Assembly: GCA_049515915.1 (NCBI GenBank)
Contig: JBEKTP010000004.1
Location: 12,709-76,708, forward strand
Length of the DNA: 64,000 bases
Source of the DNA: Patescibacteria group bacterium
Lineage (GTDB): Bacteria; Patescibacteriota; UBA1384; UBA12157; JAENIV01
Direction of reading: 5' to 3'
Shown here: positions 1-64,000 of the stretch, in pieces
Layout of the letters: every line of letters starts with the position of its first letter
Numbering within the stretch: position 1 is the stretch's first letter
Notes under the pieces: generated by a model
Database searches by the model: none
Seen by the model: the letters and a program-made list of their open reading frames with translations, nothing else
Told to the model about the DNA's origin: nothing
Translations under genes and position numbers: made by a program

Positions 1-1884
1 GTATTCAACCAAATGTTTTCGAATATCAAAGTTATGACCTTCGACTTTTTTCTGGGCCGATTCGATCGAACGCGAAATGAGCGAATGCTGGATAGGCATA
101 TCTTCGGGCAGACTCATTTTCTCCATCATGCTTTTCATCCGGTCACCACCGAAAATGCGCATTAAATCGTCATCCATCGAAACATAAAATTGAGAAGAGC
201 CTGGATCACCTTGACGACCCGAGCGGCCGCGCAGCTGATTATCGATTCGGCGAGATTCATGTCTTTCGGTGCCAATCACGTGCAGGCCGCCGGCTTGAAC
301 GACTTTTTCATACGGAGTTTTATTAAACGGCGAACCGCCCAAAATAATATCAACACCGCGGCCGGCCATGTTGGTCGCCACCGTCACATTGGCAGGTTGA
401 CCCGCTTGCTCAATAATTTTTGCTTCGCGTTCATGATGTTTAGCATTTAAAACTTGATGTTTGACGCCCGAACGCTTTAAAAGCCGCGAAAGTTTTTCCG
501 ATTTTTCGATCGAAATCGTGCCCACCAAAACGGGCTGACCGCTTTCGGATCTTTTTTTAATTTCTAAAGCGACCGCTTTAAACTTGCCGTCCTCGGATTT
601 ATAAATCATGTCGTGAGCATCTTTGCGGACCATCGGTTTGTTGGTCGGAATAACCACGACGTCAAGTTTATAAATTTTATAGAATTCCTCCGCTTCGGTT
701 TCGGCCGTGCCGGTCATCCCTGCCAGTTTTTTATAAAGTCGAAATAAATTCTGAAAAGAAATAGTCGCTAAAGTGTCGGACTCGCGCTGGACTTCGACGC
801 CTTCTTTGGCTTCAATCGCTTGGTGAAGACCTTCAGAGTAGCGGCGACCAGGCATCATGCGGCCAGTAAATTCATCAACAATAATGACTTCGCCATCTTT
901 AACGACATAGTCTTTGTCTTTTTTATAGAGTGCGTGAGCAATTAAAGCTTCTTCTAAATGATGAACCAGTTCGATCGAACGGGCGTCATAAATATTTTCG
1001 ATTCCCAACATCCCTTCGATCTTCTTCATCCCGACATCCGTTAGCGAAACGGCTCGCATTTTTTCATCAACAGTGAAGTCTTCCTCCTTTGTTAATTGCG
1101 GCACCATCATTGCAAATTGGCGATATAATGACGCTGACTCCTCGGCCGGGGCAGAAATAATCAAAGGCGTGCGCGCTTCGTCAATTAAAATTGAGTCCAC
1201 TTCATCGACAATGGCGAAATTGAGCTCCGGCCTTTGCACCATTTGTTCCAAGCTCTGGACCATATTATCGCGCAAATAATCGAAACCGAATTCATTGTTG
1301 GTGCCGTAAGTAATGTCGGCGGCGTAGGCATCTTTCCGCGTCACCGGCCAGAGATTTTTCCAGGTTGGGTCGTCGGTTTCAATGTTTTCCGGTCGATAAA
1401 CCCAAGACTTATCGTATTCAATCGCCCCGACCGTTAAACCTAAAATATGATAAATCGGCCCCATCCATTGAGCATGGAATTTCGCCAAGTAATCATTAAC
1501 TGTCACAAGATGGACACCTTTACCTTCGAGCGCATTTAAATACAATGGCAGCGTCGCGACCAAGGTTTTTCCTTCGCCGGTTTTCATTTCGGCAATTTTT
1601 CCTTGGTGAAGAACCATTCCGCCGATAAGTTGAACATCAAAATGCCGCTGGCCGATTGTTCTTTTGGCCGCTTCGCGCACTAAAGCAAACGCTTCTGGCA
1701 ATATTTCATCAAGCGTCGCACCTTTTGATAATCTTTCTTTAAATTCCGCCGTTTTTTCTTTAAGTTCTTTATCGGTCAGTTTTTGAAAATCATCTTCAAG
1801 ACCATTTATCTTTTCAATAACCGGCTTAAAACCACCAATAACTTTTTCATTCGAGTCAAAAATTTTACCTAAAAACCCCAGCAT
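1..1884 (-). CDS. secA: Preprotein translocase ATPase SecA (N-terminal ~628 aa; gene continues beyond window start)
   Basis: Manual minus-strand translation from ATG at 1884: [48 protein letters not shown]...[30 protein letters not shown]...[18 protein letters not shown]. SecA DEAD-motor motifs present. Absent from the ORF track only because no stop codon lies inside the window. Confidence 0.95.
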
Positions 1885-1953
1885 TTTTAATATCCTTTTT
1901 TACCTAGCTCTAAATCATATTTTAGCACTTTTTTAGGTTAAATAGAAGAGACT

Positions 1954-2322
1954 TTAGAGTTCGTCTTCGGCTTCTTCTTCGAGTTCAGCTTCGTGATATT
2001 TTTGGGGATAACGCGTGCCGATTTTAACTTGTTCCTTATATTTTGAGATTTGAGTTTCCAAACGCTCTTCAATCAGATCAATCGAACCTTTATAATCAGA
2101 GGTTACTTCTTCAATATGAATTGGGTTTTTGATACCGGGTAAAGTCATGGTGAGAGAAACCGCTTTATCCACGCCGCCCTTTGGACCCATCAAATCGCTT
2201 AGAACTACTTCTAATATAGCCGGTTCAGAAACCAGTTTTTCAAACTTTCGGAGTCTTTCTTCAATATAACCTCTTAAATTATCGTCGACTTTAAACTGTT
2301 TGCCGGAAATAATTATTTTCAT
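1954..2322 (-). CDS. hpf: Ribosome hibernation promoting factor (HPF/RaiA/YfiA family)
   Basis: 122 aa, MKIIISGKQFKVDDNLRGYIEERLRKFEKL... typical sigma-54 modulation/ribosomal subunit interface protein. 4-nt overlap with serS and conserved hpf-secA synteny. Confidence 0.85.
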   Translation of the reverse strand: MKIIISGKQFKVDDNLRGYIEERLRKFEKLVSEPAILEVVLSDLMGPKGGVDKAVSLTMTLPGIKNPIHIEEVTSDYKGSIDLIEERLETQISKYKEQVKIGTRYPQKYHEAELEEEAEDEL

Positions 2323-3539
2323 GACTTAATTTCTTTAAAATCCAAATATTTTTGTAATGCTTCGGGCACTTTAACCGTACCATCATTTTGATAAAAATTT
2401 TCCAAAATGGCGATCAGCATTCGGCCAATCGCCACCGCTGTGCCATTGAGAGTATGAACAAATTCATTACCTTTATCCGATTTATAGCGAATATTTAAAC
2501 GCCGCGCTTGAAAATCAGTGCAGTTACTTGATGAATGGGTTTCGCGGTATTTTTCTTGGCCGGGCAGCCAAATTTCTAAATCGACGGTTTTCGCGCAGGG
2601 CAATCCTAAATCCCCGGTACAAACTTGGACAAGGCGGTAGGGGAGACCCAAACCGGAAACTATTTTTTCTTCCAAATTTACAATCAACTCGTGTTCTTTT
2701 TCAGAGTCTTCCGACTTTGAAAAACTAAACATTTCTAATTTATCAAACTGATGAGTCCGCAATATCCCCTTCACATCTTTGCCGTAACTGCCTGCTTCAC
2801 GGCGTAGACAGGTTGAAAAACCGACAAATCTTTGCGGGACATCGATAATTTCATCCGCATAATATGGCAAAATCGATTGTTCGGAAGTGCCAATCGCTAC
2901 TAAATCATCGCTACGCATATGATACGCGTCGTCATTGGTGGCTTCAAAATGGCCCGACCCCCACGCTATGTCTTCTTTAATTAAAACTGGGGTCAAAATT
3001 GGCTTAAATCCTTCCTGCTTGATGATATCCATGGCATATTTTACCAGCGCAAACTCGAGTTCGACCGCTTCATTTTTAAGATAATAAAACCGGCTACCGG
3101 AAACTTTGCCGGCGCGTTCGATATCGATAAGATCCAAAGCTTTACCGATTGTCACATGGTCTCGGCCGGATTTCAATTTGATCTCGCCAACAGTTTTTAG
3201 GACTTTATTTGCGGCGTCAGATTTTCCTTCGGGCACATCTTTAAAAGGAATATTAGGCACTTTGACCGCTTCGACTTTGAAATTTTCTTGCGTATCGACT
3301 AACTGCGGCTCGAGATCTTTAAGCATAGCTTTAATTTCTTTGGCGTGCGTCATATCGCCCTTTTCTTTTGAAACTTTATTTTGTTCGGCCCGCAAAAGTT
3401 CGATGCGGCCTTCGAGACCGCGGCGGTCTTCATCGAGCTTTAAAAGTTTCTCCCAATCGATATTGACCCCGCGTTTGGCGATAGCCGATTTAACTTCTTC
3501 CAAATTTTCCCGAATGTATTTTATGTCAAGCATATTCAC
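2319..3539 (-). CDS. serS: Seryl-tRNA synthetase (class II)
   Basis: 406 aa with N-terminal coiled-coil arm plus class-II core (FSTCLRREAGSYGKD, TLNGTAVAIGRMLIAILENF). Track start at 3539 is GTG; an ATG at 3533 preceded by AAGAGGTG is the more likely start. Confidence 0.95.
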   Translation of the reverse strand: MNMLDIKYIRENLEEVKSAIAKRGVNIDWEKLLKLDEDRRGLEGRIELLRAEQNKVSKEKGDMTHAKEIKAMLKDLEPQLVDTQENFKVEAVKVPNIPFKDVPEGKSDAANKVLKTVGEIKLKSGRDHVTIGKALDLIDIERAGKVSGSRFYYLKNEAVELEFALVKYAMDIIKQEGFKPILTPVLIKEDIAWGSGHFEATNDDAYHMRSDDLVAIGTSEQSILPYYADEIIDVPQRFVGFSTCLRREAGSYGKDVKGILRTHQFDKLEMFSFSKSEDSEKEHELIVNLEEKIVSGLGLPYRLVQVCTGDLGLPCAKTVDLEIWLPGQEKYRETHSSSNCTDFQARRLNIRYKSDKGNEFVHTLNGTAVAIGRMLIAILENFYQNDGTVKVPEALQKYLDFKEIKS

Positions 3540-3549
3540 CTCTTAAATA

Positions 3550-4576
3550 TTATATCATCTTTTTTAGTTTTTTTCTCAAGTAATATCCATTACAATGTTT
3601 TAAAAGTCCAAGATATGATGGTAAATTTTTTTTACTTCGTTTTTGCAACATTCTCTTCTTGGTCTTGGTTCGCAAAACTCGATAATGCGGCAAAATAACA
3701 TAGCCTAAAAAATCTATGCCTTGTTTTAATTTACGCACAATAATTTTTTGAGGATGCGGTCTTAACGCAAGACGGCAATCAAGAAAAAAAGAAATTCGGC
3801 CGACCAAAATCTCTAACTCAGTGCGGTTGCCGCTTAAAATTACAAAGTCATCGCAATAGCGAAGATAATATTTGATTTTTAAACGATGTTTAATAAACTG
3901 GTCAAGTTCGTTGAGATAGATATTGGCAAAAAGCTGTGAAGTTAAATTGCCAATCGGAAGCCCAGTTCCGTTGAGGTTTAACTCGCGGATTGGATTCGTC
4001 TCTCTCTCTCTCTCTCTCGAAAAGTCCCTGCTGAACATATGGTTTATTAAAGCTACCAATAATAACTTTCAATAGCCATTGTGTGTCAGGATCGGGGACT
4101 TTTCGAGCAACAATATCAAAAAGAGCTCGATGATTGACCGAGGCAAAGAACTTTTTAACATCGCATTTTAATACCCAGCACGGCTTGGTATAATTTTTGC
4201 TGACAATCCTCGTAAATTCTTCCAGCCGTTTTACCGCCTTATGCGTACCTTTTTTATTTCGACAAGAATAAGAACCGTCCACAAAACCAGGGTCAAAAAT
4301 CGGATATAATACCCGATAAATCGCGTGGTGAACAATCCTATCTTTAACACAAGCTTTGTGAATATGCCTCGATTTAGGGTCAGTGATGTAAAATGAGGTA
4401 TAATCGGAATGCCGATAAGTTTTACTTTTAAGTTCCAAGTGCAGGCCGAATAAATTATCTTCTAAATTACGCTCAAATTCTTGAACATCAATCTTGTGGC
4501 GTTTACCCTTCCTAAACTCCTTCCAAGACCAAAATAAGTTTTCTAAAGAAATAATTTTTAAAAAGAGGTTATCCAT
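3550..4576 (-). CDS. DGR reverse transcriptase, interrupted by a frameshift inside a (TC)10 dinucleotide repeat (two overlapping ORFs 3902..4576 and 3550..4059)
   Basis: N-terminal ORF: ...FYITDPKSRHIHKACVKDRIVHHAIYRVLYPIFDPGFVDGSYSCRNKKGTHKAVKRL... (RT motifs 1-2). C-terminal ORF: GLPIGNLTSQLFANIYLNELDQF...YLRYCDDFVIL (DGR-RT signature QGxxxSP-like LPIGNLTSQ and YxDD catalytic box). Both frames read ERERE across the (GA)n repeat at 3999..4018. Total ~340 aa, DGR/retron-size RT with no maturase or endonuclease domain. Confidence 0.9.
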
Positions 4577-4916
4577 GATTAATGATGTTCCAATTGTCCA
4601 AAAGGTTTACGACTTTTACCGTGAATTTTATCAGACTCTTCCAAGCATGCCAAAACAGGACCGTCATGTTTTAGGCGGCAAAATCCAGCAAGCCACACTT
4701 GATCTTTTAGAAGATTTAATCTCGGCCAGCCATCAAGGAAAACAAAATAAACTCGAATATTTATCGAAGGCGGCAACGAAACTGGATTTACTCAAGCTTC
4801 TTTTACGGCTGGCGGAAGATATAAAAGCCATATCTCCCAAAAGATATTTGGCGCTCTCGGAAATCTTGCAAGAAATCGGCAAGATGCTCGGCGGCTGGAT
4901 TAGAAGTCTCAACTAA
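4575..4916 (+). CDS. avd: DGR accessory variability determinant (Avd; four-helix-bundle / 23S-IVS protein family)
   Basis: Track ORF 4494..4916; likely start ATG 4575 (MINDVPIVQKVYDFYREFYQTLPSMPKQDRHVLGGKIQQATLDLLEDLISA...ILQEIGKMLGGWIRSLN). The pattern and C-terminal IGKMLGGWIRSLN closely parallel Bordetella phage bAvd (..VGRILGSWIARVN), quoted from memory rather than checked here. Start overlaps the RT start divergently. Confidence 0.75.
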   Translation: MINDVPIVQKVYDFYREFYQTLPSMPKQDRHVLGGKIQQATLDLLEDLISASHQGKQNKLEYLSKAATKLDLLKLLLRLAEDIKAISPKRYLALSEILQEIGKMLGGWIRSLN

Positions 4917-4956
4917 AAGCAAAAACTCCCGCCAATGACGGGAGAAATGAAGAAAG

Positions 4957-5083
4957 TTGCGGCGGAACGCCCACCGGTTGTTGCCATTCCAGACGTTGTC
5001 GGGGTGACCATTGTTGCCGTTGAGCCAACGTCCGTCCTCGTTGCGTTCGACGTTGAACACCTTGAGGTTGCCGTCGGAGTCCG
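4957..5083 (-). repeat. DGR template repeat (TR)
   Basis: 127-bp near-copy of 5506..5632. All ~23 mismatches fall where this copy has T on the + strand (A on the minus/transcribed strand). The corresponding pseudo-ORF is Asn-rich (NVERNEDGRWLNGNNGHPDNVWNGNNRWAFRRN), i.e. AAY codons. Confidence 0.9.
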
Positions 5084-5154
5084 TCAAGTGCAAAACGCCC
5101 TCCGAAGTCACTGCTCCTCGATTACTCTCAGAGCTGTATTTTATTTTGGGCCAT

Positions 5155-5355
5155 TTAACCCACTGGCGTTTTGCACCAAGTATCTTCATTTTTTAAGCAT
5201 TGCCGAATCGCTATATGCAAAGAAACTTTGCTTATAACAGGCCAATAGACCTCACTATCCCAAGCCGTAGCCGGGAATACTCCGGATTTGACAACGCCAG
5301 GATTCGGTAGCGGAAAGCCGTAACCGTCCGCATATTCACCTAATACCTTACCCAT
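5155..5355 (-). CDS. Hypothetical 66-aa protein between VR and TR (possible DGR accessory ORF)
   Basis: ORF with AAGGAA RBS 3 nt upstream of ATG; no recognisable family; ends just upstream of TR. Confidence 0.3.
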   Translation of the reverse strand: MGKVLGEYADGYGFPLPNPGVVKSGVFPATAWDSEVYWPVISKVSLHIAIRQCLKNEDTWCKTPVG

Positions 5356-5407
5356 TGTTCCTTATGAGTACTTATCTGTCAAGTCAATTTTAAAAAATTT
5401 TCGAAAA

Positions 5408-5452
5408 CCCGATTTTGAAGATACAAAATCGGGCCCCGCTCTCGCGGGGCCC
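5408..5452 (-). terminator. GC-rich hairpin (9-bp stem, 4-nt loop, 5431..5452) followed by a rho-independent terminator hairpin (5408..5433 plus T-tract), immediately downstream of the DGR target gene/VR
   Basis: +strand gggccccgc-tctc-gcggggccc and cccgatttt-gaagatac-aaaatcggg; on the minus strand the second stem is followed by TTTTCGAAAATTTTTT. Confidence 0.65.
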
Positions 5453-5501
5453 GGACAAGACCCAAGGATCCAAAAGAAACAAGGATCCAAGGTACAAAGA
5501 A

Positions 5502-6176
5502 CTACTTGCGGCGGAACGCCCACCGGTCGTCGCCATCCCAGACGCCGGCGGGGTGACCACGGTGGCCGTAGAGCCAACGACCGCCCTCGTCGCGCGCGAC
5601 GCTGAACACCCGGAGGCGGCCGCCGGAGACCGAGATAGGCTCCATACCCACCAGAATCCACTCGCCCATCGGTTGATCGGCGTACTGAAGACGCCACTGC
5701 GGCCCGACTTCCGCCGGACAGAGACCCAGCCCCATGGAGAGCGCTTTCTCGTAGATCTGGGCCCGGGTTGCGCCGTTGGGAAATCCCAACTCGGCGACCG
5801 AGACCACCACGATATCCACGTCCTCCGGCTTCGAAGCGACATTGATCCGCTTGAGAATGTCGTCGCCCCAGTCGCCGATGCGGTAACCCGCGTCAAGGAG
5901 AGCCTTCCGCAAGTCCTTGACGGACTTGTGCGTGCCCAGCTTGATGGTCGCGAACGGCCTGCGCTCCATGATGGGTTTGCGCAGTTGCTGCTCGGCAGCC
6001 AACTGGTCGAGGAGATCGTGGTGCCGCTTCTTGAACTCGGGGTGATCCATGGCATCCTGCAGATCGGCGGTATTCCGCCGTTCTCTGCCGATAGCCTCGC
6101 AGCGCCGACCGTAGTCCTTAACCGCGTCTTCTGAGACACCTTCCTGCGTCGCTTCGAGAGTAACTCGATCTTTCAT
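5502..6176 (-). CDS. DGR target (variable) protein, 224 aa, C-terminal C-type-lectin-like VR region
   Basis: C-terminus ...VFSVARDEGGRWLYGHRGHPAGVWDGDDRWAFRRK aligns with the TR-encoded NVERNEDGRWLNGNNGHPDNVWNGNNRWAFRRN, with Asn replaced by S/D/G/Y/H/R/A. No signal peptide. Locally GC-rich (>60%) against a ~40% background. Overlapping ORFs 5390..6139(-), 5415..6134(+) and 5362..5697(-) are GC-artefact frames. Confidence 0.85.
   Translation of the reverse strand: MKDRVTLEATQEGVSEDAVKDYGRRCEAIGRERRNTADLQDAMDHPEFKKRHHDLLDQLAAEQQLRKPIMERRPFATIKLGTHKSVKDLRKALLDAGYRIGDWGDDILKRINVASKPEDVDIVVVSVAELGFPNGATRAQIYEKALSMGLGLCPAEVGPQWRLQYADQPMGEWILVGMEPISVSGGRLRVFSVARDEGGRWLYGHRGHPAGVWDGDDRWAFRRK
5506..5632 (-). 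repeat. DGR variable repeat (VR), 3' end of target gene
   Basis: Aligned to TR: identical except at TR-adenine positions (T->C/G/A on + strand). Ends at the stop codon of ORF 5502..6176. The first ~21 nt (ttgcggcggaacgcccaccgg) are identical in both copies (IMH-like). Confidence 0.9.
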
Positions 6177-6351
6177 CGGTTACTTCTCCTTTACTCTGTG
6201 TTTTTTTTAACTAGGTCTACACCTGACCCGCAGTCGCTGGTCTATCCTCTAGGAGGAAGCCCAACGATCTGATGATATCTTAACGCTTCCAGGTTGGAAA
6301 CGCCATTTTAATGTGCACTCACGATAAGATTAACTCATCGTGAAGTAACCA

Positions 6352-6374
6352 GTTAGTATAGCACAATTATACCA
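6352..6374 (-). promoter_or_regulatory. Putative extended -10 promoter (TGTGCTATACT) upstream of DGR target gene
   Basis: Minus strand reads GGTATAATTGTGCTATACTAAC; the same TGTGCTATACTAAG motif recurs upstream of ftsA (17768..17790) and CTATACTAAAG upstream of secG. Confidence 0.4.
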
Positions 6375-6424
6375 AAAAATCAAGGTCTTGGCCCTGATTT
6401 TGCGGTAAGAATTTCCCTTTTAAC

Positions 6425-6727
6425 CTATTTTAATATTCCTAACTTCGCCTCAATTTTCGACAACCTTTGTTTTACTTCGATAAGTTCGTCACGTCTGACC
6501 ATTTCCGTCGCTATAAATTCCAAATGAGAAATATCTTTTCTAATTTGTTTTTGACCTTTAACCAAACTGGTATGAATGGTAGTAATGGCATCAAATTCTC
6601 TTTTTGCCATCGCCGCTAAACTACCAACCTCACCTTCAATCTTTTTTTCCAATTTTTTCTCAGTTTGGTTGGCCCTTTTATCAACGATTGTGCTAATCTG
6701 CTTTAAGTCGTCAGTAGTTAATGTCAT
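6425..6727 (-). CDS. Hypothetical coiled-coil protein (100 aa)
   Basis: Lys/Glu-rich heptad-like sequence, no family recognised; TTGACA-17-TAATAT promoter with a perfect palindrome (atattaaaaGttttaatat) at its start. Confidence 0.5.
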   Translation of the reverse strand: MTLTTDDLKQISTIVDKRANQTEKKLEKKIEGEVGSLAAMAKREFDAITTIHTSLVKGQKQIRKDISHLEFIATEMVRRDELIEVKQRLSKIEAKLGILK

Positions 6728-6765
6728 ATTATGATATTAAAAGTTTTAATATTGCTTGTCAACAT

Positions 6766-6818
6766 CCACGGCCTAAAGGCCGTGGCTTGTGGCAGACTCT
6801 TGTTCCTACTGGAACAAG
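6766..6818 (-). terminator. Two tandem 8-bp-stem hairpins downstream of lysK
   Basis: ccacggcc-taaa-ggccgtgg (6766..6785) and cttgttcc-tact-ggaacaag (6799..6818), directly after the lysK stop. Confidence 0.5.
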
Positions 6819-8369
6819 TCAAATCGCTTCTTTTAATCTTTTTATTACAAATTTCCTGTCCAAACTTGCCAAAAGCCAGCCGGCTTGCGGGCCGGAATCT
6901 TTGCCGATAAATACTTTATATATGGCTGAAAAAGCATCACGCGGCGAAATTCCCAATTCATTTTTAATAGTATGAATTTCTTTATGCAAATCTTCGCCGG
7001 TCCAAGAATCTTTTGATTTGATAGCATTCGCGACTTTAGAGAGAAATTCTTTCTGTGCGTCCGATAATTCTACTTCGGGCAATTTCTCCGCAATCGTAAA
7101 TTTGTAATTTTCCGGCGCGTAATCCTTCAACCATTTTTGGGCAATTTCGATTCGGCTTTCGATTTCCTTTTTTTCGATATATGATAATACGGCACCCTTT
7201 TCTTTTTGGGCATAATCAAAAATATCGGACCTTGGCATTTGGAGCATATAAGCGATTTTGGAAAAACGCAATAAATATTCCGGCTGTTTACTTGAAGATT
7301 CGATTTCGCTAAAGTAAAACGCCCGGCCAGTATCTGACTTTGGATCTTTTTGATAATCTTTGGCGCAACGATCATATTCGTCGTAGAGCAAAGGAATTGT
7401 ATCTCCGCTTGCGTCGAACTCGATTGCTCTTTTTGCTCGTGTACGAACCATCAAAAATCTTAAAAGATTAGGTGGTAAAATAGCGGCCATCTCTTCGGTC
7501 GAAGCACCCACACCTTTCGAGGTACTCATCTTTTTGCCGCCAACAAGAAGCCATTCATAACCGTAGCCATAAGCGGGTTTAATTTTAAAAATTTCCTCGG
7601 CAATGGCGCGCGCAATATAGAATGTTCCACCTTTAGTATAATGATCTTTGCCAGCCAATTCGACCGACGTGCCAAACTTAAACCATTTCGCCGCCGTTTC
7701 AACTTTATACGGCATTTTACCATTGCCATCAAAGGGGCTGATTTTACCTTCATAACCGCAACCTTTAGCCCACTCGACAAGATTTTCTTCACACCTAAAA
7801 GTCACTTCCTTTCCATCCCAAGCGGTAACCTTAGTTGTACCAATTCTGCCACATTTAGGACAGACGACTTGAAATGGATACCAATCATTCGGTTTTCCGC
7901 CGCCGGAAACTTTCTTGTAAATCTCGCGAATTTTGGGAGCATTATTGAGAATAATTTCGATTGATTTATTATAAGCGCCGGATTTATAAAGCTCTGATGC
8001 CCAAATTATTTTTGCCTGAACACCCAGTGTTTGGAAAACTTTTATGAAACTATCGGCAAAAAAATGAGCAAAATTTTTGTGACCTGATCCGGGAGACGGG
8101 ATATTGCAGAGCGGGACTCCCATATATTTAACATAAGTATTTTTAAATTCTGACGAGAGAGCGTCAACCGGATCAAAATCATCGAAGCCGTAATGAAATT
8201 CACTTTCTTGATTGGATTCCTTCAGCCCTCGATCAATAACATCGTGAATAATAACACCTCGCAGAGCTCCGACATGAATTCGGCCCGAAGGCGTTTTATA
8301 ATCGGTAATTAAATATTTTTTGTCGTCCCGCTTGATAATTTCTTGAACTGTTTCATCAACCCAAAACAT
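6819..8369 (-). CDS. lysK: Lysyl-tRNA synthetase, class I (archaeal-type LysK)
   Basis: 516 aa; HVGALRG (HIGH-like), KMSTSKG (KMSKS), and a CPKCGR...C zinc knuckle, as in class-I LysRS. Confidence 0.85.
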   Translation of the reverse strand: MFWVDETVQEIIKRDDKKYLITDYKTPSGRIHVGALRGVIIHDVIDRGLKESNQESEFHYGFDDFDPVDALSSEFKNTYVKYMGVPLCNIPSPGSGHKNFAHFFADSFIKVFQTLGVQAKIIWASELYKSGAYNKSIEIILNNAPKIREIYKKVSGGGKPNDWYPFQVVCPKCGRIGTTKVTAWDGKEVTFRCEENLVEWAKGCGYEGKISPFDGNGKMPYKVETAAKWFKFGTSVELAGKDHYTKGGTFYIARAIAEEIFKIKPAYGYGYEWLLVGGKKMSTSKGVGASTEEMAAILPPNLLRFLMVRTRAKRAIEFDASGDTIPLLYDEYDRCAKDYQKDPKSDTGRAFYFSEIESSSKQPEYLLRFSKIAYMLQMPRSDIFDYAQKEKGAVLSYIEKKEIESRIEIAQKWLKDYAPENYKFTIAEKLPEVELSDAQKEFLSKVANAIKSKDSWTGEDLHKEIHTIKNELGISPRDAFSAIYKVFIGKDSGPQAGWLLASLDRKFVIKRLKEAI

Positions 8370-8463
8370 TGTACCTTTCAGGGAAATCCCAAATCCTAAA
8401 CTTCAAATATCAAATTATTTAGAATTTAGATTTTTGAATTTGATATTTCTAACTTCATCCTAT

Positions 8464-8505
8464 CAAAAAAGAGGCCCAGATTCAATCTCAAAACCTCTTT
8501 TTTGA
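8464..8505 (-). terminator. Rho-independent terminator after greA
   Basis: 9-bp stem aaaaagagg/cctcttttt with T-tract on the minus strand. Confidence 0.55.
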
Positions 8506-8525
8506 ATATTGTGAGACTTAAAAAG

Positions 8526-8981
8526 CTATTTAATACCGATAATGACGCATTCCATCTTGCCGTTCGGGGTGGAAATTTCGACTTTGTCGCCTTTAGCCTT
8601 ACCCATCAGCGAGTACCCAATCGGCGATTCGGAGGAAATTTTGCCAGCGGCCGGATCAGATTCCGAAGAGCTGACAATGGTGTATTCCAGCGTCTGACCA
8701 TCCATCTTCAACGTCACCGTTGAACCCATTTCGACATTGCCGCTACCGTTTTTAGCAACAATTTTAGCTGAGCGGATCATTTCCTCAATCTCTAAAATTC
8801 TCCCTTCGACAAAAGACTGTTCGTTTTTGGCGTCCTCATACTCGGAATTTTCCGAGAGATCCCCATACTCGCGCGCGTTACGGATTCTTTCAACCACCGT
8901 TTTGCGACGTTCTTTTAAATTGTCCAGTTCTTTTCTAAGCTTTTCTAAACCTTGAGTTGTTAATAATAACTGCCCGGTCAT
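8526..8981 (-). CDS. greA: Transcription elongation factor GreA
   Basis: 151 aa; N-terminal coiled coil (LTTQGLEKLRKELDNLKERRKTVVERIRNAREYGDLSENSEYEDAK) plus C-terminal FKBP-like domain. Confidence 0.9.
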   Translation of the reverse strand: MTGQLLLTTQGLEKLRKELDNLKERRKTVVERIRNAREYGDLSENSEYEDAKNEQSFVEGRILEIEEMIRSAKIVAKNGSGNVEMGSTVTLKMDGQTLEYTIVSSSESDPAAGKISSESPIGYSLMGKAKGDKVEISTPNGKMECVIIGIK

Positions 8982-9077
8982 TGAAGTTTCCTCTTTTGGT
9001 TCCTTAAGATGATTTTTATCTATTTTAATACAAATTTATTTTAGCGTCAATAGAAACTAATAAGAATCTGCCTTAAG

Positions 9078-10985
9078 CTACTTTTGAAAGTAATAATTTA
9101 AAATGTCTCGGACGACGGGGCCCGCTTCCGCATAGCCTTCGCCGCCTTGTTCAACCAAAACCGCCACGGCAATTTGAGGGTTATCGTAAGGAGCATAAGC
9201 CGTCATCCAAGCATGAGTTTTACCGGCGACTTCAAACTGGGCCGTGCCGGTTTTGGCGGCGGCCGGAACCGTCAAGCTGCCCAGCTGACTTCGGGCCGAG
9301 CCGCTGGTAACAGCCTCCCGCATTCCTTCTTGAACAACCTGGATATATTGAGGATCAATAAATTTATCTTTCAAAATGTCTTTTTGAAAAACTTCCACGA
9401 CATTGCCATTTTGATCGGTAATTTTATTGACTACTTCCGGCTTTAAAACTTCGCCACCGTTGGCAATCGCCGAAGTGGCCATGACCATTTGTAGCGGGGT
9501 AACCAATAAATCTCCCTGCCCAATGCCTAAGTGATAAGTATCGCCTAAATACCAACTTTCGCCTTTAGTTTTTAGTTTCCAAGCCGGGTCCGGCACCAGT
9601 CCAGTTGCTTCGCCGGGCAGATCAATGCCCGTTTTTTGCCCAAACCCAAATTTAAGCAAATATTTTTTGATCGTTTCGACACCCAAACCCTTGATTTTAT
9701 CCCAACCGCCGGCCACCGAATAAAAAAAGACATCACAACTGACAGCAATCGCTTTACGGACATCGGTTAAACCAAATCCGCCTGGTTTCCAATCGGGATA
9801 AACATAATTACCGACTTTGATTTCACCCGGCGCGTTAATGGTTGTACTGGGGGTGATTTCTCCTTCCTGCAAAGCCATCGAAGCCATAAAAGGTTTAATG
9901 ATTGAACCGGACGGATATTGTCCGGCAATCGCTCGATCGAATAAAGGGTTATCGGGATTTTGTAAGAGCTGCTGGTATTCCTGCGAAGCGGTCGGTCGAG
10001 TAAATAAATTATTATCGTACGAAGGAAGACTAACCAATCCTAAAATTTGGCCGGTCTGCGGATTCATCGCAATCGCCACGCCGCCGGTGCCTTTGGAAGA
10101 TGAAATAACGTTTTGGAGTGAACTGGCCATCACCTGCTCTAAACCGCTATCAATATTTAAAACCAAATTGTCGCCCGGCTGCGGCTCGGTATTTGAAAGC
10201 TGTCTTTGTTGCTGACCTTTGGCATCAACTTCCACTTCGGAAACGCCTGGCACTCCTTTGAGATATTTTTCGTAAGACATTTCCAGTCCGTCTTTGCCGA
10301 TTTCGTCGCTCGATTTGTAACCGGGATTATTTTTAAGTTCTTCCGCCGAAATTTTTCCCACGTATCCTAAAATTGTCGAAAGTCCCGGAATGGTGGCATA
10401 TTGTCGGATCGGATCAGTCGAGACTCCCACCCCGGGCAAATTAGCCGTTTTGACCTGTAGCAGCAAGGCTGTATCCCGATCAAGATTTTGTTTTAAGATG
10501 ACGGGGTCATAAGTCGAAAGTCCTTTTTGAGCCACAGCCGTGGCAATATCATCAACCGGAATTTGAGCAATAAGAGATAAGGTAGTGTAAATGTTTTCTC
10601 GGGCGGATTTATCTTTCGGCAAATCTAAGGGATAAATTTCCAAGCTATAAGAAGCGGTATTTTGAGCTAAAACTTTTCCTTTGGCATCAGTAATTAATCC
10701 CCTGGGGGCGGCGATGTCGCGAACTCTAATTCGATTGCCTTCGGCCAAACTGAGATTAAAACTGCCTTGAGTAATTTGAAGCCGAAGCAGCTGGGCAAAA
10801 AGAGTCCCAAAAATAATTAAGGCGATAAGATAGGCGCCCCAAATAGAGCCGGGTTCTTTCTTGAAAATCTCCCCGCCTTCCGCGTCTGACTTAAAATGCT
10901 CATACTCTAAAGTGTGTTCTTTGAGAATGCGTTTTGACTTATCGCCGGGGAGAGATTTATTGTCAAACAAATCAAATATCGACAT
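9078..10985 (-). CDS. mrdA: Penicillin-binding protein 2 (peptidoglycan D,D-transpeptidase MrdA)
   Basis: 635 aa; N-terminal TM, dimerisation domain, transpeptidase motifs SIIKP (SxxK), and KTGTA (KTG), following mreBCD. Confidence 0.9.
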   Translation of the reverse strand: MSIFDLFDNKSLPGDKSKRILKEHTLEYEHFKSDAEGGEIFKKEPGSIWGAYLIALIIFGTLFAQLLRLQITQGSFNLSLAEGNRIRVRDIAAPRGLITDAKGKVLAQNTASYSLEIYPLDLPKDKSARENIYTTLSLIAQIPVDDIATAVAQKGLSTYDPVILKQNLDRDTALLLQVKTANLPGVGVSTDPIRQYATIPGLSTILGYVGKISAEELKNNPGYKSSDEIGKDGLEMSYEKYLKGVPGVSEVEVDAKGQQQRQLSNTEPQPGDNLVLNIDSGLEQVMASSLQNVISSSKGTGGVAIAMNPQTGQILGLVSLPSYDNNLFTRPTASQEYQQLLQNPDNPLFDRAIAGQYPSGSIIKPFMASMALQEGEITPSTTINAPGEIKVGNYVYPDWKPGGFGLTDVRKAIAVSCDVFFYSVAGGWDKIKGLGVETIKKYLLKFGFGQKTGIDLPGEATGLVPDPAWKLKTKGESWYLGDTYHLGIGQGDLLVTPLQMVMATSAIANGGEVLKPEVVNKITDQNGNVVEVFQKDILKDKFIDPQYIQVVQEGMREAVTSGSARSQLGSLTVPAAAKTGTAQFEVAGKTHAWMTAYAPYDNPQIAVAVLVEQGGEGYAEAGPVVRDILNYYFQK

Positions 10986-11493
10986 TTGAGGTAAATTGAA
11001 TTTCGCTTTGGGTCTTAATTACTTTGGCTAAAATCAAAGAGAGAATAATTCCCCAGAGACCGTTAATAACGGGATCAAAAAATAGATTCCAGCCTGTCCA
11101 AGTTAAGGTAAACAGGGATATAAATAAATCAATGGCAAGAAAAGAGCCCGTCATGATAAGAAAGGTAAAGAGCCAGCCGGGGGACGGCAAATATTTTAAA
11201 ACGACAAAATTAATCAAAAGAAGGACGTCGAGAATCGCAAAGGTGTAGACGCCAAACCGAAGAGGGGAGGCTAAATCTAAAACTAGTCCGCCGACGACCG
11301 CCACTAAAAAAGAATCTTCGCGGCGATTTTTCAAAGCAAGAACGATCGCTAAAATAAAAATAATATTCGGAAAAGCACCCAGGGTCGCAAATTTTGAAAA
11401 GATTGACAACTGTAAAATCGTCAAAAAAAAGATGATGATAATTTTAAGGATACTTTTTAACATTATTTTCTTAGGGATTAACGACAAAAACAA
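10972..11493 (-). CDS. mreD: Rod shape-determining protein MreD
   Basis: 173 aa polytopic membrane protein located between mreC and mrdA. Confidence 0.75.
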   Translation of the reverse strand: MFLSLIPKKIMLKSILKIIIIFFLTILQLSIFSKFATLGAFPNIIFILAIVLALKNRREDSFLVAVVGGLVLDLASPLRFGVYTFAILDVLLLINFVVLKYLPSPGWLFTFLIMTGSFLAIDLFISLFTLTWTGWNLFFDPVINGLWGIILSLILAKVIKTQSEIQFTSNVDI

Positions 11494-12262
11494 ATTCCAG
11501 ATAATAAATTTGAATCGGATAGATGACCGTCACTTTTTGGAAAATTTCCCCCTCTTTTGAAATGACGTTTCCGACCTTTCCGACCGCAATGCCCGCCGGT
11601 ATGTCACCGCCTAGACCGGAAGTTACCACCTGTTCACCAGTTTGGATCGTGATATTGAGCGGAATTTCTTCGACCGTCAAACCTTGCAAACCGCCTTGTA
11701 GCAAACCAGTCCCACGCGAATTTTGCAACAGTACCGGAACAATAGAATTATAATCGGTAATCAGACTAACTTCCGCTGACGCTTGGTAGACTTGCTTGAT
11801 CACGCCCACTAAATACCCTTGCGCAATCACCGCCTGGCCAGTCTTGACACCATCTTTTGAACCACGATCGATGACGACCGTTTTTATATAGCCGGAAGAT
11901 GCCCGTCCGATAATGCTGGCTGGCGAAATTTGATAGGTGTTGGCAATACTTTGAGAAATTCCGATTTCATTTTTGAGGATTTCGTTTTCATGCTGGACTT
12001 CTTTTAAAATGGCGATCTGACTTTGAAGGTCTAAATTTTCTTTGATCAGCGCTTGATTTTCTTTACCCAATGAACCCAGTTGAAAAAGCTCGTTGAAAAA
12101 AATACTGGTGCGGTTGGCCGTCACGTTTCCCACAATCGAAAAGGGACGAATCGCGCGATATAATCCATTTTTGGCCGGGTCTAACAAACCTTTTGGATCT
12201 AGAAAAAATCCCAGGATAATAATCGCCAAAGCAAGCCACAAAATACGAAATTTTTTAAACAT
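11471..12262 (-). CDS. mreC: Rod shape-determining protein MreC
   Basis: 263 aa, N-terminal TM, coiled coil, beta-rich C-terminus; follows mreB. Confidence 0.85.
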   Translation of the reverse strand: MFKKFRILWLALAIIILGFFLDPKGLLDPAKNGLYRAIRPFSIVGNVTANRTSIFFNELFQLGSLGKENQALIKENLDLQSQIAILKEVQHENEILKNEIGISQSIANTYQISPASIIGRASSGYIKTVVIDRGSKDGVKTGQAVIAQGYLVGVIKQVYQASAEVSLITDYNSIVPVLLQNSRGTGLLQGGLQGLTVEEIPLNITIQTGEQVVTSGLGGDIPAGIAVGKVGNVISKEGEIFQKVTVIYPIQIYYLEFVFVVNP

Positions 12263-12273
12263 TATTTACACCT

Positions 12274-13326
12274 TTAGCTGGGTGAATTACTTGGAAGTAA
12301 AACGTCTTTCAGACTTTCAAGGTCTTCTAAAACCAGGCCTGTCCCTCGAACAACCGAGGTTAAAGGGTCATCGGCAATGTGAACACTGGTCTGAGTCGAT
12401 ATCTTAATAAGCTGATCTAGACCTCGAAGTAAAGCGCCGCCGCCGCAGAGAACAATCCCTTTTTCCATCACATCAGCGACAAGTTCCGGCGGTGTTTCCT
12501 CCATCGTCGCTCGAATCGCCTCGATAATCTGTTGGACTGATTTGCTGATGGCGGTTCGAATTTGGACGTCTGTCACCATTATTTCTTTGGGCAGCCCTGA
12601 GACAAGGTCCCGTCCTCGCATGGGCACATTAATATTTTCTTTGAGCTCGATGGCCGAGCCGGCCGAGAGCTTGATTTCTTCGGCGGTTCTCTCGCCAAGC
12701 AAAAGATTAAATTTGTCTCGGGCAAAATCGATAATATCTTGATTCATCTCGTCGCCAGCCACTCGGATCGAGCGTGAAGCGACAATTCCACCGAGCGATA
12801 TCACTGCCACTTCGGTCGTCCCACCTCCAATATCAACTACCATATTTCCGTTCGCTTCTTGAATCGGCAGCCGAGCCCCAATCGCGGCGGCCACCGGTTC
12901 TTCAATCAAAAAAACATGGCGGGCCCCCGCGTTTAAAGCGGCTTCCTCAACCGCCCGACGTTCTACTTCCGTGACGCCGTAGGGAATCCCGATAACCATC
13001 CGCGGTCTGGGAAACAAGGAAAATTTTTCGCGGTGAACTTTATCAATAAAATATTTGAGCATTTGCTCAGTGACTTCAAAATCGGAAATCACACCGTCAA
13101 CGAGCGGACGAATGGCCACAATGTGAGCCGGCGTTCGCCCAACCATTTTTCGGGCCTCGTTACCGATGGCCAAAATTTCTTTTGATTTTTGATTGATCGC
13201 CACGACCGACGGCTCATTGATGACGATGCCCTTGCCGCGGACATAAACTAACGTATTGGCTGTGCCCAGATCGATGCCAATATCATGAGAGAAAATTCCC
13301 CAAATTCGATCAAGTGTAAATGCCAT
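12274..13326 (-). CDS. mreB: Rod shape-determining actin homologue MreB
   Basis: 350 aa; IGIDLGTANTLVYV..., DIGGGTTEVAVIS actin-fold phosphate motifs. Confidence 0.95.
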   Translation of the reverse strand: MAFTLDRIWGIFSHDIGIDLGTANTLVYVRGKGIVINEPSVVAINQKSKEILAIGNEARKMVGRTPAHIVAIRPLVDGVISDFEVTEQMLKYFIDKVHREKFSLFPRPRMVIGIPYGVTEVERRAVEEAALNAGARHVFLIEEPVAAAIGARLPIQEANGNMVVDIGGGTTEVAVISLGGIVASRSIRVAGDEMNQDIIDFARDKFNLLLGERTAEEIKLSAGSAIELKENINVPMRGRDLVSGLPKEIMVTDVQIRTAISKSVQQIIEAIRATMEETPPELVADVMEKGIVLCGGGALLRGLDQLIKISTQTSVHIADDPLTSVVRGTGLVLEDLESLKDVLLPSNSPS

Positions 13327-13455
13327 TTTTTAATACTTTTTCTTAAACTCCAGCTTAACAAATAATGCCGCGCCGAACAATGGCGACTCTAAAACCCAAA
13401 AAACAGGCTTTTAACAAAGCCCCTCCTTTATTAACCGTGGCTGTTTAAACTTAAC

Positions 13456-14397
13456 TTAACTTTGATTATTTTTCAAATTGTCGATTTGCTCTTGCAGAGT
13501 TTGGGCAAAAACGGCATGGCCATCTTTCGTATCGAAAAAATAAAGATAATCACTCTTGGCCGGGTGGATGGCGGCCTCGATCGACTTAAGGCCCGGGTTA
13601 CAGATGGGCCCAGGCGGCAAGCCAGTATACAAGTAAGTGTTATACGAAGAATTGACATTTTGATAATCGGCCGTGGTGATCGGATCCCACGAGCCTTTGG
13701 CATATTGGACCGTTGGGTCGGCTTGAAGTTTCATATTAATGGCGAGCCGATTTAAAAAAACTCGCGCAATTTGCGGTCTATCTTCATCAAATTTGGATTC
13801 GCGCTCGACGATCGAAGCTAGGATAATCGTTTGAGTATTAATGTTTAAACCCGATGTTTTTTTATCAAAATTATCAAGCATGGTTTGGCGAATTTCCAGG
13901 GGATCCGTTTTGGGCAAAAAGAAATAAGTGTCGGGAAATAAGTACCCCTCGTCGCCCGAGGCAATCCGCGTTAATGACCCCGCGGTTATAATGCCCTTAG
14001 CGGCCAACAAGGCATCGATTTGGGTTACCCGCCAACCTTCAGGAATCGTTACTTCGTCTTCCGATGACTTTTTGTTTATTAAATCGAGGCAAATTTGACC
14101 TAAACTTTCCGCGGGGGAAATTTTATAAACGCCTGCCTGAATAAAGCCGCCCCGAATTTTGACCTCCACTAAAAATAAAGTTGAGGACCGGATAAAACTT
14201 CCGGTTTTCAAACTGGCGGCAATTTCACGCGTTGTTTCGCCCGATTTGATCGTAAAATCTCGCGCCTTGGCTTTGCGGTCGCGTGGCAAAAAAAGAACAA
14301 TCATCAAAATGACAAAAACCAAAAAAAGTATGATTAACCCAAGAAAAATTCCATTTTTTATATTAAATAAAGTTTTATTTTTGGTGTTTTCCGGCAT
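13456..14397 (-). CDS. mltG: Endolytic murein transglycosylase MltG (YceG family)
   Basis: 313 aa, N-terminal TM then YceG-like domain (GVYKISPAESLGQI..., LQADPTVQYA, YNTYLYTGLPPGPICNPG). Confidence 0.85.
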   Translation of the reverse strand: MPENTKNKTLFNIKNGIFLGLIILFLVFVILMIVLFLPRDRKAKARDFTIKSGETTREIAASLKTGSFIRSSTLFLVEVKIRGGFIQAGVYKISPAESLGQICLDLINKKSSEDEVTIPEGWRVTQIDALLAAKGIITAGSLTRIASGDEGYLFPDTYFFLPKTDPLEIRQTMLDNFDKKTSGLNINTQTIILASIVERESKFDEDRPQIARVFLNRLAINMKLQADPTVQYAKGSWDPITTADYQNVNSSYNTYLYTGLPPGPICNPGLKSIEAAIHPAKSDYLYFFDTKDGHAVFAQTLQEQIDNLKNNQS

Positions 14398-14782
14398 ATT
14401 GTTCCAAAATTAATTTCGCGGAAATTTTATCAATTTCTTCTTTATATTTTTTTGAACGCGGATTAAGCTTGGTATTTTTAAGTAACCGTTCCGCTTCTTT
14501 GGACGTCAATGTCTCATCAATATAAACGATTGGTAAATGAATATTTTTAGCTAACTCCATGGCGAAAGAACGGATTTTATCCATCTCAAATGTATCATCA
14601 TTTTTCGGAATCCCGACGATTATTTTAGTGATTTGTTCGGCATGGCAAATTTTAGCAATTTCTAAAACGGCCGTTTGATAATTAGAGTTGTCAAGCGTTC
14701 CGTAAGCGCTAACGAGAGAATTCTCGGCCAGAGCCACCCCAATTCTTTTTTCGCCGATATCTAATCCTAAAAATTTTTTCAA
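14375..14782 (-). CDS. ruvX: Putative pre-16S rRNA nuclease / Holliday-junction resolvase-like YqgF (RuvX)
   Basis: 135 aa; LGLDIGEKRIGVALAE... RNase H-like YqgF signature; alaS-ruvX-mltG synteny. Confidence 0.85.
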   Translation of the reverse strand: MKKFLGLDIGEKRIGVALAENSLVSAYGTLDNSNYQTAVLEIAKICHAEQITKIIVGIPKNDDTFEMDKIRSFAMELAKNIHLPIVYIDETLTSKEAERLLKNTKLNPRSKKYKEEIDKISAKLILEQYAGKHQK

Positions 14783-14796
14783 CTTTACTCCTTAAT

Positions 14797-16461
14797 TTAT
14801 GGGTTATTACCGCTTAAAACATATTGGAGATTGACGCTAACATTTCGGGAATAATTAGGAATTCGCTTAATCCACCAGGATGGGGTGTAGGAAATCTCCG
14901 AACCGCTAACGCCCGAGAGTCCCCCGAGTAGCTGATTAGCTTGAGTTTTATTTTTCCCCAAAAGTTCTTTCTTGATTTGAGCGACATCTAACTTACTTGA
15001 CACTTCGCCGGTGACCGAAACGGTTAAAATTAATTGTTTTTGATCATAATTGGTTTGTTTGACGACTGGTGTAATACTATCGTCGGGGCCGAGACTAATC
15101 ATCTTATCGGCCGGAATTTGCTGCTCCATCTCTTTGATGACAAAATTTTGAAAATTATCTTTTGAGTAGGCCATCACCCGGCCGCGTTCAGTCAAATGCA
15201 TGGTGAAATTAGTGGCTTGATCGCCGACATTGGCCGAGGTGGTCACGCCCTGCGGTTCAATAATTTGCGCTTTATCAATAATTTGTAAACCCGCCGCGTC
15301 TTTTTGAATCTCGGAATTGATCGCCTCGTTTAATTCACTCGTCAATTGAGCTTGGGCTTTATTGTAATCGTCCTGGGAAATAACTTGGACCTGTTTCGAA
15401 TAGCCCCCGCTCAAACTTTGGGTTGACTGCCCATAAATGGCATCTTGCTCGGCAGCGGGTAAATTCACAAAAGCGAAACGGCCGGCTCCGACATTGGAAT
15501 CACTACCGGGATTTTGAGCTTCGATATTGGCATTGACGGTCCCTGGGACAATTTTTAAATTTTGGACAGTCGCCCCCGGTACTACGATCGCATTTTTTAA
15601 AACAAAAGTTTTTGACGAAGACGATAAGATTGTTCCAGCGGAGAAACTGTGAGAGTTAGAGTCCAAACCATTATAAATTACGATCGTGCCCGAAGCTTTG
15701 CCGCCCAAATCTTCTTGACCGGTAGCGGTAAATTGATCCTGTTTATCTTTACTCACGTCAATTAAAGTTCCGGTAAAAACACTCGGATCGCTATTGGCGG
15801 TATCACCGCTAATGGTCATATCTTGGGATTTTTGAAATTTTTCCGCTTGAACTTTAATATTAATCGTCACTTTGGGCAAAACAAAATAAGAACCGACTAA
15901 AACTAACAAAATTACAAAGCCTAAAATCGGCAAGACAATTTTTCCAATTCGAGGCCAATTAATCCGGTGTCCGATTTTAAGATTTTTAGCCTTTGAAAAA
16001 GCAGGCGATGGAACGAACTTTTCTTTTTCACTTTCGATCGGCTTAGGAATAATTTTAGGAGGTTCGACGCTGGCTCTTGGGCGCCCCTGAAAATGATGAA
16101 CACTGACTCCGGCCGGTTCTTCCGATCCCAAAGTTTTTCTCATATCGATTTCTAAAACTTCCTCTTTGGCAAGGTCTGGTTTGGGCGGCTGATAAATAGG
16201 TCGGGGGTCTTTTAATGATTCATAAACAGTCAGTCCTACTTGAGCAGCTAAGTTGCGTCCAATTTTATCCGCCGTCACGATCGCGATCTCTTTACCCAAA
16301 TTACCCGCTTCTTTCAAAAGCAACTTCAAATTGATGACGCTCTGTAGAATAGTCGCGCCGCGCGGCACGACTAAACTGATCCGATGCCCAGTCGATTGCC
16401 TAAGCTTATCGATAACGGAAGTAATTTCTTCATCTGGTTCTAAATAAAGTATTTCACCCAT
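14797..16461 (-). CDS. Hypothetical bitopic membrane protein (554 aa) directly downstream of ftsA
   Basis: ~100-aa cytoplasmic alpha/beta-like domain, Pro-rich linker, one TM (IVLPILGFVILLVLVGSYFVL), ~370-aa extracytoplasmic Ser/Thr/Gln-rich domain; no family recognised. No ftsZ is present next to ftsA. Confidence 0.5.
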   Translation of the reverse strand: MGEILYLEPDEEITSVIDKLRQSTGHRISLVVPRGATILQSVINLKLLLKEAGNLGKEIAIVTADKIGRNLAAQVGLTVYESLKDPRPIYQPPKPDLAKEEVLEIDMRKTLGSEEPAGVSVHHFQGRPRASVEPPKIIPKPIESEKEKFVPSPAFSKAKNLKIGHRINWPRIGKIVLPILGFVILLVLVGSYFVLPKVTINIKVQAEKFQKSQDMTISGDTANSDPSVFTGTLIDVSKDKQDQFTATGQEDLGGKASGTIVIYNGLDSNSHSFSAGTILSSSSKTFVLKNAIVVPGATVQNLKIVPGTVNANIEAQNPGSDSNVGAGRFAFVNLPAAEQDAIYGQSTQSLSGGYSKQVQVISQDDYNKAQAQLTSELNEAINSEIQKDAAGLQIIDKAQIIEPQGVTTSANVGDQATNFTMHLTERGRVMAYSKDNFQNFVIKEMEQQIPADKMISLGPDDSITPVVKQTNYDQKQLILTVSVTGEVSSKLDVAQIKKELLGKNKTQANQLLGGLSGVSGSEISYTPSWWIKRIPNYSRNVSVNLQYVLSGNNP

Positions 16462-16463
16462 AA

Positions 16464-17711
16464 TTATTCTCTCAAACTCGTTACGATTCGGTTAAGGACA
16501 CTGTCCATAACCGCTTCTTCACCCACTAAATCAATAGCTAAATTAGCTAAGCTCATAGGGGTGATATCCCAAGGGTTAACCAATTCATTAGTTTGATCAA
16601 CGACATTGGCCACATCTTGAGGCCGGATAAAATGGACGGAGGGTTTCCGAGCAAATGGCAAATTCGGTGACCACTCAGCATTTTTCAAAGTTTCTTCGAT
16701 TTCCGGAAGACTGGAGCCGCCGCCGCAAAGAAGAATTCTTGACGGCAATAAATCAACTGATGAAAATTCTTCAAGAGTCAATTCGACTCCCGAAAGCCAA
16801 ACTTGACAATCTGCTTTAAGCGCTTTCTTGACAAATTTCGCATCTTCTTCCGGCAACTCACCTTTAGAATATTTAATTTTCATCGTTTCTGCTTCTTCAA
16901 ACGAGCAACCAAACACTTGAGCGATTCTTTTGGTAAACGAGCGGCCACCCAAGGCAAACATTTTAGTGCCTTCGACACCGCCTTGGCGAACAACAGCGAT
17001 GTCCGAAGTACCGCCGCCAATATCGATAAAAATGGCACTAAATTCGGTGGATTCGTTTGGCCCAACCGACCGGGCTAAAGCATAAGGATCGGCCACAATC
17101 GAGAGGAGATCTAAGCCCAATTCATAGGCGATTGTTTGTAAAGCGCCAAGATGAACAATCGGCGCGAAAGCATTAAAAACACCGACATGAAGCTCCCGTC
17201 CTTGAAAACCCAAAGGGTTAGTGACTTTATAACCGTCAATTTTGACATCGGTAATGGCCGCGTTGACCAATTTCACATCAATTTCATTATGGCCGGTCTC
17301 CCAAGCCAAGATTTGTCTCGCGCGATCAAACGAACGGCGCTGAATGCGCGAGATAATATCTTTAAGCTCGTCGAGGGTGATTCCTACTTTAGGATCGGGT
17401 CGAGTATATTTAATGGTCGTGGTGTTACCTTTAACCAATTCACCGGCGATGCCCATAATAACCTGCTTGGGCATAATTTTAGCCTGTTCGGCCGCCCGAT
17501 CAATCGCTTTCGCACAATTTTTCACCACACCGTGAATATCGGTGACCGTACCGCCTTGCATATCGGAAAGTTTCTGCCGTTGGCGGCCGGTTCCCACAAT
17601 CAATCCTTTGTCGTCTTCGACTTTAAAAACCAGACATTTGGCGTATTCGGTTCCAATGTCGAGCGCGACGCAAAAACGGTTTTCAATTTTCCCTTTCCCG
17701 AATAAACCCAA
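16464..17711 (-). CDS. ftsA: Cell division protein FtsA
   Basis: 415 aa actin-fold ATPase (ALDIGTEYAKCLVF, DIGGGTSDIAVV, LCGGGSSLP). Confidence 0.9.
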   Translation of the reverse strand: MGLFGKGKIENRFCVALDIGTEYAKCLVFKVEDDKGLIVGTGRQRQKLSDMQGGTVTDIHGVVKNCAKAIDRAAEQAKIMPKQVIMGIAGELVKGNTTTIKYTRPDPKVGITLDELKDIISRIQRRSFDRARQILAWETGHNEIDVKLVNAAITDVKIDGYKVTNPLGFQGRELHVGVFNAFAPIVHLGALQTIAYELGLDLLSIVADPYALARSVGPNESTEFSAIFIDIGGGTSDIAVVRQGGVEGTKMFALGGRSFTKRIAQVFGCSFEEAETMKIKYSKGELPEEDAKFVKKALKADCQVWLSGVELTLEEFSSVDLLPSRILLCGGGSSLPEIEETLKNAEWSPNLPFARKPSVHFIRPQDVANVVDQTNELVNPWDITPMSLANLAIDLVGEEAVMDSVLNRIVTSLRE

Positions 17712-17767
17712 ATTCCCTCCCTATGAGCGGAATACACAAAAATTAGACTTGAAGTCTCTTCTTTCTT

Positions 17768-17790
17768 AGTATAGCACAAATTATCAATTT
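17768..17790 (-). promoter_or_regulatory. Putative promoter (TTGATA-N-TGTGCTATACT extended -10) for ftsA
   Basis: Minus strand TTGATAATTTGTGCTATACTAAG, ~60 nt upstream of the ftsA ATG. Confidence 0.4.
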
Positions 17791-17806
17791 TGAATCGAAT
17801 AAATGC

Positions 17807-19534
17807 CTATTCAATAGTTGCTCTAATACGTCTGACGCCAGATGATGAAGATTCCTCTTTGATGATTTTGAATTTACCGATCTCGCCGGTGGATTTGACG
17901 TGCGGGCCGCCGCAGATTTCTTTAGATATTGTTCCGATACTAAAAACTTTCACAATTTCTGGATATTTGAAGCCGGGAATCGATGTCGCACCGGATTGTA
18001 ATGCTTCGGGGAACGACATTTCTTCCATTTTAACATCAAGATTTTGCGAAATCTTATCATTAACCCAATCTTCAATTTGTTTTATTTGTCCGTCAGTTAA
18101 TTTTTGTGGCCAGTTAAAATCAAAACGGATGCGTTCAGAATTAATATTGACGCCTTTTTGATTTACATTTTTGCCTAAAATTTCTCGCAGGGAAGCGAGC
18201 AGTAGGTGAGTGGCGGTGTGAAATTTAGTTTCAGTTTCCCCACCACTTGCCAGCCCACCTTTAAACATTCCAGCAGATGCAGTACGAGAAAGTTCTTGAT
18301 GTCGTTTTTCTTTTTCATCTACTGCAACTTTAATAAAATTCATCTCTTTATCGTCAAAGTCATTATTTCTATTTAAAAATTCCAGACTTAGTTCTAAGGG
18401 GAATCCATATGTCTGTTTTAAATCGGTCATCATTCCTGATATTGTCATGAAATTTCTTTGTGTTTTTGGTTGTGAGCTTACAATTTTTGATGCGATTTCT
18501 ATTCTTTCCAAACCCTTTTCTAATGTTTGTCGAAATTTTTTCTCTTCAATTTCAATACTATCTAAGATATTTCCCTCCCCAACTAAAAGATTGTTATTCT
18601 TATAGACTTCAAAAATTCTTTCGCCAATCTCATATGTAAAATTCTTTTCAAGACCGATTTGTCTAGCTTTAATAACTGCTCTTCGAATTAAGCGGCGGAC
18701 AATATAGCCGGCGTCTTTATTGGATGGCAAAATTCCATCATTAATCGCAAAAGTTGCCGCTTTAAGATGATCAGCAACAATCCGAAATTCTGTTTGATAG
18801 TCTTGATACTTTTTGCCAGAAATTGATTCGATTTTTCTAATTATCGGTGCAAAAACATCGGTTTCGTAGACATCTTTTTCCCCTTTTATCACTACCAACA
18901 TTCTTTCTAATCCCATACCGGTATCAACGCCCGGGGTTGCAAGTTTGTGATACGAACCATCGGTATTTTGGTAATATTCGTTAAAAACTAACGTCCAGAC
19001 TTCAATATTATCAACAAACATCTCCACACAAGGCCCGCAAGGTCCTTCATCGCCAGTCGGCCCCCAAAAACAATCTTCGCGGCCGTGTTCTTCAAATTTC
19101 AAATTTATCGATTCTAAAATTTTTGCCGATTCATCGTCGCGGGGATTCGTCTCATCGCCGCCGAAAATCGAGCACTTTAATTTTTTAGGATTGATATCAA
19201 GCTCTTTTACTAAAAATTCATATCCCCACTCGATTGCCTCTTTTTTAAAATAGCCGCCGAAGGAAAAGTTCCCAAGCATTTCAAAAAAAGTTAAATGAGT
19301 GTCATCACCGACTTCCTCGATATCAGAGGTTCGTAAACACGACTGGCAAGTGACGATATTTTTGGCTGGTGCTTCTTCGGGATGAGTATAAAATTTTTTA
19401 AACTGCTGCATACCGGCTGTCGTAAACAAAACCGAGGGATCATTTTCGGGAATCAAAGAAGCTGGCGGCATTTCCCTATGTCCCTTGCTCACAAAAAAAC
19501 TAATAAATTTTTGGCGTAAATCTTGAGCCGTCAT
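17807..19534 (-). CDS. alaS: Alanyl-tRNA synthetase, short form (catalytic + editing domains, no C-Ala domain)
   Basis: 575 aa vs ~870 typical; class-II AlaRS N-terminus (FISFFVSKGHREMPPASLIP, FTTAGMQQFK) and editing-site HTATHLL..CGGPHV motifs. Confidence 0.9.
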   Translation of the reverse strand: MTAQDLRQKFISFFVSKGHREMPPASLIPENDPSVLFTTAGMQQFKKFYTHPEEAPAKNIVTCQSCLRTSDIEEVGDDTHLTFFEMLGNFSFGGYFKKEAIEWGYEFLVKELDINPKKLKCSIFGGDETNPRDDESAKILESINLKFEEHGREDCFWGPTGDEGPCGPCVEMFVDNIEVWTLVFNEYYQNTDGSYHKLATPGVDTGMGLERMLVVIKGEKDVYETDVFAPIIRKIESISGKKYQDYQTEFRIVADHLKAATFAINDGILPSNKDAGYIVRRLIRRAVIKARQIGLEKNFTYEIGERIFEVYKNNNLLVGEGNILDSIEIEEKKFRQTLEKGLERIEIASKIVSSQPKTQRNFMTISGMMTDLKQTYGFPLELSLEFLNRNNDFDDKEMNFIKVAVDEKEKRHQELSRTASAGMFKGGLASGGETETKFHTATHLLLASLREILGKNVNQKGVNINSERIRFDFNWPQKLTDGQIKQIEDWVNDKISQNLDVKMEEMSFPEALQSGATSIPGFKYPEIVKVFSIGTISKEICGGPHVKSTGEIGKFKIIKEESSSSGVRRIRATIE

Positions 19535-20152
19535 TTAATATCCTAAGATAACCGCTCTGACAAAATCGGCCACGCTTGAAAAAGTTTGATTAAGTTTACT
19601 GACTTTGACGTCAACGGGCTTGCTGTACCAAGTACCATAAACTTCGTTATATTTACTTTCGACGCTTTGAATTTTTGAAATGTAGCCCACCGTTTCAATC
19701 GGCAGCTGGCCGACTCCGTCTTTATAATTATCAACCCGGGGCACGCCGGCGTTGTAGGCCGCAATGGCCAGATCGGAGCGGCCAGGATATTTATCAAGTA
19801 AACCTTTAAGATAAAATGTGCCGTATTCAATGTTCGTGTCCGGGTCGAACAAATTGCCGAAAGATTGGCCCAAATCACTGGCAATCGAACGTCCGGTCGC
19901 CGGCATAATTTGCATTAAACCTTCGGCCCCGGCCCCCGAAACCGCCTTGGGATTAAAATGGCTCTCGGAAAAAATCACGGCGCAAACTAAATTAGGATCA
20001 ACACCAAATTGTTGAGTATATTTCTGAATGGAAACTTGATAGTCCAACGGATAAACAATTTCCCCCCAGGCTTTTGAACCATAAATATAAAAGATCACTA
20101 ATAAAATAATAGTGATGCCGCTAATAATAATTAATTGAATCCTTCTTTTCAT
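19535..20152 (-). CDS. Lytic transglycosylase (SLT domain), membrane-anchored
   Basis: 205 aa; ESHFNPKAVSGAGAEGLMQIMPATG and AYNAG SLT motifs after an N-terminal TM. Confidence 0.85.
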   Translation of the reverse strand: MKRRIQLIIISGITIILLVIFYIYGSKAWGEIVYPLDYQVSIQKYTQQFGVDPNLVCAVIFSESHFNPKAVSGAGAEGLMQIMPATGRSIASDLGQSFGNLFDPDTNIEYGTFYLKGLLDKYPGRSDLAIAAYNAGVPRVDNYKDGVGQLPIETVGYISKIQSVESKYNEVYGTWYSKPVDVKVSKLNQTFSSVADFVRAVILGY

Positions 20153-20303
20153 TCTTTCCTAGAACCATCTTATCAGGAAAAACCCCAATTGTCTATCAAA
20201 ATATATAAAAAAATACCCAGGGCAAGGCTTGATAAGTAAATTTTACTTTGGGCGGCAAATCCAATAATTACTAGAGTCTAAAATGTGATTATTATTGAGT
20301 TAT

Positions 20304-20534
20304 TTATCGCGCACAATTCAATGATAAATTATCTGCTTTAGAGGTTAGTTTTTCGGCTTTCTTTAAAAATTTCGTTGCCTCTAAAATCTCCACTAATACG
20401 GGCATATTGCTTTTAGTAAAATGAACGACAATATTGCCGATTTCTTTAGCATAATCAATCGGCTGACTGGTTATTTCATAAGTCAAAACATCGGCTTCTG
20501 GTTCATAATTAATTTTTAGCTGATTACTTTTCAT
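20304..20534 (-). CDS. DUF2283-family small protein (antitoxin-like partner of DUF4258)
   Basis: 76 aa, ...INYEPEADVLTYEI... matches DUF2283 (YDxExDxLYI-like); start ATG overlaps the upstream ORF. Confidence 0.6.
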   Translation of the reverse strand: MKSNQLKINYEPEADVLTYEITSQPIDYAKEIGNIVVHFTKSNMPVLVEILEATKFLKKAEKLTSKADNLSLNCAR

Positions 20535-20775
20535 ATTGTGTTCTCCTGCCTGGATAGAAGGTGATGACCTTAATCAAGCCCTCTCCTTGTTTATAGACTA
20601 CTCGCAAAACATGGGTTTTGTTAAATTTTCTCTAGGCGATAAGCAGCGGCAAACGGGATTTATCAATTTTATCAGGGTTCATAATCGTTTCTGTTACTTG
20701 CTCTTTTGAGATAGAAAATTTGTGTTTTCGTAAAATTTCAAACTTTTCTTTAGCGTGTTTGGTAAAATAAATCAT
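20524..20775 (-). pseudogene. DUF4258-family (toxin-like) gene interrupted by one in-frame TAG
   Basis: Manual translation: MIYFTKHAKEKFEILRKHKFSISKEQVTETIMNPDKIDKSRLPLLIA*RKFNKTHVLRVVYKQGEGLIKVITFYPGRRTQYEK*. Amber codon at 20632..20634. Both halves are <60 aa, so neither appears in the ORF track. Confidence 0.5.
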
Positions 20776-20795
20776 AAAATTTGACAAATTCTAAC

Positions 20796-20883
20796 TGGTG
20801 CCCGAGGTGGGATTCGAACCCACACGACCGGTTAAGGTCACATCATTTTAAGTGATGCGAGTATTCCGTTTCTCCACTCGGGC
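20796..20883 (-). tRNA. tRNA-Leu (anticodon TAA), CCA encoded
   Basis: GCCCGAGTGGAGAAACGGAATACTCG-CATCA-CTTAAAA-TGATG-long variable arm-GTGGGTTCGAATCCCAC-CTCGGGC-ACCA. Confidence 0.85.
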
Positions 20884-20889
20884 ATGTTT

Positions 20890-21396
20890 CTATCTTCTAT
20901 TTCTTCCTCTATGTGTTGGCTTTAAGCTGTGACAATTTGGACATAGTATTCTTAAATTTTTCAATCTATTATCACGACTATTCCCATTTATGTGGTCAAT
21001 CTCTAAAGGCAAACGACCATCCTTTGATCTTTTAGCCCATCCGCATTCTTCACAATAAGGCAGTTTTAATCCAGCAGAAAGTAGTCTATTTTTCAATTTA
21101 TAACTCTGAAAAGTACTATTGGACACTATTATTTTTTTAATTGGGATTCTTGGTCTACTTAACCCCCGTAAACCTTTATTCCAGCCCCGCCCTTTAAGAT
21201 GCGATACATCTATATTATACAACTTAATATATTTTTGTATCTGGCTATAATTTCCGCCTGCCTCGCGCAGTCTTAATCGAATTAGTATTTGCCGGATACT
21301 TCTTGAATTCTTTACTGCTACCCTCAAATCATTTTCCGTCCATTTTCTTTCTCTCATATTTCCAGTATATAATACGGCAAACGTATAATCAAGCAT
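20890..21396 (-). CDS. HNH endonuclease (free-standing), abutting tRNA-Leu(TAA)
   Basis: 168 aa; C-terminal EIDHINGNSRDNRLKNLRILCPNCHS HNH/zinc motif; stop codon 7 nt from the tRNA 5' end. Confidence 0.8.
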   Translation of the reverse strand: MLDYTFAVLYTGNMRERKWTENDLRVAVKNSRSIRQILIRLRLREAGGNYSQIQKYIKLYNIDVSHLKGRGWNKGLRGLSRPRIPIKKIIVSNSTFQSYKLKNRLLSAGLKLPYCEECGWAKRSKDGRLPLEIDHINGNSRDNRLKNLRILCPNCHSLKPTHRGRNRR

Positions 21397-21418
21397 ATCT
21401 GTCTGTGTCTACCACTAT

Positions 21419-22429
21419 TTATTTTAGCACGATTTCCCAACTCTCACCGCTTAATCTTAATTTAGCGGGAATTGTAAAGCCGGCCGCGCGTTTGTGGCCA
21501 CCGCCGCCGAAAAGTTTGGCGATTTTGGAAACATCAACATCATCGCGCTCAGTCCGTAATGAGGCTCGAATCTCTCCTTCGGGAGTTTCGAAAAACAAAA
21601 TGGCCGCTCGCACGTCAGGAATCGTATCCATCAAATTGACTACCCCCGTCAAGTCGGCATAAATAGCCCCACAATCTTCTAAGTCCTGGCGGGTAATGAC
21701 TGAAGAAACAATCTGCAAATCTAAATTTTTCCGGATTCTCCCCAAGGCCACGCCCCAAAGCTTGAGTGAAGAAACGCTTTTATTTAAAGCGACATTTTTC
21801 GTAATTTTTTTTAGCTGGGCCCCGCTGTTTAAAAGTTTTGAGGCCACCTTTAGTGTTTCGGGACTAGTGTTCGGATGTTTAAAGCCGCCGGTATCGGTGT
21901 AAATACCGGTCAACAAAGCGGTCGCAATGTCACGGCTGATTGGGGTGCCCAACTCATTTAAAATGGCCCAAACAATTTCCGAGGCCGAGGAAACTTTTTG
22001 GTCAATAAGATTATAATTAGCGACTTTCCAAAGATCGTTTTTGGGATGATGATCGATATTAATTAAGTTCTTGCTGATTTTGGCGAATTTCTTTAATCTT
22101 TCCGGAAAACCGGTTCGTTTAAGATCGCCGCAATCGATGATAATAATGACTTCATAATCACCAAAAAGAATATCTTGTTTAATCTCTTCGCTTTGGGGTA
22201 AAAAAACAAAAGGCTTCGGAACAGCATCTTTGCAAACCATCGAAACTTTCTTATGCATCCCTTTCAAAGTTAAATAGAGCGCCAAGGTGGCCGCTAAAGT
22301 ATCACCATCGGGATCTTGATGGATCATTAAAAGAAAGTTCTGATAGTTTCGAATTTTTGAGATGACTTTATCTAATAGCATCAGGTTGACTCCACTCGCC
22401 GTCAATCCCGACTTTCGGCTCGAGATCAT
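21419..22429 (-). CDS. nrnA: DHH-family phosphoesterase (NrnA-like oligoribonuclease / pAp phosphatase)
   Basis: 336 aa; DHH motifs (HQDPDGD, IIIIDCGD, NIDHHPKND) and C-terminal DHHA1 GGGH. Confidence 0.85.
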   Translation of the reverse strand: MISSRKSGLTASGVNLMLLDKVISKIRNYQNFLLMIHQDPDGDTLAATLALYLTLKGMHKKVSMVCKDAVPKPFVFLPQSEEIKQDILFGDYEVIIIIDCGDLKRTGFPERLKKFAKISKNLINIDHHPKNDLWKVANYNLIDQKVSSASEIVWAILNELGTPISRDIATALLTGIYTDTGGFKHPNTSPETLKVASKLLNSGAQLKKITKNVALNKSVSSLKLWGVALGRIRKNLDLQIVSSVITRQDLEDCGAIYADLTGVVNLMDTIPDVRAAILFFETPEGEIRASLRTERDDVDVSKIAKLFGGGGHKRAAGFTIPAKLRLSGESWEIVLK

Positions 22430-22902
22430 TTCGAAGGATTGAGGACGACAACTTTTCTTTCTTCGGCCGGCAAATCAGTGTAAGTTACCTTATACTGATC
22501 CATCGACTCGTGAGTTTGTCCCTCCGCTTTGAGAAAGCTTTCTAAGTCCTCCGTATACATTGGTATCACCACCGCCGGTTCGATTTGGCTAATCACTTCT
22601 AAGGCCGTCTTCGTCTCGGTAAATTCACCCCCGCCAACACCGATTAAAAGAACGTTGATGCCGTCGAGTTTTTCAAGCTCTTCGTCGGAAAAAATTTTTC
22701 CTTTTTTCATCCAAGCAACCGTCATTCGTTCCGAAAGAACTTCGGTAACCCCATCAATGACTTCCACTTGAACGCCACCCGATTCGTATTCGCCCGGCGT
22801 CGTAATTTTTAACTCACCCAGCATGATCTCTTGGCCGATTTTGACGGTTTTATTTTTAGTTTTAAGCGTGAAATTTTCTTTTCCGTCCCAGGAAATAATC
22901 AT
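22426..22902 (-). CDS. Hypothetical protein (158 aa)
   Basis: Conserved-looking soluble protein, no family assigned; 4-nt overlap with nrnA. Confidence 0.5.
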   Translation of the reverse strand: MIISWDGKENFTLKTKNKTVKIGQEIMLGELKITTPGEYESGGVQVEVIDGVTEVLSERMTVAWMKKGKIFSDEELEKLDGINVLLIGVGGGEFTETKTALEVISQIEPAVVIPMYTEDLESFLKAEGQTHESMDQYKVTYTDLPAEERKVVVLNPSK

Positions 22903-22922
22903 TTTCCTCCTCTGGCAACAAT

Positions 22923-24062
22923 TTATTTGGTTTTCTTATGTTTCGGCCCGGCAGTCTTTTTCGCCCTCTTTTTGGTTTCTTTCTTTTCAACGGCTTTAAG
23001 TGAAAGACTTAATTTGTGGACTTCCGGTTCAACGGAAATAATCTTGAACTGATAAGACTTTCCTTCCTCGATCACATCTTTCGGATTACTGATTTTTTCA
23101 CCCAGCTCGGAAATATGGACCAAGGCATCGAGCTGACCGACTTGAATGAATGCTCCGTAAGGGGTTATCTTGGTGACTTTTCCTTCCACAATTTGGCCGA
23201 CCTTATAATCAGCCGCTGCTTTCAGCCACGGATCAGGCAAAAGCCGCTTAATCGAGAGAGAGACCCGGTTATTCTCAATCGAAATCACGGAAACCTCTAC
23301 CTTTTGGCCAATTTTAAATTGCTCGCTTAAATCAACAATATGATCCCAAGATGCTTCGGAAATATGGACTAAACCTTCGATGTCCGATGAATCCGGTATT
23401 TGCAGCTTAACAAACAAACCAAAATTCACAATGCCAGTGATTTCGGCCGTAAATTTTTGACCAACTTTCAATTTTTTAATTTTTTCTTGTTGGACGACAT
23501 CACCGGCCGCTTTTTCAGAAAAGATTAATTTACCAGAAGCCGGCTCAAAGCTTAAAACTTTAACTTGAAAAGTTTGGCCGACTAATTCTTTTAAGCGGGA
23601 AAAAATTTCTTCGCGGTCGCCTGAGGAAACTTTCGGATAGTGAGAACTGGCCAATTGGGAAACCGGCAAAAATCCTTCAAAATCGCCGAATTGACAAAGT
23701 AACCCACCTTTATTGGCCGAGGTGGTTTTGACTTGTAAAATATCACCCGTTTCAAATTTAGTCGCCAAAATTTTAGAAATGCGCTCTTTGTCCGCTCGGC
23801 GTAATGATAAAATAACGTAACCATCATCATTTTCAACCGTTAGAACATACGCTAAAACCTTGTCTCCCACTTTGAGTGTATCAACATCGGGTGAAAATTC
23901 TTGCTCGGGAATATAACCCAAGGCAAACCCTCCCACATCGACCAAAAGTCGGTTTTTCAACACCTGTAAAATTTTTACTTCAAAAAGCTCTCCCGCCTTA
24001 ATCGGAATAAGTTTTCCGCCGTACTTGGCGAGCAAATCTTTCATTGACTCGGGACTTTTCAT
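22923..24062 (-). CDS. rpsA: 30S ribosomal protein S1 (short, 4 S1 domains, Lys-rich tail)
   Basis: 379 aa with repeated S1 OB-fold signatures (GxV..I...G.FV) and C-terminal KKETKKRAKKTAGPKHKKTK. Confidence 0.85.
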   Translation of the reverse strand: MKSPESMKDLLAKYGGKLIPIKAGELFEVKILQVLKNRLLVDVGGFALGYIPEQEFSPDVDTLKVGDKVLAYVLTVENDDGYVILSLRRADKERISKILATKFETGDILQVKTTSANKGGLLCQFGDFEGFLPVSQLASSHYPKVSSGDREEIFSRLKELVGQTFQVKVLSFEPASGKLIFSEKAAGDVVQQEKIKKLKVGQKFTAEITGIVNFGLFVKLQIPDSSDIEGLVHISEASWDHIVDLSEQFKIGQKVEVSVISIENNRVSLSIKRLLPDPWLKAAADYKVGQIVEGKVTKITPYGAFIQVGQLDALVHISELGEKISNPKDVIEEGKSYQFKIISVEPEVHKLSLSLKAVEKKETKKRAKKTAGPKHKKTK

Positions 24063-24089
24063 TTTAATTAATCCTTTCTGAAAAAAATA

Positions 24090-24509
24090 CTATTGATGAC
24101 GGGAAGGCAAGTATTTTTCAAAATTTTTTCTTTCATAATATCTTTTAACTAATTTTGGAAACATCCTAAAGCGATAATCTAAAATCGATAAACCGAAAAG
24201 AAAAAAAGCTAAGAACAAAACTATCATAAAGAATCGGCTGCCCAGATAAGCCAGTTGCTGCCATCGAAAGAAGCTCAAAATTAAACCCATCAGACCCGTG
24301 TAAAAAAACAAATTAAAGAGCCCTTTTTGCAGCGGTTGGTAAAGCGGCAATTTTTTATTTTTCTGCCCGAGCAAAAACCAAAAAACAAACGCCAACAGAA
24401 TAAACAGAACAAAAATCGCCACGATATAGAGGAAGCTACGGTGAAACGGCGGCGTTTTTTCAAAAATGTAATCGGTCGAAAAAAATTGTTTAAAATCGAT
24501 ATTGGGCAT
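24090..24509 (-). CDS. Hypothetical membrane protein (139 aa, 4 TM)
   Basis: Hydropathy only. Confidence 0.5.
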   Translation of the reverse strand: MPNIDFKQFFSTDYIFEKTPPFHRSFLYIVAIFVLFILLAFVFWFLLGQKNKKLPLYQPLQKGLFNLFFYTGLMGLILSFFRWQQLAYLGSRFFMIVLFLAFFLFGLSILDYRFRMFPKLVKRYYERKNFEKYLPSRHQ

Positions 24510-24513
24510 GGCG

Positions 24514-24798
24514 TGGTGCCTGGGGGCAGAATCGGACTGCCGACACCATGATTTTCCATTTTTATTTGGACTATCTCATCATCCCGATCAATCGGGAGTT
24601 GGGCGCTAATACAAGATTATTGTTGGGACTCACTTGTTAGTCTCTACACCTTCTTCAGTACTCAAACCCACTGAAGCTTGGCTCGGGATTATCGATATAA
24701 GAATTCGACTTCCCCGAATTCACCCAATTTTCATCTCCGATTTACACCGGAGCGGACCGAAAATTCAGTCATGTGCTCTACCACTGAGCTACCCAGGC
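24514..24798 (-). tRNA. tRNA-Phe (anticodon GAA) interrupted by a 210-nt group I intron in the anticodon loop; CCA encoded
   Basis: 5' exon 24798..24767 GCCTGGGTAGCTCAGTGGTAGAGCACATGACT; 3' exon 24556..24514 GAAAATCATGGTGTCGGCAGTCCGATTCTGCCCCCAGGCACCA. The spliced product is a canonical 75-nt tRNA closely matching E. coli tRNA-Phe. Confidence 0.8.
24557..24766 (-). other. Group I intron (ORF-less, 210 nt) inserted between U33 and G34 of tRNA-Phe
   Basis: 5' exon ends in U, paired (G.U wobble) with intron IGS GGUC at intron nt 9-12 (P1: gacu/GAAUUUUCGGUC). Intron ends in ...AAAAUG (omega-G). P7-like AGACUA...UAGUC elements at GAGACTAACAAG / GAGATAGTCC. Several internal hairpins (P2 CTCCGGTGTAAATCGGAG, GAATTCGGGGAAGTCGAATTC, CTTCAGT..ACTGAAG, TCCCGATTGATCGGGA). 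Confidence 0.75.
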
Positions 24799-24913
24799 AT
24801 GATTTATTTTTAAAAAACATGAAATGAGAAATGAGGTTTCTTGACTGACCGCACTTCACATTTCTCATCTTGAATATACTTATAAGGGTTAGGAGATTGA
24901 TATTGAAAGACGC

Positions 24914-25528
24914 TTACATCTTAACAAAATGAATCCTATTTATCAAGTGTTCGAGTAAACCCTGGCGACGAACATAGACAATGATTATCCAAAGCAAAGT
25001 GATATTGACAATCGGATAGATAATTAGATTTTCAAACCAATGGCCAGTTTTGATGCGCAATTTTCCCAAGGGATCGGGCGGAATGCCAAAATGATAGGGA
25101 AGGGGAAAGAGCAAGGGTACACCGGCTTCGGTAAACATATCGGCCAATAAATGCCCGCCGTAACCAATAATAAATGCTAGGTAGACCAAACCAAAATCGA
25201 TGGTTGTCAAAATAGGAATGAAAGAGAACATTAGTTTTAGAATTAAAAAATAAAGCAAAGATAAAAGGCCGAGCCCGATAAAAGAATGAGAAAGATGCCG
25301 GTGGCCGCCAATAAAAGCCGGCTTAACTATTCGCGATAAAACCGAGCCAGCGGGAATTTTCCGCCAGAGCTCGCCGGTCGGCGTATCCAAATCAGGTGCG
25401 CTTGAACCGATCACCGTCGAGACGATTAATAATATGATTAATATCGGTGAGAGTTCAATTTTATAAAGTAACAAAAAAACAATCGCTGAAAAAGTTAACC
25501 CTACTGAAACGTGAGTTTTGTAAGTCAT
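24914..25528 (-). CDS. Membrane-bound metal-dependent hydrolase (YdjM/DUF457 family)
   Basis: 204 aa polytopic with conserved His/Asp (SAPDLD, GHRHLSHS, GHLLADMF). Confidence 0.6.
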   Translation of the reverse strand: MTYKTHVSVGLTFSAIVFLLLYKIELSPILIILLIVSTVIGSSAPDLDTPTGELWRKIPAGSVLSRIVKPAFIGGHRHLSHSFIGLGLLSLLYFLILKLMFSFIPILTTIDFGLVYLAFIIGYGGHLLADMFTEAGVPLLFPLPYHFGIPPDPLGKLRIKTGHWFENLIIYPIVNITLLWIIIVYVRRQGLLEHLINRIHFVKM

Positions 25529-25582
25529 GTGATAATAATACTATAGCCAACAAAACTAAAAAAGCCGCACTGGCTTTCCTTT

Positions 25583-25657
25583 TGGTGGGCGGTGAAGGAT
25601 TTGAACCTACGACATCCTCGATGTAAACGAGGCGCTCTACCGCTGAGCTAACCGCCC
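25583..25657 (-). tRNA. tRNA-Val (anticodon TAC), CCA encoded
   Basis: GGGCGGTTAGCTCAGCGGTAGAGCG-CCTCG-TTTACAT-CGAGG-...-TTCAAAT-...ACCGCCC-A-CCA. Confidence 0.85.
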
Positions 25658-25658
25658 T

Positions 25659-25746
25659 TGGTGCCCGGGAGAGGATTCGAACCTCCACGAGCTTGCGCTC
25701 ACAGCCACCTCAAGGCTGCGCGTATAGCCAATTCCGCCACCCGGGC
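25659..25746 (-). tRNA. tRNA-Leu (anticodon GAG), CCA encoded
   Basis: GCCCGGGTGGCGGAATTGGCTATACGCG-CAGCC-TTGAGGT-GGCTG-long variable arm-GGAGGTTCGAATCCTCT-CCCGGGC-ACCA; 1 nt from tRNA-Val. Confidence 0.85.
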
Positions 25747-25789
25747 ATATCAGATAATTATACTCGTCTGTAATTAGATATTCAAGAAA

Positions 25790-25870
25790 TGCCCGCGGTC
25801 AGATTTGAACTGACACGGCCTTGCGGCCATACGGCTCTGAACCGTACACGTCTACCGTTCCGTCACGCGG
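25790..25870 (-). tRNA. tRNA-Leu (anticodon CAG), CCA not encoded
   Basis: GCCCGCG-TG-ACG-GAACGGTAGA-CGT-G-TACGG-TTCAGAG-CCGTA-TGGCCGCAAGGCCGTG-GTCAG-TTCAAAT-CTGAC-CGCGGGC-A. Confidence 0.8.
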
Positions 25871-25876
25871 GCAAGT

Positions 25877-27244
25877 TTATTTTTTTACCCTCTTAGTATT
25901 AATATACCACGCGGCGACATTTAAAAACCGATCTGACTCGGACGTGCCGGTAATTTGCGTGACACCTTTGACGTCGTTGGTAATGTGATAGTAAAAACAC
26001 TCGTGCTCAACCACAAACATGGGCACTTGGGCATCTAAAATCGTTTGAAACTGGGTGTAATCGTCCTGTCTTTTTTGAGGATCAAGCTCCTGACGCGCGG
26101 CTTCTAGAAGTTTGTCAGCCTGCTTATCATTAAAATTTGACAGATTTAACCCATTAGGGCCGATCTGGGATGAATGCCAAAAAGGATATGGATCGGGATC
26201 TTCACCATAATCCAAACCGTAAAGCAGTAGATCGTAATTTCTTTTCGGAATGGTGGTTTTTTGTAAAGTAACATTATCTTGAACATCCAACGTGACCGTA
26301 ACACCGATTTTCGCCCAACTTTGTTGTAATTTTTTGGCATAGCTAAGATTTTTGGGGTCATTTGAAGTGACCAAGCGCAATTTCAACGGCCGCCCAGGTG
26401 AAACATCATCCCTTAAATCCTTTCTAATATTTAAATCGGATAAGTCCTTGTTGTTTAAATTGAAAAATAAATCTAAGTCCCGCGGCAGACTGACCTCGAA
26501 TTTTTGCGAATCATCCATCGAAATAGAATCAGTCGGTAAAGCAAAACTTTGAATATTGCCGCTTTTGACGGCCTGGGCTAATTCATCTTGAGAACCGAAA
26601 AAAATAAAAGCGATTTTATCGATATAAGGCTTGCCGCCGTAATAATCGGCCCGCGATTGCAAATCAACCTCATTGGTACTTTCTTTGGTAATCTGATATG
26701 GTCCGTAATTGAAAATTGGGTTGGTTGAAACATTTAAAAAGGGGCTAAAGGGTTGTTTGAAAGAAAATTTAAGCGTTTGATCGTCAGGGGCGGTGATATT
26801 AATATCGGTCCAAAGATTTTGTGACTTAATCTGGTTTAATAAGTCGGCGGCGCTGAAACCGGCGCGAAGATGAAAGATGTAAGTTTTGCCCCCGTCTTGG
26901 ATATCCCAACTTTGAGCCAGATCTCCGACGACATTTTTTTGGGGATCATATTTCGTCAGCCCAGCATTCACCAGCCGAGTAATATTGGTATCGAGCACCG
27001 ACGTATCTCCGACCACGCCTTCGTGAAGCTCGCCGCCATAATCGGGAATCAGTTTAGTCGAGTTGATCCAACTTTTGTACCAGAAAAAGCCCAAAGAGAA
27101 AATAATAACTAAGGCAAGAGTCAGAACGATAATCTTTTCAATCAAACTTAAGGCATGAGGCAAAAACTTCACCGATTTAGCCGTTTCTTGCCACGGATAC
27201 TTTTTAATTTTTATGACCGTTTTTTTTAAATTTAAAAAATTCAT
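25877..27244 (-). CDS. Extracellular solute-binding protein, family 5 (peptide/oligopeptide/nickel ABC-type SBP-like)
   Basis: 455 aa, N-terminal TM anchor, SBP_bac_5-like architecture (long, Trp-rich, YGLDYGEDPDPYPFWHSSQ). Confidence 0.6.
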   Translation of the reverse strand: MNFLNLKKTVIKIKKYPWQETAKSVKFLPHALSLIEKIIVLTLALVIIFSLGFFWYKSWINSTKLIPDYGGELHEGVVGDTSVLDTNITRLVNAGLTKYDPQKNVVGDLAQSWDIQDGGKTYIFHLRAGFSAADLLNQIKSQNLWTDINITAPDDQTLKFSFKQPFSPFLNVSTNPIFNYGPYQITKESTNEVDLQSRADYYGGKPYIDKIAFIFFGSQDELAQAVKSGNIQSFALPTDSISMDDSQKFEVSLPRDLDLFFNLNNKDLSDLNIRKDLRDDVSPGRPLKLRLVTSNDPKNLSYAKKLQQSWAKIGVTVTLDVQDNVTLQKTTIPKRNYDLLLYGLDYGEDPDPYPFWHSSQIGPNGLNLSNFNDKQADKLLEAARQELDPQKRQDDYTQFQTILDAQVPMFVVEHECFYYHITNDVKGVTQITGTSESDRFLNVAAWYINTKRVKK

Positions 27245-27274
27245 TATAAATTAGAGTTTAAAAATCGAGTACAA

Positions 27275-27490
27275 TTAAAGAATAACGTTAGTTACGGCCA
27301 ATAAAACAAAAATAACGGCGATCACAATCGTAAAATAAAATAAAAATTTTTCGGCGCCGCGGCGAGAGCGATAAACCGAACTTTCGCCGCCGAAAGCACC
27401 ACCTAAAGAAGTACCGCGGTGCTGCAGAAGAATCGCCATAATCAGGAGAATGGCAAGAATAATTTGGATTAACATTAACGTTTGATTCAT
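27275..27490 (-). CDS. secG: Preprotein translocase subunit SecG
   Basis: 71 aa, two TM, LLQHRGTSLGGAFGG signature. Confidence 0.8.
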   Translation of the reverse strand: MNQTLMLIQIILAILLIMAILLQHRGTSLGGAFGGESSVYRSRRGAEKFLFYFTIVIAVIFVLLAVTNVIL

Positions 27491-27518
27491 ATTTTTTTAA
27501 TTACACTTTAGTATAGAA

Positions 27519-27593
27519 TGGAGGCCTGAGCGAGAATTGCACTCGCGCATAGCGGTTTTGCAGACCGCCGCCTTGCTACTTGGCTACCAGGCC
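27519..27593 (-). tRNA. tRNA-Cys (anticodon GCA), CCA encoded, atypical T-loop
   Basis: GGCCTGG-TA-GCC-AAGTAGCAA-GGC-G-GCGGT-CTGCAAA-ACCGC-TATGC-GCGAG-TGCAATT-CTCGC-TCAGGCC-T-CCA. U73 discriminator as expected for Cys; T-loop has G55 instead of U, hence reduced confidence. Not overlapped by any tracked ORF. Confidence 0.55.
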
Positions 27594-27625
27594 ATTGGAT
27601 TTTAAAAACCATTTTTGTTGTAAGT

Positions 27626-27700
27626 TGGAGCGGGAGACGGGATTCGCACCCGCGACCTCGTTCTTGGCAAGAACGCATTCTACTCCTGAACTACTCCCGC
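27626..27700 (-). tRNA. tRNA-Gly (anticodon GCC), CCA encoded
   Basis: GCGGGAGTAGTTCAGGAGTAGAATG-CGTTC-TTGCCAA-GAACG-AGGTC-GCGGGTGCGAATCCCGT-CTCCCGC-T-CCA; close to E. coli tRNA-Gly(GCC). Confidence 0.85.
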
Positions 27701-28363
27701 TTTTAAAGGATATTGCTCTTGAAAGAGATTTATCCAAACATATATCTTTTCTTTCAATTCTCGACTTGTGATGTTAATTGAACATATACCATAAGATAAT
27801 CTTTTTGTAGGATGTCGACCTCTTATGAATTGAGTTTTACTAAATTGATTTTCTGGTATTCCAGCGACGCCGCGCCAAAATTCTCTGCATTTATTTTCAA
27901 CTAAATCTGGATATAAAATCATTGACAGTCTAATTTTTTCTTTAGAAACCTCACATATTTCTTCGAGAAATAACAAAAATATTCTTATTATATCAGGACT
28001 CGTATTGGATAATCTAACTTGAGAATTATTAATATTACTATCGCCTTCCCCCCAATATAACATTATTCCAGCAATAAAAAGTGGATTATCTTTCAAATAA
28101 CTAAAATTATCTCTTGCTTGCTGGCGAGCTCTTTCCCGCCACCGTTCCCACATTTCCCTACGTTTTTTATTAAAAAGAACAAGTCTTTTTCTTGCAATAT
28201 AATTAGCTTTTCTTACAAGTTCTTCTTTAACTGATTGTGACCAATCAATTTTCGAAAACCAACTACATAAGGTACTTTTTGGAATATCTAGCTCATTACT
28301 AATCTTATTATAGCTTTTCCCTAGCTTGCGCAATTTTAAAGCAAGGTGTTTATCATTCCTCAT
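27680..28363 (-). CDS. HTH-domain protein with LAGLIDADG-like homing-endonuclease core; 3' end overlaps tRNA-Gly by ~21 nt
   Basis: 227 aa; N-terminal HTH (LRKLGKSYNKISNELDIPKSTLCSWF); core PLFIAGIMLYWGEGDSNINNSQVRLSNTSPDIIRIFLLFLEEI resembles the single LAGLIDADG motif plus following beta-strands of I-CreI-type enzymes. Confidence 0.5.
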   Translation of the reverse strand: MRNDKHLALKLRKLGKSYNKISNELDIPKSTLCSWFSKIDWSQSVKEELVRKANYIARKRLVLFNKKRREMWERWRERARQQARDNFSYLKDNPLFIAGIMLYWGEGDSNINNSQVRLSNTSPDIIRIFLLFLEEICEVSKEKIRLSMILYPDLVENKCREFWRGVAGIPENQFSKTQFIRGRHPTKRLSYGICSINITSRELKEKIYVWINLFQEQYPLKAGVVQE

Positions 28364-28465
28364 TTATTTTGAACTATTGTCTATTAGAATTCATTATACC
28401 ACAGTAGTTCAATTTGTAAAAGAACAATTCTCAAATCTATCTATTATAAGATAGCAACAAAAAGT

Positions 28466-28498
28466 CAACTTGTAAAGATAGGATATGGTGTGTATAAT
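28466..28498 (+). promoter_or_regulatory. Putative promoter with extended -10 (TGTGTATAAT) for ORF 28513
   Basis: cttgtaaagataggatatggTGTGTATAATgttagcgaggttacATG; preceded by the near-palindrome ctatctattataagatag. Confidence 0.4.
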
Positions 28499-28512
28499 GT
28501 TAGCGAGGTTAC

Positions 28513-28869
28513 ATGTCTAAAAAAGATAATCTGAAGTTTAAAAAAAGAATTAAAGCTCAGATTATGCAGGAAGTCAATCGATTTGAGCGTGAACCCTCTT
28601 TTACCCCCAAAGCCGAAAAGGCTATTGTTTCTCCTGTCGTTTCAGCTAAGCCTCAAGAAAATCATTCTCCGACAGTGGTTCCAACATCAGCGCCGTCAGT
28701 GCTGCCGACCAACAGTTCAAACCTGGTCCGCGCCGATCTTAAAAAATCAGCCATCATCATCGGTTCCATTATTGTTCTCATCGTCGCGATTTACTTCGTT
28801 GACAACAAAACTGGCTTTTTATTAAAAACCAGCAGCCATCTTTTTAAATTTTTGCATATTAACGCCTAG
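28513..28869 (+). CDS. Hypothetical small membrane-anchored protein (118 aa)
   Basis: Lys-rich N-terminus, Pro/Ser/Thr-rich linker, one C-terminal TM (AIIIGSIIVLIVAIYFV). Confidence 0.5.
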   Translation: MSKKDNLKFKKRIKAQIMQEVNRFEREPSFTPKAEKAIVSPVVSAKPQENHSPTVVPTSAPSVLPTNSSNLVRADLKKSAIIIGSIIVLIVAIYFVDNKTGFLLKTSSHLFKFLHINA

Positions 28870-28908
28870 ATCTTACCGCTAAAAGCGAAATTCTCTCTTT
28901 TAGATCAA

Positions 28909-29817
28909 TTACTTTTTTAAAAATTTTTCCACCAACTTTTCGGCATCGGTGTAATCTTCAACCCACTTGATGTCTTTGTTCTTTTTAAACCAGGTATCTT
29001 GGCGGCGGATGTAATCGTGAGTATTATTTTTAATTTTAACGATCGCTTCTTTGAGCGTTATTCTACCAGAAAGATAATCGACGATTTCTTTATAGCCAAT
29101 CGTATTAAAAGCCGGCAAATCTTTACGATATTTAGATGTCAGCCGCCGCACTTCTTCAACTAAACCGGCTTTGATCATTTGATCAACACGGGCGTCAATT
29201 TTCGAATAGAGAGTTTGACGATCTTTTTTGATGCCGATGATTAAAAAATTAAATGGCGGCTTCTTTTTCTTTTGCTTTTTAATAAAAGAACCGCCGGAAA
29301 GCATCGATACTTCCAAGGCCCGGACTAAACGTCGTTTATTTTTGGCATCAATTCTTAAAGCGGTCTCGGGATCGAGTTTTTGTAATTTCAAAAATAACTC
29401 GGTCTCGCTGAGTTTTTCAAGCTGAGCGCGCAACGCAGCGCTTTCTTTTTTTATTTCGGGGATAATATAACCATACAAGAGAGAATTGAGGTAAAGACCG
29501 GTGCCGCCGGCCAAAACCGGCAAAGTTTTTTGGCCTAAATATTGATTGATAAGATCACCGGCGACTTTTTGATAATCGGCTAAGGTGAAACTTTCATATG
29601 GCTCGACAATATCAAGCAGGCCTTGGGGAAAACTCCGGTCTTTGCCGGTACCGATATCCATCCCTTTATAAATCTGGCGCGAATCAACGGAGATAACTTT
29701 TCCCTTAAACTGATGGGCGAGTTTCCTGGCCCATTCGGTTTTCCCCGAGCCGGTCGGGCCGACTACGGCAATCACTTTATTCATGGCCGTCTTTCTTTTC
29801 AACTTCGCCGGTTTCAT
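28909..29817 (-). CDS. miaA: tRNA dimethylallyltransferase MiaA
   Basis: 302 aa; P-loop AVVGPTGSGKT, DSRQIYKGMDIGTGK. Confidence 0.9.
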   Translation of the reverse strand: MKPAKLKRKTAMNKVIAVVGPTGSGKTEWARKLAHQFKGKVISVDSRQIYKGMDIGTGKDRSFPQGLLDIVEPYESFTLADYQKVAGDLINQYLGQKTLPVLAGGTGLYLNSLLYGYIIPEIKKESAALRAQLEKLSETELFLKLQKLDPETALRIDAKNKRRLVRALEVSMLSGGSFIKKQKKKKPPFNFLIIGIKKDRQTLYSKIDARVDQMIKAGLVEEVRRLTSKYRKDLPAFNTIGYKEIVDYLSGRITLKEAIVKIKNNTHDYIRRQDTWFKKNKDIKWVEDYTDAEKLVEKFLKK

Positions 29818-29953
29818 CAGAAGATTCGGCCTTCTTTTTGATTATTTCCTGAATTTTAAAAATTGACCGCCCCGAAACTTTTTCTTTCTTTTTGGGTTCG
29901 CCTTTTTGCTTTAACTCTTCTTCGATTTTATCGTAATCGTCAATCATACTTTT

Positions 29954-30039
29954 TGGTGCCCGCGGGAGGATTTGGACCTCCACGTCCTTTCGGACACATG
30001 GTCCTAAGCCATGTCTGTCTACCGTTCCAGCACGCGGGC
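29954..30039 (-). tRNA. tRNA-Leu (anticodon TAG), CCA encoded
   Basis: GCCCGCGTGCTGGAACGGTAGACAGA-CATGG-CTTAGGA-CCATG-TGTCCGAAAGGACGTG-GAGGTCCAAATCCTCC-CGCGGGC-A-CCA. Overlapped by spurious ORF 29777..29983. Confidence 0.85.
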
Positions 30040-30117
30040 CGATATTTACTGATTACCGTCTCCCACCGTTATTAAATCCTAGCTAATTCATTATATATTC
30101 GTGAAAATTCGTCAGTC

Positions 30118-32127
30118 TCATTCCAAATGGGATTTTTCTTCAAAAACCAAAAGTCGATTTTGGAGTTTGGGATACTTTTCCAATCCCTCGGCCACAATTT
30201 TTTCGGCGGCTGATCTTGCTCGCTTCACCAGTATTATATCTCGAAGTGAGGCCATTTTCAAATCTGGCAGGCCTGATTGCCGGATTCCCACGAGTTCCCC
30301 TGGCCCCCGCATTTTTAAATCGATCTCCGCAAGTTCAAAACCATTTTCACACACAACCATTGCTTGAAGACGTCTTTGACTTTGCTCGCTTAAATTTTCG
30401 GAAAACAAAAAACAATAGGACTGGAATTTACCCCGACCGACCCGGCCGCGAAACTGATGAAGTTGGGCCAAGCCGAAATGATCCGCCCCTTCGATCATCA
30501 TAATCGTGGTATTAGGAAAATCGATGCCCACCTCGATCACGGCCGTCGAAACTAAAATATTAATTCGGCCGGCGCCAAAATCCCGCATAATTTTTTCTTT
30601 TTCTTCTGATTTCATTCGGCCATGAAGCATCCCAATATTTAACTCCGGAAAAATATTTTTAGAAAGTTTTTCGAATTCGCCCACCACCGTTTTTCGATCA
30701 AGATCAAAAAGCTCTTTTGGTTGAGATTTGCCCTCTTCAATTAAAGGGCAAACGACAAAAACCTGGCGGCCGCGCTGAATTTCTTGACGGATAAATTCGT
30801 AGGCTTGGTTTCTTTTTTTTGGATCAACCACGAAGGTTTTCACCTTCTGCCGGCTCGGTGGTAATTCATCAATAATGGATAAGTCTAAATCGCCGTAAAT
30901 CGATAAGGCCAGGGTTCGAGGGATAGGCGTGGCCGTCATGGAAAGTAAATGCGGAATCAACGAGCTTGACTGGCGAAGATGAGCGCGCTGCTTGACGCCA
31001 AAACGGTGCTGCTCATCAATAATAATTAGACCTAATTTCGGAAATCGAATATTTTTCTGGATTAAAGCATGAGTGCCAATAATCACCTCGTCATTTTCCA
31101 AGTTCGCCTTTTTACTGGCCGCCGTCATTAAGCCGACTTTAATGCCAAAAGGCGAGAATAATTGAGTGATGGTTTGGAAATGCTGATTGGCCAAAATTTC
31201 CGTGGGCGCCAGCCAGACCGTCTGCATTTTATTTAAAAAAACCAGATAAGCGGCCATCGCCGCGACCACCGTTTTACCCGAACCGACTTCTCCTTCGAGC
31301 AGGCGGTTCATCGGCATGGGCCGATTTAAATCTTTAATGATTTCCCAAGCCGCTTTTCGTTGAGCGTTAGTCAATTTAAAAGAAAGCTTTTCGACAAAAG
31401 TTTTAAGCTGCTCTTTTTTAAGCGGCATAGGGGTCGCCGATTCTTGGGCCAATTCCGACCGTCTTTTGACGATGCCGAGAGCAATCATAAAAAGCTCATC
31501 AAAAGCGAGTCGTAATTTAGCCTCGGTAACTTGAGTAGAATTTTGAGGAAAGTGAATTTCATGGACGGCCGCCGATAAATCAATCAAACCCTCTTCTTTT
31601 TTTAATTTTCCCGGTAAAAAATCTTCAATTTCGATATTTCTGAGCAAGGGTTGGATAATTCTTCTTAGATATTTACTCGTTAATCCTTCAGTTTCGCTAT
31701 AAATCGGCAAAATAACTGGATTTTTTTCATATTGGCTAACACTGAGCGTTTTTTGGCGACTTTTAAAATCGTAGCCAACTTTGCCAGCAAAAATCAAAAT
31801 TTGACTCGGTTTTAAGACTTTAGCTAAAAAGGCTTGATTAAACCAAATCGCCCGAATCCGGCCGGTTTCATCAACCAATTCGGCTTCGACAATACTCATT
31901 CTTTTACGAAAAGTCCATGCTTGTTTAACTTGTAATATCTCGGCTTTAATAATGACTTCATCACCAATACTCAAACCTTTGATTTTTCGGGGCTCGGAAA
32001 AATCTTGCCAATCCCTCGGCCAATAAAAAAGAAGGTCACGGACAGTTTTAATCCCCAACCTTTCTAACTTTTCGGCCATCACCGGCCCGACCCCGATAAG
32101 ATTTTGGACTGGCGTTTCAAGATTCAT
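30118..32127 (-). CDS. recG: ATP-dependent DNA helicase RecG
   Basis: 669 aa; wedge domain plus SF2 helicase motifs (GEVGSGKTVVAAMAAY, DEQHRFG, MTATPIPRTL). TGA stop confirms the standard code. Confidence 0.9.
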   Translation of the reverse strand: MNLETPVQNLIGVGPVMAEKLERLGIKTVRDLLFYWPRDWQDFSEPRKIKGLSIGDEVIIKAEILQVKQAWTFRKRMSIVEAELVDETGRIRAIWFNQAFLAKVLKPSQILIFAGKVGYDFKSRQKTLSVSQYEKNPVILPIYSETEGLTSKYLRRIIQPLLRNIEIEDFLPGKLKKEEGLIDLSAAVHEIHFPQNSTQVTEAKLRLAFDELFMIALGIVKRRSELAQESATPMPLKKEQLKTFVEKLSFKLTNAQRKAAWEIIKDLNRPMPMNRLLEGEVGSGKTVVAAMAAYLVFLNKMQTVWLAPTEILANQHFQTITQLFSPFGIKVGLMTAASKKANLENDEVIIGTHALIQKNIRFPKLGLIIIDEQHRFGVKQRAHLRQSSSLIPHLLSMTATPIPRTLALSIYGDLDLSIIDELPPSRQKVKTFVVDPKKRNQAYEFIRQEIQRGRQVFVVCPLIEEGKSQPKELFDLDRKTVVGEFEKLSKNIFPELNIGMLHGRMKSEEKEKIMRDFGAGRINILVSTAVIEVGIDFPNTTIMMIEGADHFGLAQLHQFRGRVGRGKFQSYCFLFSENLSEQSQRRLQAMVVCENGFELAEIDLKMRGPGELVGIRQSGLPDLKMASLRDIILVKRARSAAEKIVAEGLEKYPKLQNRLLVFEEKSHLE

Positions 32128-33097
32128 TGATTTTCAATCTTATTTTTTCCAGCGGCTCAATGTCTTTTTTAATGAGTTGATAAACCAAGTCCATATACTC
32201 TTGATCAGCCCCGCCCATTTTAAGATTGGTCAGAGAGAAAGTAGTTAAAATGCGAATGTTGCTAAGGAGGTTATAAAGCTGAAACTTCTCTGGGTCAGAC
32301 GGACCATAATTTGATAAAAAAGTTTCCTTTAACTTTTCAAAATTTTCAAATCGGCCGAATCTTTTAAGCATCACTCTTAGTTGATTGATGAAATTAACAA
32401 GATCATATTCTTTGTCTAGAAAAGAGGTCAACCCATAATCCAAAATATAGAATTTTTCTTGATTGATGATAATATTCGTTGGCTGAAAGTCGCCGTGGCA
32501 GAGACTGGCCGAAGTTTTTTGATCGACCTCCGACTTAATCACCTCTAAAACCGTGTTAACCTTGCGGCCAAATTTCGGAAAATATCTTTCCAAATGCCTT
32601 TTTTCGTATTCGTTGCAGTGAAAAAGCGCGCTCGCGTTCCACAAATGAAAATTGGGCTTCGGTAAAGAATGAAACTTTCTTAAAGCTTGCGCGCAAAATG
32701 TGACTTTAATCGCCAGCTCCTCGAAACTTTCACCTAAACTTTCCAGCAAAAAATTACCGCTCACATTTTCGTAGAACATTAAATTATATTCTTCAAAATA
32801 ACCGAGTGGTTTCGGCGCTAAGATATTTCCTGAATTTAGGCCGTGTTCGTAGCACCATTGGAGAGCTTTAAATTCTGTTTCTTCGGAAGCCTCTATGGAA
32901 GCCGACCCTCTGACGGCCATTTCGACACCTTCCACCCTCAGCCGATAAAAAATATTGAAGGAATCAGGATTATAAGTTTCTGAACGTTTGATTTCTAAAA
33001 TCTCAACGGCCCCCTCTTTCTCAAAAATTTTTTGAGAGTTTTGGGTGAAAAATTTTTCGGCTTGGTTTTTATCTAATAAAAAATCAATTGGCCGCAT
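32117..33097 (-). CDS. Phosphotransferase-family kinase (APH/choline-kinase-like)
   Basis: 326 aa; HGDFQPTNIII catalytic-loop motif and DYG-like ILDYGLT. Confidence 0.65.
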   Translation of the reverse strand: MRPIDFLLDKNQAEKFFTQNSQKIFEKEGAVEILEIKRSETYNPDSFNIFYRLRVEGVEMAVRGSASIEASEETEFKALQWCYEHGLNSGNILAPKPLGYFEEYNLMFYENVSGNFLLESLGESFEELAIKVTFCAQALRKFHSLPKPNFHLWNASALFHCNEYEKRHLERYFPKFGRKVNTVLEVIKSEVDQKTSASLCHGDFQPTNIIINQEKFYILDYGLTSFLDKEYDLVNFINQLRVMLKRFGRFENFEKLKETFLSNYGPSDPEKFQLYNLLSNIRILTTFSLTNLKMGGADQEYMDLVYQLIKKDIEPLEKIRLKINES

Positions 33098-34607
33098 TTT
33101 CCCTCTTACGTAATAATTCCTGATGATTATGAATGGCTTTTTTATAAAGCCAAATGTATTTTTTAGCGGAGTTTTTCCATGAAAAATCTTTTTTCATACA
33201 GTTGACCTGCATTTTATGCCAGTGATCTTTCTGATTATAGTAAGCTTCAACCGCTCGGCCGATCGCGTCAAGAAAATCTTCTTTGGTATAATTTTTAAAA
33301 ACATAGCCATTAAGATTATTTTTAACTGTATCGGCTAGACCACCGGTCTTCCTCACGATCGGGATTGTGCCAAAACGCATCGCAATGATTTGCGAAATAC
33401 CACACGGTTCAAAACGCGAGGGCATTAACAGCATATCCGATCCGGCATAAATAGTTTGGGCCAAGTTGGCGTCAAAACGCATCTCGGCGGCCACGGTTTT
33501 AGGATATTCTTTTTCCGCTTTAATAAACATTCCTTCAATATTTTTCCACCCAGTTCCTAAAACGATAAACTGTCCTCCCATATTGACCAACTCTTTTAAG
33601 ACATCACCAATCAGATCCAAACCTTTTTGGCCAGTTAAACGGGTCACCGCACAAATCAAAGGCAAATCAGCGGATTGGGTGAGGCCGAATTTTTTTTGTA
33701 AAAACAGCTTGTTTTCTTTTTTTAAGTCAAGATTATTAATCCAATATTTGACCGGTGTGTCATTGTTGGTGCGCGGATCAAAATCTTCGTAGTCTATACC
33801 ATTAACAATGCCTGTAAATTTTTGCTTGATATGACGCATTAATTTATACAAACCAGCACTATACTTTTTGGTCAAAACTTCGCGGGCGTACGTCGGACTA
33901 ACCGTATTGACCATATCGGCATAATAAACTGCCTCGGCGGTCAAATTAATCTCATTTTTCTTGCCGGTAATTTGACCAATTTTTTGAAATTCGCCGCGTT
34001 TAAATCCCAACCGGTGAGCAACCGATAACTTGCCAATCGGCTGAAAGGAAAGATTATGAATGGTGCAGACGGTAGCGATACTTCGATAAAATGGATCCTT
34101 TTGATAAATCGTATTGATCCATTTCGAAGTCAAAGCCTCATATCCGTCGTGATAATGAATTACGTCCGGATGCCAATCAAGCATCTTTAATAACTGCATG
34201 GCCACTTTCGAAATAAAGACATACAGAAAAAAAGGAATCTCATTATAACTTTTGCCGATATCCTCTAAAACGATACCGTTGGGATAAATACTCTTAGGAC
34301 CGTCAATTAAGTAAACCGGCACTAACGTTCCTGGTAAAAAAGTCTTCCAGACTGAAATTTTTACCCATTTTTTATTATCGGGCATTTTAACTTTGACATC
34401 TTTAATGATTAGTTCGGCAGGATATTTTTCCATGTCGATGGTCCGGTATTTAGCCATGACCACGCGAACATCGACAGGATAAGTTTCCGCCATTGCTTTC
34501 GGTAAATAACCCACAATATCGCCTAATCCCCCGGCTTTGGCCAAGGGCGTCAGTTCGGTAGTGATATGTAAAACTTTGATTCTTTTTTCGTGACGATTTT
34601 TTTTCAC
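33084..34607 (-). CDS. glgA: Glycogen/starch synthase (ADP-glucose type, GT5)
   Basis: 507 aa; N-terminal KAGGLGDIV (KxGGL) motif, GT-B fold. Confidence 0.85.
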   Translation of the reverse strand: MKKNRHEKRIKVLHITTELTPLAKAGGLGDIVGYLPKAMAETYPVDVRVVMAKYRTIDMEKYPAELIIKDVKVKMPDNKKWVKISVWKTFLPGTLVPVYLIDGPKSIYPNGIVLEDIGKSYNEIPFFLYVFISKVAMQLLKMLDWHPDVIHYHDGYEALTSKWINTIYQKDPFYRSIATVCTIHNLSFQPIGKLSVAHRLGFKRGEFQKIGQITGKKNEINLTAEAVYYADMVNTVSPTYAREVLTKKYSAGLYKLMRHIKQKFTGIVNGIDYEDFDPRTNNDTPVKYWINNLDLKKENKLFLQKKFGLTQSADLPLICAVTRLTGQKGLDLIGDVLKELVNMGGQFIVLGTGWKNIEGMFIKAEKEYPKTVAAEMRFDANLAQTIYAGSDMLLMPSRFEPCGISQIIAMRFGTIPIVRKTGGLADTVKNNLNGYVFKNYTKEDFLDAIGRAVEAYYNQKDHWHKMQVNCMKKDFSWKNSAKKYIWLYKKAIHNHQELLRKRENAAN

Positions 34608-34619
34608 TTCATCTCCTTA

Positions 34620-35615
34620 TTAAACCCGATACCCAAAAGGGTTTTTCTTTCGCCAAACCCAGTCAGTCTTAATGATGGTGTCTAAACGTGAATAGAGAGG
34701 CTGCCAGCCTAAAACCGCTTTGACTTTTTTGGCGCTTGCCACCGATATCGGAATATCGCCCGGCCGGCGTTCTTGAATTTCAGTCGGAATTTCTTTTTTG
34801 ATAACTTCACGAGCTTTTTGAACTATTTCTTTAACCGAAAAACCGTTTTCCGATCCCAAATTGAAAGTTTCCCGGGCAATTTGATCAACTTTATTTAAGG
34901 CCAAAATATGCGCCTTGGCGATATCTTCGACGTGCAAAAAATCTCTAATCGCTGTGCCGTCAGGCGTTTCATAATCGTCACCAAAGATACATAACTTGGA
35001 CGATTGGCCCAAAGCAACCTTAATAATATTGGCAATTAAATCTTCCCTTTTGAAATTGGCCTTCCCTAACAAGCCTTCAGGGTCAGACCCGCCGACATTA
35101 AAATATCTAAAAATAACGTATTTTAAATTCTGAACTTTTGCTAAATATTGTTCAAAATCTAATTTTGTCTGACCATACGGGCTTTCAGGATAGGTGGGAT
35201 GATTTTCGTCAACAGGAACATATTCTGGCGTTCCATAAACAACACAGCTAGATGAAAAAATAAATTTATTGACCCCGGCTTTGGTCATCGCCTCTAAAAG
35301 ATTAACGCTATTGATGAAATTTTCTTGATAGTAAAGTTCCGGCTTTTTGACTGATTCGCTGACGCTGACCTTAGCCGCGAAATGTATGACCGCTTCGATT
35401 TTTCGTTTTAAAAAAATTTCATCTAATTGTTCTTTGCTCTTCAAATCCGCTTTGACAAATTCTAAACGATTAAATTTCTTTTTTAAAATCTCAATCGGCT
35501 GAATGAAACCGGTCGAAAGGTTATCCAAAATAACAACTGAAAAACCCTCCTTTAAAAGATTCTTAATCGTATGGCTACCGATATAGCCGGCCCCGCCCGT
35601 GACCAAAATTTTCAT
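34620..35615 (-). CDS. galE: UDP-glucose 4-epimerase
   Basis: 331 aa; TGGAGYIGSH Rossmann motif; SSS..YG YxxxK. Confidence 0.85.
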   Translation of the reverse strand: MKILVTGGAGYIGSHTIKNLLKEGFSVVILDNLSTGFIQPIEILKKKFNRLEFVKADLKSKEQLDEIFLKRKIEAVIHFAAKVSVSESVKKPELYYQENFINSVNLLEAMTKAGVNKFIFSSSCVVYGTPEYVPVDENHPTYPESPYGQTKLDFEQYLAKVQNLKYVIFRYFNVGGSDPEGLLGKANFKREDLIANIIKVALGQSSKLCIFGDDYETPDGTAIRDFLHVEDIAKAHILALNKVDQIARETFNLGSENGFSVKEIVQKAREVIKKEIPTEIQERRPGDIPISVASAKKVKAVLGWQPLYSRLDTIIKTDWVWRKKNPFGYRV

Positions 35616-36418
35616 GGTTTCACCCTGCTCTGAACAAAACGGTCATCCTGCCAGAGTTTCTTCCCTCTCTCATTTAAAACAGCCTCGGCAATTTCCGGGA
35701 GAGCATACTTACGAACCTCTTCGATATCAAATGGCGGGATATTATTTTTAATTCTTGATTTCATAATACATTCATGCATAAGTGAAAATTTACTAATACT
35801 AATACTCTCAGGCGAGCGGCGATAATCGACTAAAATTTGACGGGTATAGCCAAATTTTGCCCCGTTTTTTAACATTCTTAAATATAAATCATAATCTTCC
35901 GAAATTTGAAAAGCCGGATCAAATCCACCCGCTTTCTGATAAATGCTTCTCAGAAAGGCGGTACTCGGATTGGTCATGAAATTAAACATTTTAAAAAGCT
36001 TGGCGTTAAATGGCTGAAAAAGATGTTTAACTTTCTTGTTTTGCTCGGGGATATAATCCATTAATTGGCTGTAGAAAACATCGTAATTATTTTTAATCAT
36101 CTCTTCACAAGTGATTCTGGCTCGTTCGGGATGGTTAATATCATCACCATCAGCAGTCAATAAGGTATCTGTATTTGCCCGCGCAATCGCAAAATTACGG
36201 GCATTAGAAATACCGGTTAAATGGGCGGGCAACTGAAAATAATGAATTCGATGATCATTAAATTGCTTGACCACTTTTTCGATTGGTTCATCACTATGAT
36301 CATCAACAATAATTACTTCCCATTCAGGCATATCCTGATTAAGAAGCGATTGAATCATTTCTTTTAATTCGGCTGAACGATTTTTGACACCCGTGATAAA
36401 ACTTAATTTCGGCGGCAT
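35612..36418 (-). CDS. Glycosyltransferase family 2
   Basis: 268 aa; GT-A DxD (IVDDHSDE...DGDD). Confidence 0.7.
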   Translation of the reverse strand: MPPKLSFITGVKNRSAELKEMIQSLLNQDMPEWEVIIVDDHSDEPIEKVVKQFNDHRIHYFQLPAHLTGISNARNFAIARANTDTLLTADGDDINHPERARITCEEMIKNNYDVFYSQLMDYIPEQNKKVKHLFQPFNAKLFKMFNFMTNPSTAFLRSIYQKAGGFDPAFQISEDYDLYLRMLKNGAKFGYTRQILVDYRRSPESISISKFSLMHECIMKSRIKNNIPPFDIEEVRKYALPEIAEAVLNERGKKLWQDDRFVQSRVKP

Positions 36419-36756
36419 ATGTTCCTTTTCTCATTAAAAGCTAGGAGCTTATTATTATCATACCTTCCCTCAGACTAGATAAGCAAATCTATAAGATGTC
36501 GAACTATCCCTAAACCGTCTTATCTCAACGAAGATTTTATCTTCTAAATGGACAGACCGAAGAGAGTCGATCAAAGTCAAAGTGAATTTTATAATTGTAA
36601 AAAAAGCTTGAACGTCATTTAAAGTCATTTTAGCACTGACTTCCAACGAATGAGTCTTGGCGTTCGACGGATGCAAAATAATCCAGAAATTTAAAGCTTT
36701 CTCCTTTGACTTCGTCGGAAAGTTTCATCCAAAAAGCGGCACTGGAAACCATGGAA

Positions 36757-37935
36757 TTATTTGAGCAATTTTCCTTTATCACCTTTGGCAACTTCATTAA
36801 ATAACTTTAAATAGGCTTTGCCGATCATTTCAATAGAGACTTTTTCTAAAACTGTCCGATAAGCTTTATCAGCCATTTTTTCTGCAATTTCTGGATTACC
36901 TTGGAGATAATTAATTCTATCTAAGACTTCCTCAATATTATTAACAATAAATCCATTTGCGCCATCTTTTATAAATTCTCGAGCAACTCCGGTAGGAAAG
37001 ACAATCGGGACGGTTTTTGTTGCCATTGCTTCTATTATTGCCAGTCCAAATGATTCACATCTTGCCACCATCAAGGCAATGTGGGAATCTAAGTAAGCTT
37101 TTTGGATTTTTTGCTGATCTAAATTCTGATGGAATTGGACATCCTTAAAATTATCCTTTACAAGATCTCGGTATTTCTTGCTGGTTCCAGAAATAATTAA
37201 TAATATCTTCCCAGGCGATTTGCTAAAAATTTCAAAGAGACGATCTGCTCCTTTTACAATAAAGCCATTTCGATCACTGGGCAGGCGAGTCACACTAATA
37301 ACTTTTAATTGATTGGTTTTAAATTCTTTTTTTGGATTCTTAAACCAACTTTCGGGAAGGGCGTTATAAATCACCGATATCTTTTGAGATTCAGCGTTGT
37401 AATATTTTAACAAGGTCTGCTTCAATAATCCACTGACAGAGATAATACGGTTGGAGCGCATTACAAAATATTGTTCGCCAAGCGATATCACCTTCTCATG
37501 TTCTTGCTGAAAACTTTTTCCTCCAATACTGTATTTTTTCGCTATCGCTAACCATTTATTAAAATTTTGCAAATTCTCTATTTTTGACTCTGCAATTGTA
37601 TCCATAAGCCAGGCGGCATTATGATGAAATATGGTGATGAGAGGTTTTTTTATTTCTGGTAGAATCGCCCCAAACCAATTCGTTGTCAAAATGAGATCGC
37701 ATTGATTTAACTCTTCTTTTTTCTCAATAAGCTCTTGAAACATCAAAGGCGTCCCCAAAGCAGGTAAATCAATGAGGTCAATTCTTTCTTTACTCACAGG
37801 TGAAAATTCAACGACTTCGCAACCCTGTTCTCTCAAATAATCAATTATATTCTGATTGGCAATCTCCGATCCGCCCTTAGCTACCTTGCCGCTAGAATAA
37901 AGAATTTTAGGATATCTAATCCATCCAATTTTCAT
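36757..37935 (-). CDS. Glycosyltransferase family 1 (GT4-like)
   Basis: 392 aa GT-B; C-terminal E..(7)E-type region (ESFGLAIIEAMATKTVPIV). Confidence 0.7.
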   Translation of the reverse strand: MKIGWIRYPKILYSSGKVAKGGSEIANQNIIDYLREQGCEVVEFSPVSKERIDLIDLPALGTPLMFQELIEKKEELNQCDLILTTNWFGAILPEIKKPLITIFHHNAAWLMDTIAESKIENLQNFNKWLAIAKKYSIGGKSFQQEHEKVISLGEQYFVMRSNRIISVSGLLKQTLLKYYNAESQKISVIYNALPESWFKNPKKEFKTNQLKVISVTRLPSDRNGFIVKGADRLFEIFSKSPGKILLIISGTSKKYRDLVKDNFKDVQFHQNLDQQKIQKAYLDSHIALMVARCESFGLAIIEAMATKTVPIVFPTGVAREFIKDGANGFIVNNIEEVLDRINYLQGNPEIAEKMADKAYRTVLEKVSIEMIGKAYLKLFNEVAKGDKGKLLK

Positions 37936-38513
37936 ATTATTTTATTTAAATTTACTATTCGATCATGAGGATAACGACGCTCTTTCCATAAATCAATTCG
38001 CTCAGGCAAATACAAATAAAATATCAGCCGGTTTATCAATCCGTGGCCACAAATCAAAATCCGTTCATTTTCAGTTGTGACCTCCTTCAGCGCACTAATT
38101 AGATGTTTAACTCTTGTTTTTGCTTGCTCAAAATTTTCGCCGCCGGGAAAGTCCCAGTGGTTAATCTCGCCATCATAAAAAGCGGCCGCCTCCTTCGGGT
38201 AACGGGCCCGAGATTCCTGTTCATTTAAACCTTCAAAATTGCCAACATCTATTTCGTCAAGATCCTTAAAAGATTTAACCGGCGCCTTTGTTTCCGAGGC
38301 CATGATAGTGGCTGTCTCCTGAGATCGCCTTAAACTGCTCGAAACAATCAAATCAACTTTGCCATCTGCCAGAATTTTTTTGGTTAACATTTTTACAGTC
38401 TCGATACCCTCCAATGTGAGACCGTTGTTGTCATTTTGGCCGGCAAAAGTGTGCATATCTTCGCCACCAAGATTATGTTGAGCCTGCCCGTGCCTTATAA
38501 TAATCAGTTTCAT
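37932..38513 (-). CDS. Histidine phosphatase family protein (phosphoglycerate-mutase-like)
   Basis: 193 aa; N-terminal IIRHGQAQHN (RHG catalytic motif). Confidence 0.8.
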   Translation of the reverse strand: MKLIIIRHGQAQHNLGGEDMHTFAGQNDNNGLTLEGIETVKMLTKKILADGKVDLIVSSSLRRSQETATIMASETKAPVKSFKDLDEIDVGNFEGLNEQESRARYPKEAAAFYDGEINHWDFPGGENFEQAKTRVKHLISALKEVTTENERILICGHGLINRLIFYLYLPERIDLWKERRYPHDRIVNLNKII

Positions 38514-38525
38514 CTTTTCTCCAGA

Positions 38526-39851
38526 TTACTCAATAATCGCTAAAATCTCAGGTAAAATACTGATGGTTTTATCGGCGACTTCTCTTAGAATTTTATCTTT
38601 AGGACGGTAAGCGATACTAAAACCGACCTTTTGCATAATATCAATACATTGGGGACTATTGGCAATTAATAAAACTTCTGAAGGTTTAACTTTGGTCTTG
38701 GCTAAAATCCGCGGGAGAGTGTTTGATAAGGCAATATCTAAATCAACATCCACCCACTTCTCAATTGAGCGCGGTGTAATTTTTCCCGTAAATTTGCCGT
38801 TTTTTTGCTCGAGAAAAGCGCAATCGACAATATCCACGCCTAAACGCTTGGCCAAGGGCTCAACAATCGATGAAAAAATCGAACTGATGATGGCAATTTG
38901 GCATTTCCTTTTTTGGAGAGCCTTGATTACTTCTGGAGCATACTGAACTAAAGGAACATTTTGACAAAACTCTTCAACCGCCACTTTTTTTAAACCTAAA
39001 TAAAGGGCCGCCCGTTTGGTCATCCACTCCCGATAAGTAATCTTTTTTTTCTCGTACAAAGCTTGAATTTTTTCCAGCGGCAAGATGATACCGAGCTTTT
39101 CGTAAATTTGTTTAACTGAACCGGGGTTAATCAAAGTCTCGTCAAGAACAAAAATGATGAGTCTGTATTTTCTTTGAATCAAGCCCGCTTTGCGAATCAT
39201 GGTTTCCATGACTTGTTCGGCCATTTCCGCTTTTTCTTGATCGGTTTGAGCCTTATGCTCCAGCCGGCCAATATTGACTTCCACAATTCTCTGCCCCGCT
39301 TCAATGGCGTCAAGAAGAATGCCAATATCAACTCCCCAACGGTTTTCTAAATTGACACTTTCTAAAAATTGTTTTTTAGCGCAAACCTGACCGCTAATAG
39401 GTTGATTAAAATATAAATCCGGGAAAAGGATTTTCATCATGGGTTTAACGGCTATTTCAGTGACTCTTCCTCTAGCCAGATCGAAAGAGCCTCTCGAAAA
39501 ATCAACCTCACCTCTTAAAACCGGGAGGGCAATTTTTCTTATCTTTAGAGCGGTAATGTTTTTTAAATCGGCATCTAAAAGTAAAATAACTTCATTTTTC
39601 GATTTTTTAATACCCGATCTAAGCGCCAGGCCTTTCCCTTTATTACGGCTGTGTTTAAGATAGATAAAACGAGAATTTTTGAGAAATTTTTGTATCCTCT
39701 TTTCGGTGTCGTCATCGCTGCCATCATTGACGAAAATTAATTCGGAAACCTCTTTTATTTTTAAAACTTCCGAAATGACATTGGCCGCAGTTTTGCCTTC
39801 ATTAAAAGCCGGAATAACCACCGTAAAATTGTCATAAACTAAACTGGTCAT
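38526..39851 (-). CDS. Fusion protein: N-terminal GT2/GpgS-like glycosyltransferase + C-terminal HAD-superfamily phosphatase
   Basis: 441 aa; N-term VVIPAFNEGKTAANV...NDGSDDDTEKR...RNKGKGLALRSGI...LLLDADL (GT-A, glucosyl-3-phosphoglycerate-synthase-like); C-term LIIFVLDETLIN (HAD motif I DxT/D) ...IANSPQCIDIMQKVG. Confidence 0.65.
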   Translation of the reverse strand: MTSLVYDNFTVVIPAFNEGKTAANVISEVLKIKEVSELIFVNDGSDDDTEKRIQKFLKNSRFIYLKHSRNKGKGLALRSGIKKSKNEVILLLDADLKNITALKIRKIALPVLRGEVDFSRGSFDLARGRVTEIAVKPMMKILFPDLYFNQPISGQVCAKKQFLESVNLENRWGVDIGILLDAIEAGQRIVEVNIGRLEHKAQTDQEKAEMAEQVMETMIRKAGLIQRKYRLIIFVLDETLINPGSVKQIYEKLGIILPLEKIQALYEKKKITYREWMTKRAALYLGLKKVAVEEFCQNVPLVQYAPEVIKALQKRKCQIAIISSIFSSIVEPLAKRLGVDIVDCAFLEQKNGKFTGKITPRSIEKWVDVDLDIALSNTLPRILAKTKVKPSEVLLIANSPQCIDIMQKVGFSIAYRPKDKILREVADKTISILPEILAIIE

Positions 39852-39865
39852 TTTAAAATCATCCT

Positions 39866-40846
39866 TTAAGCTTTTTTTAAAAACTGGGCGGCCAGCTCAG
39901 GAGAAACCACATCAATGACGATACCGGATCCCATTTCATACCCGCCAAACTTCGAAACTCTCGGCGCAATTTCCATATGCCAGTGGTAAAATTCCGCCAC
40001 ATGATCTTTTTTGGTTGGTCCCGTATGAATCCACCAATTAAACGGTGGCGACTGGATGGCGTTATTTAGCTTGGACATTACATCATAAACAATTTTACCC
40101 AAGTTTTCAAGCATGCCAGCGTCCGCTAGCTCAAAAGAGGGCGAGTGCGATTTAGGCAAAACCCACATTTCAAAGGGGAATCTTGAAGCAAAAAAAGTAA
40201 AAGCCATAAAATCCTCATTTTCGGAAATTATCCGAATGGCTTGTTTTTTTTCTTCGTCCAAGATGGCACAAAAAACACATTTATTTTTATCTTGATGAAA
40301 CGCTTTGGCCCCAACCATTTCTTTTTCGACTAGATTAGGGACAATCGAAGAAGCAAAAAACTGGGAGTGGGGATGTTCGATCGAAGCGCCGGCTTCTGGA
40401 CCGAAATTATGAATCGGCATGGCATATTCTATTATGGGATTACTTTGGTAAAATAAACATCTTTTTTGATAGACGCCAAAGAGTTCAGTTAAAATTTCCC
40501 AGCCGCCATCATAGATCTCTTTTTGATGATCTTTAATGATAATAACCTCATGCCCGCCCAGCGACTTAGTTGAAAAATAAAGGCCGCTGCCCTCCTGGAT
40601 AACGCCGTCGTCTTTAGAAAAAGCCGGGTATTTATTGGGAATAACGTAAATATTAGCCGTTTCAGCCTCTTTGATGGAGAGATGGTAGGTGCTCTTAGGA
40701 TTCTCTAAACAAAAAGGACACTGCCCGTCCATGTGTCTCTTGGGCGCGGCGGCCATCACAAAATCTTCCGGACGTTTGGCCCGCTCCGGGGCAATCACCA
40801 CCCATTCACCCGTGACAATATTTTGTCTTAATTTAGGCATGCTCAC
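39866..40846 (-). CDS. galT: Galactose-1-phosphate uridylyltransferase (HIT family)
   Basis: 326 aa; CPFC zinc site, HPHSQ active-site motif. Confidence 0.8.
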   Translation of the reverse strand: MSMPKLRQNIVTGEWVVIAPERAKRPEDFVMAAAPKRHMDGQCPFCLENPKSTYHLSIKEAETANIYVIPNKYPAFSKDDGVIQEGSGLYFSTKSLGGHEVIIIKDHQKEIYDGGWEILTELFGVYQKRCLFYQSNPIIEYAMPIHNFGPEAGASIEHPHSQFFASSIVPNLVEKEMVGAKAFHQDKNKCVFCAILDEEKKQAIRIISENEDFMAFTFFASRFPFEMWVLPKSHSPSFELADAGMLENLGKIVYDVMSKLNNAIQSPPFNWWIHTGPTKKDHVAEFYHWHMEIAPRVSKFGGYEMGSGIVIDVVSPELAAQFLKKA

Positions 40847-40867
40847 TCCTTTGGCGTTTTTTCCTTA

Positions 40868-41383
40868 TTACTTTATTCCTTCTTCGACATATTTATGATA
40901 ATGCGCCATCGCCACCGCTAAGGCATCGGCCGCGTCGTCAAAACCTGATTTTTTACCGGCGCCGACTGATTTATTCGGCTTTAAAGCTTTTTCAACCTCT
41001 TCGAAGACTTCCTTCTTTTCGGATCGTCCGTAACCAGTGACGGCCATCTTCACCTGCATTGGCGTATATTCAAAAGTCTGTAAAGCCAACCCTTTTTTGG
41101 CACAGGCAAGCAAAATGACTCCTCGTACTTCCGATATTTTCATCGCCGTCTTAGCATTATTGAAAAAAAACAGCAATTCCAGAGAAACCTGATCAGGCTT
41201 ATAGTCCTCGATTAATTTCATTATATCATTAAAGACACGGTTCAAGCGCTCGCAGTCTCGGAGCAACTTATCGGTTTCGATACAACCATGAGTAACCCAG
41301 GTTAATCGGCCGTCTTTTTCGGAAACATCAACAACGCCATAGCCACATCGCGCCGTCCCTGGATCAATTCCTAATATCCTCAT
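40868..41383 (-). CDS. ruvC: Crossover junction endodeoxyribonuclease RuvC
   Basis: 171 aa; MRILGIDPGTARCGYGVV... Confidence 0.9.
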   Translation of the reverse strand: MRILGIDPGTARCGYGVVDVSEKDGRLTWVTHGCIETDKLLRDCERLNRVFNDIMKLIEDYKPDQVSLELLFFFNNAKTAMKISEVRGVILLACAKKGLALQTFEYTPMQVKMAVTGYGRSEKKEVFEEVEKALKPNKSVGAGKKSGFDDAADALAVAMAHYHKYVEEGIK

Positions 41384-41422
41384 TTGCTCCCTTCACCAAT
41401 AACTAATATCTATCATTATTCG

Positions 41423-42175
41423 TCATTTATTTAAATTCGTGATGAGTGTAACTGGTATATTAAAATTTGAATATACAGCCGAGATATCTTCTAAATCATC
41501 CAGCGTGTCCATAAGATCAACGATTTTTTTGGCGACGGCCTCTTCGGAAATTACGAGCATCGTTTTAGGTTCCCAAGAAAGCATGGCCTCTTTGGTTTTA
41601 ATATCCGCCGTCTCAAGAGTTTTTTTCACTTTCTCTAATTTATTTGGAACAGTATAGACGATGATCATCCCATCTTGTTCTTCAAAATCTTCGGCCCCTG
41701 AATCAATAATCGCCATTTCAATCTCATCTTTATCTTTTTCTGCCGGATTAATTAAGAGTTTGCCCATTCGATTAAATAAATATGATGCCGCCCCTGAGCC
41801 AGTCAGTTTGCCGCCGAACTTGAAGAGGGTATTTTTTACGGCTGCCGCTGTGCGATTTTTGTTGTCGGTCGCCGCTTCAATAATGATAGAAATGCCGCCT
41901 GGACCGATCGCTTCGTAGAGCATTTCTTCGATTTGGGCGCCGCCTGATCGGCCCGTACCGCGATCAATGGCTCGCTCGATATTTTCTCTTGGCATATCAG
42001 CAGCTCGAGCACGCTCAACCGCCATTTTTAATTGAAAATTAGCTTCCGGATCGCCACCGCCAGATCGTGCCGCCAAAATTATCGGCAAAGTCAACTTACT
42101 AAAAAGCTGGCCGCGTTTAACATCGGCCGCTCCCTTTTGTCTTTTAATTTGACTCCACTTGGAATGTCCAGACAT
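41423..42175 (-). CDS. yebC: YebC/PmpR-family DNA-binding regulator
   Basis: 250 aa; MSGHSKWSQIKRQKGAADVKRGQLFSKL signature. Confidence 0.9.
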   Translation of the reverse strand: MSGHSKWSQIKRQKGAADVKRGQLFSKLTLPIILAARSGGGDPEANFQLKMAVERARAADMPRENIERAIDRGTGRSGGAQIEEMLYEAIGPGGISIIIEAATDNKNRTAAAVKNTLFKFGGKLTGSGAASYLFNRMGKLLINPAEKDKDEIEMAIIDSGAEDFEEQDGMIIVYTVPNKLEKVKKTLETADIKTKEAMLSWEPKTMLVISEEAVAKKIVDLMDTLDDLEDISAVYSNFNIPVTLITNLNK

Positions 42176-42431
42176 AATTCACCTGAAATGATTGTACCAG
42201 ATATTTTTAGTTTGAAAAGGTTTTAACCACATCATTTTACCCGTCGGGAGTGATTTCCGTCCGACTATCTTGATCGGTCCGAACATATTTGAGCACTAAA
42301 CTCCCAGCCAGGGTTTCAAAGATGGACTTTGACTTACTCATACCACCATTGTAAAGGTTTCTTAACTATTGTATAATACTAAAAGGATTTTTAATCCTTT
42401 TAAATACTAAAAAATTAATTAGCCAAATAAG

Positions 42432-42920
42432 ATGAAGATAAAAAAGAAAACCGATCCAAAATTAAAAACGCCAGAAAACAAAATTAAGGAGCTTGAAACT
42501 AAAATGGTAGCTTTAGAGAAAGGCTGGCAGCGGACTCAGGCCGATTTTGAAAATTATCAAAAACGCTCCGAGGAACAAAGCGGTCTAAACTTAAATCTAA
42601 TGAAGGCCGATTTTTTAACCAAAATCACGCCAGTGTTAGATAATTTCCGCCGGGCTTTTACCCACGCACCTGATGATAATTTCGCGACCGGTATCAAACA
42701 TATCGAAAAACAACTTGAAGATATATTAGTTTCCGAGGGTTTGAAAAAAATCTCCGCCAACCCCGGCGAGAAATTTGACTGCAATCTTCACGAGGCAATT
42801 TCGTGCGAAGAAAATAAAAAGGTTGCCGCTGATCACATTATCGCCGAAACCGAATCCGGCTGGATGTTTGGCGACCGCGTCATTAAACCGACTAAAGTCA
42901 GAGTATCTAAAGGAAAATAA
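42432..42920 (+). CDS. grpE: Nucleotide exchange factor GrpE
   Basis: 162 aa; coiled-coil plus DNFRRAFTHAP..., first gene of the dnaK operon; TTGTATAATA extended -10 ~50 nt upstream. Confidence 0.85.
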   Translation: MKIKKKTDPKLKTPENKIKELETKMVALEKGWQRTQADFENYQKRSEEQSGLNLNLMKADFLTKITPVLDNFRRAFTHAPDDNFATGIKHIEKQLEDILVSEGLKKISANPGEKFDCNLHEAISCEENKKVAADHIIAETESGWMFGDRVIKPTKVRVSKGK

Positions 42921-43032
42921 TCAAAAATATCTGCCCTCTTGACAAATATTTTCAATGTAAAGTATACTTGACACTGGGCATTAAAATTAAAGTTTAATCA
43001 CTCTTCGACAAAATCGAAGTAAAGGAGAAAAT

Positions 43033-44907
43033 ATGTCAAAAATTATTGGAATTGATCTTGGTACAACCAACTCGGTTGTCGCCGTCACCGAGGGCGGTAA
43101 GCCCAAAGTTATCCCCACGGCCGAAGGCTCAAATCTTTGCCCTTCAGTGGTGGCCATTAGTAAAACGGGGGAGAAATTAGTTGGCCAACTCGCCAAGCGG
43201 CAAGCCGTCACTAACCCGGAAAATACGATTTTTTCAGTTAAGCGTTTAATCGGCCGCCGTTGGGAGGAAGACGAAATCCAAAAAGATCTCAAATTACTGC
43301 CGTACAAAATGGTCAAAGCGGGCGACGGCGTGAAAGTCATCATGGGCGGCAAAGAATACACTCCTCAAGAGATTTCCGCTTTCATTTTGCAAAAACTCAA
43401 AACCGATGCCGAAAGCTATCTGGGTGAAAAAGTGACTGAAGCCGTCGTGACCGTGCCGGCCTATTTTAACGATTCCCAGCGTCAAGCGACCAAAGACGCC
43501 GGGGAAATTGCCGGCTTAAGTGTCAAAAGAATTATCAATGAGCCGACCGCATCGGCTCTCGCCTACGGCTTAGATAAGGCCAAAGAAGGCAAAGTGGCCG
43601 TTTATGACTTTGGCGGCGGCACTTTTGATATGACCATTTTGGATATCGGTGACGGCGTTTTCGAAGTCAAAGCGACCGGCGGCGACACTCACCTGGGCGG
43701 TGATGATTTAGATCAAAAAGTGATGGACTACATCGCCGATGAATTTAAAAAATCCGAAGGGGTGGATGTCAAAAACGATCCGATGGCCCTTCAACGTGTT
43801 AAAGAGGCGGCCGAAAAAGCCAAAATTGAGTTATCAAGCCAAAACGAAACGGAAATTAATCTGCCGTTTATCACCGCTGATGCCGCCGGCCCAAAACACT
43901 TGGTCATGAAACTTTCTCGCGCCAAGTTGGAACAGCTCACCGGCGATTTAATCGAAAAAACGGTCGGGATCTCCGAAAAAGTTCTCAAAGATGCCGGGGT
44001 GGAAACTAAAGATTTAAAGGACGTCATTTTAGTTGGGGGTCAAACCCGCATGCCGTTAATCCAAAAAACGGTCCAAAAGATTTTTGGCAAAGAGCCGCAC
44101 AAAGGCGTTAATCCTGACGAAGTCGTCGCTTTAGGCGCAGCCATTCAAGGCGGCGTTTTGGGCGGCGATGTCAAAGACCTTCTTTTACTCGATGTGACGC
44201 CGCTTAACCTCGGCATAGAAACGTTGGGAGGCGTGATGACACCGTTGATTGAAAAAAACACGACCATTCCGACTTCCAAAACCCAAGTTTTCTCAACGGC
44301 CGCCGACAATCAACCTTCCGTCGAAATTCATGTTTTACAAGGCGAACGCTCGATGGCGGCTGATAACCGCACCTTGGGCCGATTCATGCTCGACGGCATT
44401 CCGCCGGCGCCGCGCGGATTACCGCAAATTGAGGTGACCTACGACATTGACGCCAACGGCATTTTAAACGTTAAAGCCGTTGATAAAGCGACGAACAAAG
44501 AACAAAAAATTACCATTACTTCGTCTTCGGGACTTTCCAAAGAAGAAATTGAAAAGATGAAGTCCGAGGCCGCAACCCACGAAGAAGAAGATAAAAAGAA
44601 AAAGGAGCTCATCGACGCCAAAAATCTCGCCGAGAATTTAACTTATACGGCCGAAAAAGCCCTCAAAGATGCCGGCGAAAAGGTTAAAGCCGAGGATAAA
44701 AAAGAAATTGAAGAAAAAATTAGTTTAGTTAAAGAAGCCACCAAGAGCGATGATCTCGAAAAAATCAAGTCCGAAACCGAGGCTTTAAGTGGAGCAATTC
44801 AAAAAATCGGCGAGGCGATGTATAAGCAGGAAAAACCAGCTGACCAGGCCGAGCCAAAAACCGAGAGCAAGCCAGAAGAAGAAAAGCCGGAAGATAAAAA
44901 AGAGTAA
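43033..44907 (+). CDS. dnaK: Chaperone DnaK (Hsp70)
   Basis: 624 aa; [27 protein letters not shown] tail. Confidence 0.97.
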
Positions 44908-44960
44908 CATCGATATAGTTTCGTATTTTCGGCGTGTTTTGTCGTTCCTCTCTTAATTTT

Positions 44961-45581
44961 ATGAATAAAGATTATTACAAAATTTTAGGCGTCAACAAAA
45001 ATGCTTCGGCTGACGAAATCAAACGTGCTTATCGAAAACTGGCTCATCAGCATCATCCTGACAAAAACTCAGGTTCTGACGAGAAGTTTAAAGAAATCAA
45101 TGAGGCCTACCAAATTTTAAGCGATACCAATAAGCGGGCACAATATGATCAATTCGGTTCAGTCGGCGGACCAGGCCAAGGGTTCGGCGGTTTTAGTGGA
45201 TTTGAAGGATTTGGCGGCCGCCAGACGTCAGGTTTTGATTTCAATGATTTTTCAGGATTCGGCTTTGGCGGAGGGATTGGCGATATTTTCGAGGATCTCT
45301 TTTCCGGGGTCTTTTCCCAAGTCCAAAGCGACGTGGAAATCAGCCTGATCTCCGCTTTGCTCGGCGATAATATTCAGCTCAAAACCAGCCAAGGCGAAGA
45401 AATTGATTTTAAAATTCCGCCCGGCACTCAAGATGGGACAACTTTTCGGCTCCGAGGCAAGGGGCGACCCACCCAAAGAGGCAGGGGCGATTTAATTTTG
45501 ACGGTGCGAATTCACTTGCCGCGGCATTTGACTCGGGAACAAAAAGAGCTCTTAGAAGAGCTTAAAAGAACTGGTTTGTGA
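44961..45581 (+). CDS. dnaJ: J-domain co-chaperone (DnaJ-like, G/F-rich, no Cys-rich zinc-finger domain)
   Basis: Likely start ATG 44961 ([11 protein letters not shown]...HPDKN); Gly/Phe-rich linker; one C-terminal beta domain. Confidence 0.8.
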
Positions 45582-45655
45582 ATTTCGAGTTGACAGACGA
45601 ATTTCGCTATTAGATAATAAGAACAGGATATTAAACTAAAGGAAGGGGCCATCTT

Positions 45656-46165
45656 ATGCCAGCGCCGACTTGGAATCTGGCAATTACCGTTATTTTCCTT
45701 ATCGGAATTGTTTTTGGCTATATCTTACAACGGGAAAAAATCATTGCCACCTTACTTTCGGTTTACGTCGCTTTAGTGGTGACTCAACTTTTTGCCGGCA
45801 ATGTTTTTGATTTCTTCCAGGGTAATAAGGTTCTGTTCAATCAGGTTTGGATTCGCTCGAATGCCTCACCTTTTACCGTCAGAGTCTTGGTTTTTTTGGC
45901 GGTGATTGCACTTTTATCTGCTAAAGGCGGCATCTCCGGTACGAAGTCCAAGGGCGTGCTTTCGCCCATTGAAATTATGATCCTTTCATTTCTCGCGACT
46001 GGGCTGATCCTTTCGTCAATATTTTTCTTTATGCCGCCCGAAACCCGCGACGCGTTTATTAAAAGTTCCGCGCTGGCCTCGTTCGTCATCCGATATTACC
46101 CCTTATGGGTTGTCACCCCCATTATTGTCCTGGTGGGTCTCGGTTTTGTTCGTAAAACGGACTAG
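45656..46165 (+). CDS. Hypothetical membrane protein (169 aa)
   Basis: Hydropathy only, 4-5 TM. Confidence 0.5.
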   Translation: MPAPTWNLAITVIFLIGIVFGYILQREKIIATLLSVYVALVVTQLFAGNVFDFFQGNKVLFNQVWIRSNASPFTVRVLVFLAVIALLSAKGGISGTKSKGVLSPIEIMILSFLATGLILSSIFFFMPPETRDAFIKSSALASFVIRYYPLWVVTPIIVLVGLGFVRKTD

Positions 46166-46186
46166 GCGACAACTTAGAAATTAAAT

Positions 46187-46546
46187 TTAAGCGTCTTTGA
46201 GCGCTTTTTTGAGTACATCAACACTAAAACCAGAGCATTTAATTTTTGATTCTGGCAGTCCATCTAAATATTCGGAAACGTCTTCGCGGGTTATTTTTTC
46301 GATTTCAGAAATTGATTTTCCTTTGACCATTTCCGTCAGGGCCGATGATGAGGCAATGCAAGCGCCGCAGCCAAAAGCTTTAAATTTTATCTCGGCAATT
46401 TTCTTTCGCCCGGCATCGAACTTTATCCACAAGGAAACAACATCGCCACAGAGGGGATTGCCGCCGGAGGCCCGAGTATCGAAGTCTTTAAGTTCACCCA
46501 TATTGCGGGGTTTGCTAAAATATTGGATCGTTTTTTGGGTATACAT
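46187..46546 (-). CDS. sufU: Fe-S cluster assembly scaffold (SufU/IscU/NifU N-terminal-domain family)
   Basis: 119 aa; conserved Cys triad (NPLCGD, FGCGACIASS, KCSGFS). Confidence 0.8.
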   Translation of the reverse strand: MYTQKTIQYFSKPRNMGELKDFDTRASGGNPLCGDVVSLWIKFDAGRKKIAEIKFKAFGCGACIASSSALTEMVKGKSISEIEKITREDVSEYLDGLPESKIKCSGFSVDVLKKALKDA

Positions 46547-46547
46547 T

Positions 46548-47843
<1,296 letters not shown>

Positions 47844-47934
47844 TCAAAATTAGTATACCATATACGTAAAATACAAAAAGAGGATATATTTAGCGTTGAT
47901 ATTTTTTGAGATTTAAGGTAAGATATTCTTATGC

Positions 47935-48009
47935 GGGCCCATAGCTCAGAGGTAGAGCGTCGCCCTTTTAAGGCGAGCGTCCCGGGTTCGAATCCCGGTG
48001 GGCCCTCCA
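47935..48009 (+). tRNA. tRNA-Lys (anticodon TTT), CCA encoded
   Basis: GGGCCCA-TA-GCTCAGAGGTAGAGC-G-TCGCC-CTTTTAA-GGCGA-GCGTC-CCGGGTTCGAATCCCGG-TGGGCCC-T-CCA; spurious ORF 47795..48010 overlaps. Confidence 0.9.
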
Positions 48010-48059
48010 TTTAGAAAGTGGAACTTTTTAGGTGGAGGGAAAAGAATATAAGGACATGA

Positions 48060-48082
48060 AAGACCATTTTGGGTCTTTTTTG
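48060..48082 (+). terminator. Rho-independent terminator after tRNA-Lys
   Basis: aagacc-attttg-ggtctt followed by TTTTGG. Confidence 0.5.
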
Positions 48083-48230
48083 GTGTCAAAGAGGCCTATT
48101 CTTGGTCACTCTCAAAACCGTTGATAATTCGGTTGTTTTGTAGTATAGTGTGCTTAGTAGTTTATCTTCTTTCGGCCGATAAACGAGCTTTGCTTAAGCG
48201 AGACTAAGAATCGGCGCAAGGAGAAGGAGA

Positions 48231-48713
48231 ATGTCGATCAGGGTCAAATTCTGCTGGCTGCTCTGCATCATCAACCCAGTTTTGGGTTGGTATTTCGGCT
48301 GGTGGCGACATGGGACAACGGCTATTCTCTGGCTGGCGCTGGAGGGCGCCATTTTGAGCGCGATCGCATATTTACAGCGACGGCCTTGGCTTTCAGAATG
48401 GTACCCCAAAGTTGGGGACCTCGAACGAATTCTCTGGACGATCGGACAGTGCGAGGATTGTGGCATCGGAGTTGAGATGTGCACAATCAAAGCTCGAACT
48501 ACGCCTTTCAACGAGATGTCGTTGGAAAATGGGGTTCAGCGGATCAGGAGGGCTTTGCTCATACTTGAAGATCAGTGTATCAAGTCCGAAGAACGTTTCA
48601 ACCCAAACCCCGGCGGCGAGTGGTATCGGGTTTATCACCTCACCAGTCTTGGCCGGGTACTCTACGAGATCCAGCGCCGCCAACGTCTGGAACGAGAACT
48701 CGAGCGGGTCTAA
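48231..48713 (+). CDS. Hypothetical protein (160 aa; 2 N-terminal TM + Cys-containing soluble domain), GC-rich
   Basis: Strong RBS (AAGGAGAAGGAGAATG); an intrinsic terminator at 48855..48912 follows; the GC content here is visibly higher than the flanking DNA. Confidence 0.55.
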   Translation: MSIRVKFCWLLCIINPVLGWYFGWWRHGTTAILWLALEGAILSAIAYLQRRPWLSEWYPKVGDLERILWTIGQCEDCGIGVEMCTIKARTTPFNEMSLENGVQRIRRALLILEDQCIKSEERFNPNPGGEWYRVYHLTSLGRVLYEIQRRQRLERELERV

Positions 48714-48854
48714 CAGATAGACCAGTGTAACGACCTTAAGCCTCTGCGTGGATTTGCCAATCTGGTAAGTCACTTCATGCAGAGGCTGCTGTTTTATATC
48801 TCAATGTTTAAGATAATTTCGGGCGCACTAGGGGAGTCCCGACAAACGTTCCAG

Positions 48855-48912
48855 CCCGCAGGTAAGTTGGCGATTATGTTTCCCATCGCCACCCCTGCGG
48901 GTTCTTTTTTTT
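48855..48912 (+). terminator. Intrinsic terminator (8-bp GC stem cccgcagg/cctgcggg + T9)
   Basis: Stem followed by ttcttttttttt. Confidence 0.5.
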
Positions 48913-48971
48913 ACACGAAAATCAGTTTGGGTTTCATCATCTTCCAATACTCATTATCCTTCAGTAATTTT

Positions 48972-49006
48972 ACAAAAAGGGCGCGAATCCTTTCGGACCG
49001 CGCCCT
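48972..49006 (-). terminator. Intrinsic terminator for FkbM methyltransferase gene
   Basis: agggcgcg-(13 nt)-cgcgccct, with T-tract on the minus strand. Confidence 0.5.
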
Positions 49007-49030
49007 ACGGTTTTCTCACCCCTCCCTTGT

Positions 49031-49891
49031 TCAGATCCGTTTGGCCCAGAGCAGGCCGTGATGCGTGAAAACCAGCCTCTTGACCCGGACCTCGAACCCG
49101 TGACTCTCAAGGAACTGCCGAAGAACGTTTTCATTTCGCCCTTCGTCAATGACATGGAACTCGAGAGCGAGGCGCGAGATGCGCTCCAGTAGTTCTGGCG
49201 GACTTTTGCAGAGGATGTCGTACTCTGCGCCCTCGATGTCCATTTTCAGGAAGTCGATGGTCTCAATCCCGCAACGCTGGAAGACACCCTCGAGCGTGAT
49301 TGACTCCACGCTCATTCTGATCCGGTTCATCGGTAAAACCAGAGAGTGTCCACCATTATTACGAGGGTTGAAAAATAGCTCAACCGCCCCTGCCACATCG
49401 CTGACGGCCAGCTGGAAAGCCTGCACATTTTTGATGTGGTTCAGCGCAAGGTTTTCTTTAAGCAGGCGGTAGTTACTCTCGACTGGCTCGAAGGCGTAAA
49501 CTACCCGTGCTTGTCCAGCGGCCGTTAGGCTAAAGGCGCCGAGGTGAGCGCCAATGTCGACAACAACATCTCCCGGGTTGATTTCGAAGCCGGGGAAATT
49601 GTTGTAGTCCCGCCGCAGGGCAACCTCCAGAACAATGCAACGATCCATCGTATTGCTCCGGGTTTGGATCCGCTGTCCGTTTCTTAAGCGGTAGAGGGTC
49701 ATCAACACCCTTTTCCGCTTAAGAAGATTGAGAAAGTAGTCAGGCCAGTTGACCAAACCAGCAATAGGAATGAAGAAGTCCAGCGGCGGAGGGACAAAGG
49801 AGTATTCGCCGCGCCGTACGCTGCTCGCAATGCGCTTGATGTTCAATCTCTGTCTCCTCCTTGGGTAACAGTGTGATATAAATTGAACCAT
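49031..49891 (-). CDS. FkbM-family SAM-dependent methyltransferase
   Basis: 286 aa; VVDIGAHLGAFS (motif I), FEP, LKMDIEGAEYDIL FkbM signatures; GC-rich. Confidence 0.8.
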   Translation of the reverse strand: MVQFISHCYPRRRQRLNIKRIASSVRRGEYSFVPPPLDFFIPIAGLVNWPDYFLNLLKRKRVLMTLYRLRNGQRIQTRSNTMDRCIVLEVALRRDYNNFPGFEINPGDVVVDIGAHLGAFSLTAAGQARVVYAFEPVESNYRLLKENLALNHIKNVQAFQLAVSDVAGAVELFFNPRNNGGHSLVLPMNRIRMSVESITLEGVFQRCGIETIDFLKMDIEGAEYDILCKSPPELLERISRLALEFHVIDEGRNENVLRQFLESHGFEVRVKRLVFTHHGLLWAKRI

Positions 49892-50069
49892 TCATAATAT
49901 GATAAAAAGATCGAAAAGTCAATAGGGGCTTTTCGCTTAGATACTTTAGTAACTTGACACGTAGGGGTTTGTAGAGAGAGGGGACATCCCATCCACGTCA
50001 CGGCCCCCTTGATACTCCAGTAAGTTTATAGTACTATGTAATACCAGCTTAATAGAACAACAAATCTGA

Positions 50070-50735
50070 TTGGACCTTCACAACAACCGCCCAAAGGCGA
50101 GAAAGGAAAAAGGTGTGAGCCGACGTATCGGGAAAGCACTCGTGGGCCTGATCGTCATCTGCGGACTCGTAATCGCAGAGCTTTCCAAGCGACTACTTCA
50201 CTACAAGTACTTTGCTCTTTTTCTTTTTAAGCTGCCTAGCGGACCGTCGTACATGGTTGTCACTGGTTCATTGGCAGCAGCAAAGATCTTGGATTTTTGG
50301 ACTGCTTATCTCGTCATTGTTATCGGCGATCTGACGGGCGACACTTTTTACTACTGCGTGGGCCGCTGGGGTGGCTTACGTTTTCTGAAGAGATGGGGCC
50401 AGTATATCTGGCTCGATCCGAAAAGGGTCGACCATCTAAAGTCCCGTTTTGCAAGTCATGGTGGCAAAATCTTGCTTTTCGGGAAGTTTACTCAGATTTT
50501 CGGTGCCGTGATCTTGGCTGCGGCTGGTGTTGCCGAGATGTCTTACTTACGGTTTCTGCTGTATAACCTCTTGGCGACCTTGCCAAAGACGCTCTTTTTT
50601 CTACTGATCGGTTTCTACTGTTTTCAGGCATATCCCAGGATCCACCGTTATTCTGGATGTGCCGCAGCGGTCTTTATCCTTTTGACCATCCTGGTCATCT
50701 GGATCGCTAAGCGGAAGAACCGAGAGTTCGCTTAA
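50070..50735 (+). CDS. DedA/VTT-domain membrane protein
   Basis: 221 aa; DedA-like (TGDTFYYCVGRWGG.., GKF...) polytopic; true start may be GTG ~50114. Confidence 0.7.
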   Translation: MDLHNNRPKARKEKGVSRRIGKALVGLIVICGLVIAELSKRLLHYKYFALFLFKLPSGPSYMVVTGSLAAAKILDFWTAYLVIVIGDLTGDTFYYCVGRWGGLRFLKRWGQYIWLDPKRVDHLKSRFASHGGKILLFGKFTQIFGAVILAAAGVAEMSYLRFLLYNLLATLPKTLFFLLIGFYCFQAYPRIHRYSGCAAAVFILLTILVIWIAKRKNREFA

Positions 50736-50850
50736 CTATGGCCGGGAGCCAAAAGTTTCCGGCCATTCGCATATCTAAAAAACACCTAATGGAAGATTTT
50801 CAATTGACTTCTATCTCAAGAAGGAATATAACGGAGGCGAAAGGACCACG

Positions 50851-50991
50851 ATGCAAACTTTTAAATTAACTTTTGCCATCATCGCTGTTATTGTTTATAT
50901 TTTAATCTATCCTCACCTCATTAATCGCTGCAAATTTTATCTTAATCAGCAACAAACTCTGATCCAACAACTAACAAGCAGTAATGGTTAA
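50851..50991 (+). CDS. Possible 46-aa hydrophobic peptide whose 3' end lies in direct-repeat copy A
   Basis: MQTFKLTFAIIAVIVYILIYPHLINRCKFYLNQQQTLIQQLTSSNG*; below the ORF-track size cutoff; uncertain. Confidence 0.25.
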   Translation: MQTFKLTFAIIAVIVYILIYPHLINRCKFYLNQQQTLIQQLTSSNG

Positions 50992-51011
50992 AATTTAAGA
51001 TTTTTTCTTTG
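50962..51011 (+). repeat. Direct repeat copy A (~48 bp)
   Basis: ccaacaactaacaaGcagtaatggttaaaatttaagattttttcttt; near-identical copy at 52219..52268. Confidence 0.8.
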
Positions 51012-51091
51012 TTAAATACCGCTCGCGTTGGCCTTCAGCCCCAATTTGTAAATGTTGTAATAATATACTACAATTGTTGTAAGATTAAACA

Positions 51092-51667
51092 ATGACAAAC
51101 TTTTTAGAAATCACCAGATCTAAACTCCGGCGTAAACTTATGGCTTATTTTTATACGAACACGGAAAGTAAGCTCTATTTGCGCGAGATTGCTTCCATTC
51201 TTAGGGAAGATGCTGGTAATCTTTCAAAAGAACTTTCCCATCTTGAAGAAGAAGGGATCTTTATTGCAGAAATGCGTGGAAATCAGAAATATTTTTCTCT
51301 CAATCTAAATTATCCTTTGTATAAGGAATTAAAATCAATTATTTTTAAAACGATCGGGATCGAAGGTTCTTTAAAAACAACACTAAGAAAGATCAACGGC
51401 ATCAGGATTGCCTTTATTTATGGTTCCTTTGCCTCCGATAAACAGAATGGTCTCTCCGATATAGACTTGGCAATTATTGGTAAAATTAATGAAAATGGAT
51501 TATTAAAAGAAATTAATAAATTAGAAAAAATTTTGGATAGAGAAATTAATTATACGCTTTATTCTGAAACAGACTGGGATCGAATGAAAAAAATGAAAGA
51601 TACATTTACGGCTAATATTTTTGATGAGCCTAAAATAATGTTAATTGGAGGAGAAAATGAACTTTGA
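51092..51667 (+). CDS. Winged-helix + minimal nucleotidyltransferase (MNT) domain protein (antitoxin-like)
   Basis: 191 aa; N-terminal wHTH (YLREIASILREDAGNLSKELSHLEEEGIF), NTase motif GSFASDKQNGLSDIDLAII. Confidence 0.7.
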   Translation: MTNFLEITRSKLRRKLMAYFYTNTESKLYLREIASILREDAGNLSKELSHLEEEGIFIAEMRGNQKYFSLNLNYPLYKELKSIIFKTIGIEGSLKTTLRKINGIRIAFIYGSFASDKQNGLSDIDLAIIGKINENGLLKEINKLEKILDREINYTLYSETDWDRMKKMKDTFTANIFDEPKIMLIGGENEL

Positions 51668-52112
51668 TGATTTAGTGAAAAAGGAGAGCTTAAAGAAAGT
51701 TTCACGAATTGATTGGCAGATGATATCACGCTTAATTAAACGCGCCAAAAAAGATCTTAAAACGGCCAAAAAGAATTTAAACGATGATGAACCAACCGCT
51801 TTAGATTTAGTCTATAAGTCGATGTTCCATGCAGCTAATGCGTTAATTCAGTCGCAAGGGTACCGGCCAGGCAAAGTTCGCCAACATATTGGAGTAATCG
51901 AAGCTATAGAAAGAACTCTAGGGGTTGAAACTAGACCGATGATTAGAAAATTTGATCGTTTAAGACAAAAGAGAAATGAATTTGAATATCAGGGACTTTA
52001 TCGAGGAACAAAGACAGAAATTATAAATGGATTTCATGACGCAGAATTATTAATAGAAAAAATTGAAGAGTATATTTACTTAAAAAATCTGCAAAAGAAG
52101 TTTAAGCTTTAA
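51645..52112 (+). CDS. HEPN-domain protein (toxin-like partner of MNT)
   Basis: 155 aa all-alpha; overlaps upstream gene by 23 nt; KSMFHAANALIQSQGYRPGKVRQHIGV... HEPN-like helices; no canonical Rx4-6H motif, so the family call is tentative. Confidence 0.55.
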   Translation: MEEKMNFDDLVKKESLKKVSRIDWQMISRLIKRAKKDLKTAKKNLNDDEPTALDLVYKSMFHAANALIQSQGYRPGKVRQHIGVIEAIERTLGVETRPMIRKFDRLRQKRNEFEYQGLYRGTKTEIINGFHDAELLIEKIEEYIYLKNLQKKFKL

Positions 52113-52218
52113 TGCTAATCGCTTTTTAATCATCGAAGAATCAAATTAAAACTATCCGAATCATAATTTTTGAAGATGATTTGAAAACATCAGCCATGAG
52201 TGTCTCATTCTTGAAATT

Positions 52219-52268
52219 TTCCAACAACTAACAAACAGTAATGGTTAAAATTTAAGAATTTTTTCTTT
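52219..52268 (+). repeat. Direct repeat copy B (~48 bp)
   Basis: ccaacaactaacaaAcagtaatggttaaaatttaagaAttttttcttt. Confidence 0.8.
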
Positions 52269-52294
52269 TCGGCCTCGTTTTTTAGCATTATTTT

Positions 52295-54028
52295 TTATCT
52301 TTTGAGTATCTCCATAAAAACGTTATCCGGAATCTCCACCCGGCCAAGCTGCTTCATTTTTTTCTTGCCCTTGGCTTGTTTCTTTAAAAGTTTATCTTTG
52401 CGCGTTCTATCGCCGCCGTAAAGTTTAGCAATAACGTCTTTTCTCAACGCCGAAATATCTTCGCGGGCTAAAATTTTTCCGCCAACCGCAACTTGAATGG
52501 AAACTTCAAAAAGCTGTTTTGGAATTAATTCTTTAAACATCAAAGCCAGTTTTTTAGCCTCGGCTTGGGCGCGGGAGTGGGGGACAATGCGGGAAAATTC
52601 CGACACTTTATCGCCAGCGATAATGACATCGAGCTTGACTAAATCCGACTCCCGATAGCCGATCATTTCATAATTTTGCGACGCATATCCTTGCGAAACA
52701 GATTTAAGCTTGTCATAAAAATCAACGATAATTTCGCCCAGCGGCGCTTCGTATGCCAAAATAACCCGGCCGTGAGAATCGCCCAAGTATTTTGTATCCT
52801 TGTAAATCGCTCGCCGTGACTGGACTAACCCCATCACCGGTCCCAAATATTGGTTCGGGGTGATAATTTCCAAATTCACCCACGGTTCTTTGTAAAGTAC
52901 GTGAGTACCAGAGGAATCGATCTCGTAGGCCACCTGCGGCTGGGTGATGATTAAATCTAAATTATATTCGCGCTCCAACCGTTCCTTAACAATTTCCATA
53001 TGTAATAATCCCAAAAATCCGCAGCGGAATCCCTGACCGAAACTTTGGGAAGATTCCGGCGTAAAACTTAAACTGGAATCATTTAAAGCCAGTTTTTCGA
53101 GGGCTTTCCGTAGAATAGCCGGGTCGTCGCCCTGAGTGTAGAAACTGGCGTAAACAAACGGCGTCGGAATTTTAAAACCCGGGATAGGGGAGACTGATTC
53201 GGGGGAGTCTGTTGAAATGGTGTCGCCGACTTTAATTTCACTGATGTCTTTGGCGCCGGTGACAATGTAACCGATCTCCCCTGCCCGCAGAACATTTTTT
53301 GGACTATATTTTAACTTAAACTCCCCGACTTCGGAAGCGGCCTCTATTTTTCCGGTCCCTAAAAATTTTATCTTATCGGCTCCTCGCAGTTCCCCTTCAA
53401 AAACCCGAACATAGGCAATAGCGCCCCGGAAATCATTAAAGACGGAATCAAAAATCAAAGCCTTTAAGCGGCTCCCTTCCTCCCCTGTTGGCGCCGGCAC
53501 ATCCTTGATAATCGCGTCTAAAATCTCGGCGACGCCTTCGCCCGTTTTAGCCGAACAAGTTAGAATTTCACTTTCATCAATATTGAGTAAATCCGAAAGT
53601 TCTTTTTTAGACTCTTCTACCCTCGCCCCAGGTAAATCGATTTTATTAATTACCGGAATGATTTTTAAATTATGAGTTTGGGCGATATGTAAATTGGCTA
53701 AAGTTTGGGCCTGAATACCTTTACTTGCATCAACAAGCAAAACTGCTCCCTCCACGGCTGCCAGCGATCTTGAGACTTCGTATGAAAAATCCACGTGGCC
53801 GGGAGTGTCGATCAAATTTAAAGCATAATCTTTGTATCTCATCGTCACCGGCTGAAGCTTGATCGTGATCCCCCGCTCCCGCTCAAGATCCATCGTATCG
53901 AGCATCTGCGGTTTGATTTTGTCAGCCGCAACAGTGCCAGTTTTCTCCAGCATCCGATCAGCTAAAGTCGATTTACCATGATCGATATGACTGATGATAC
54001 AAAAATTTCTAATATTTTTTTGGTTCAT
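52295..54028 (-). CDS. lepA: Translation elongation factor 4 (LepA)
   Basis: 577 aa; IRNFCIISHIDHGKSTLADR G-domain and LepA C-terminal domain. Confidence 0.95.
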   Translation of the reverse strand: MNQKNIRNFCIISHIDHGKSTLADRMLEKTGTVAADKIKPQMLDTMDLERERGITIKLQPVTMRYKDYALNLIDTPGHVDFSYEVSRSLAAVEGAVLLVDASKGIQAQTLANLHIAQTHNLKIIPVINKIDLPGARVEESKKELSDLLNIDESEILTCSAKTGEGVAEILDAIIKDVPAPTGEEGSRLKALIFDSVFNDFRGAIAYVRVFEGELRGADKIKFLGTGKIEAASEVGEFKLKYSPKNVLRAGEIGYIVTGAKDISEIKVGDTISTDSPESVSPIPGFKIPTPFVYASFYTQGDDPAILRKALEKLALNDSSLSFTPESSQSFGQGFRCGFLGLLHMEIVKERLEREYNLDLIITQPQVAYEIDSSGTHVLYKEPWVNLEIITPNQYLGPVMGLVQSRRAIYKDTKYLGDSHGRVILAYEAPLGEIIVDFYDKLKSVSQGYASQNYEMIGYRESDLVKLDVIIAGDKVSEFSRIVPHSRAQAEAKKLALMFKELIPKQLFEVSIQVAVGGKILAREDISALRKDVIAKLYGGDRTRKDKLLKKQAKGKKKMKQLGRVEIPDNVFMEILKR

Positions 54029-54134
54029 AATGCGTTGTAATTTGAGATAAATTCTCTCGCGTAAATAATCTTAACGCCACGAAATTCCTTAAGCGGTAGA
54101 AAATAATAAATGTTGGTATCTAAAACAACTCTCG

Positions 54135-54371
54135 TTAATGTCTTAATGAATCAACCATTTTTTCGATATCGTTTTCTCTTTTGACGCCTTGTTTCCTTGC
54201 TCGTAAAACAAGATCTTTTTGTAAAACTTGCCAATTATCTTTAGTCTGGATATACATCAAAGTTGCTTCTTTCAAAAGCTCTGAACGGCTGCGATATTCT
54301 TCCTCGGCTTTGCGGTCGATTTCTTTAAGAAGCTCATCTGGCAAAGAAACATTAATCGTTTTTACGCTCAT
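54135..54371 (-). CDS. Ribbon-helix-helix (CopG/ParD-like) small protein, orphan
   Basis: 78 aa; N-terminal beta-strand plus two helices (KTINVSLPDELLKEIDRKAEEEYRSRSELLKEA). Confidence 0.55.
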   Translation of the reverse strand: MSVKTINVSLPDELLKEIDRKAEEEYRSRSELLKEATLMYIQTKDNWQVLQKDLVLRARKQGVKRENDIEKMVDSLRH

Positions 54372-54448
54372 CTAAACTCCTTCCAACAATAATTGTTGAT
54401 ACTGTCAAGCAAAATAATCCAAAAAAATACGAATGTTATCGAGAACCA

Positions 54449-55876
54449 TTATTTCGATTCCTTAATCATCTTGATCGCTTCTTGGCGTGTCGAGATTTGA
54501 CCGTCTAAATAAGCTTGCTCAATTTTTGTCTTTATCTCCCCCACTTTCGGCCCGGGCGAAATTTTTAAAATATCCATAATATCTTTGCCAGTAATTAAAG
54601 TAAAGTTTTTAACTTGGACTTTTTCTTCCTCGGAAATTTTTTTGGCAATTTCCTTTCGGAGCTTGATCGCATTCTCGTACATCGATAAATTCGCCCCGCC
54701 ATCTTTTCGGACGCTCGCCAAAAGATCGGCCCGGGTATGTTCGAGCAAAAGATCAATATTGGGATTCATAAAAATTTGTTGCTTTTTTCGATCGCTCATA
54801 TTGCCAAAGGCGTGAATTATCCGCATATGCTGGGCAATCGACCAGGTCACTTTTTCGATAAAGTCGCTGGAAAACTTCAGCCGTTCTAAAATTTCCTGCG
54901 CTTTACGAGCGCTTAAAACGTCATGTTCAAAGAAAGTAATTTTACTTTTGGGATGATCGCGAAATCCTTGCGTTTCGGGCTTGGCAATATCATGCAGTAA
55001 AACCGTCCAGGCCAATTCTTCACTGCATAAATCCGGCAGCTGTTCCAACGCCAGCATTGTGTGAGCCCAGACATCGCCTTCGCTGTGAAATTCCGGCGGC
55101 TGAGCCACGCCTTTTAACAATTCCAGTTCGGGCAAAATATGTTTGAGAATGCCCAGCTCATCGAGCAATTCAATCGCCTTGACCCGATTTTTATTGATTA
55201 AAATTTTGGAAAGTTCGTCTCGAATCCGTTCGGCGGAAATCTTCTCAATCTTTTTAGCAAAGAGCTTAATCGCCTCACTCCCCTTTTTATCAAGGGCAAA
55301 CCCAAACCGGGTGGCAAAGCGCACGGCGCGCAACATTCTTAAATAATCTTCGGCAATTCGCTCATTCGGATCACCGATAAATCTTAACTTTTTATTTTTA
55401 AGATCCTCGACTCCCCCGACATAGTCGATAATTTGTTGATTTTTCGGATCGTAAAATAAACCGTTAATGGTAAAATCGCGACGCTGGGCATCCCGCTTGG
55501 CGTCAACAAATTCGATCTTTCTAGGGTGCCGATGATCAGCAATGCCCAAATCAGACCGAAAAGTGGCAATCTCAAATTCATGATCGTCAAAAATTACCGC
55601 CATCACCCCAAACTGCTTGCCGCGATCGTAGCTTTTTGGAAATATTTTTTTGACTTCAAGAGGTTTAGCGGCCGTCACAATATCGATATCGTGCGCCGTA
55701 ATATTTAATAATTCGTCTCGTACGGCCCCGCCGGCGAAGTAGGTTTCATAACTGGCATTTTTAAGTTTATTTAAAATATTAACCGCTTTTTCCTCTTCCT
55801 TGGTCAGCGGCCTTAGAATTTTAAACTCGTAAATTTTTGCTCCGTCTTTTTTCTTAATGAGCTTTAAACTATCCAT
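54449..55876 (-). CDS. cca: CCA-adding enzyme / tRNA nucleotidyltransferase with HD domain
   Basis: 475 aa; Pol-beta NTase head (GGAVRDELLNITAHDIDIVT), HD motif (LLHDIAKP). Confidence 0.85.
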   Translation of the reverse strand: MDSLKLIKKKDGAKIYEFKILRPLTKEEEKAVNILNKLKNASYETYFAGGAVRDELLNITAHDIDIVTAAKPLEVKKIFPKSYDRGKQFGVMAVIFDDHEFEIATFRSDLGIADHRHPRKIEFVDAKRDAQRRDFTINGLFYDPKNQQIIDYVGGVEDLKNKKLRFIGDPNERIAEDYLRMLRAVRFATRFGFALDKKGSEAIKLFAKKIEKISAERIRDELSKILINKNRVKAIELLDELGILKHILPELELLKGVAQPPEFHSEGDVWAHTMLALEQLPDLCSEELAWTVLLHDIAKPETQGFRDHPKSKITFFEHDVLSARKAQEILERLKFSSDFIEKVTWSIAQHMRIIHAFGNMSDRKKQQIFMNPNIDLLLEHTRADLLASVRKDGGANLSMYENAIKLRKEIAKKISEEEKVQVKNFTLITGKDIMDILKISPGPKVGEIKTKIEQAYLDGQISTRQEAIKMIKESK

Positions 55877-56076
55877 ACACTAATTTTATCACAATTTAAC
55901 CTCATCGTCGATTAAAAATACCTTGACGAACTTATCTTATAATGTTATTGTTGGATTATACGCTTCATCGCAAAAAGGAGGCAAGCCTATTGCGTCATAC
56001 CAACCCTATCTTACGACCAGCAGTAGGAATTTCCGCAGTAGTAGTACCACAGAATATCCACAAGGAGCCAGGGCCA

Positions 56077-56252
56077 TGGGCAAAAAGGCAACGTTGACCG
56101 TCGGACCAGACACGAAGGTGGTTGTGAAGTACTGCGCCGGCACCTGCGAGCCGAAGCTGTGCGTCGAGGAGATCTGCTGCAAGCCGGCCGAAGCCGCCGC
56201 TGGCGGCGAGTGCACGGAAAAGAAGGAAGGCGCCTGCGCCGAGAAGAAGTAG
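56077..56252 (+). CDS. Cys-rich small protein (58 aa, 7 Cys), locally GC-rich
   Basis: AAGGAG RBS 8 nt upstream of ATG at 56077: MGKKATLTVGPDTKVVVKYCAGTCEPKLCVEEICCKPAEAAAGGECTEKKEGACAEKK. Track ORF 55923..56252 includes a likely non-coding N-terminal extension. GC hairpin downstream. Confidence 0.5.
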
Positions 56253-56370
56253 ACTCGACCCGCAAGGAAGTCTATATCAGTCCGCAGTCGCAAGTAAACA
56301 TCAAGGGCCGCCCTCCTTGGGCGGCTCCGCTATGGTACCGGCCGCGTCCTCACCGATGCGGCCATTTTCT

Positions 56371-57015
56371 TTAGAGCTCAGTAATCTTTTTTGCTAAAAT
56401 CACAATAATTTTTTCATCGTTTTCATAGCGGTCATAACCTAGATCGGTCAGTAAGAGTTCAAATCCGGCATCAATAACTAATTGTTCCAATTCATCTTTT
56501 TGGAAAAATGTTTCGAACATCTCGAACGACTGATCCAAACTTTCTTTTTCAACGATCTCGCCTTCACCTTGCTTGGTAGAAATAAATAAGACACCATTCT
56601 TTTTAAGAATCTGATGAATCTTATGGAGCAATGAAGGAATTTCATTTCTTTTTAAATGCAATAAAACAAAAGAACATCTCACACCATCAAAACTATTTTC
56701 AAGAAATTTGATTTTTCTTAAATCCTGCTTGATAAATTTTGCCTTAGGGGCAACTTTTTTGGCAATGGCGAGCATATTTTCTGAAAAATCAACTCCCGTA
56801 ACCTTGTATCCCTTTTCGCTAAAAAATTTACTGTCTCGACCTGACCCGCAACCCAAATCCAAAATTCTCGCCTTTTTCGGCAATAAATTCATAAATTCTT
56901 TCGAGAACTTTAAAAAGAATTCCGAATATTCGCTGTAACGCTCGTGATATTTATCAGCAATTTTATCGTAAGTATTTTGAACTAATTTATGAACATCAAC
57001 GTTAACTTTTTTCAT
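56371..57015 (-). CDS. Class I SAM-dependent methyltransferase
   Basis: 214 aa; ILDLGCGSGRDS motif I. Confidence 0.8.
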   Translation of the reverse strand: MKKVNVDVHKLVQNTYDKIADKYHERYSEYSEFFLKFSKEFMNLLPKKARILDLGCGSGRDSKFFSEKGYKVTGVDFSENMLAIAKKVAPKAKFIKQDLRKIKFLENSFDGVRCSFVLLHLKRNEIPSLLHKIHQILKKNGVLFISTKQGEGEIVEKESLDQSFEMFETFFQKDELEQLVIDAGFELLLTDLGYDRYENDEKIIVILAKKITEL

Positions 57016-57022
57016 TTACTTT

Positions 57023-57592
57023 TTATATCTTTCCTTCTAAAATAATTTCGGCGACGTCGTGTTGGCTTTGAATCATTCGACGGCCATCCAAACTAATCTT
57101 TTGCCAACTTCTTGATAATTTTCCTCTGACAAAATCTCGAGCTTTTTTAACATCTTTAATTTCATAAGTAATATAGGCCAAATAAAATAGCGAAGGAATT
57201 GATAAAAAGTGGGCCATCGCATCGGCATCAGCTAAGCATTTCGCCACCGATGTTTTCTTAGGTCGATTTTTTGAGCCGCGGTGGCAGTAGATCGCATCCT
57301 TGATGATTTCGATTTTGTCTCTAGGATATTTTAGTTTATTAAGAATTTCTTCAGCGTACTCTGCCCCTTTGGCTTCGTGGTTATCACCATATTCCTTTGA
57401 GACAAAAGTGGCATAATCATGCAGCCAGGCGGCGATCGAAATCATTTCAAGGTCAGTTTTTCTTTGCCGAGCCAGCTTTTCCGCAATTTCAACCACTTTT
57501 TTGACGTGGACAAAGCCCGTCACGTCAAAAATATTTGATTTTTGTCTGGCTTGTTTTTCTACAATTTTTCTCACCTCATCGACGATACTCAT
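57023..57592 (-). CDS. HD-domain phosphohydrolase
   Basis: 189 aa; HVKKV...AAWLHDYATF HD motif. Confidence 0.75.
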   Translation of the reverse strand: MSIVDEVRKIVEKQARQKSNIFDVTGFVHVKKVVEIAEKLARQRKTDLEMISIAAWLHDYATFVSKEYGDNHEAKGAEYAEEILNKLKYPRDKIEIIKDAIYCHRGSKNRPKKTSVAKCLADADAMAHFLSIPSLFYLAYITYEIKDVKKARDFVRGKLSRSWQKISLDGRRMIQSQHDVAEIILEGKI

Positions 57593-58134
57593 TTGATTAA
57601 CTTCTCCAAAAAATCCAAATCAATTTTTTGAAAATGGTCAAAGCCGGGCAAAACGTGAAGTTTACCCCCGAGTTTTTTCGCATATTTTTGGCCATGCTTT
57701 AACGGCACCGCCATGTCATCGGCTTCATAAACCAAATCAAACTGCGGAGAGTTAGCTTTAATTTTTGGCCAGTCAAAACCGCCAGCAAAGAAATTATCAA
57801 TCGCCCCAAACTTCATTGCGTCATAGGGCGTCGCGACCAAAATCACCTGCTTAATTTTTCCAGGTGCTTTTTCTAAATAGCGTAAAATCGCCACGCCGCC
57901 CAGCGAATGGCCGATTAAAACCCAATTCTCATCCGGTTTAAAACTCTCGATAATCCTCACCCATTCCTCTTTTTTGGGAAAATAATTTCCCGGCAGCTCT
58001 GGAGATTCAACGCGAAAGCCTACCTTCTCAAATCTTTCTCGAGCTTCGGGGAACCAATGTTCTTTAGGCGAGGCATTCCAACCGTGTAAAATTAAAATCT
58101 TACTTAGTTTTTTCATTTTCTTTCGCCGGTACAT
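57589..58134 (-). CDS. Alpha/beta-hydrolase (YdeN/RBBP9-like serine esterase)
   Basis: 181 aa; GHSLGG nucleophile elbow, C-terminal D/H. Confidence 0.75.
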   Translation of the reverse strand: MYRRKKMKKLSKILILHGWNASPKEHWFPEARERFEKVGFRVESPELPGNYFPKKEEWVRIIESFKPDENWVLIGHSLGGVAILRYLEKAPGKIKQVILVATPYDAMKFGAIDNFFAGGFDWPKIKANSPQFDLVYEADDMAVPLKHGQKYAKKLGGKLHVLPGFDHFQKIDLDFLEKLIK

Positions 58135-58372
58135 TGTCTTCAGCCACCTCCACTTTTTTTACTTTCCAAATAATGAGAAAACTGCCGACGACAAAGAGGA
58201 CCATCGCAAAAGCCCTGAAAATATCGTTCATTACCCCCGAGGATAAACCCGGAATTAACAAAATAAACGCCGCCGTGTAAACCAAAAATCCCAAGCCCGA
58301 TCGGGCTTGCTTGGTGGTAAACGCATAACCGGCGGTGAAGAGCGAGATGATCGCCAAAAATGTTTGATCCAT
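58100..58372 (-). CDS. Hypothetical small membrane protein (90 aa, 3 TM)
   Basis: Hydropathy only. Confidence 0.45.
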   Translation of the reverse strand: MDQTFLAIISLFTAGYAFTTKQARSGLGFLVYTAAFILLIPGLSSGVMNDIFRAFAMVLFVVGSFLIIWKVKKVEVAEDNVPAKENEKTK

Positions 58373-58381
58373 TTTTCTCCT

Positions 58382-58987
58382 TTACTTTAATTGGCCAAAA
58401 ATTAACATTTGATTTTGTTCAAGTTGAATATCGCTCACTTTATAATTAGTGTAAAGCGGCGCAAAATTTTGCTCCATCACCGCATTAAACGATTTTTCTA
58501 AGTTCGACTTGAGGATACCCGGGAGGCTAAACTTCCAACTCTTAATTTGAAGAATGCTAAAATAGACTTTATCATTTGACACTTTGGGTAAAATTTTTAT
58601 CGTAATGGGGATTTTGACAAAACTTTGATAATCGGCCGTCACAATTATTTGGGCCGGGTTAATTTGAGCTTGAGGATTTGAAAGGCCCGAATCGACATTT
58701 TGTAAGAGAGCGGTTAAGTCTCCTGAAGTGACGGTGACTTCAAGCGTCGGTTCTTTTTGGGAAAAGTCAATTTGCGAGATGACGTTTTTATTGGAAGAAG
58801 CCGCCGGTAAATTGAGCTTCGAAGTGTTAAAATCCCGAATAACCATAATCAACAAGATGGCCAAAATACCAAAGATTAAAACAAAAAAAATTATCAAAGT
58901 ATAGGAAGTACAACAGCTCTTCTTCTCCGTTTTTTGATCAAGTTCATGATAGAAATCAGCTTCCTCTTTCTTCGGTGCTTCCGGCAA
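58382..58987 (-). CDS. Hypothetical membrane-anchored protein (201 aa)
   Basis: One N-terminal TM then beta-rich extracytoplasmic region; overlaps murJ 3' end. Confidence 0.45.
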   Translation of the reverse strand: MPEAPKKEEADFYHELDQKTEKKSCCTSYTLIIFFVLIFGILAILLIMVIRDFNTSKLNLPAASSNKNVISQIDFSQKEPTLEVTVTSGDLTALLQNVDSGLSNPQAQINPAQIIVTADYQSFVKIPITIKILPKVSNDKVYFSILQIKSWKFSLPGILKSNLEKSFNAVMEQNFAPLYTNYKVSDIQLEQNQMLIFGQLK

Positions 58988-60560
58988 GGGACCTCCCCGT
59001 CAATTTTGATAAGACCACTTTAATCGAGGCGATTTCTTCGCAGTCAAGGATCCAGGTCAAAACCAGAAAAACAGCTGTTCCGACAACGGCGGCCACCGCC
59101 GTTTGAGCCAAGACGCCCCAAACGCGATGAAGATTAAAAGCCTCGCCTAAGATAATTGCTTCCCACATCGCCGCCGTCATCACCGCCGACGCGCCTAAAA
59201 CTTTGCCCGCAAAAATCAATAAAGAACGCTCGTCGATTTTAATTTTCGATCTTAAAATCACATACAAAACAGCCGCGTTGATAAACCCGCCGATGGAATA
59301 AGCCATCGCCAAACCGCTCACCCCCGTTTTCGGCGTCAGTAAGTAGCCGAAGAAAACCGAAACGACGACGGTGATTACCGTCGCCATCATCGGGATTCGG
59401 GTATTATGAAGAGCATAAAAGGCCCGGGCTAAAAGCGGCACGAGACTTGTAAAAACTAAGGCTAAAGCAAAATAACCTAAACAACTGGCCGTGTCCAAAG
59501 TTTGCCCCCAGCCAAAATGACCGGACCCCAAAATGAGCCGGACAATTTGCTCTTTTAAAATATAGACGGCAAAAACAATCGGAATCATAAAAAACAAGAT
59601 TGATCTTAGGCTTTTCATAAAATAGCCGGAAAATTGCTCATGATTATTTTCGGAGGCCTTTCGGGAAAGGGTGGGAAAAATGGCCATCGCGAAAGAAGTG
59701 CCGAAAACAATCATCGGCATGGTTTGAATATTATCGGCCAAATTATAAACCGCCACGGCCGTGCCACTCAAAACCGAGGCAATACTCGTAAAAAAGAGGA
59801 GTAAAATCTGGTTGGCCCCCAGCCCCAGGGCCCGCGGCAGCATCAGTTTGCCAATGCGCCGGACGAAGCTGCTTTTGAGATCAAAAACCTTCTGCCAACG
59901 AAAGCCTAACCGGATAGCGACCGGAATTTGAATCGCCATGTGTAAAAAAGCCCCCGCCACGACCGCCACTGAGACCCCAACCACGCCGTATCTGGCGGTA
60001 AAAAAGAGTGTGCCGGCGATAATCGAAAGATTATAGACTAAGGGAGACAATGAATAAACCGTGAAGCGTTGAAAAGAATTAAGAATGGCCCCGAAAATAT
60101 AGGAAAGCCCAAAGAAAATCGGCGTTAGAAGCATGATCCTCGCGAGTTTTACCGTCAATCCTTGCTGAGCGGCGTTGAAACCGTGGACATAAATCGGCAC
60201 GATGCTGGGCATAAAAAGACCTAAAACCAGACAGGAGAAAACCAGCGAAATAATGGCGATGTTAATGACAGAACTGGCTGTCCGCCAGGCCTCATCATGA
60301 CGTTTATCGGTAATCAGCGCGGAAAAAACGGGAATAAAAGCAGCCGAGATCGCGCCTAAAATTAAAGTATTAAAAATTAAATCAGGAATGCGAAAAGCGG
60401 CGTAGTAGACCGAGAGGGTGTCGGTCGGGATTTTCTGAGTCAAGTAGTGATCGCGAATCATCCCCAAGATATTGGACAAAAAAAGCGTTACGATCAGAAT
60501 GATGGCCGCCGCCGAAAGTGAATTTTTCCCATTAAAAAAAGTGCCTAGAAATTTCCTCAT
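58956..60560 (-). CDS. murJ: Lipid II flippase MurJ (MviN)
   Basis: 534 aa, 14 TM; AAFRIPDLIFNTLILGAISAAFIPVFS signature. Confidence 0.9.
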   Translation of the reverse strand: MRKFLGTFFNGKNSLSAAAIILIVTLFLSNILGMIRDHYLTQKIPTDTLSVYYAAFRIPDLIFNTLILGAISAAFIPVFSALITDKRHDEAWRTASSVINIAIISLVFSCLVLGLFMPSIVPIYVHGFNAAQQGLTVKLARIMLLTPIFFGLSYIFGAILNSFQRFTVYSLSPLVYNLSIIAGTLFFTARYGVVGVSVAVVAGAFLHMAIQIPVAIRLGFRWQKVFDLKSSFVRRIGKLMLPRALGLGANQILLLFFTSIASVLSGTAVAVYNLADNIQTMPMIVFGTSFAMAIFPTLSRKASENNHEQFSGYFMKSLRSILFFMIPIVFAVYILKEQIVRLILGSGHFGWGQTLDTASCLGYFALALVFTSLVPLLARAFYALHNTRIPMMATVITVVVSVFFGYLLTPKTGVSGLAMAYSIGGFINAAVLYVILRSKIKIDERSLLIFAGKVLGASAVMTAAMWEAIILGEAFNLHRVWGVLAQTAVAAVVGTAVFLVLTWILDCEEIASIKVVLSKLTGRSLAGSTEERGS

Positions 60561-60758
60561 ATGTCCTCAGTTTAAGGTTTTTAGCGGCTAAAAACAAGGT
60601 TTCCCGATAATTCAAAAATTATAGAGCTGTTAAACGACTTTAAGTATTGGGAAACGGTGAAAAGGAAAATGATAGTTTAAAGAATAACCTAGTTGCCAAC
60701 AATAAACGACTGGTTTGTGTGTCTTGTAAAACTCTCGAGCTTGAATCATAATTTAAAT

Positions 60759-61400
60759 ATGTCAAATGATTCTATAAGAAAACCCGTTTATGCTTTTATT
60801 GATGCCTCCAATCTTTTTTATGGCGGCGAAAAGAGTTTAGGCTGGAAAATTGATTATAAAAAACTTTTGAACTATCTTAAGGACAAATATAAAATCAGCA
60901 AAGCTTTTTATTATGGTGGTATTGAAACTTTTGGTTTTGAATATTCGGTTTTGAGTGGAAAACAAATTGATCTTAAAATTTTATTGAAATATTTAAAAAG
61001 TGAAATTAGAAAACCAAAAATTTCTGAAGAAAAAGTTGTCTTAATCGGCAGAAGTATAAAAAGGGTTGAATTCTATTTGCATTTAGATCAATTTGGCTAT
61101 CATTTATATCTTAAGCCGGTGAAAATTTTCAAAGACGAAAACGGTCACCAGAGCAAAAAAGCTAACTGTGATGTGGATATGACCTTCGATATGATGCGCT
61201 ATATGGGACAATATTCTGGATTAATTGCTTTAACTGGAGATGGTGATTTTGCCCCAGTTTTGTACTATCTTAAGAAACATGGCAGAACTATAACAATACT
61301 TGCTCGGGGCGAAAGAACGGCGAAAGAAATCAAGCAATTAGCAGGAAGTGATTTTAGAGATTTTAACTATCTAAGAGAGATTTTAAAATTTGAGAAATAA
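60759..61400 (+). CDS. NYN-domain (LabA/DUF88-like PIN-fold) predicted ribonuclease
   Basis: Track ORF 60693..61400; likely start ATG 60759 (MSNDSIRKPVYAFIDASNLFYGG...CDVDMTFDMM...LTGDGDFAPV). Confidence 0.7.
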   Translation: MSNDSIRKPVYAFIDASNLFYGGEKSLGWKIDYKKLLNYLKDKYKISKAFYYGGIETFGFEYSVLSGKQIDLKILLKYLKSEIRKPKISEEKVVLIGRSIKRVEFYLHLDQFGYHLYLKPVKIFKDENGHQSKKANCDVDMTFDMMRYMGQYSGLIALTGDGDFAPVLYYLKKHGRTITILARGERTAKEIKQLAGSDFRDFNYLREILKFEK

Positions 61401-61615
61401 AAACAAAAGAGGAGACTCATATAGAATCTCCCCCATGTTTAGTACTTATATCTTATCAAATTCATCTTAATTTGTCAAGACTGTCTCTAACAAAAAAACG
61501 GCTACCCATTTGCCGCTTTTTAATTGGATTCTTCCCCTACTGGACACATTCAGAACTCGAGCTTATTATAGAGCGATTATGGATATGTATATCATTATTC
61601 CCGAACTGCCTAGCC

Positions 61616-62635
61616 TTAAATGATATCCTCATCGTCATCGTCGTCGCTTTTGACACCATGACGATGACTCCTTTTATTTTTAATAAACCAAATCAAAAAC
61701 ACAATTAAGGTCACCACAACCGCAATACCGACATAAAGGAGAATTGATAAAGTCGAGGCTGAACCGCTGATTTTCGTCACTAAAAACCCGGAACTGGCCG
61801 GCGTCAGAGCGGACGTGGCGGTCGGGGTCGGCGTGGCATTGACCGCCACACTCGAGGTGCTATTAGAAGTTGCTGAGCTGGTGGTTGACTTAGGGGTGGA
61901 TTGAGTCTTCGTGCTTTGAGTCGTCGTGTTCTGACTTGTCGACACACTGGGCGTGGGGGTCGGAGTCGCGGTTGGGGTAGCCGTCGGCGCCGTGGTGGCA
62001 GTTCCTAAAATCATTGTCCAGCCACTGGCCGAAGTGAGAATATTAATGCCATTCGAATTTAGAACGGCCGCTCCGGCATTACCGTTATGTGGATCAAAAC
62101 TAAAAGATGTTTGGCCGGCTTTTATAACCCTAAATTCCACCACCGCCAGCCGAGCCGTCCCACCGGTGTATGACCCGCCCGTACTACTAAACGTCAAATC
62201 AATTTTTCCCGTCTGCGCGCCCGAGCCGTTCACTTCAACGGTTTTTTGAGTGACCGCCAGATTGTTTAAAGCTGAAGGGGTGATTTGATATAAACCACCG
62301 CTACTTTCGACCTGGACGGCCGTCGGATCATAATTAAGCGAAGCAATTCGAATCTCCTGGATTTGAGATTGAACGTCCGCTCCCAGCTGAACGGCAAAGG
62401 TAAAATCGTCGCCGACAGCGTAGCTTTGACTACCCGAAATAATGCTTAAACTGGCCTGGTTGACATCCGCTTTTGAGCTGATCTGCCCCGTTAAAAGTAA
62501 CGTCAAAAAAGTGGCTATCCCGATCGTGAGAGCGGCGATAATTAAAAAATAAGTGAGTTGAAGTCGCTTGGGTAAGCGTTCCCATTTGCGTTGAAAATGA
62601 TCGGCCATCTTCCCTCCTGCTTTTTGAGTGCCCAA
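61616..62635 (-). CDS. Cell-surface protein: N-terminal TM, beta-sandwich domain, Thr/Pro-rich linker, C-terminal TM anchor + poly-Asp tail
   Basis: 339 aa; TATPTATPTPTP and STSQNTTTQSTKTQSTPKSTTSSATSNSTSS low-complexity linker; LSILLYVGIAVVVTLIVFLIWFI then KNKRSHRHGVKSDDDDDEDII. Confidence 0.55.
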   Translation of the reverse strand: MGTQKAGGKMADHFQRKWERLPKRLQLTYFLIIAALTIGIATFLTLLLTGQISSKADVNQASLSIISGSQSYAVGDDFTFAVQLGADVQSQIQEIRIASLNYDPTAVQVESSGGLYQITPSALNNLAVTQKTVEVNGSGAQTGKIDLTFSSTGGSYTGGTARLAVVEFRVIKAGQTSFSFDPHNGNAGAAVLNSNGINILTSASGWTMILGTATTAPTATPTATPTPTPSVSTSQNTTTQSTKTQSTPKSTTSSATSNSTSSVAVNATPTPTATSALTPASSGFLVTKISGSASTLSILLYVGIAVVVTLIVFLIWFIKNKRSHRHGVKSDDDDDEDII

Positions 62636-62668
62636 CCAGAATAAAAACTCCCTTATTAAAATATACTC

Positions 62669-64000
62669 TTACTTGAAAAGCTTATCAAATTCGGGTCCTT
62701 CCACCGTTTCTTCTTTGACCAGCTTGTCGGCCAGTTTTTTTAAGAGCCCTTGGTGTTTTTTTAAAATTTCGGTCGCTTTTTTTTGAGCTTCGGCCAAAAT
62801 TTTCGAGACTTCCTCATCAATTTCACCGGCGATTTTTTCGGAATAATTTCTTTCTTCATGAATTTCGCGCCCTAAAAAAATCATTTCCTCTTTATCGCCC
62901 AAGACGACCGGGCCGAATTTATCCGACATGCCGTAGACTTTAACCATATCGCGCGCCACCCCGGTCGCCCGCCGAAGATCATTTTGGGCGCCGGTCGTGA
63001 CTTGGCCAAAAACTATTTTTTCGCTGACATAACCACCCAAAAGTTGAGTGATATCATCTTTGAATTTCGCCACCGAGTAGAGCTTTCGATCTTCCGTCGG
63101 CAACGACCACGTATAACCTAACGCCATCCCCCGCGAAACGACTGAGACTTTATGAACAGGGTCGCAATCCGGCAAAAGCTTGCCCAAAATGGCATGGCCG
63201 GCTTCATGATAAGCCGAGATTGATTTTTCTTTAACCGACATCAAGTGAGATTTTCTTTCCGGCCCGAGCATGACTTTTTCGATAGCGCCGCTTAAATCTT
63301 CTTGAATAATTTCTTTACGATCACCCCGGGCGGCTAAAATCGCCCCTTCATTCATAATATTTCTTAAATCAGCCCCCGAAAGGCCGGCTGTCTGACGGGC
63401 GATGACTTCAAAATCAATATTCTTGGACAACGGCTTGCCCCGCGAGTGAATTTTTAAAATTGCATCCCGTTCCCGAAGATCAGGCAGATCAATGACAATG
63501 CGGCGGTCAAAGCGGCCGGGACGAAGTAAAGCAGGATCCAAAACATCGGGCCGGTTCGTCGCGGCCGTCACGATCACTTGAGTATCGGTTTCAAAACCGT
63601 CCATCTCCACCAAGATTTGATTAAGAGTTTGCTCGCGCTCATCATGCGAACCCCCTAAGCCCGCCCCGCGCTGGCGGCCAACGGCATCAAGCTCATCGAT
63701 AAAAAGAATCGCCGGTGCATTCCGCTTGGCTTTTTGAAAAAGGTCCCTCACTCTAGCCGCGCCCACGCCAACGAACATTTCGACAAACTCCGAAGCCGAG
63801 ATGGAGAAAAAGGGCACGCCCGCCTCACCCGCCACCGCTCGAGCCAAAAGAGTTTTGCCGGTCCCGGGTGGCCCAACCAGTAAAACACCTTTGGGAATTT
63901 CCGCCCCTAAAGATTTAAACTTGGCCGGGCTACGTAAAAATTCTACCACTTCTTCCAGTTCTTGTTTAGGCTCAACCAAACCGGCGACATCTTTAAAAGT
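62669..64000 (-). CDS. ftsH: ATP-dependent zinc metalloprotease FtsH (C-terminal ~440 aa; N-terminus beyond window end)
   Basis: AAA+ Walker A/B ([26 protein letters not shown]), SRH, and M41 HEAGHAI zinc motif; the track's M at 63979 is internal, and the ORF runs to the window edge. Confidence 0.95.

What the first reader, a model, noticed from the sequence alone, without database searches (positions are those of the whole stretch)
3550..6176. Complete diversity-generating retroelement (DGR) with a perfect adenine-specific TR/VR signature
A DGR-type RT (LPIGNLTSQ, YCDD), an Avd four-helix-bundle protein, and two 127-bp repeats (TR 4957..5083, VR 5506..5632) are present. The repeats differ at ~23 positions, every one where the TR carries A on the transcribed (minus) strand, and at no other position. 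The VR ends exactly at the stop codon of a 224-aa ORF whose C-terminus (VFSVARDEGGRWLYGHRGHPAGVWDGDDRWAFRRK) mirrors the Asn-rich TR reading frame (NVERNEDGRWLNGNNGHPDNVWNGNNRWAFRRN). This is the hallmark of mutagenic retrohoming into a C-type-lectin-like ligand-binding fold. It is the main accessory system in the window. DGRs are known to be enriched in CPR genomes, so the element class is not new, but this instance has several unusual properties, listed separately below.
Basis: partly seen in the sequence, partly recalled or inferred. Interest (0 to 1): 0.85.

Follow-up and report, generated by a model that had tools for sequence, protein, structure and literature searches.

The report
Active DGR with repeat-switched reverse transcriptase
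This is a genuine diversity-generating retroelement in a Patescibacteria genome that has recently rewritten its target gene in nature, yet its reverse transcriptase gene is knocked out of frame by a hypervariable (GA)n repeat that looks like a built-in on/off switch.

Summary
TR 4957-5083 and VR 5506-5632 differ at 22 positions, and every one is a TR adenine on the minus strand (P about 8e-17). Avd passes NCBIfam's DGR-Avd cutoff. The RT is closest to a solved 328-aa RT that I take from memory to be the Bordetella DGR RT. The 224-aa target has no known family and a weakly C-type-lectin-like predicted fold.

Twelve other public assemblies of the same organism are almost identical over 98.6 kb. 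They nevertheless carry 7 VR alleles with 138 substitutions, all at TR adenines, while TR never changes. The element has therefore been active very recently.

"Complete" needs a caveat. The RT gene is split by a frameshift at a (GA)10 tract (3999-4018). Tract length is 10, 12, 13, 15, 16 or 18 across the 13 assemblies and is never in frame.

The same tract sits in the same RT loop in 18 related loci. Fifteen of these are frameshifted, against 0 of 52 loci without a tract. A sister clade has an (AC)n tract in avd instead.

A covariation-supported structured RNA abuts the TR 5' end and has no Rfam match. I found no prior description of repeat-gated DGRs.

The parts
5502..6176 (-). DGR target gene, 224 aa. 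It has an N-terminal helical region and a C-terminal compact CLec-like domain, with no signal peptide or TM segment.
5506..5632 (-). Variable repeat (VR), encoding aa 182-224 of the target.
   Evidence: 22 of 22 mismatches to TR are at TR adenines. Seven DNA alleles occur in 13 assemblies, with 138 of 138 substitutions at TR adenines.
5506..5525 (-). IMH-like GC-rich 3' end of VR (CGGTGGGCGTTCCGCCGCAA). It is identical to the TR 3' end at 4957-4976. Its two terminal adenines are never substituted.
   Evidence: Identical IMH and IMH* are described for some DGRs by Wu 2018.
5430..5453 (-). 10-bp all-GC hairpin with a GAGA loop, followed by a T-run, 52 nt downstream of VR. It is the target-gene terminator and/or the DGR target-site hairpin/cruciform.
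   Evidence: Terminator scan. A hairpin occurs at the same position with a different sequence in relatives. It fits the 7-10-bp GC stem and 4-nt GRNA loop consensus of Guo 2011, but lies beyond their 4-34-bp distance range.
5354..5382 (-). Promoter-like site (TTGACA-17-AACAAT) just upstream of the conserved TR leader. Inferred start of the TR RNA.
   Evidence: The -35 box is conserved in L090, and nucleotide conservation starts right after it.
5085..5204 (-). Conserved structured RNA element abutting the 5' end of TR: a 12-bp long-range helix enclosing a 7-bp helix. The wider conserved leader runs 5346->5084.
   Evidence: Leader about 85-90% identical to L089 and L090. Fold z = -4.6. nhmmer hits in about 35 loci. 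Covariation: 95% of cells paired against 28-56% in slid controls, 91 (seed alignment) and 223 (43 sequences) double-sided changes, 0 of 500 shuffles as good. Model R1 hits the window once (E 1.9e-19) and 60 related loci, always on the RT-sense strand just upstream of TR. No Rfam match.
4957..5083 (-). Template repeat (TR). It is invariant in all 13 assemblies.
4926..4944 (-). Stem-loop plus T-run 12 nt after TR. Inferred 3' end of a separate TR transcript.
   Evidence: A hairpin plus T-run is found at the same place, with a different sequence, in L096, L098, L099 and L012.
4575..4916 (+). avd (113 aa), divergent from RT. The two ATGs overlap head-to-head in CATG (4574-4577).
   Evidence: NF033474 at 101.9 bits (cutoff 80) and PF22296 at 81.5 bits (cutoff 40). 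avd is divergent and adjacent to RT in 131 of 160 related loci. This is architecture B3, TR-(avd)-RT, in Wu 2018.
4625..4653 (-). Promoter-like site (TTGGCA-17-TAAAAT with TG) inside avd, upstream of the RT start.
   Evidence: Consensus match only.
3550..4576 (-). DGR reverse transcriptase gene, out of frame as assembled. The N-terminal ORF is 3902..4576 and the C-terminal part is 3550..~3998. One extra GA unit, or two fewer, gives a 342- or 340-aa RT.
   Evidence: No other RT copy in the 64-kb window.
3999..4018 (-). (GA)10 simple-sequence repeat inside the RT ORF, in a variable loop just before motif GLPIGNLTSQ. Proposed phase-variation switch.
   Evidence: It is the only dinucleotide run of 6 or more units in the 64 kb. 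n = 10, 12, 13, 15, 16 or 18 in otherwise identical assemblies. The same site carries a tract in 18 related loci. The loop is an insertion relative to 8ub7 and has pLDDT below 50.

Best explanation
This is a chromosomal diversity-generating retroelement of a Patescibacteria (CPR) bacterium. Its layout is target/VR - TR - (avd, opposite strand) - RT, inserted between the serS and class-I lysS genes.

Inferred from DGR biology: a short non-coding RNA is transcribed from about 5346 to about 4920 on the minus strand. It consists of a conserved structured leader, the 127-nt TR and a terminator hairpin. The RT, with Avd, copies TR into cDNA and misincorporates opposite template adenines. The cDNA replaces VR, the last 43 codons of a 224-aa, apparently cytoplasmic, CLec-like protein. 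That gives 18 variable codons and about 1e17 possible proteins.

Shown here: this process has operated very recently in the natural population.

Proposed additional layer: RT production is gated by a hypermutable (GA)n tract in a tolerant loop of the RT. Slipped-strand changes of one unit shift the reading frame, so the diversifier is ON only when n mod 3 = 2. In this window (n = 10) and in every assembly seen so far it is OFF. Diversification would then occur in bursts in a minority of ON cells, and successful VR alleles would be fixed in OFF lineages.

Sub-confidences: DGR identity and recent activity 0.97; tract is genuinely hypervariable 0.9; it acts as a reversible ON/OFF (or strongly attenuating) switch 0.65; the leader RNA is a real structured element 0.95; its role as an RT/Avd handle or cDNA stop is a guess.
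For: DGR identity. TR/VR mismatches are 22 of 22 at A. Avd passes the curated cutoffs. The RT is closest to the DGR-type solved RT and to RTs of phages I recall as DGR carriers. Adenines sit at codon positions 1 and 2 with 8 AAC codons. There is no second VR and no second RT in the window.

Recent activity. Twelve other assemblies align to the window over 98.6 kb with only 8 substitutions outside VR and the tract. VR has 16-23 differences from TR per allele, 138 in total, all at TR adenines, and TR is invariant. The 90% protein cluster of the target holds 10 sequences. Nine differ only in the VR-encoded tail; P0008 matches the window's protein there and differs only at aa 42.

Switch, in this population. 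n = 10, 12, 13, 15, 16 or 18 in 13 assemblies with no other change in the RT gene. The same truncated RT forms recur on 2-9 independent contigs each. No full-length RT at 90% identity or more exists among 5.8e9 clustered proteins; the best full-length hit is 68% identical.

Switch, in relatives. The tract is at the same loop in 18 related loci whose RT is 61-100% identical. Fifteen are frameshifted, in both wrong frames, and 3 are intact. None of 52 tract-less loci is frameshifted (Fisher P 1e-12). Four GTDB genomes carry in-frame 20-21-nt tracts. A Berkelbacteria RT cluster contains the ON form (18 contigs) and two OFF forms truncated just after the RERERE run. Near-identical contig pairs differ only by one tract unit: L096/L097 and L101/L102.

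Tolerant site. The tract lies in an insertion relative to 8ub7 that varies from 0 to about 100 aa among relatives and is modelled as disordered.

Convergent case. A sister clade carries (AC)6-11 in the 5' end of avd. Four loci are in frame and 20 are out. Pairs such as L122 (n = 11) and L123 (n = 10) differ only by the tract and a VR.

Frameshifted relatives still have A-specific TR/VR pairs.
Against: No in-frame allele of this particular population has been seen, so reversibility is inferred from relatives rather than shown here.

Assemblies give only the majority genotype, and read-level heterogeneity could not be examined.

The OFF excess is only suggestive. GA class: 3 ON of 18, P = 0.10 against one third. 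Pooled with the avd class: 7 of 42, P = 0.013. Some loci are duplicates.

The avd-class frame calls assume the ATG that overlaps the RT start is the true start.

Promoter and terminator assignments are consensus matches.

I could not read Paul et al. 2017, the main survey of CPR DGRs, so prior mention of the tract cannot be excluded.
Confidence: 0.8

Rival explanations
1. Leaky attenuator rather than binary switch. RNA polymerase or the ribosome slips by one GA unit on the tract, so every 'OFF' allele still yields a little in-frame RT. The tract keeps RT at a low level instead of switching it on and off at the DNA level.
For: Both OFF frame classes are one unit away from in frame. VR has diversified although all 13 assemblies are OFF. 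A dinucleotide realignment keeps full pairing in an RNA:DNA hybrid (my inference).
Against: In-frame alleles do exist in relatives and dominate in some of them: P0076 on 18 contigs, plus L091, L094, L139, L008, L009, L012 and L057. DNA-level length changes are directly observed. Known transcriptional slippage mostly involves homopolymers (my background knowledge). This rival is not mutually exclusive with the main explanation.
Confidence: 0.2
2. A decaying element. The RT has been inactivated at a mutational hotspot, and the VR diversity is left over from before inactivation.
For: The RT is out of frame in all 13 assemblies, and no intact copy is in the protein database.
Against: The two RT halves carry no other lesion and are identical in all assemblies. 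VR alleles differ by 16-23 positions between genomes that have 0 other differences in 6.6-10.9 kb, so diversification is younger than any ordinary substitution, while the tract changed repeatedly within single VR alleles. A perfect tract is kept at the same site in RTs down to 61% identity, and some are in frame.
Confidence: 0.08
3. The tract-length differences and the frameshift are sequencing or assembly artefacts, and the real gene is intact.
For: Dinucleotide repeats stutter in PCR-based libraries. Assemblers can mis-size repeats longer than k.
Against: The tract (20-36 nt) is shorter than typical reads and the final k-mers. The same lengths recur in independent assemblies and sources: P0013 on 9 contigs, P0011 on 4 including the NCBI MAG, P0014 and P0015 on 3 each. 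Frameshifts occur only where a tract exists (0 of 52 otherwise). The same holds for a different repeat, (AC)n, in avd.
Confidence: 0.04
4. VR is diversified in trans by an RT from another DGR elsewhere in the genome, and the local RT is dispensable.
For: Only 64 kb of the genome was seen. CPR genomes can carry several DGRs (my background knowledge).
Against: There is no second RT, avd, TR-like or VR-like sequence in the window. The local RT, avd, TR and leader RNA are perfectly conserved. As far as I know, DGR RT/Avd recognise their own RNA flanks.
Confidence: 0.05

Closest known systems
Bordetella phage BPP-1 DGR (mtd-avd-TR-brt), the prototype
   Same: RT with the IGxLTSQ motif. The best solved-structure match is 8ub7 at E 6e-44. 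Avd is present. The TR/VR pair shows adenine-only differences. VR lies at the 3' end of a CLec-type target. The 3' end of the repeat is GC-rich and IMH-like. A GC hairpin with a GRNA loop lies downstream of VR.
   Different: The element is chromosomal in a CPR bacterium. avd is on the opposite strand with overlapping start codons. TR appears to be a separate terminated transcript. Its conserved structured RNA is 5' of TR, not the 3' spacer between TR and RT. The hairpin is 52 nt from VR. The target is a small non-secreted protein. The RT ORF is interrupted by a hypervariable repeat.
CPR/DPANN DGRs (Paul et al. 2017; the 'CPR set' and architecture B3, TR-(avd)-RT, of Wu et al. 2018, PMC5758913)
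   Same: Same host group, same cassette order and avd orientation. The target is of unknown family, as for most CPR targets.
   Different: The texts I could search mention neither SSR tracts in RT or avd nor a TR-adjacent RNA structure. Paul 2017 itself was not readable.
Simple-sequence-repeat contingency loci (phase variation in Haemophilus, Neisseria, Campylobacter)
   Same: A perfect repeat whose unit is not a multiple of 3 lies inside an ORF. Its length is polymorphic between otherwise identical genomes. Both wrong frames and the right frame are observed. It sits in a length-tolerant region.
   Different: The gated gene is not a surface antigen or a methyltransferase. It is the enzyme (or accessory factor) of another targeted hypermutation system. 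The hosts are uncultivated CPR bacteria. Switching rates and phenotype are untested.
RT-10 RNA motif (Weinberg et al. 2017, PMC5737381), the spacer region of the BPP-1 DGR RNA
   Same: A conserved structured RNA next to TR that is presumably part of the DGR template RNA.
   Different: RT-10 lies between TR and RT, 3' of TR. The element here lies 5' of TR and matches no Rfam family at E up to 1.

Membership tests
Diversity-generating retroelement | RT of the DGR clade (closest to DGR RTs; [I/L]GxxxSQ in motif 4 instead of QGxxxSP) | tested here: met
   8ub7 at E 6e-44 against about 1e-18 for group II/retron-type RTs. The alignment shows GLPIGNLTSQ against GIPIGSLTSQ, while the group-II-like chain has GTPQGGNLSP. 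Full-length 34-40% matches to RTs of phages I recall as DGR carriers. NCBIfam's group II model scores 144 bits, below its cutoff of 300.
Diversity-generating retroelement | TR/VR repeat pair whose differences are confined to TR adenines | tested here: met
   22 of 22 in the window (P 7.8e-17). 138 of 138 over 7 alleles.
Diversity-generating retroelement | VR inside (usually at the 3' end of) a protein-coding target gene | tested here: met
   VR covers nt 545-671 of the 675-nt ORF 5502..6176(-).
Diversity-generating retroelement | Accessory variability determinant (Avd), present in most DGRs | tested here: met
   NF033474 at 101.9 bits (cutoff 80); PF22296 at 81.5 bits (cutoff 40).
Diversity-generating retroelement | IMH-type GC-rich 3' boundary, and a hairpin downstream of VR that is absent after TR | tested here: inconclusive
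   The 20-nt GC-rich end is identical in TR and VR and is never mutated. A GC hairpin with a GAGA loop follows VR, but 52 nt away and with a T-run. TR is also followed by a different hairpin.
Diversity-generating retroelement | Intact RT reading frame | tested here: not met
   There is a frameshift at the (GA)10 tract in the window and in all 12 other assemblies. It is restored by +1 or -2 units.
Diversity-generating retroelement | Ongoing VR diversification in populations while TR stays constant | tested here: met
   7 DNA alleles and 10 protein sequences in the cluster (9 distinct VR-encoded tails) in a near-clonal background; TR identical in 13 of 13 assemblies. This is based on assembly consensus, not reads.
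Diversity-generating retroelement | Target variable region displayed on a C-type-lectin (or Ig) fold | tested here: inconclusive
SSR-mediated phase-variable (contingency) gene | Perfect short repeat, unit not a multiple of 3, inside the ORF or promoter | tested here: met
   (GA)10 at 3999-4018 inside the RT. It is the only such run in the 64 kb.
SSR-mediated phase-variable (contingency) gene | Repeat number varies between otherwise identical genomes | tested here: met
   n = 10, 12, 13, 15, 16 or 18 with 0 other differences in the RT gene. Relatives L096/L097 and L101/L102 differ by one unit only.
SSR-mediated phase-variable (contingency) gene | Both ON and OFF lengths occur within one lineage | tested here: inconclusive
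   Not seen in this population, where all alleles are OFF in two different wrong frames. Seen in the Berkelbacteria relative: ON on 18 contigs plus two OFF forms. Seen in the avd-tract clade: L122 ON against L123/L129 OFF.
SSR-mediated phase-variable (contingency) gene | High-frequency reversible switching with a phenotypic consequence | not testable with these tools
   This needs read-level data, cultures or reconstitution.

The most novel reading that the evidence does not exclude
In a large lineage of Patescibacteria DGRs the diversifier is itself under hypermutable control. A (GA)n tract in a tolerant loop of the RT, or in a sister clade an (AC)n tract in the 5' end of avd, switches mutagenic retrohoming on and off by slipped-strand mispairing. 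Populations would consist mostly of 'locked' cells plus a small, continually regenerated subpopulation that is diversifying. The same lineage uses a previously undescribed structured RNA at the 5' edge of TR as part of its template RNA.
Probability: 0.6. Interest if true: 0.85.

Novelty: new variant of a known kind. Interest (0 to 1): 0.72.

Why it matters
How DGR activity is regulated in cells is largely unknown. Constitutive adenine mutagenesis of a useful binding protein should be costly. A repeat-based ON/OFF switch on the RT or on Avd would be a simple, heritable, reversible answer: bet-hedging at the level of evolvability.

It would also explain how a 'broken' RT can sit next to a freshly diversified VR. 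On the practical side, DGR-finding pipelines that discard elements with interrupted RT or avd genes (I did not check whether they do) would undercount or misclassify active elements in CPR genomes.

The data here make the idea directly testable, because the samples, the tract and the VR alleles are all identified. The TR-adjacent RNA, with strong covariation across about 60 loci, gives a handle on how non-Bordetella DGRs recognise their template.

The DGR itself, taken alone, is an ordinary if very clean member of a known class.

Tried and rejected
- Rfam scan of 3000-7000 at E up to 1: only three chance-level hits and no RT-associated motif.
- Pfam and NCBIfam on the target, and Pfam on 61 family members: nothing.
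- Profile of the target family against PDB sequences: nothing.
- Foldseek against PDB: not significant. Foldseek against viral BFVD: nothing meaningful. afdb50 was not available.
- Second VR (TR with A->N) in the 64 kb: none.
- Second RT, avd or target copy in the window: none apart from the TR echo.
- Exact look-ups of repaired RTs with n = 8, 11 or 14: absent from the collection.
- Programmed frameshift as a single fixed event: rejected, because both wrong frames occur.
- Split RT with an internal start: rejected, because no consistent start codon exists across frame classes.
- ORF 5155..5355(-), 66 aa, as a protein: rejected in favour of RNA, because of 20-24-nt indels between relatives and base-pair covariation.
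- Mosaic VR alleles (for example L169 = 5' half of the L168 allele plus 3' half of the window allele) as proof of partial retrohoming: not accepted, because recombination or chimeric consensus explains them equally well.
- Literature searches for SSR or phase-variable DGR components and for TR-adjacent RNA structures found no such description.
- Paul et al. 2017 could not be opened.
- '8UB7' is not mentioned in the library, so its identity as the Bordetella bRT rests on my memory plus its 328-aa length and motif.


Full report
**1. The observation**

The window holds one long direct repeat, 4957-5083 and 5506-5632 (127 nt, offset 549). A base-by-base comparison gives 22 mismatches. Every one is a T in the + strand of the first copy, that is, an A on the minus strand (A>G 13, A>C 6, A>T 3). 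So 22 of its 33 adenines and none of its 94 other bases differ. The probability that 22 mismatches all fall on the 33 A positions is 7.8e-17.

Homology stops at 4956/5505 and at 5085/5634. Position 5084 (T/A) could be a 23rd adenine change.

The second copy occupies nt 545-671 of the 675-nt ORF 5502..6176(-) and ends one base before the stop. Read in that frame, the first copy has adenines at codon positions 1 and 2 in 31 of 33 cases, with 8 AAC and 2 AAT codons.

**2. The proteins**

- **Avd.** ORF 4575..4916(+) scores 101.9 bits against NCBIfam NF033474 'diversity-generating retroelement protein Avd' (cutoff 80) and 81.5 bits against Pfam bAvd (cutoff 40).
- **RT is split.** The RT is not a single ORF. 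ORF 3902..4576(-) holds the N-terminal half and ORF 3550..4059(-) holds the half with LPIGNLTSQ and YCDD. The two frames differ by one base, and the junction is a (TC)10 run at 3999-4018, which is (GA)10 on the coding strand. Adding one GA unit or removing two gives an uninterrupted RT of 342 or 340 aa.
- **RT clade.** The repaired protein hits the solved 328-aa reverse transcriptase 8ub7 at E 6e-44, against about 1e-18 for group II and 'retron-type' RTs. It shares that RT's GxPIGxLTSQ motif, where the group-II-like chain has QGGNLSP. I take 8ub7 to be the Bordetella phage DGR RT from memory; the table only says 'Reverse transcriptase', and the library has no paper naming the entry. Against phage genomes the repaired RT gives full-length 34-40% matches to RTs of phages that I recall as DGR carriers: Bordetella phages, Vibrio VP585, ANMV-1, crAss-like phages and Faecalibacterium FP_Lagaffe.
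- **Uniqueness.** The window has no second RT, avd or target copy and no second sequence matching TR with A->N.

**3. The target**

The 224-aa protein has no Pfam or NCBIfam hit. It belongs to a family of about 148 unannotated proteins of 200-225 aa from Patescibacteria, Berkelbacteria and Parcubacteria assemblies. In these the core (aa ~75-180) is well conserved, while the last ~45 residues keep only scaffold positions.

There is no hydrophobic segment or signal-like N-terminus. I therefore call it a divergent, probably cytoplasmic CLec-like binding protein, with moderate confidence in the fold and none in the ligand.

**4. Evidence that the element works in nature**

The exact Avd sequence is encoded on at least 47 public contigs. 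I fetched 12 assemblies of the same locus. Over 98.6 kb of alignment to window 1-10916 there are only 8 substitutions outside VR and the GA tract. Six assemblies with zero outside differences still have 16-23 differences from TR in the 127-nt VR.

Thirteen assemblies carry 7 VR alleles with 138 substitutions relative to TR. All are at TR adenines. 28 of the 33 adenines have been hit, and the two in the terminal CAA never. TR is identical in all 13. The 90% protein cluster of the target holds 10 sequences. Nine differ only in the VR-encoded tail; the tenth, P0008, has the window's tail and differs only at aa 42.

Some alleles are mosaics of others. That could be recombination or chimeric consensus, so I do not count it as evidence of partial homing.

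**5. The tract in the RT**

(GA)10 is the only dinucleotide run of 6 or more units in the 64-kb window. In the 13 assemblies its length is 10 (3 times), 12 (5 times), 13, 15, 16 and 18 (twice), with no other change in the RT gene. Several lengths occur on the same VR allele: allele C has 13, 15 and 18. The truncated RT products expected from n = 10, 12, 13, 15 and 16 are each on record from 2-9 independent contigs.

In frame requires n mod 3 = 2, and none of the observed lengths qualifies. A search of 5.8 billion protein clusters finds no full-length RT more than 68% identical. The RT is therefore OFF in every consensus of this population, in two different wrong frames. Even so, VR has diversified more recently than any ordinary mutation has accumulated.

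**6. The tract is a lineage feature, not an accident**

In an alignment of 21 full-length relatives, about half carry RERERE-type runs at the same place. That place is an insertion of 0 to about 100 aa between the helix ending ...IIxSF and the GxPIGNLTSQ motif. It is absent from 8ub7 and is modelled as disordered in the repaired RT (pLDDT below 50 for residues 179-213).

At the DNA level, among 80 metagenomic loci fetched with the RT N-terminus:

| Loci | Frameshifted at the tract site | Intact |
|---|---|---|
| 18 with a (GA)n run of 12-32 nt at that site (RT identity 61-100%) | 15, in both wrong frames | 3 |
| 52 without a run | 0 | 51 (the other has an in-frame stop) |

The association gives Fisher P = 1e-12.

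- Four species-representative genomes have in-frame 20-21-nt runs.
- The RT cluster of Candidatus Berkelbacteria RIFOXYA2_FULL_43_10 contains the full-length form (13 + 5 contigs) and two forms truncated just after the run, one in each wrong frame.
- Contig pairs L096/L097 and L101/L102 are identical, or differ by 3 SNPs, apart from one GA unit.
- Relatives with interrupted RTs still have TR/VR pairs with A-specific differences.

**7. A second, independent implementation**

In a sister subclade without the RT tract, a (GT)6-11 run lies just upstream of the RT start. On the other strand it is (AC)n inside the 5' end of the divergent avd ORF, which reads M-H-T-S-K-D-I-(HT)n-A-Y-x-x-L-D-I-P-I-F. 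No alternative start codon lies between the run and the conserved Avd core. Four loci are in frame with the ATG and 20 are not.

Pairs L120/L121, L125/L126 and L142/L145 have 0 mismatches over 3.4-5.5 kb and differ only in run length. L122 (n = 11, in frame) and L123 (n = 10) differ only by the run and by 11 substitutions clustered in 35 nt of a VR.

Of 46 dinucleotide runs of 7 or more units in 840 kb of related loci, nearly all are one of these two kinds.

**8. Interpretation of the tract**

The anatomy is that of a classical contingency locus. A perfect repeat whose unit is not a multiple of three lies in a length-tolerant part of an ORF. It is hypervariable between clonal genomes, and right and wrong frames are both seen. 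I therefore think RT (or Avd) production is phase-variable, so that mutagenic retrohoming happens in bursts in ON cells and adapted VR alleles are carried by OFF lineages. ON cells would have heterogeneous VRs and would be under-represented in consensus assemblies; that last point is my inference.

Weak points:
- No ON allele has been seen in this population.
- The OFF excess is only suggestive: 3 of 18, P = 0.10; pooled 7 of 42, P = 0.013, with some duplicate loci.
- There are no read-level data.

The main rival that I cannot exclude is that slippage during transcription supplies a little in-frame RT from every allele, making the tract an attenuator. Decay, artefact and a trans-acting RT are each contradicted by several results (see the rival explanations).

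**9. The template RNA**

On the minus strand, in order:
- A promoter-like site (5382->5354) follows the target's terminator hairpin (5453-5430).
- Then comes a 260-nt leader (5346->5084), then TR.
- Twelve nt after TR is a stem-loop with a T-run (4944-4926).
- A second promoter-like site inside avd (4653->4625) precedes the RT start.

Relatives have hairpin-plus-T-run structures of different sequence at both positions. TR is therefore probably its own short transcript rather than part of the RT mRNA (inferred).

The leader is about 85-90% identical to those of L089 and L090, whose targets are only about 40% identical. It folds better than every one of 100 shuffles (z = -4.6). It is found by nhmmer in about 35 loci whose RTs are only about 50% identical.

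For the 120 nt next to TR (window 5085-5204), RNAalifold on 23 sequences predicts a 12-bp long-range helix enclosing a 7-bp helix. On that alignment:
- 95.2% of cells pair, against 28-56% when partners are slid.
- 91 cells have changes on both sides, against 10-31.
- No shuffle out of 500 reaches the observed score.

A covariance model built from it hits the window once (E 1.9e-19) and 60 related loci, always on the RT-sense strand just upstream of TR. On 43 sequences, 223 cells show double-sided changes, against 63 or fewer in the controls. That alignment is fitted to the model.

Rfam has no match. The nearest described thing is the RT-10 motif, which lies 3' of TR in BPP-1. The structure is real. 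Its role, whether as an RT/Avd handle or as the end-point of cDNA synthesis at the TR 5' boundary, is a guess.

**10. Comparison with what is known**

The cassette order target-TR-(avd)-RT is architecture B3 of Wu et al. 2018, and avd is divergent and adjacent to RT in 131 of 160 relatives. Identical IMH and IMH* sequences and CPR targets of unknown class are also described there. The hairpin after VR (10-bp GC stem, GAGA loop) fits the stem/loop consensus of Guo et al. 2011, but it lies 52 nt away (their range is 4-34 bp) and doubles as a terminator.

As a DGR, then, this is a clean new member of a known kind.

I did not find described anywhere the repeat tracts in RT and avd, their population behaviour, or the 5' TR RNA element. 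The key CPR survey, Paul et al. 2017, was not readable.

**11. Verdict**

The element is best described as a new variant of a known kind: a naturally active DGR whose RT is gated by a hypervariable repeat.

Confidence is 0.97 for the DGR and its recent activity, and about 0.65 for the switch. Interest is 0.72, driven by the switch and the RNA element rather than by the DGR itself.

Noticed in passing
L011, L110, L111, L115-L118, L120-L126, L128, L129, L131, L135, L142-L145 (for example L110 2463-2484, L122 2451-2472): A sister clade of these DGRs has a (GT)6-11 run, which is (AC)n on the avd strand, inside the 5' end of the divergent avd ORF. Four loci are in frame and 20 are out of frame. Near-identical contig pairs differ only in run length. 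L074, L164 and L167 have (CT)/(GA) runs near the avd/RT starts.
   Followed up: partly
window 5400-6200 (target gene) against its flanks; also L089, L090, L008, L023: The target gene is a GC-rich island: 63% GC against 36% for the RT, 41% for avd and 42% for the window. The same contrast is seen in several relatives (0.62-0.65 against 0.40-0.48) but not in all (L065: 0.35 against 0.31). Adenine depletion explains only the VR end. The cause is unexplained.
   Followed up: partly
window 5454-5501 (minus strand, between the VR/stop and the GC hairpin); same position in L089, L090, L096-L099, L102, L139, L009, L057: Every relative has a T/G-rich stretch with repeated YTTGG motifs here. In the window it reads GTACCTTGGATCCTTGTTTCTTTTGGATCCTTGGGTCTTGTCC and includes a 17-nt direct repeat at 5457-5490. 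It could be a target-site recognition element or merely 3'-UTR composition.
   Followed up: no
window 4574-4577: The avd and RT start codons overlap head-to-head in CATG, so each gene's promoter and ribosome-binding site must lie inside the other's coding sequence. In the sister clade the overlap is the palindrome ATGCAT.
   Followed up: partly
window 4935..5237 (+) and 5155..5355 (-): A 100-aa ORF antisense to TR is called as a gene in the JGI contigs. A 66-aa ORF overlaps the conserved leader RNA. Both look spurious: the first follows from TR's GC-rich composition, and the second has 20-24-nt indels between relatives and overlaps covarying helices.
   Followed up: partly
window 6425..6727 (-): A 100-aa predicted coiled-coil protein with no family match lies just upstream of the target, with two promoter-like sites between them. 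It is present in all assemblies of the locus. Any link to the DGR is unknown.
   Followed up: no
VR alleles in L169, L171 and proteins P0005, P0007, P0009: Some VR alleles are mosaics of other alleles: the 5' part matches one and the 3' part another. Others differ from a common allele by a single adenine position. These could reflect recombination, chimeric consensus of mixed populations, or partial homing.
   Followed up: partly
window 1-10916 against L005 (window 3100-3142): Five of the eight non-VR substitutions seen in the whole population comparison cluster within 43 nt of the serS gene, all in one assembly (L005). This may be a small recombination patch or a local assembly problem.
   Followed up: no

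Follow-up and report, generated by a model that had tools for sequence, protein, structure and literature searches.

The window, that is, the whole 64-kb stretch of Patescibacteria DNA analyzed here, harbors a diversity-generating retroelement (DGR), a cassette for targeted hypermutation, whose reverse transcriptase (RT) gene is read from the minus strand as two overlapping open reading frames (ORFs). The N-terminal ORF (3902..4576, minus strand, 224 aa) aligns with bRT up to a dinucleotide tract and then runs into an out-of-frame tail, and the C-terminal ORF (3550..4059, minus strand, 169 aa), free of internal stops, holds the GLPIGNLTSQ motif and the YCDD box as well as the C-terminal region. 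When the two halves are fused, the resulting RT matches Pfam RVT_1 (2.8e-18), and a profile of the fused RT and its homologues matches the solved Bordetella DGR RT 8ub7 (6e-59), its best solved relative; GLPIGNLTSQ, in the C-half ORF, conforms to the (I/L/V)GxxxSQ motif 4 of the DGR clade. On the plus strand lies an avd accessory gene of 113 aa (4575..4916; Pfam bAvd, 7.4e-23), followed by a template repeat (TR) of 127 nt with 33 adenines (4957..5083, minus strand) and by a target gene of 224 aa without Pfam match (5502..6176, minus strand), the 3′ end of which is a variable repeat (VR; 5506..5632, minus strand) whose mismatches to the TR all fall at TR adenines (22/22). Both the Avd and the adenine-only TR/VR pair at a target 3′ end that are expected of a DGR are present, and, judged by these features, the cassette itself is real. 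No second RT, avd, VR, or TR-like repeat was found in the 64-kb window.

From a transcriptional perspective, avd and the RT gene diverge from start codons that share 2 nt (CATG, window 4574-4577), so that each promoter must sit within the 5′ coding region of the other gene. The divergent layout is also found in the homologous loci L095, L097, and L098, and the overlap of the avd and RT start codons in L097 (3001-3002) and L115 (784-785). Upstream of the RT start, inside avd, lies a promoter-like TTGGCA-17-TAAAAT with TG (4625..4653, minus strand). A second promoter-like site, TTGACA-17-AACAAT (5354..5382, minus strand), is located between the target gene and the TR and is a possible candidate for the TR-RNA promoter, and a terminator-like hairpin with a T-run (4926..4944, minus strand) stands directly 3′ of the TR, all three being consensus matches only. 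The presence of a promoter-like site before the TR and of a terminator-like hairpin after it suggests a discrete TR RNA, transcribed separately from the RT.

A few further features of the cassette may be mentioned. A strong terminator-like hairpin, again a consensus match only, is found 3′ of the target gene (window 5430-5453, minus strand). A minus-strand ORF over the TR (4803-5189) amounts to a TR-encoded, Asn-rich copy of the target C-terminus, and a plus-strand ORF of 100 aa across the TR (4935-5237), called by gene callers in every sample, is probably spurious. The target genes are GC-rich, with 63% GC here and 54–64% in L095 (1188-2135), L097 (1384-2040), and L098 (1207-2142), in loci of 38–42% GC with RT genes of 30–36% GC, and this high GC content spans the entire gene, beyond the VR.

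The tract at which the RT frame breaks is a perfect (TC)10 at window 3999-4018, that is, a (GA)10 microsatellite on the minus strand, inside the RT gene and precisely where the ORFs 4576..3902 and 4059..3550 overlap. It is the sole dinucleotide run of more than five units in the 64 kb, and none of 100 dinucleotide-preserving shuffles matched it, even with two mismatches allowed. The tract encodes (ER)n, here ERERE, in every frame; past it, the N-terminal ORF ends in a tail of 32 aa that is a wrong-frame reading of GLPIGNLTSQLFANIYL, and the true coding part of the C-half ORF begins at the tract, from 3998 downwards. When the gene was rebuilt in silico, tracts of 8, 11, and 14 units gave one RT ORF of 340, 342, and 344 aa, respectively, tracts of 7, 10, and 13 units led to a stop after 222, 224, and 226 aa, and tracts of 6, 9, and 12 units to a stop after 196, 198, and 200 aa. 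A full-length RT accordingly needs 3k+2 units, and the RT frame, shifted at the (GA)10 of the window, is restored by the gain of one unit or the loss of two. As in a contingency locus, the repeat is thus intragenic and its unit is not a multiple of three. An earlier note on this DNA had described two overlapping RT ORFs joined at a perfect 10-unit TC repeat, both reading ERERE across it, and had calculated that 11 or 8 units would fuse them; all of this was borne out, the fused products being of 342 and 340 aa, and the reading of ERERE extends to all frames. Four contigs, from no fewer than three JGI samples, have the identical 224-aa N-half ORF among their gene calls.

At the protein level, the tract region aligns as an insertion of ~20 residues that is missing from bRT 8ub7 and that lies directly before its GIPIGSLTSQ motif. 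When the fused RT was modelled with AlphaFold2 (mean pLDDT 85.9, pTM 0.81), residues 181-197, which include ERERE, came out as the longest segment with a pLDDT below 50. Such a location in a lineage-specific disordered loop before motif 4 implies that in-frame changes of length are tolerated; as far as the model can tell, they should be harmless, which fits with the variable (RE)n lengths of intact homologues.

To document the tract in the same organism across many JGI and ENA samples, contigs were gathered by exact-protein look-up of the N-half ORF and of Avd, and the tract was read off the sequence of 16 distinct contigs, one from each of 16 samples. The GA run is perfect in all 16 and counts 10 (four contigs), 12 (four), 13 (three), 15 (one), 16 (two), or 18 units (two), each assembly giving the majority allele of its sample and the samples being possibly non-independent. 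Among the samples in which the contig occurs are JGI 3300038426, 3300038415, 3300039412, 3300038424, 3300017998, 3300038418, 3300017938, 3300038417, 3300018004, 3300018005, 3300038423, 3300038416, 3300037993, and 3300041418, and ENA ERZ4200889. Independently of these contigs, the 90% protein cluster of the N-half contains products of 200, 202, 224, 226, and 228 aa, which correspond to 12, 15, 10, 13, and 16 units. A scan of metagenome_contigs with a flank-plus-gap DNA pattern returned one further contig only (L004, 12 units), and the same scan of viral_contigs gave no match. When loci of ~5.3 kb were compared with the window, the single gap was the tract and, except in two loci, the remaining mismatches were wholly in the VR; the number of repeats is thus polymorphic among near-identical genomes from 16 samples. 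Since these loci are otherwise nearly all identical, the population appears near-clonal save for two hypervariable sites, the VR and the RT tract.

Regarding the VR, eight haplotypes were found among the samples, with 27 of the 33 TR-adenine sites variable, no variable non-adenine site, and no non-adenine mismatch to the TR in any haplotype, which is the population diversity expected of mutagenic retrohoming. Because the eight haplotypes differ solely at TR adenines, the DGR of this lineage is, on this sequence record, one that was recently active, and in all alleles of the lineage the two RT halves are undamaged. Single VR haplotypes occur with several tract lengths (H1 with 10, 12, and 16 units; H5 with 13, 15, and 18; H4 with 12 and 13), so that the tract would change at least as fast as the VR, with the reservation that the two sites lie 1.5 kb apart in short-read consensus without phasing and that some pairings of VR and length may be chimeric. 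Some VRs look mosaic (L008, L009, and L014 compared with the window and L007): H8 combines the 5′ part of H1 with the 3′ part of H5, and H6 and H7 have their 5′ part in common. These mosaic haplotypes could reflect partial retrohoming, recombinants, or consensus chimeras of mixed populations.

An in-frame allele of this lineage was searched for in several ways. None of the 16 directly read contigs has 3k+2 units, gene calls revealed no in-frame RT among the 23 longest Avd-indexed contigs of the lineage, and a search of 5.8 billion protein clusters returned no full-length RT above 68% identity. Exact look-up of the fused proteins predicted for 8, 11, 14, 17, and 20 units was also negative, a result of little weight since the known 204-aa product of the 18-unit contig L009 was missed too. 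Since no in-frame allele was found, the ON (in-frame) state of this lineage is one that we infer. A split RT assembled from two polypeptides was also considered and rejected, the 12-, 15-, and 18-unit alleles having no called C-half ORF with a start in the right frame.

From a comparative perspective, the tract is not peculiar to this lineage. Among 68 close full-length homologues (53–68% identity), 30 have (RE)n in frame shortly before GxPxGNLTSQ, and in a scan of GTDB genomes, the representatives with RERERE among the matches listed (the best 80) all have a perfect GA run of 20–21 nt (4/4: L015, L016, L018, and L068); these best 80 matches are all contiguous RTs and give no unbiased ON:OFF census. 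A genome of the present species was not found in that scan. When the N-half alone was used as query, 79 proteins without motif 4 were recovered, many of them from contigs of considerable length (807 kb at most); 54 of the 79 stop at or shortly after the (ER)n run, their tails being the two wrong-frame readings of GLPIGNLTSQLFANIYL, either ‘..DWQFNF..FCQYLS’ or ‘..RLAI*’. Together with the cluster of this lineage, this makes 58 truncated N-halves representing 54 lineages at 90% identity, with a clear out-of-frame tail in 45 of them (about 40 outside this lineage), the other 13 ending inside the tract. The latter suggest that contigs often break there, as expected from within-sample length heterogeneity. 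One protein search being biased toward full-length and the other toward short proteins, both states can be reported as common, without a ratio.

The N-halves that end within the (ER)n run are P0125, P0133, P0136, P0177, P0190, and eight others. In another homologue, P0160, the RT reads through (RE)n in frame and is frameshifted a few codons later, after GIPIGN, by a lesion that the tract did not cause.

The presence of the tract is phylogenetically clustered (31 Fitch changes versus ~69 in shuffles), tract-bearing RTs are found down to 52–65% identity in the N-terminal block, and the tract is uninterrupted in all nine lineages examined at the DNA level. A perfect GA tract is hence conserved at the same site in many related RTs, in frame or out of frame.

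Three out-of-frame (OFF) homologous loci were examined at the DNA level. A perfect tract of 21 nt (L095/L096), 17 nt (L097), or 29 nt (L098/L099) is found in each, and a one-unit change restores an RT of 311, 328, or 361 aa, respectively. All three are complete DGRs with the same layout of target and VR, TR, divergent avd, and RT; their TR/VR mismatches fall at adenines in 14/14, 19/20, and 18/21 cases, and the C-half that follows the frameshift is stop-free in every OFF locus examined. The 807-kb contig that carries the OFF DGR of L097 also encodes two more 23S_rRNA_IVP/Avd-like genes within 3 kb (1-165 and 4866-5240).

Both states were encountered within a single sister lineage, in which an ON allele, P0001, with (AG)9 and a 329-aa in-frame RT, was recovered from five samples, and an OFF allele, P0131, with (AG)10 and a 198-aa truncated product, from one. 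The two loci are 99.8% identical elsewhere. ON and OFF alleles are distributed over five samples versus one in the sister lineage, as compared with no in-frame allele among 16–23 contigs here.

On this basis, our preferred reading, to which we give a probability of about 0.68, is that (GA)n is a slipped-strand phase-variation switch in the RT gene of a chromosomal Patescibacteria DGR. Since the length of the tract varies from sample to sample, toggles the reading frame, and recurs in dozens of relatives, it would most likely act as a heritable, stochastic switch. The gain or loss of GA units at replication would bring the catalytic C-terminal half of the RT in frame or take it out again. Where the tract is in frame, cells would make the RT and, together with Avd and the TR RNA, rewrite the VR of the target at adenine-templated positions, when cells whose tract has slipped out of frame would cease mutagenesis and inherit a fixed VR. 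If such an OFF state freezes the VR and if clones endowed with a good VR expand, these ‘locked’ clones would dominate the sampled populations, majority alleles would be expected to be OFF, and one VR haplotype would be expected across several tract lengths. In this scheme, we infer the replication slippage itself, its reversibility, the adaptive lock-in, and the occurrence of VR changes during in-frame episodes. With regard to the earlier note, which had proposed that the tract could be a phase switch and that its OFF state could lock a given VR, the switch is supported by the length polymorphism, by the tracts of homologues, by sister-lineage alleles one unit apart, and by a cassette that is evidently still diversifying its target, and the locking fits the data in that one VR haplotype is seen with several OFF lengths. 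Two of the checks that it had called for turned out positive: the same organism displays 10, 12, 13, 15, 16, and 18 units over 16 samples, and the repeat is there in homologous RTs.

The tract could instead be a tolerated mutational hazard rather than an adaptive device. According to this alternative, which we hold to be unlikely, GA repeats expanded by chance in a tolerant loop, and the OFF alleles are potentially revertible pseudogenes of a dispensable RT. The position of the tract in a variable, disordered loop, the many relatives that do without it, the ~31 gains or losses on the tree, and the very common occurrence of OFF alleles are all in line with such a scenario. However, a mere hazard fits poorly with a tract that is uninterrupted in all nine lineages examined at the DNA level and persists among RTs that are 52–65% identical, with C-halves that are stop-free in every OFF locus examined, and with OFF loci that keep complete cassettes and TR/VR differences at adenines (14/14, 19/20, and 18/21), to which the recent VR turnover in this lineage can be added. 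The decaying RT that the earlier note had envisioned is likewise contradicted by adenine-only VR turnover in otherwise identical genomes and by RT halves that are intact in all alleles. From a mechanistic point of view, a hazard would still be a reversible ON/OFF switch, and it is the adaptive claim alone that differs.

Another alternative, which we find rather improbable, is that the out-of-frame arrangement is itself the selected working state, a 2-nt slip of the RNA polymerase or of the ribosome on (GA)n yielding a little full-length RT. The tract would then keep the dose of RT very low, in-frame alleles would overproduce RT, overmutate, and be purged, and a −2 or +2 slip would correct the respective OFF class, the length of the DNA setting which slip is needed. 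In favor of this proposal, no in-frame allele is seen in 16–23 contigs despite VR turnover, and the two OFF frame classes are about equal (12 versus 11 of 23 contigs). The chance of observing zero ON alleles is ~(2/3)^16 = 0.0015 if the samples are independent and frame-neutral, 0.005 when the 13 distinct combinations of VR and length are counted, and 0.09 when the six lengths are counted. The sequence further indicates that AGA/GAG codons would re-pair perfectly after a 2-nt shift, and a modest hairpin lies 1 nt past the tract (−19.7 kcal/mol, z = −2.06), which is a weak signal. Against it, relatives show in-frame alleles and both OFF frames, hence no constant frame relation, most samples of the sister lineage are in frame (5/6), and the tract offers neither a homopolymer run nor an X XXY YYZ slippery heptamer. 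In programmed recoding, the relation between the two frames is normally a single, constant one, and we know of no established case of slippage on a dinucleotide tract in bacterial transcription or translation. Classical programmed frameshifting was rejected as a candidate on the ground that the frame relation between the two ORFs is not conserved. If slippage of this sort were nonetheless at work, it would represent a recoding signal of a novel, dinucleotide type, setting the dose of a mutator enzyme.

It is very unlikely, in our view, that the RT is permanently off here and that another DGR RT, encoded elsewhere in the genome, drives VR changes in trans. This view draws on the fact that the 64 kb seen are only a part of the genome and that some relatives have extra Avd-like genes nearby (L097), but the window holds no second RT, avd, or TR-like repeat, the conserved tract and the intact RT halves would be left unexplained, and it is established from DGR biochemistry that each RT works with the Avd and the TR RNA of its own element. 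Finally, it is scarcely credible that the real gene is in frame and that its low-complexity run was misread in sequencing or assembly; this, the assembly error feared in the earlier note, is ruled out because different samples and assemblers reproduce the result. PCR stutter does affect dinucleotide runs, and 13 homologous N-halves end exactly in the tract; even so, the 10-unit allele recurs in four samples and most other lengths in several samples each, the OFF tracts of homologues were recovered by differing pipelines (ENA MEGAHIT versus Logan; ENA versus JGI), relatives have in-frame tracts of comparable length that assembled without trouble, and no error process would shun solely the 3k+2 lengths.

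Provided that (GA)n is indeed a phase-variation switch, its significance would lie first in the control of DGR mutagenesis. How retrohoming is regulated or restrained is stated as unknown in a preprint on Bacteroides DGRs. The restraint of mutagenesis so as to keep a useful variant is an open question, to which a switch borne by the RT gene itself would offer a concrete answer, with ON cells diversifying in bursts and their OFF descendants fixing the outcome. A hypermutable locus would then govern a second hypermutation system, and the biology of contingency loci would reach from host-adapted pathogens to uncultured Patescibacteria. From a practical perspective, many CPR DGRs will be missed or wrongly scored by surveys that demand an unbroken RT ORF, and it would be possible to reassess, in the light of the frame of the tract, which DGRs such surveys have called ‘active’ or ‘inactive’. 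In the DGR surveys and literature searched, we found no case of SSR control of a DGR RT, nor, in the literature searched, any case of SSR phase variation in Patescibacteria.

Among known systems, programmed slippage or frameshifting, as in dnaX, the transposases of IS elements, and prfB, has in common with the present locus that overlapping ORFs fuse into a functional enzyme at a repetitive junction; it differs in that the frame relation is here unfixed, that there is no homopolymer or heptamer, and that the length of the DNA itself varies. Canonical DGRs are exemplified by the bRT/Avd/TR system of the Bordetella phage BPP-1, by those of Legionella, Treponema, and Bacteroides, and by the CPR/DPANN DGRs of genomic surveys. 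Shared with them are an RT with (I/L)GxxxSQ, an Avd, a TR/VR pair mismatched at adenines only, and a target gene that carries the VR at its 3′ end, whereas the RT gene is here broken by a hypermutable GA tract and avd is divergent, with overlapping start codons.

The remaining comparison is with SSR phase variation, known from the CT/TC repeats of the outer-membrane genes sabA, hopZ, and oipA of Helicobacter pylori, from the poly-G tracts of Campylobacter, from the tetranucleotide repeats of Haemophilus, and from the phase-variable mod genes (‘phasevarions’). The CT/TC genes of H. pylori are the closest of these contingency loci: as here, the repeat is perfect and intragenic, with a unit that is not a multiple of three, near-identical genomes differ in the number of units, related lineages keep the tract, and ON and OFF alleles are one unit apart, as seen here in the sister lineage. 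The known loci differ in switching surface antigens or methyltransferases, when the gene affected here encodes the enzyme at work in a second, targeted system of hypermutation, and in bearing their tracts near the 5′ end, when the GA run lies here in the middle of the gene, in a loop that separates motif 4 from the N-terminal region. Likewise, their hosts are host-adapted pathogens, in contrast to the free-living or episymbiotic environmental Patescibacteria considered here.

Follow-up and report, generated by a model that had tools for sequence, protein, structure and literature searches.

Known DGR systems and contingency loci

The closest described relatives of the element reported here are the CPR DGRs of Architecture B3, which have the order TR-(avd)-RT and make up 90% of the CPR DGR set of Wu et al. 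2018 (PMC5758913), as given in the available portion of that text. These CPR DGRs of the B3 type correspond to 'DGR clade 2' in the available portion of Roux et al. (bioRxiv 10.1101/2020.04.01.020958). In these portions, neither text contains a mention of repeats in RT or avd, of split RTs, or of on and off states.

The locus described here is situated in a window of 64 kb, i.e. the whole stretch of DNA analyzed. It is of Architecture B3, with the core order TR-(avd)-RT and avd on the reverse strand. It resembles the CPR B3 DGRs in how TR, avd, and RT are ordered and oriented, in a VR that occupies the 3′ end of a target situated upstream, and in its host group; in addition, the RT of the window is 50–68% identical to that of many CPR B3 elements. 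The B3 layout is already known. The proposed gating of RT and avd by a repeat was not found in the literature searched (Paul et al. 2017 was not covered).

The DGR of Bordetella phage BPP-1 (mtd-avd-TR-brt) shares with the window the four components and the adenine-specific differences between TR and VR; in both, the VR is followed by a GC-rich hairpin and the TR, immediately, by a stem-loop. Unlike BPP-1, the window has avd on the opposite strand, between TR and RT, and the element is chromosomal and found among housekeeping genes, with a target that carries no signal peptide. The distance from TR to the avd stop is only about 40 nt, thus the ~140-nt spacer RNA of BPP-1 would be antisense avd in the window.

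Contingency genes with poly-G or short repeats are found in Neisseria, Haemophilus, and Campylobacter. SSR contingency loci are represented by phase-variable methyltransferases (PMC5909438) and by contingency loci of phages (PMC12633550). As in these loci, an intragenic repeat at one specific site sets the reading frame in the window, and its length varies between otherwise identical genomes. Three differences are present: the gated gene drives a second, targeted hypermutation system and is not a surface or modification gene, the ON state is not observed in the strain of the window, and poly-G relatives of the locus have a single tract in two antisense-overlapping genes.

An adenine mutator that is always on would erase useful variants again and again. 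A simple heritable restraint on DGR mutagenesis would be provided by a repeat switch in RT or avd.

Architecture of the locus

A run of minus-strand genes spans positions 1–6800 of the window. In order of transcription it contains lysK, a 100-aa open reading frame, the 224-aa target, TR, RT, serS, hpf, and secA. The only plus-strand gene within the run is avd, which is situated between TR and RT. The features are as follows.

6425–6727, minus strand: 100-aa helical open reading frame between lysK and the target, from the list of open reading frames
5502–6176, minus strand: DGR target, 224 aa, an open reading frame without Pfam match and without signal peptide
5506–5632, minus strand: VR, the last ~42 codons of the target, 127 nt, 83% identical to TR
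4957–5083, possibly to 5086, minus strand: TR, found as the repeat pair with VR
4575–4916, plus strand: avd, accessory variability determinant, 113 aa, PF22296 bAvd, E-value = 7e-23, 81.5 bits against a cutoff of 40
4574–4577, both strands: CATG with both start codons, the avd and RT starts sharing 2 nt
3550–4576, minus strand: DGR RT in two frames, an N-terminal open reading frame (4576–3902) and a C-terminal frame to 3550
3999–4018, minus strand: (GA)10 tract, a candidate phase switch, in a variable loop between RT motifs 3 and 4
2319–3533, minus strand: serS, Pfam tRNA-synt_2b and Seryl_tRNA_N, start 16 nt past the RT stop
1954–2322, minus strand: hpf, ribosome hibernation factor, PF02482, start overlapping the serS stop by 4 nt
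1–1884, minus strand: 5′ part of secA, from its translation, continuing beyond the window (850-aa SecA on the full contig)

The coordinates confirm several elements of the original prediction. On the minus strand the order is target (6176–5502, with VR at 5632–5506), TR (5083–4957), antisense avd, and RT. The sequence around the start codons is ...AAGAGGTTATC-CATG-ATTAAT..., and the CATG contains both the avd ATG (4575–4577, plus) and the RT ATG (4576–4574, minus). The RT stop at 3552–3550 and the serS ATG at 3533 are separated by a 16-nt gap that contains the serS ribosome-binding site. The 4-nt overlap of serS and hpf stands as well, and secA is next, starting ~70 nt beyond hpf. On the other hand, RT had been taken as intact, and its frame changes at the (GA)10 tract.

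The avd gene displays a ribosome-binding site, AAGAGG, 6 nt upstream of its ATG, and the bAvd profile match starts at residue 7 of the protein. The 64-kb window contains no other Avd-like open reading frame, second RT, or second VR; the next best Avd match has an E-value of 0.79, and the 100-aa open reading frame at 6425–6727 shows no match to the Avd profile. A better minus-strand candidate for avd, which had been named as an alternative, is thus not present. The other alternative, an RT start further downstream, also does not hold, since the N-terminus encoded from position 4576, MDNLFLKIISLENL (MDNLF...), is the start of many homologues.

Related RT loci were compared, 80 in all, which are 43–68% identical and mostly labelled Patescibacteria. 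In 70 of the 80, avd adjoins the RT start and is encoded on the opposite strand, and the order VR-TR-(avd)-RT is present in all 54 relatives with a detectable TR and VR. The architecture had been described as atypical, and a search of other DGR loci for head-to-head avd and RT had been proposed; that search shows a common arrangement which is the published B3, and the description as atypical is not supported. In the same 54 loci the distance from the TR end to the avd stop is at most 66 nt, and in a few of them the TR ends just inside avd. In most relatives the head-to-head overlap of avd and RT is far above 2 nt; the CATG overlap is also found in L001, L002, L006, L076, and L079. Gene callers applied to these loci truncated avd, called a spurious open reading frame antisense to TR, and split RT.

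Proximity of serS to RT is found in only one of the 80 related loci, and the adjacency is lineage-specific. In L015, greA, lysK, and serS are contiguous, thus the DGR cassette appears, from this gene order, to have been inserted between lysK and serS in the lineage of the window. In L098 the target directly follows lysK, as it does in the window. L098 also carries a 108-aa open reading frame where the window has the one of 100 aa, the likeness being one of position alone. The placement of RT in a serS-hpf-secA operon was a further element of the original prediction. The adjacency is real, but it is not special: 25 of 75 relatives have a same-strand open reading frame 50 nt or less past RT, and tight packing of RT with a downstream gene on the same strand is common.

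Predicted transcription signals

Four predicted signals are found in the region between the target and RT.

5430–5453, minus strand: GC-only 10-bp hairpin with a T-rich tail, from the terminator scan, 49 nt past the target stop
5354–5382, minus strand: candidate promoter of the TR RNA, TTGACA-17-AACAAT, a consensus match only, upstream of TR
4926–4944, minus strand: hairpin CTCCCGTC-ATT-GGCGGGAG followed by TTTTTGCTTT, 12 nt past TR and just outside the avd stop
4625–4653, minus strand: candidate RT promoter, TTGGCA-17-TAAAAT with an upstream TG, a consensus match only, inside avd and ~50 nt before the RT start

The hairpin at 5430–5453 is likely a terminator, or the GC-rich inverted repeat known downstream of VR, or both. 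Such a repeat downstream of the IMH is mentioned in the available portion of Wu et al. 2018 (PMC5758913). The hairpin at 4926–4944 would form a terminator that keeps the TR RNA and the convergent avd apart, an Avd-binding stem-loop, or both. An Avd-binding stem-loop has been placed just downstream of TR (bioRxiv 10.1101/2023.10.23.563531). A hairpin with a T-rich tail is found at the same place after TR in 38 of 55 loci, the window among them. Rfam gives no match in the DGR region.

The promoter-like site at 4625–4653 is a candidate for transcription of RT and may also serve serS-hpf-secA. Two terminator-like sites are present upstream of RT, one after VR (5453–5430) and one after TR (4944–4926), and the terminator scan gives no such site in the gap between RT and serS. 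Transcription of serS-hpf-secA may now depend on the avd/RT region.

These signals bear on the possibility that the overlapping divergent starts are themselves a regulatory device, in which avd and RT expression would be coupled or opposed, either by mutual occlusion of the promoters or by pairing of the 5′ ends in antisense. The head-to-head overlap is conserved across the clade, and a promoter-like site for RT is situated inside avd, thus the 5′ transcripts would overlap. However, the feature is common to the clade and not specific to this locus, the overlap in the window is merely 2 nt, and the split RT is left unexplained. We consider a device of this type possible and somewhat doubtful.

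The RT reading frame and the (GA)n tract

The two open reading frames of RT match the two halves of Pfam RVT_1, and tblastn places the halves in frames -1 and -2. The change of frame occurs at the (GA)10 tract. With 11 or 8 GA units, a single RT of 342 or 340 aa is formed; an in-frame RT requires n = 2 mod 3. DGR-type RTs are marked by the motifs I/LGxxxSQ and YxDD. The repaired RT keeps LPIGNLTSQ, YCDD, and all invariant columns of an alignment with 20 homologues, on both sides of the tract. The closest full-length RT homologue is 68% identical. The sole other dinucleotide repeat of at least five units in the 64-kb window is a (GA)5.

The split RT is present in the window and in all 14 other assemblies of the same strain. 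In these 14 the tract lengths are distributed as follows.

n = 10: 2 assemblies
n = 12: 4 assemblies
n = 13: 3 assemblies
n = 15: 1 assembly
n = 16: 2 assemblies
n = 18: 2 assemblies

All six out-of-frame lengths between 10 and 18 are thus present, and the in-frame lengths n = 11, 14, and 17 are found in none of the 14. The chance of 14 out-of-frame lengths is (2/3)^14 = 0.003 if the assemblies are independent; they may not be, so that the figure gives an upper-bound impression. Some of the ENA records may re-assemble the same reads. In addition, the tract lengths are those of consensus contigs, in which minority lengths within a population are invisible. The contigs of the locus were gathered by an exact-protein look-up of Avd; a scan of metagenome DNA with the flanks of the tract gave a single contig.

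A search of ~15 billion proteins for the exact in-frame RT with n = 5, 8, 11, 14, 17, 20, or 23 gave no hit. The same collection contains the out-of-frame N-terminal fragments for n = 10, 12, 13, 15, and 16, on 21 contigs. Absence from this collection is not proof of absence, as the n = 18 fragment (contigs L083 and L097) is missing there as well. An in-frame (ON) allele of the strain of the window is thus found neither on the contigs nor in the protein collection, and related lineages have both states. Which frame RT is read in depends on a hypermutable (GA)n tract situated in a length-tolerant loop.

Variable repeat alleles in the same strain

All 22 mismatches between TR and VR over 127 nt are at TR adenines. 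Six VR alleles are found among the assemblies of the strain. Six assemblies were compared with the window over 9–13 kb and are at least 99.66% identical to it. L082 is identical to the window. L081, L084, and L086 differ from it only in the GA tract and the VR; L083 and L085 show 7 and 1 further substitutions, respectively. Thus in the five mapped assemblies that differ, substitutions outside the tract and the VR number 0, 1, or 7 over up to 12.9 kb. The VR sequences of L081, L083, L084, and L086 differ from that of the window at 18–21 positions, all of them TR adenines, and the VR of L085 is the window allele. No TR difference is seen between the window and the six assemblies, seven sequences in all. 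One and the same VR allele is found with several tract lengths.

The VR alleles differ only at TR adenines, thus the element was recently active and has rewritten the last ~42 codons of the target. This is indirect evidence, drawn from allele comparison, of mutagenic retrohoming at the locus.

Repeat tracts in related loci

Among the 80 relatives, 56 carry a G8–G14 tract, 5 carry (GA)n, 19 carry neither, and none carries both. In homologues that are 55–68% identical to the RT of the window, RERE repeats are found in the corresponding loop, which is situated between motifs 3 and 4 and varies in length. A count of dinucleotide repeats of at least six units in 836 kb of related loci gives six, of which five fall inside the RT match and occupy comparable positions along the gene. 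Some related contigs end within the repeat.

The P0053 cluster (Berkelbacteria) displays both forms of RT, an intact one of 318 or 333 aa on ~29 contigs and a split one on ~26, e.g. the split GenBank pair PIR27449.1 and PIR27450.1 versus the intact OIN89161.1. The P0037 cluster contains fragments as well as intact forms that differ in the length of (ER)n. Genome representatives that carry (GA)n number five, and in four or five of these RT is in one frame.

The G8–G14 tracts, as read on the RT strand, are situated at the RT/avd junction, where the two genes overlap in antisense at their 5′ ends; the tracts fall within this overlap. This junction accounts for 56 of the 59 G/C runs of at least 8 nt in the related loci. 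In the poly-G loci, RT and avd overlap by ~60–90 nt with the tract in mid-overlap. The RT start (MNQR, MHQR, or MYQR) is antisense to the His codon of PLVHK in Avd, and the avd start (MTN...) is antisense to the His codon in ...ICHNIF... of RT. RT and avd are in or out of frame together, a single length change shifting both. Automatic picking of start codons is unreliable for these loci, and a frame analysis anchored on the motifs was used instead; a measure of whether the RT open reading frame is open through the tract was dropped, many upstream extensions consisting of only 1–5 codons. Among 43 poly-G loci, the tract fits the reading frame in 9, is one nucleotide too long in 26, and is two nucleotides too long in 8. 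One Azambacteria strain shows a 2.4 kb locus that is 100% identical except for G11 versus G12, in two separately deposited genome assemblies of 585 kb. With G12 both genes are in frame, and proteins of the G11 type are found on far more contigs.

The distribution of lengths allows a different function for the repeat, which is the main rival to a DNA switch. The tract would be an expression attenuator whose out-of-frame form is the working state, a little RT being produced when RNA polymerase or ribosome slips by one GA unit (±2 nt). An in-frame allele would then be counter-selected because too much RT is harmful. The strain of the window fits such an attenuator in that the in-frame length is never seen and six other lengths are, and in that the VR is diversified in spite of a consensus that is never in frame. 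The out-of-frame lengths include both phases, and a 2-nt shift on a repeat of period 2 would keep codon-anticodon or RNA-DNA pairing. The excess of poly-G loci in one out-of-frame phase, 26 of 43 with one nucleotide too many, is in agreement as well. However, other lineages with the same repeat are in frame on about half of their contigs, the (GA)n genome representatives are in one frame in four or five of five cases, and slippage by a dinucleotide is a supposition. We regard an attenuator as unlikely.

A decaying element, i.e. an RT inactivated by a frameshift in an accidental repeat in a DGR nearing loss, would account for an RT that is split in every assembly of the strain. It is a good deal less probable than attenuation. 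The six VR alleles display differences at TR adenines only, in genomes otherwise nearly identical, RT carries no other lesions and keeps all invariant residues, the tract length keeps changing, and distant relatives have kept the repeat at this site, with intact alleles among them. An assembly or sequencing artefact is the least probable reading of all, since, although dinucleotide and homopolymer tracts are error-prone and contigs of relatives can break off inside the repeat, lengths from 10 to 18 units with identical flanks are present, several of them recur across contigs from different samples and assemblers, the G11 and G12 forms come from separate deposits, and errors would not spare exactly the in-frame lengths.

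A probable repeat switch of RT

With moderate confidence we consider the locus to be an ordinary CPR-type DGR, chromosomal, and gated by a hypermutable repeat. No in-frame allele is found in the strain, therefore the case for an ON state is drawn from the VR alleles and the relatives only. Replication slippage in the (GA)n tract would toggle RT, which would be OFF in most cells, the ON state being rare or short-lived. Cells in the ON state would diversify the VR. A slip back to OFF would then fix the variant, and clones of this type would dominate the assemblies. The hairpin after TR would separate the convergent TR transcript from avd, and RT, possibly together with serS-hpf-secA, would be transcribed from the candidate promoter inside avd. 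The RT mRNA may also serve as a leader for essential genes, and switching at the level of translation would then let transcription continue.

The same may apply more widely. Patescibacteria DGRs in general could be contingency-gated mutators, with the repeat being either (GA)n in the RT loop or poly-G/C in the RT/avd overlap; we hold this extension tentatively, with belief falling slightly behind doubt. The repeat would turn the diversifying machinery on rarely and briefly, so that lineages diversify and then lock the result. If true, one stochastic mutation system controls another, and the repeat would be the first genetic regulator of DGR activity to be described in the group. A repeat switch would also explain that, for many RTs and Avds of CPR DGRs, the annotation shows fragments or wrong starts, and the clade will be under-counted or mis-annotated by surveys that accept only an uninterrupted RT or an avd free of overlap. 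The switch can be tested with existing metagenome reads, by setting tract lengths against VR heterogeneity.

The target protein

The target gene has a GC content of 63%, and the window one of 42%. In four separate genomes the target gene is 17–21 GC points above its own genome. Horizontal transfer was considered for the GC-rich target and set aside, as its homologues show an equally high GC content in three other AT-rich genomes. The target family consists of ~148 proteins of 130–330 aa, and the members with a named source are CPR. The target is probably a small cytoplasmic protein. Its AlphaFold model gives a pLDDT of 91, and the best PDB matches of the model are C-type lectin domains, all of them weak (E-value 0.08–1, TM ~0.4).

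Poly-G tracts at the RT/avd junction of related loci

The 5′ ends of RT and avd, which overlap in antisense, enclose a tract of G8–G14 in 56 of the 80 related RT loci (among L007–L078), and the same is found in loci L101–L105. An example is found in locus L012:

L012 5967–5975, poly-G tract

In these loci the RT ATG lies antisense to a conserved His codon of avd, and the avd ATG is likewise antisense to a His codon of RT. As the tract is inside the overlap and each ATG faces a His codon of the partner gene, a single tract length fixes the frames of both RT and avd. The Azambacteria loci are identical except for the tract, G11 vs G12. Gene callers shorten avd or RT at their overlap.

The frame states of 43 poly-G loci among L007–L078 are strongly uneven (chi-square about 14): 26 carry an excess of +1 nt and 8 an excess of +2 nt, with 9 in frame. 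Mutational bias, selection for the OFF state, or +1 frameshifting on CCC-C / GGG-G could produce this skew.

Two repeat tracts are situated outside the main RT/avd junction and may be parts of second DGR copies:

L013 149–166, (CT)9 tract
L049 6609–6618, second G10 tract

Target gene, variable repeat and neighboring open reading frames

The target gene is GC-rich in the window and in three contigs that carry homologs of it:

Window 5502–6176 (−), target gene
L098 5001–5666, target homolog
L099 5001–5651, target homolog
L100 5001–5648, target homolog

The GC content is 17–21 points above that of the AT-rich genome in which each gene resides (63% vs 42% in the window), and the excess spans the entire target gene, beyond the VR alone. 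Because it is found in four different genomes, the high GC content is a property of the family and not of a one-off transfer. The L098 and L100 contigs end directly past the target gene, as expected if the VR/TR repeat breaks assemblies.

VR alleles (VR 5506–5632) in the same-strain assemblies L081–L097 appear mosaic. The first half of allele F is that of allele A and its second half that of allele G; allele E differs from A at one TR-adenine site. These alleles suggest partial retrohoming events, recombination, or mixing of co-existing variants by assemblers.

A helical open reading frame of about 100 aa (window 6425–6727, minus strand) is flanked by lysK and the target and may be part of the DGR cassette. 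It displays no family match, nor does it match the Avd profile. A 108 aa open reading frame occupies the corresponding position in L098 (4231–4557). Antisense to the TR, gene callers report a spurious 100 aa open reading frame (window 4935–5237, plus strand).

tRNA-Leu intron

A group I intron is found at window 24555–24766 on the minus strand (Rfam RF00028, 62 bits). When it is excised in silico, ARAGORN recognizes a tRNA-Leu(UAA). Thus an intron-containing tRNA gene, overlooked by the tRNA scan, is present at this position.

Follow-up and report, generated by a model that had tools for sequence, protein, structure and literature searches.

A nucleotidyltransferase/HEPN module beside lepA in a Patescibacteria genome and the direct repeat around it: a possible recombination scar

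Results

The locus and its direct repeat

Between a gene for a 46-aa small membrane protein and the convergent lepA gene, the window (the whole 64-kb stretch of DNA analysed) carries a two-gene module coding for a wHTH-fused minimal nucleotidyltransferase (MNT) and a HEPN protein (Table 1). A direct repeat lies on each side of this module, with a start-to-start spacing of 1257. The near-identical repeats of about 48 bp that a preliminary description had placed around the segment are real: the two copies are 96% identical, with 47 identical positions, one G/A substitution and one 1-nt indel (an extra A in copy B), and their edges are sharp, as a permissive local alignment gave no extension beyond 48/49 nt on either copy. 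The 37-nt core (up to 3 mismatches allowed) occurs exactly twice in the 64-kb window, against 0 occurrences expected from 100 shuffles. Besides the template/variable repeat of the DGR, the pair is the sole long direct repeat of high identity in the 64 kb.

Table 1. Features of the module locus and of the adjoining lepA region (window coordinates)
Feature	Position	Strand	Size	Remark
Small membrane-protein gene (MQTFKLTFAIIAVIVYILIYPHLINRCKFYLNQQQTLIQQLTSSNG)	50851..50991	+	46 aa	Lineage-restricted orphan; ORF, called in all same-strain contigs
Repeat copy A	50963..51010		48 nt	3' end of small gene plus 19-nt trailer
Native flank 'f' (GTTAAATACCGCTCGCGTTGGCCTTCAGC..)	51011..51038			Common to L101; alignment and blastn
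Promoter and palindromic/direct-repeat operator (TGTTGTAA ... TACTACAATTGTTGTAAG)	51046..51090	+		Predicted
wHTH-fused MNT gene	51092..51667	+	191 aa	Presumed antitoxin, autoregulator
HEPN gene	51657..52112	+	151 aa (from ATG at 51657)	AF0298-like HEPN-T; presumed RNase toxin
Spacer 'g'	52113..52219			Between HEPN gene and copy B
Repeat copy B	52220..52268		49 nt	Presumed relic (small-gene 3' end), standing alone
lepA-proximal trailer 'h'	52269..52294			Possible lepA-side half of a terminator hairpin
lepA (EF4)	52295..54028	-		Convergent with cassette; Pfam GTP_EFTU, LepA_C
Solitary RHH (CopG-like) gene	54135..54371	-		Between relic and functional lepA start; PF01402 6.5e-9, phrog_15666
Relic of older lepA 5' end	54405..54452	-		Directly after stop of CCA-adding enzyme gene

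The last 28 nt of the 46-aa gene are the start of copy A which, as had also been described, forms the end of a small hydrophobic ORF, namely its last 9 codons (IQQLTSSNG, then stop). Copy B lies within no ORF of at least 30 aa; its corresponding frame reads ..QQLTNSNG before the stop, and each of its edges is a junction to unrelated sequence. Among the loci fetched up to then, we found no further copy of the 48-mer except at the orthologous site of a related locus, L101, to which copy B is 82% identical. At both positions that vary between the two copies, copy A has the L101 state and copy B a derived one. The core has no copy in viral contigs, and with two copies in the window, none in viruses and only the orthologous L101 site elsewhere, it does not behave as a generic REP-like repeat. 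Independent contigs from JGI, ENA and Logan, covering many samples, carry 50700-52400 with 0 differences; the repeat structure is therefore no assembly artefact.

All same-species contigs are occupied by the module. The predicted empty junction and a 24-nt core each gave 0 matches in a collection of metagenome contigs, a collection that also missed JGI contigs known to carry the repeat. The closest LepA relative is 86% identical. No GTDB species representative has a LepA more than 59% identical, and these genomes therefore give no useful synteny.

The small gene and its native flank

The 46-aa product consists of one transmembrane helix and a polar tail, and its family has only one other member (P0242, 87% aa identity) among 1.84 billion representatives. 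Compared with L101, the gene shows 6 synonymous and 6 non-synonymous codon changes, those in the transmembrane part being synonymous only. Identity to L101 is about 86% in DNA for the small-gene segment and only 55-63% for the shared proteins. In L101, where the 48-mer is present as a single copy in 20 kb, homology to the window (86.5%) is unbroken between 50795 and 51038; it takes in the whole of copy A and reaches 28 nt beyond the repeat. As 51011-51038 is common to both loci, the foreign DNA begins at about 51038/39 and not at the repeat edge. Moreover, the GC content of this flank 'f' is 0.54 against 0.32 for the module.

Judged by this single relative, 51011-51038 is native, copy A is the small gene's own, working 3' end with its ancestral context on both sides, and the 48-bp repeat belongs to the locus and not to the cassette. 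L101 has an unrelated gene of 118 aa directly after the small ORF. We considered whether the 46-aa ORF could be a fragment of that gene and rejected it, the two being unrelated.

The MNT/HEPN module

A promoter-like site (TTGTAA-17-TACAAT) precedes the MNT gene, and the predicted operator has direct half-sites at 51050-51068 and 51072-51090. The promoter/operator sequence is identical in L089-L092 and L095. We presume the operator to be the binding site of the MNT protein's wHTH; residues 11-71 of this protein give a weak ArsR-type HTH match. The MNT protein matches PF18765 (Polbeta, 2.9e-10) and PF01909 (1.9e-6), carries the GSX10DXD nucleotidyltransferase motif (GSFASDKQNGLSDID, residues 111-125) and matches the PADLOC model PDC-M05A over its full length (1.6e-48, residues 7-191). 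In the PDB it matches AF0614 at 0.015, and with the NCBIfam MntA equivalog it scores 32.5 bits, under the curated cutoff of 60 bits.

The HEPN gene starts at an ATG that overlaps the MNT stop by 11 nt. Its product matches PF05168 (HEPN, 2.6e-11), PDB 2hsb (AF0298, 1.3e-3) and PADLOC PDC-M05B (1.8e-17, residues 1-143), with no match to PF01934 (DUF86/HepT-like). It has the motif R106-NEFE-Y111 in place of Rx4-6H and keeps an alternative upstream His (RQH, H77); in the alignment with 2hsb, conservation extends to MFHAA and RQH/KTH, and RNEFEY is paired with REESDY. Members of the AF0298 family retain the R, are devoid of the H of Rx4-6H and conserve another His instead, between helices 2 and 3 (PMC3710099). 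The protein described here resembles them in both respects, with a helix-3 R without the H and the alternative upstream His kept.

The gene content first described, a wHTH-nucleotidyltransferase gene with an overlapping HEPN gene, is borne out by the Pfam matches and the 11-nt overlap. Of the features of HepT/MntA families, the GSX10DXD motif is present; the MntA cutoff was not reached and the HepT family was not matched. On these matches we assign the pair to the PADLOC candidate defence system PDC-M05 (AF0298-like HEPN-T/MNT), and not to canonical HepT/MntA. It resembles PDC-M05 in that both partner models are matched over their full length by adjacent, overlapping genes with MNT first; we see no architectural difference, and the function is a candidate one there and here.

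The likeness to the Type VII HepT/MntA systems, exemplified by Shewanella SO_3166/SO_3165 and by the HEPN-MNT pairs of Aphanizomenon and Legionella (PMC7641770, PMC11586414), lies in a GSX10DXD MNT gene located upstream of, and overlapping, the HEPN gene. By analogy, the MNT protein here likely neutralises the HEPN protein by the same logic, possibly by nucleotidylylating a Tyr close to the motif, where it has Y111 and Y115. The differences are a HEPN protein of PF05168 instead of DUF86/PF01934, with RNEFEY and no Rx4-6H, and an MNT protein with an N-terminal wHTH fusion and 32.5 bits against the 60 of NCBIfam MntA. The toxin and antitoxin activities of the two proteins are presumed from these resemblances, and the promoter/operator and the two genes form a self-contained 1.1-kb unit, a probably autoregulated toxin-antitoxin or defence-candidate module.

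The module at other loci

Copies of the module at L089-L095 are 89-91% identical in nucleotides and homologous only over 51043/50-52113/26. The 48-mer is missing from these loci, which also show no direct repeat of 16 nt or more around the module; beside it lie a tRNA-Ala, RadC or another MNT/HepT pair. At about 90% DNA identity, the unit of promoter and two genes occupies three distinct chromosomal locations in uncultured relatives among the Patescibacteria. This distribution indicates that the module moves horizontally among related Patescibacteria.

In relatives with 75-83% identical LepA, the 118-aa gene is convergent with lepA; it adjoins lepA in L086 and L087, and in L106 it is 2.6 kb off, behind four other genes. 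No homologue of it was found in the window (tblastn, E<=10). By this comparison, the module is foreign to its present position and occupies the slot that the 118-aa gene has next to lepA in relatives. Its GC content, 0.32 against 0.42 for the window, agrees with the earlier description of the cassette as inserted DNA.

Spacer, folds and recombination functions

Spacer 'g' has no significant similarity to any fetched locus. We tried it as a remnant of the gene found downstream of the module in L095 and rejected this, since 180 of 1000 shuffles reach the score. The last 14 nt of 'g' (ATTCTTGAAATTTT) are the inverted complement of AAAATTTAAGAAT within copy B, so that a weak hairpin can form ahead of a T-run; the folds show this hairpin, with z of only -1.1 to -0.4. 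As single-stranded DNA, both copies on both strands fold at -3 to -7 kcal/mol (z -1.1 to +1.1). These folds do not differ from those of shuffled sequences, and no attC-like imperfect hairpin was found in the repeat. A terminator scan and an Rfam search of the repeat gave no match.

The called genes of ~44.3-62.0 kb (within ~8 kb of the locus) gave no Pfam match to a recombinase or transposase, and neither did ten further ORFs next to the tRNAs and the DGR. The inner edges of the repeats show no terminal inverted repeats, and there is neither an IntI gene nor a cassette array nearby, the repeat having only two copies. A dif/Xer-like site at the copy-A edge (CTTTGTTAAAT) was dropped: judged by eye, no XerC arm matches it, and copy B has no such motif.

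Relic gene ends around lepA

The relic of an older lepA 5' end is similar to the junctions of the CCA-adding enzyme gene and lepA in L102 and L106 (0 of 500 shuffles reach the score). In relatives these two genes abut or overlap, and the solitary RHH gene is absent from all those examined. The relic and copy B, both in the window, would be scars of one kind. Relic lepA 3' ends are found in L086, L087 and L102-L105, that of L087 measuring 73 nt at 74% identity. In L095, another MNT/HepT pair, which has no integrase, stands between perfect 20-nt direct repeats made of a tRNA-Ala 3' end. As far as these comparisons go, both lepA ends are recombination hot spots in the lineage. The trailer 'h' aligns locally with the lepA trailer of L106 at a score of 21, which 9 of 500 shuffles reach; that it could be one half, on the lepA side, of a terminator hairpin found whole in L106 is a suggestion only. 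We also noted a 66-nt hairpin unit at lepA and, 3 kb upstream, a tRNA-Lys with a variable region.

Discussion

How did a module without repeats of its own come to stand between two copies of a gene end? With moderate confidence only, we read the 48/49-bp repeat as a recombination scar, in which copy B would be a relic or templated copy of the small gene's 3' end produced by imprecise general recombination. Copy B is most likely neither a dedicated integrase recognition site nor a part of the mobile module. The module would sit in a recombination hot spot between the 46-aa gene and the lepA 3' end, where module-bearing DNA would have been joined to the lepA flank imprecisely, leaving copy B behind. 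Such an event could have resembled homology-facilitated illegitimate recombination (HFIR), with homology at one end and illegitimate joining at the other, plausibly following natural transformation; it could also have been a single crossover of the Campbell type, after which the 118-aa gene was deleted, or copy B could be templated filler at a deletion or replacement junction. These three scenarios all fit and are not told apart; the pathway itself is inferred from the arrangement of the sequences.

We favour this scar because the homology to L101 runs through copy A to 51038 and copy A keeps the L101 states, because the module is found elsewhere without the 48-mer and among different neighbours, and because the 118-aa gene of relatives occupies the same slot and has no homologue in the window. 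Furthermore, comparable scars are seen at both ends of lepA and at the tRNA-Ala end of L095, and we found no recombinase domain among the genes scanned and no significant fold of the repeat. Integration that is homologous on one side and illegitimate on the other is an established process (PMC3240628), and natural competence has been demonstrated for Saccharibacteria (PMC10633639). In HFIR during natural transformation (PMC3240628), foreign DNA likewise lies beside a homologous anchor with an illegitimate joint at its other end, and relic or partly duplicated gene ends are predicted, like copy B and the lepA 5' and 3' relics. The present case differs in having no visible junction microhomology, in that either side may have been the anchor, and in being known from sequence alone.

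Several observations speak against a scar. We found neither an empty site nor a donor arrangement nor a circular form, and every history needs two events, or a donor already carrying the relic. No microhomology was seen at the junctions of 'g' with copy B or of copy B with 'h', the native status of 51011-51038 depends on one relative, L101, and the terminator similarity between 'h' and L106 is weak (9 of 500 shuffles). Finally, 96% identity with sharp edges would also suit att sites, and is tidier than the lepA relics, which are 60-80% identical.

That the repeats are the attL and attR of a small integrase-less integrative cassette is unlikely in our view. The cassette may be a CIME-like remnant in which an addictive toxin-antitoxin pair survived, or it may have been mobilised in trans; site-specific integration into the 3' end of the small gene may have brought a replacement gene end. 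Besides its sharp edges, the 96% direct repeat includes a gene 3' end, as at CIMEs and at decayed islands lodged in tRNA genes or gene 3' ends, where such a repeat flanks integrase-less cargo. The MNT/HepT pair of L095 within its 20-nt tRNA-Ala repeat, also without integrase, the recurrence of lepA-end duplications in relatives and the tRNA-Lys with its variable region 3 kb upstream point in the same direction. However, a crossover in the repeat predicts 'f' after copy B and it is found after copy A, so that, compared with CIMEs, the native right flank follows the wrong copy. Moreover, the module occurs elsewhere without the repeat, its conserved part being only 51043-52126; apart from its two copies in the window and the orthologous L101 site, the repeat was absent from the loci fetched by that stage; no cognate integrase was found, with no recombinase domain within ~8 kb; and all sampled populations are clonal and occupied. 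The preliminary description had taken the repeats as the edges of the cassette and as insertion sites. Neither part is supported, given the repeat-free cassettes of L089-L095, the native 'f' after copy A, the ~44.3-62.0 kb region without recombinase domains and the lack of an attC-like fold. Cassettes in relatives that lack the repeat were what that description had itself named as a refutation. Its looser alternative of a duplication generated on insertion survives in the form of general recombination, which is the best reading. Scarcely credible, to our mind, is a long target-site duplication from a transposase- or casposase-like staggered cut, or a pair of integron attC sites. Direct repeats do flank a short cargo here, and toxin-antitoxin cassettes are common in chromosomal integrons, whose small toxin-antitoxin cargo also lies between repeated sequences. 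But at 48 bp the repeat far exceeds the target-site duplications known so far, its inner edges show no terminal inverted repeats, the called genes of ~44.3-62.0 kb include no transposase, and 'f' would have to belong to the insert, yet L101 has 'f' without the module. As for attC sites, neither their hairpin fold nor IntI nor an array is present, and the cassette here, unlike integron cassettes, has its own predicted promoter.

Copy B could instead have been kept for a function, either as a terminator together with its left flank or as part of a minus-strand antisense RNA, which we hold to be improbable. In the antisense version, an RNA from the lepA 3' trailer may act against the 3' end of the mRNA for the small hydrophobic peptide, in a type I toxin-like manner. 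The left flank and the repeat form a 13-bp stem followed by TTTTTTCTTTT, the 46-aa product with its single transmembrane helix and polar tail is like type I toxins, the small-gene DNA is 86% identical to L101 against 55-63% for shared proteins, and a weak minus-strand promoter-like site (52314-52287) points into copy B. Against such a function, the fold energies are like those of shuffled sequence (z -1.1 to +0.5), the terminator scan was negative with no Rfam match, L101 manages with a single copy in 20 kb, and both derived changes fall in copy B, as expected of an unconstrained relic. More broadly, and with a probability that we put low, a dedicated, lineage-wide trans-acting system would insert integrase-less cassettes at gene termini by means of gene-end att sites of 20-75 bp, the 48-mer being one such. 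If this were true, the MNT/HEPN and MNT/HepT pairs, the RHH gene and the 66-nt lepA hairpin unit would be cassettes, the targets would be tRNA 3' ends, both lepA ends and the 3' end of the 46-aa gene, and toxin-antitoxin modules would be the typical cargo.

Under the scar that we prefer, the locus and the lepA-end relics together suggest that small episymbiont genomes have a few hot spots at which they are shaped by imprecise, homology-assisted recombination, in bacteria that are plausibly naturally competent. It is fairly ordinary in that the module is of a known kind and no new mechanism is opened. For the annotation of MAGs, it illustrates that relic gene ends can pass for att sites. The transfer of toxin-antitoxin modules outside plasmids, phages, transposons and integrons is poorly documented, and the locus offers a concrete example, in which a module has taken the place of a resident gene, with a relic gene end left behind. 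Relatives of the MNT protein gave no match in viral contigs or in phage records; those on plasmids are distant only, at about 34% identity, and mostly from Legionella.

Results

The near-identical direct repeats that the preliminary description placed around an MNT/HEPN segment are real. Copies A and B, whose starts lie 1257 nt apart, are 96% identical, with a single G/A substitution and an additional A in copy B, and a permissive local alignment found no extension of the repeat beyond either side. As first reported, copy A forms the 3′ end of a small ORF, which encodes a 46-aa membrane protein, and copy B is out of frame. The 37-nt repeat core, allowed up to 3 mismatches, has only these two sites in the 64 kb, where shuffles expect zero; the only other long direct repeat pair of high identity in the window is formed by the template and variable repeats of a diversity-generating retroelement (DGR) at 5 kb. 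Contigs from independent assemblies (JGI, ENA and Logan) of many samples are identical here, showing 0 differences over 50700-52400; the structure is therefore not an assembly artefact.

The enclosed genes were also correctly read as a wHTH-nucleotidyltransferase gene and an overlapping HEPN-like gene. The MNT protein has a GSX10DXD motif at residues 111-125 and a weak ArsR-type winged-helix match in its N-terminal part, and the two genes share 11 nt, from the HEPN ATG to the MNT stop. The nearest solved structure to the HEPN protein is that of A. fulgidus AF0298 (2hsb, 1.3e-3), with which it shares the arginine without the canonical histidine of the Rx4-6H motif (the position reads R-NEFE-Y) and a conserved upstream histidine (RQH), as in the pattern described for AF0298-like HEPN-T proteins by Anantharaman et al. 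(PMC3710099). Profile searches for the HepT/MntA families recovered the Pol-beta and HEPN domains, but the pair differs from the type VII HepT/MntA system in its NCBIfam MntA equivalog score of 32.5 bits, below the 60-bit cutoff, and in having no HepT/DUF86 match. In contrast, both proteins match the two components of the PADLOC candidate system PDC-M05 over their full length (1.6e-48 and 1.8e-17). Together, these matches place the pair, on sequence grounds, in a known but uncharacterised MNT/HEPN subtype, whose mode of action is probably like that of type VII. A sigma-70-like promoter (TTGTAA-17-TACAAT) lies just upstream of the MNT gene, at 51046-51090; the two TGTTGTAA half-sites and the palindrome that overlap it are presumably the operator of the wHTH domain.

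Features of the window and of contigs of relatives (L handles)
Feature	Position	Strand	Description
Copy A	50963-51010		48 nt; end of the 46-aa ORF 50851-50991 (nine codons and stop), plus 19-nt trailer
Copy B	52220-52268		49 nt; in no ORF
MNT gene	51092-51667		191 aa; C-terminal half Pol-beta-type minimal nucleotidyltransferase (PF18765, 2.9e-10; PF01909, 1.9e-6)
HEPN gene	51657-52112		151 aa; PF05168, 2.6e-11
GC-rich block	48010-50735		GC 0.50 vs 0.42 in the window; 3′ of tRNA-Lys(UUU)
Orphan ORF			160 aa (or 126 aa); in GC-rich block
FkbM-family methyltransferase	49031-49891	minus	in GC-rich block
DedA/VTT protein	50070-50735	plus	in GC-rich block
RHH gene	54371-54135	minus	solitary, CopG-like; inserted between relic lepA start and functional lepA start (54028)
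Relic lepA 3′ end regions	L087 8658-8883; L102 8650-8980; L105 6820-7150; L086 about 9759-9810
Conserved post-tRNA sequence	window 48010-48110; L086 about 17080-17230 (minus); L095 142-280, 985-1060; L096 340-535; L091 125-225
DGR	3902-6139		complete
DGR reverse transcriptase	3902-4576	minus
DGR bAvd	4494-4916	plus
DGR template repeat	4957-5083
DGR variable repeat	5506-5632		inside target gene 5390-6139 (minus)

The small gene and the module have different relatives. The 46-aa family has a sole other member, P0242 (87% identical, the sole match in 1.84 billion representatives), on L101, a 542-kb contig of a relative. Unbroken DNA homology to L101 (86.5%) begins at 50795, takes in the gene and copy A, and ends at 51038, 28 nt past the repeat. 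In L101 an unrelated 118-aa gene comes next, which has no homologue in the window. The MNT protein has its closest relatives (88-91% aa identity) on contigs L089-L095, whose DNA identity to the window (89-91%) is restricted to 51043/51050-52113/52126, i.e. the promoter/operator and the two genes. The flanks of these modules are unrelated to the window (either tRNA-Ala upstream with radC downstream, or a second MNT/HepT pair upstream), and neither the 48-mer nor a direct repeat of 16 nt or longer surrounds them. These alignments identify the module itself, of roughly 1.07 kb, as the mobile unit, and the repeat as a property of the recipient locus. The left junction of the foreign DNA would be at about 51038/39, the native flank 51011-51038 being supported by one relative (L101). 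The initial view of the repeats as the insertion edges of the cassette conflicts both with this junction and with the relatives that carry the cassette without the repeat. Three samples holding L089-L094 also contain an organism with a 76% identical LepA; if these contigs belong to it, as inferred from co-occurrence only, 91% MNT against 76% LepA identity indicates a recent module transfer.

LepA and other window proteins are publicly annotated as 'Patescibacteria group bacterium'; LepA is only 59% identical to that of the nearest GTDB species representative, and 86, 83, 79, 76 and 75% identical to those of metagenomic relatives. In the orientation of the window, the genes run dnaK, dnaJ, an unnamed gene, nifU, enolase, tRNA-Lys(UUU) (47935-48009) and a GC-rich block, followed by the 46-aa gene, MNT, HEPN, copy B, lepA (minus strand), the RHH gene and the CCA-adding enzyme gene. 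The genes of the GC-rich block are at this position in none of the relatives, and the block probably represents an island of its own; the tRNA-Lys(UUU) end was not found repeated. Between the window and L101, the small-gene segment (L101 9945-10185, promoter and trailer included) has diverged less than the tRNA-Lys region (77%), and the proteins that the two organisms share are only 55-63% identical; this may reflect unusually strong conservation, or the small gene itself may have been transferred recently. On one side, the CCA-adding enzyme gene and lepA stay paired in the relatives, and in L087 the opposite side still has enolase/nifU/dnaJ. Everything downstream of lepA varies. In L086 and L087 the 118-aa gene is directly convergent with lepA; in L106 it is convergent too, but 2.6 kb away with four other genes between.

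Copy A has ancestral context on both sides and the L101 state at both variable positions, copy B being derived. Copy B is a 49-nt island. No relative of the 107 nt to its left was detectable, and the 26 nt to its right are similar to one half, that on the lepA side, of a terminator hairpin that is intact behind lepA in L106 (9/500 shuffles reach the score), a likeness that is suggestive only.

Similar scars exist elsewhere. The first 48 nt after the CCA-adding enzyme stop (54452-54405, minus strand) represent a relic lepA start; they have significant similarity to the junctions between the CCA-enzyme gene and lepA in L102 and L106 (0/500 shuffles reach the score). No RHH gene separates these two genes in any of the relatives examined, where they abut or overlap. 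L087 has a 73-nt relic lepA 3′ end, 74% identical, 153 nt behind the functional end, and such relics also lie behind the functional ends in L102-L105 and L086. The tRNA-Ala 3′ end in L095, repeated around another MNT/HepT pair, is a further case. A 66-nt element follows each lepA end in L087 and L102-L105, forming a 26-bp hairpin in which 3 copies show 4 compensatory pairs; Rfam has no match to it, and the window lacks it.

Discussion

The locus adds a member to a known module family and lies in a recombination hot spot. We give an even chance to the repeat being a scar of recombination that resembles an att duplication. An att crossover would have put the native flank 51011-51038 after copy B; its position after copy A argues that copy B is a relic or templated copy of the small gene 3′ end, which imprecise recombination could have left when the module replaced the 118-aa gene beside lepA. 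General recombination leaving a scar is, as a class of explanation, about equally likely to be right or wrong. Incoming DNA of a diverged relative would form a homologous joint on one side and an illegitimate joint on the other, leaving relic gene ends. Homology-facilitated illegitimate recombination (HFIR) is such a one-sided process (PMC3240628), and natural competence has been shown for Saccharibacteria (PMC10633639). Templated filler, a Campbell-type crossover with subsequent deletion, or an HFIR-like event anchored by homology on either side could each be responsible, and cannot be told apart here.

The main rival holds that an integrase-less, decayed or trans-mobilised cassette has the repeats as its att sites; it seems to us rather unlikely. 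The sharpness and near-identity of the repeat speak for it, as does a case in L095, where a perfect 20-nt direct repeat (CCACCAATTAGAAGATTGGA, at 136-155 and 966-985), comprising the final 6 nt of tRNA-Ala(CGC) and 14 more nt, encloses an 810-nt MNT/HepT (PF01934) cassette without integrase. This cassette differs from the window's pair and lies immediately upstream of the wHTH-MNT/HEPN module. However, the native flank is misplaced for att sites, module copies elsewhere have no repeat, and no recombinase or transposase domains, an integrase included, were found among the genes called at about 44.3-62.0 kb; these points also disfavour the site-specific insertion suggested at first. Copy B could possibly be functional, as a terminator or as an antisense RNA against a peptide resembling type I toxins, but folds compared with shuffles, a terminator scan and Rfam gave this no statistical support. 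Readings of the repeat as a transposon target-site duplication or as an integron feature were rejected. No empty site or donor state was found; all contigs of the window's species are clonal, and the two scans of metagenome DNA missed their positive control (the exact 24-nt core went unmatched though JGI contigs contain it twice), so their negatives do not mean absence.

A conserved non-coding sequence was also seen after different tRNA genes and between toxin-antitoxin cassettes in several Patescibacteria contigs. It comprises a trailer (CCA-NTTAGAAR), a terminator (GACCNTTTTGGGTCTTTTTTG-TTGYCAAA), a small GACC..CCCAnGTGGGG hairpin and the motif TTGTGGAACTT, and may be a cassette-junction or att-like element. 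In the DGR, 22/22 mismatches between template and variable repeat fall at plus-strand T (coding-strand A), the adenine-specific signature, and L101 has homologues of the reverse transcriptase, bAvd and target-like genes. Finally, an HNH endonuclease gene (20890-21396, minus strand) adjoins tRNA-Leu(UAA) (20796-20883).
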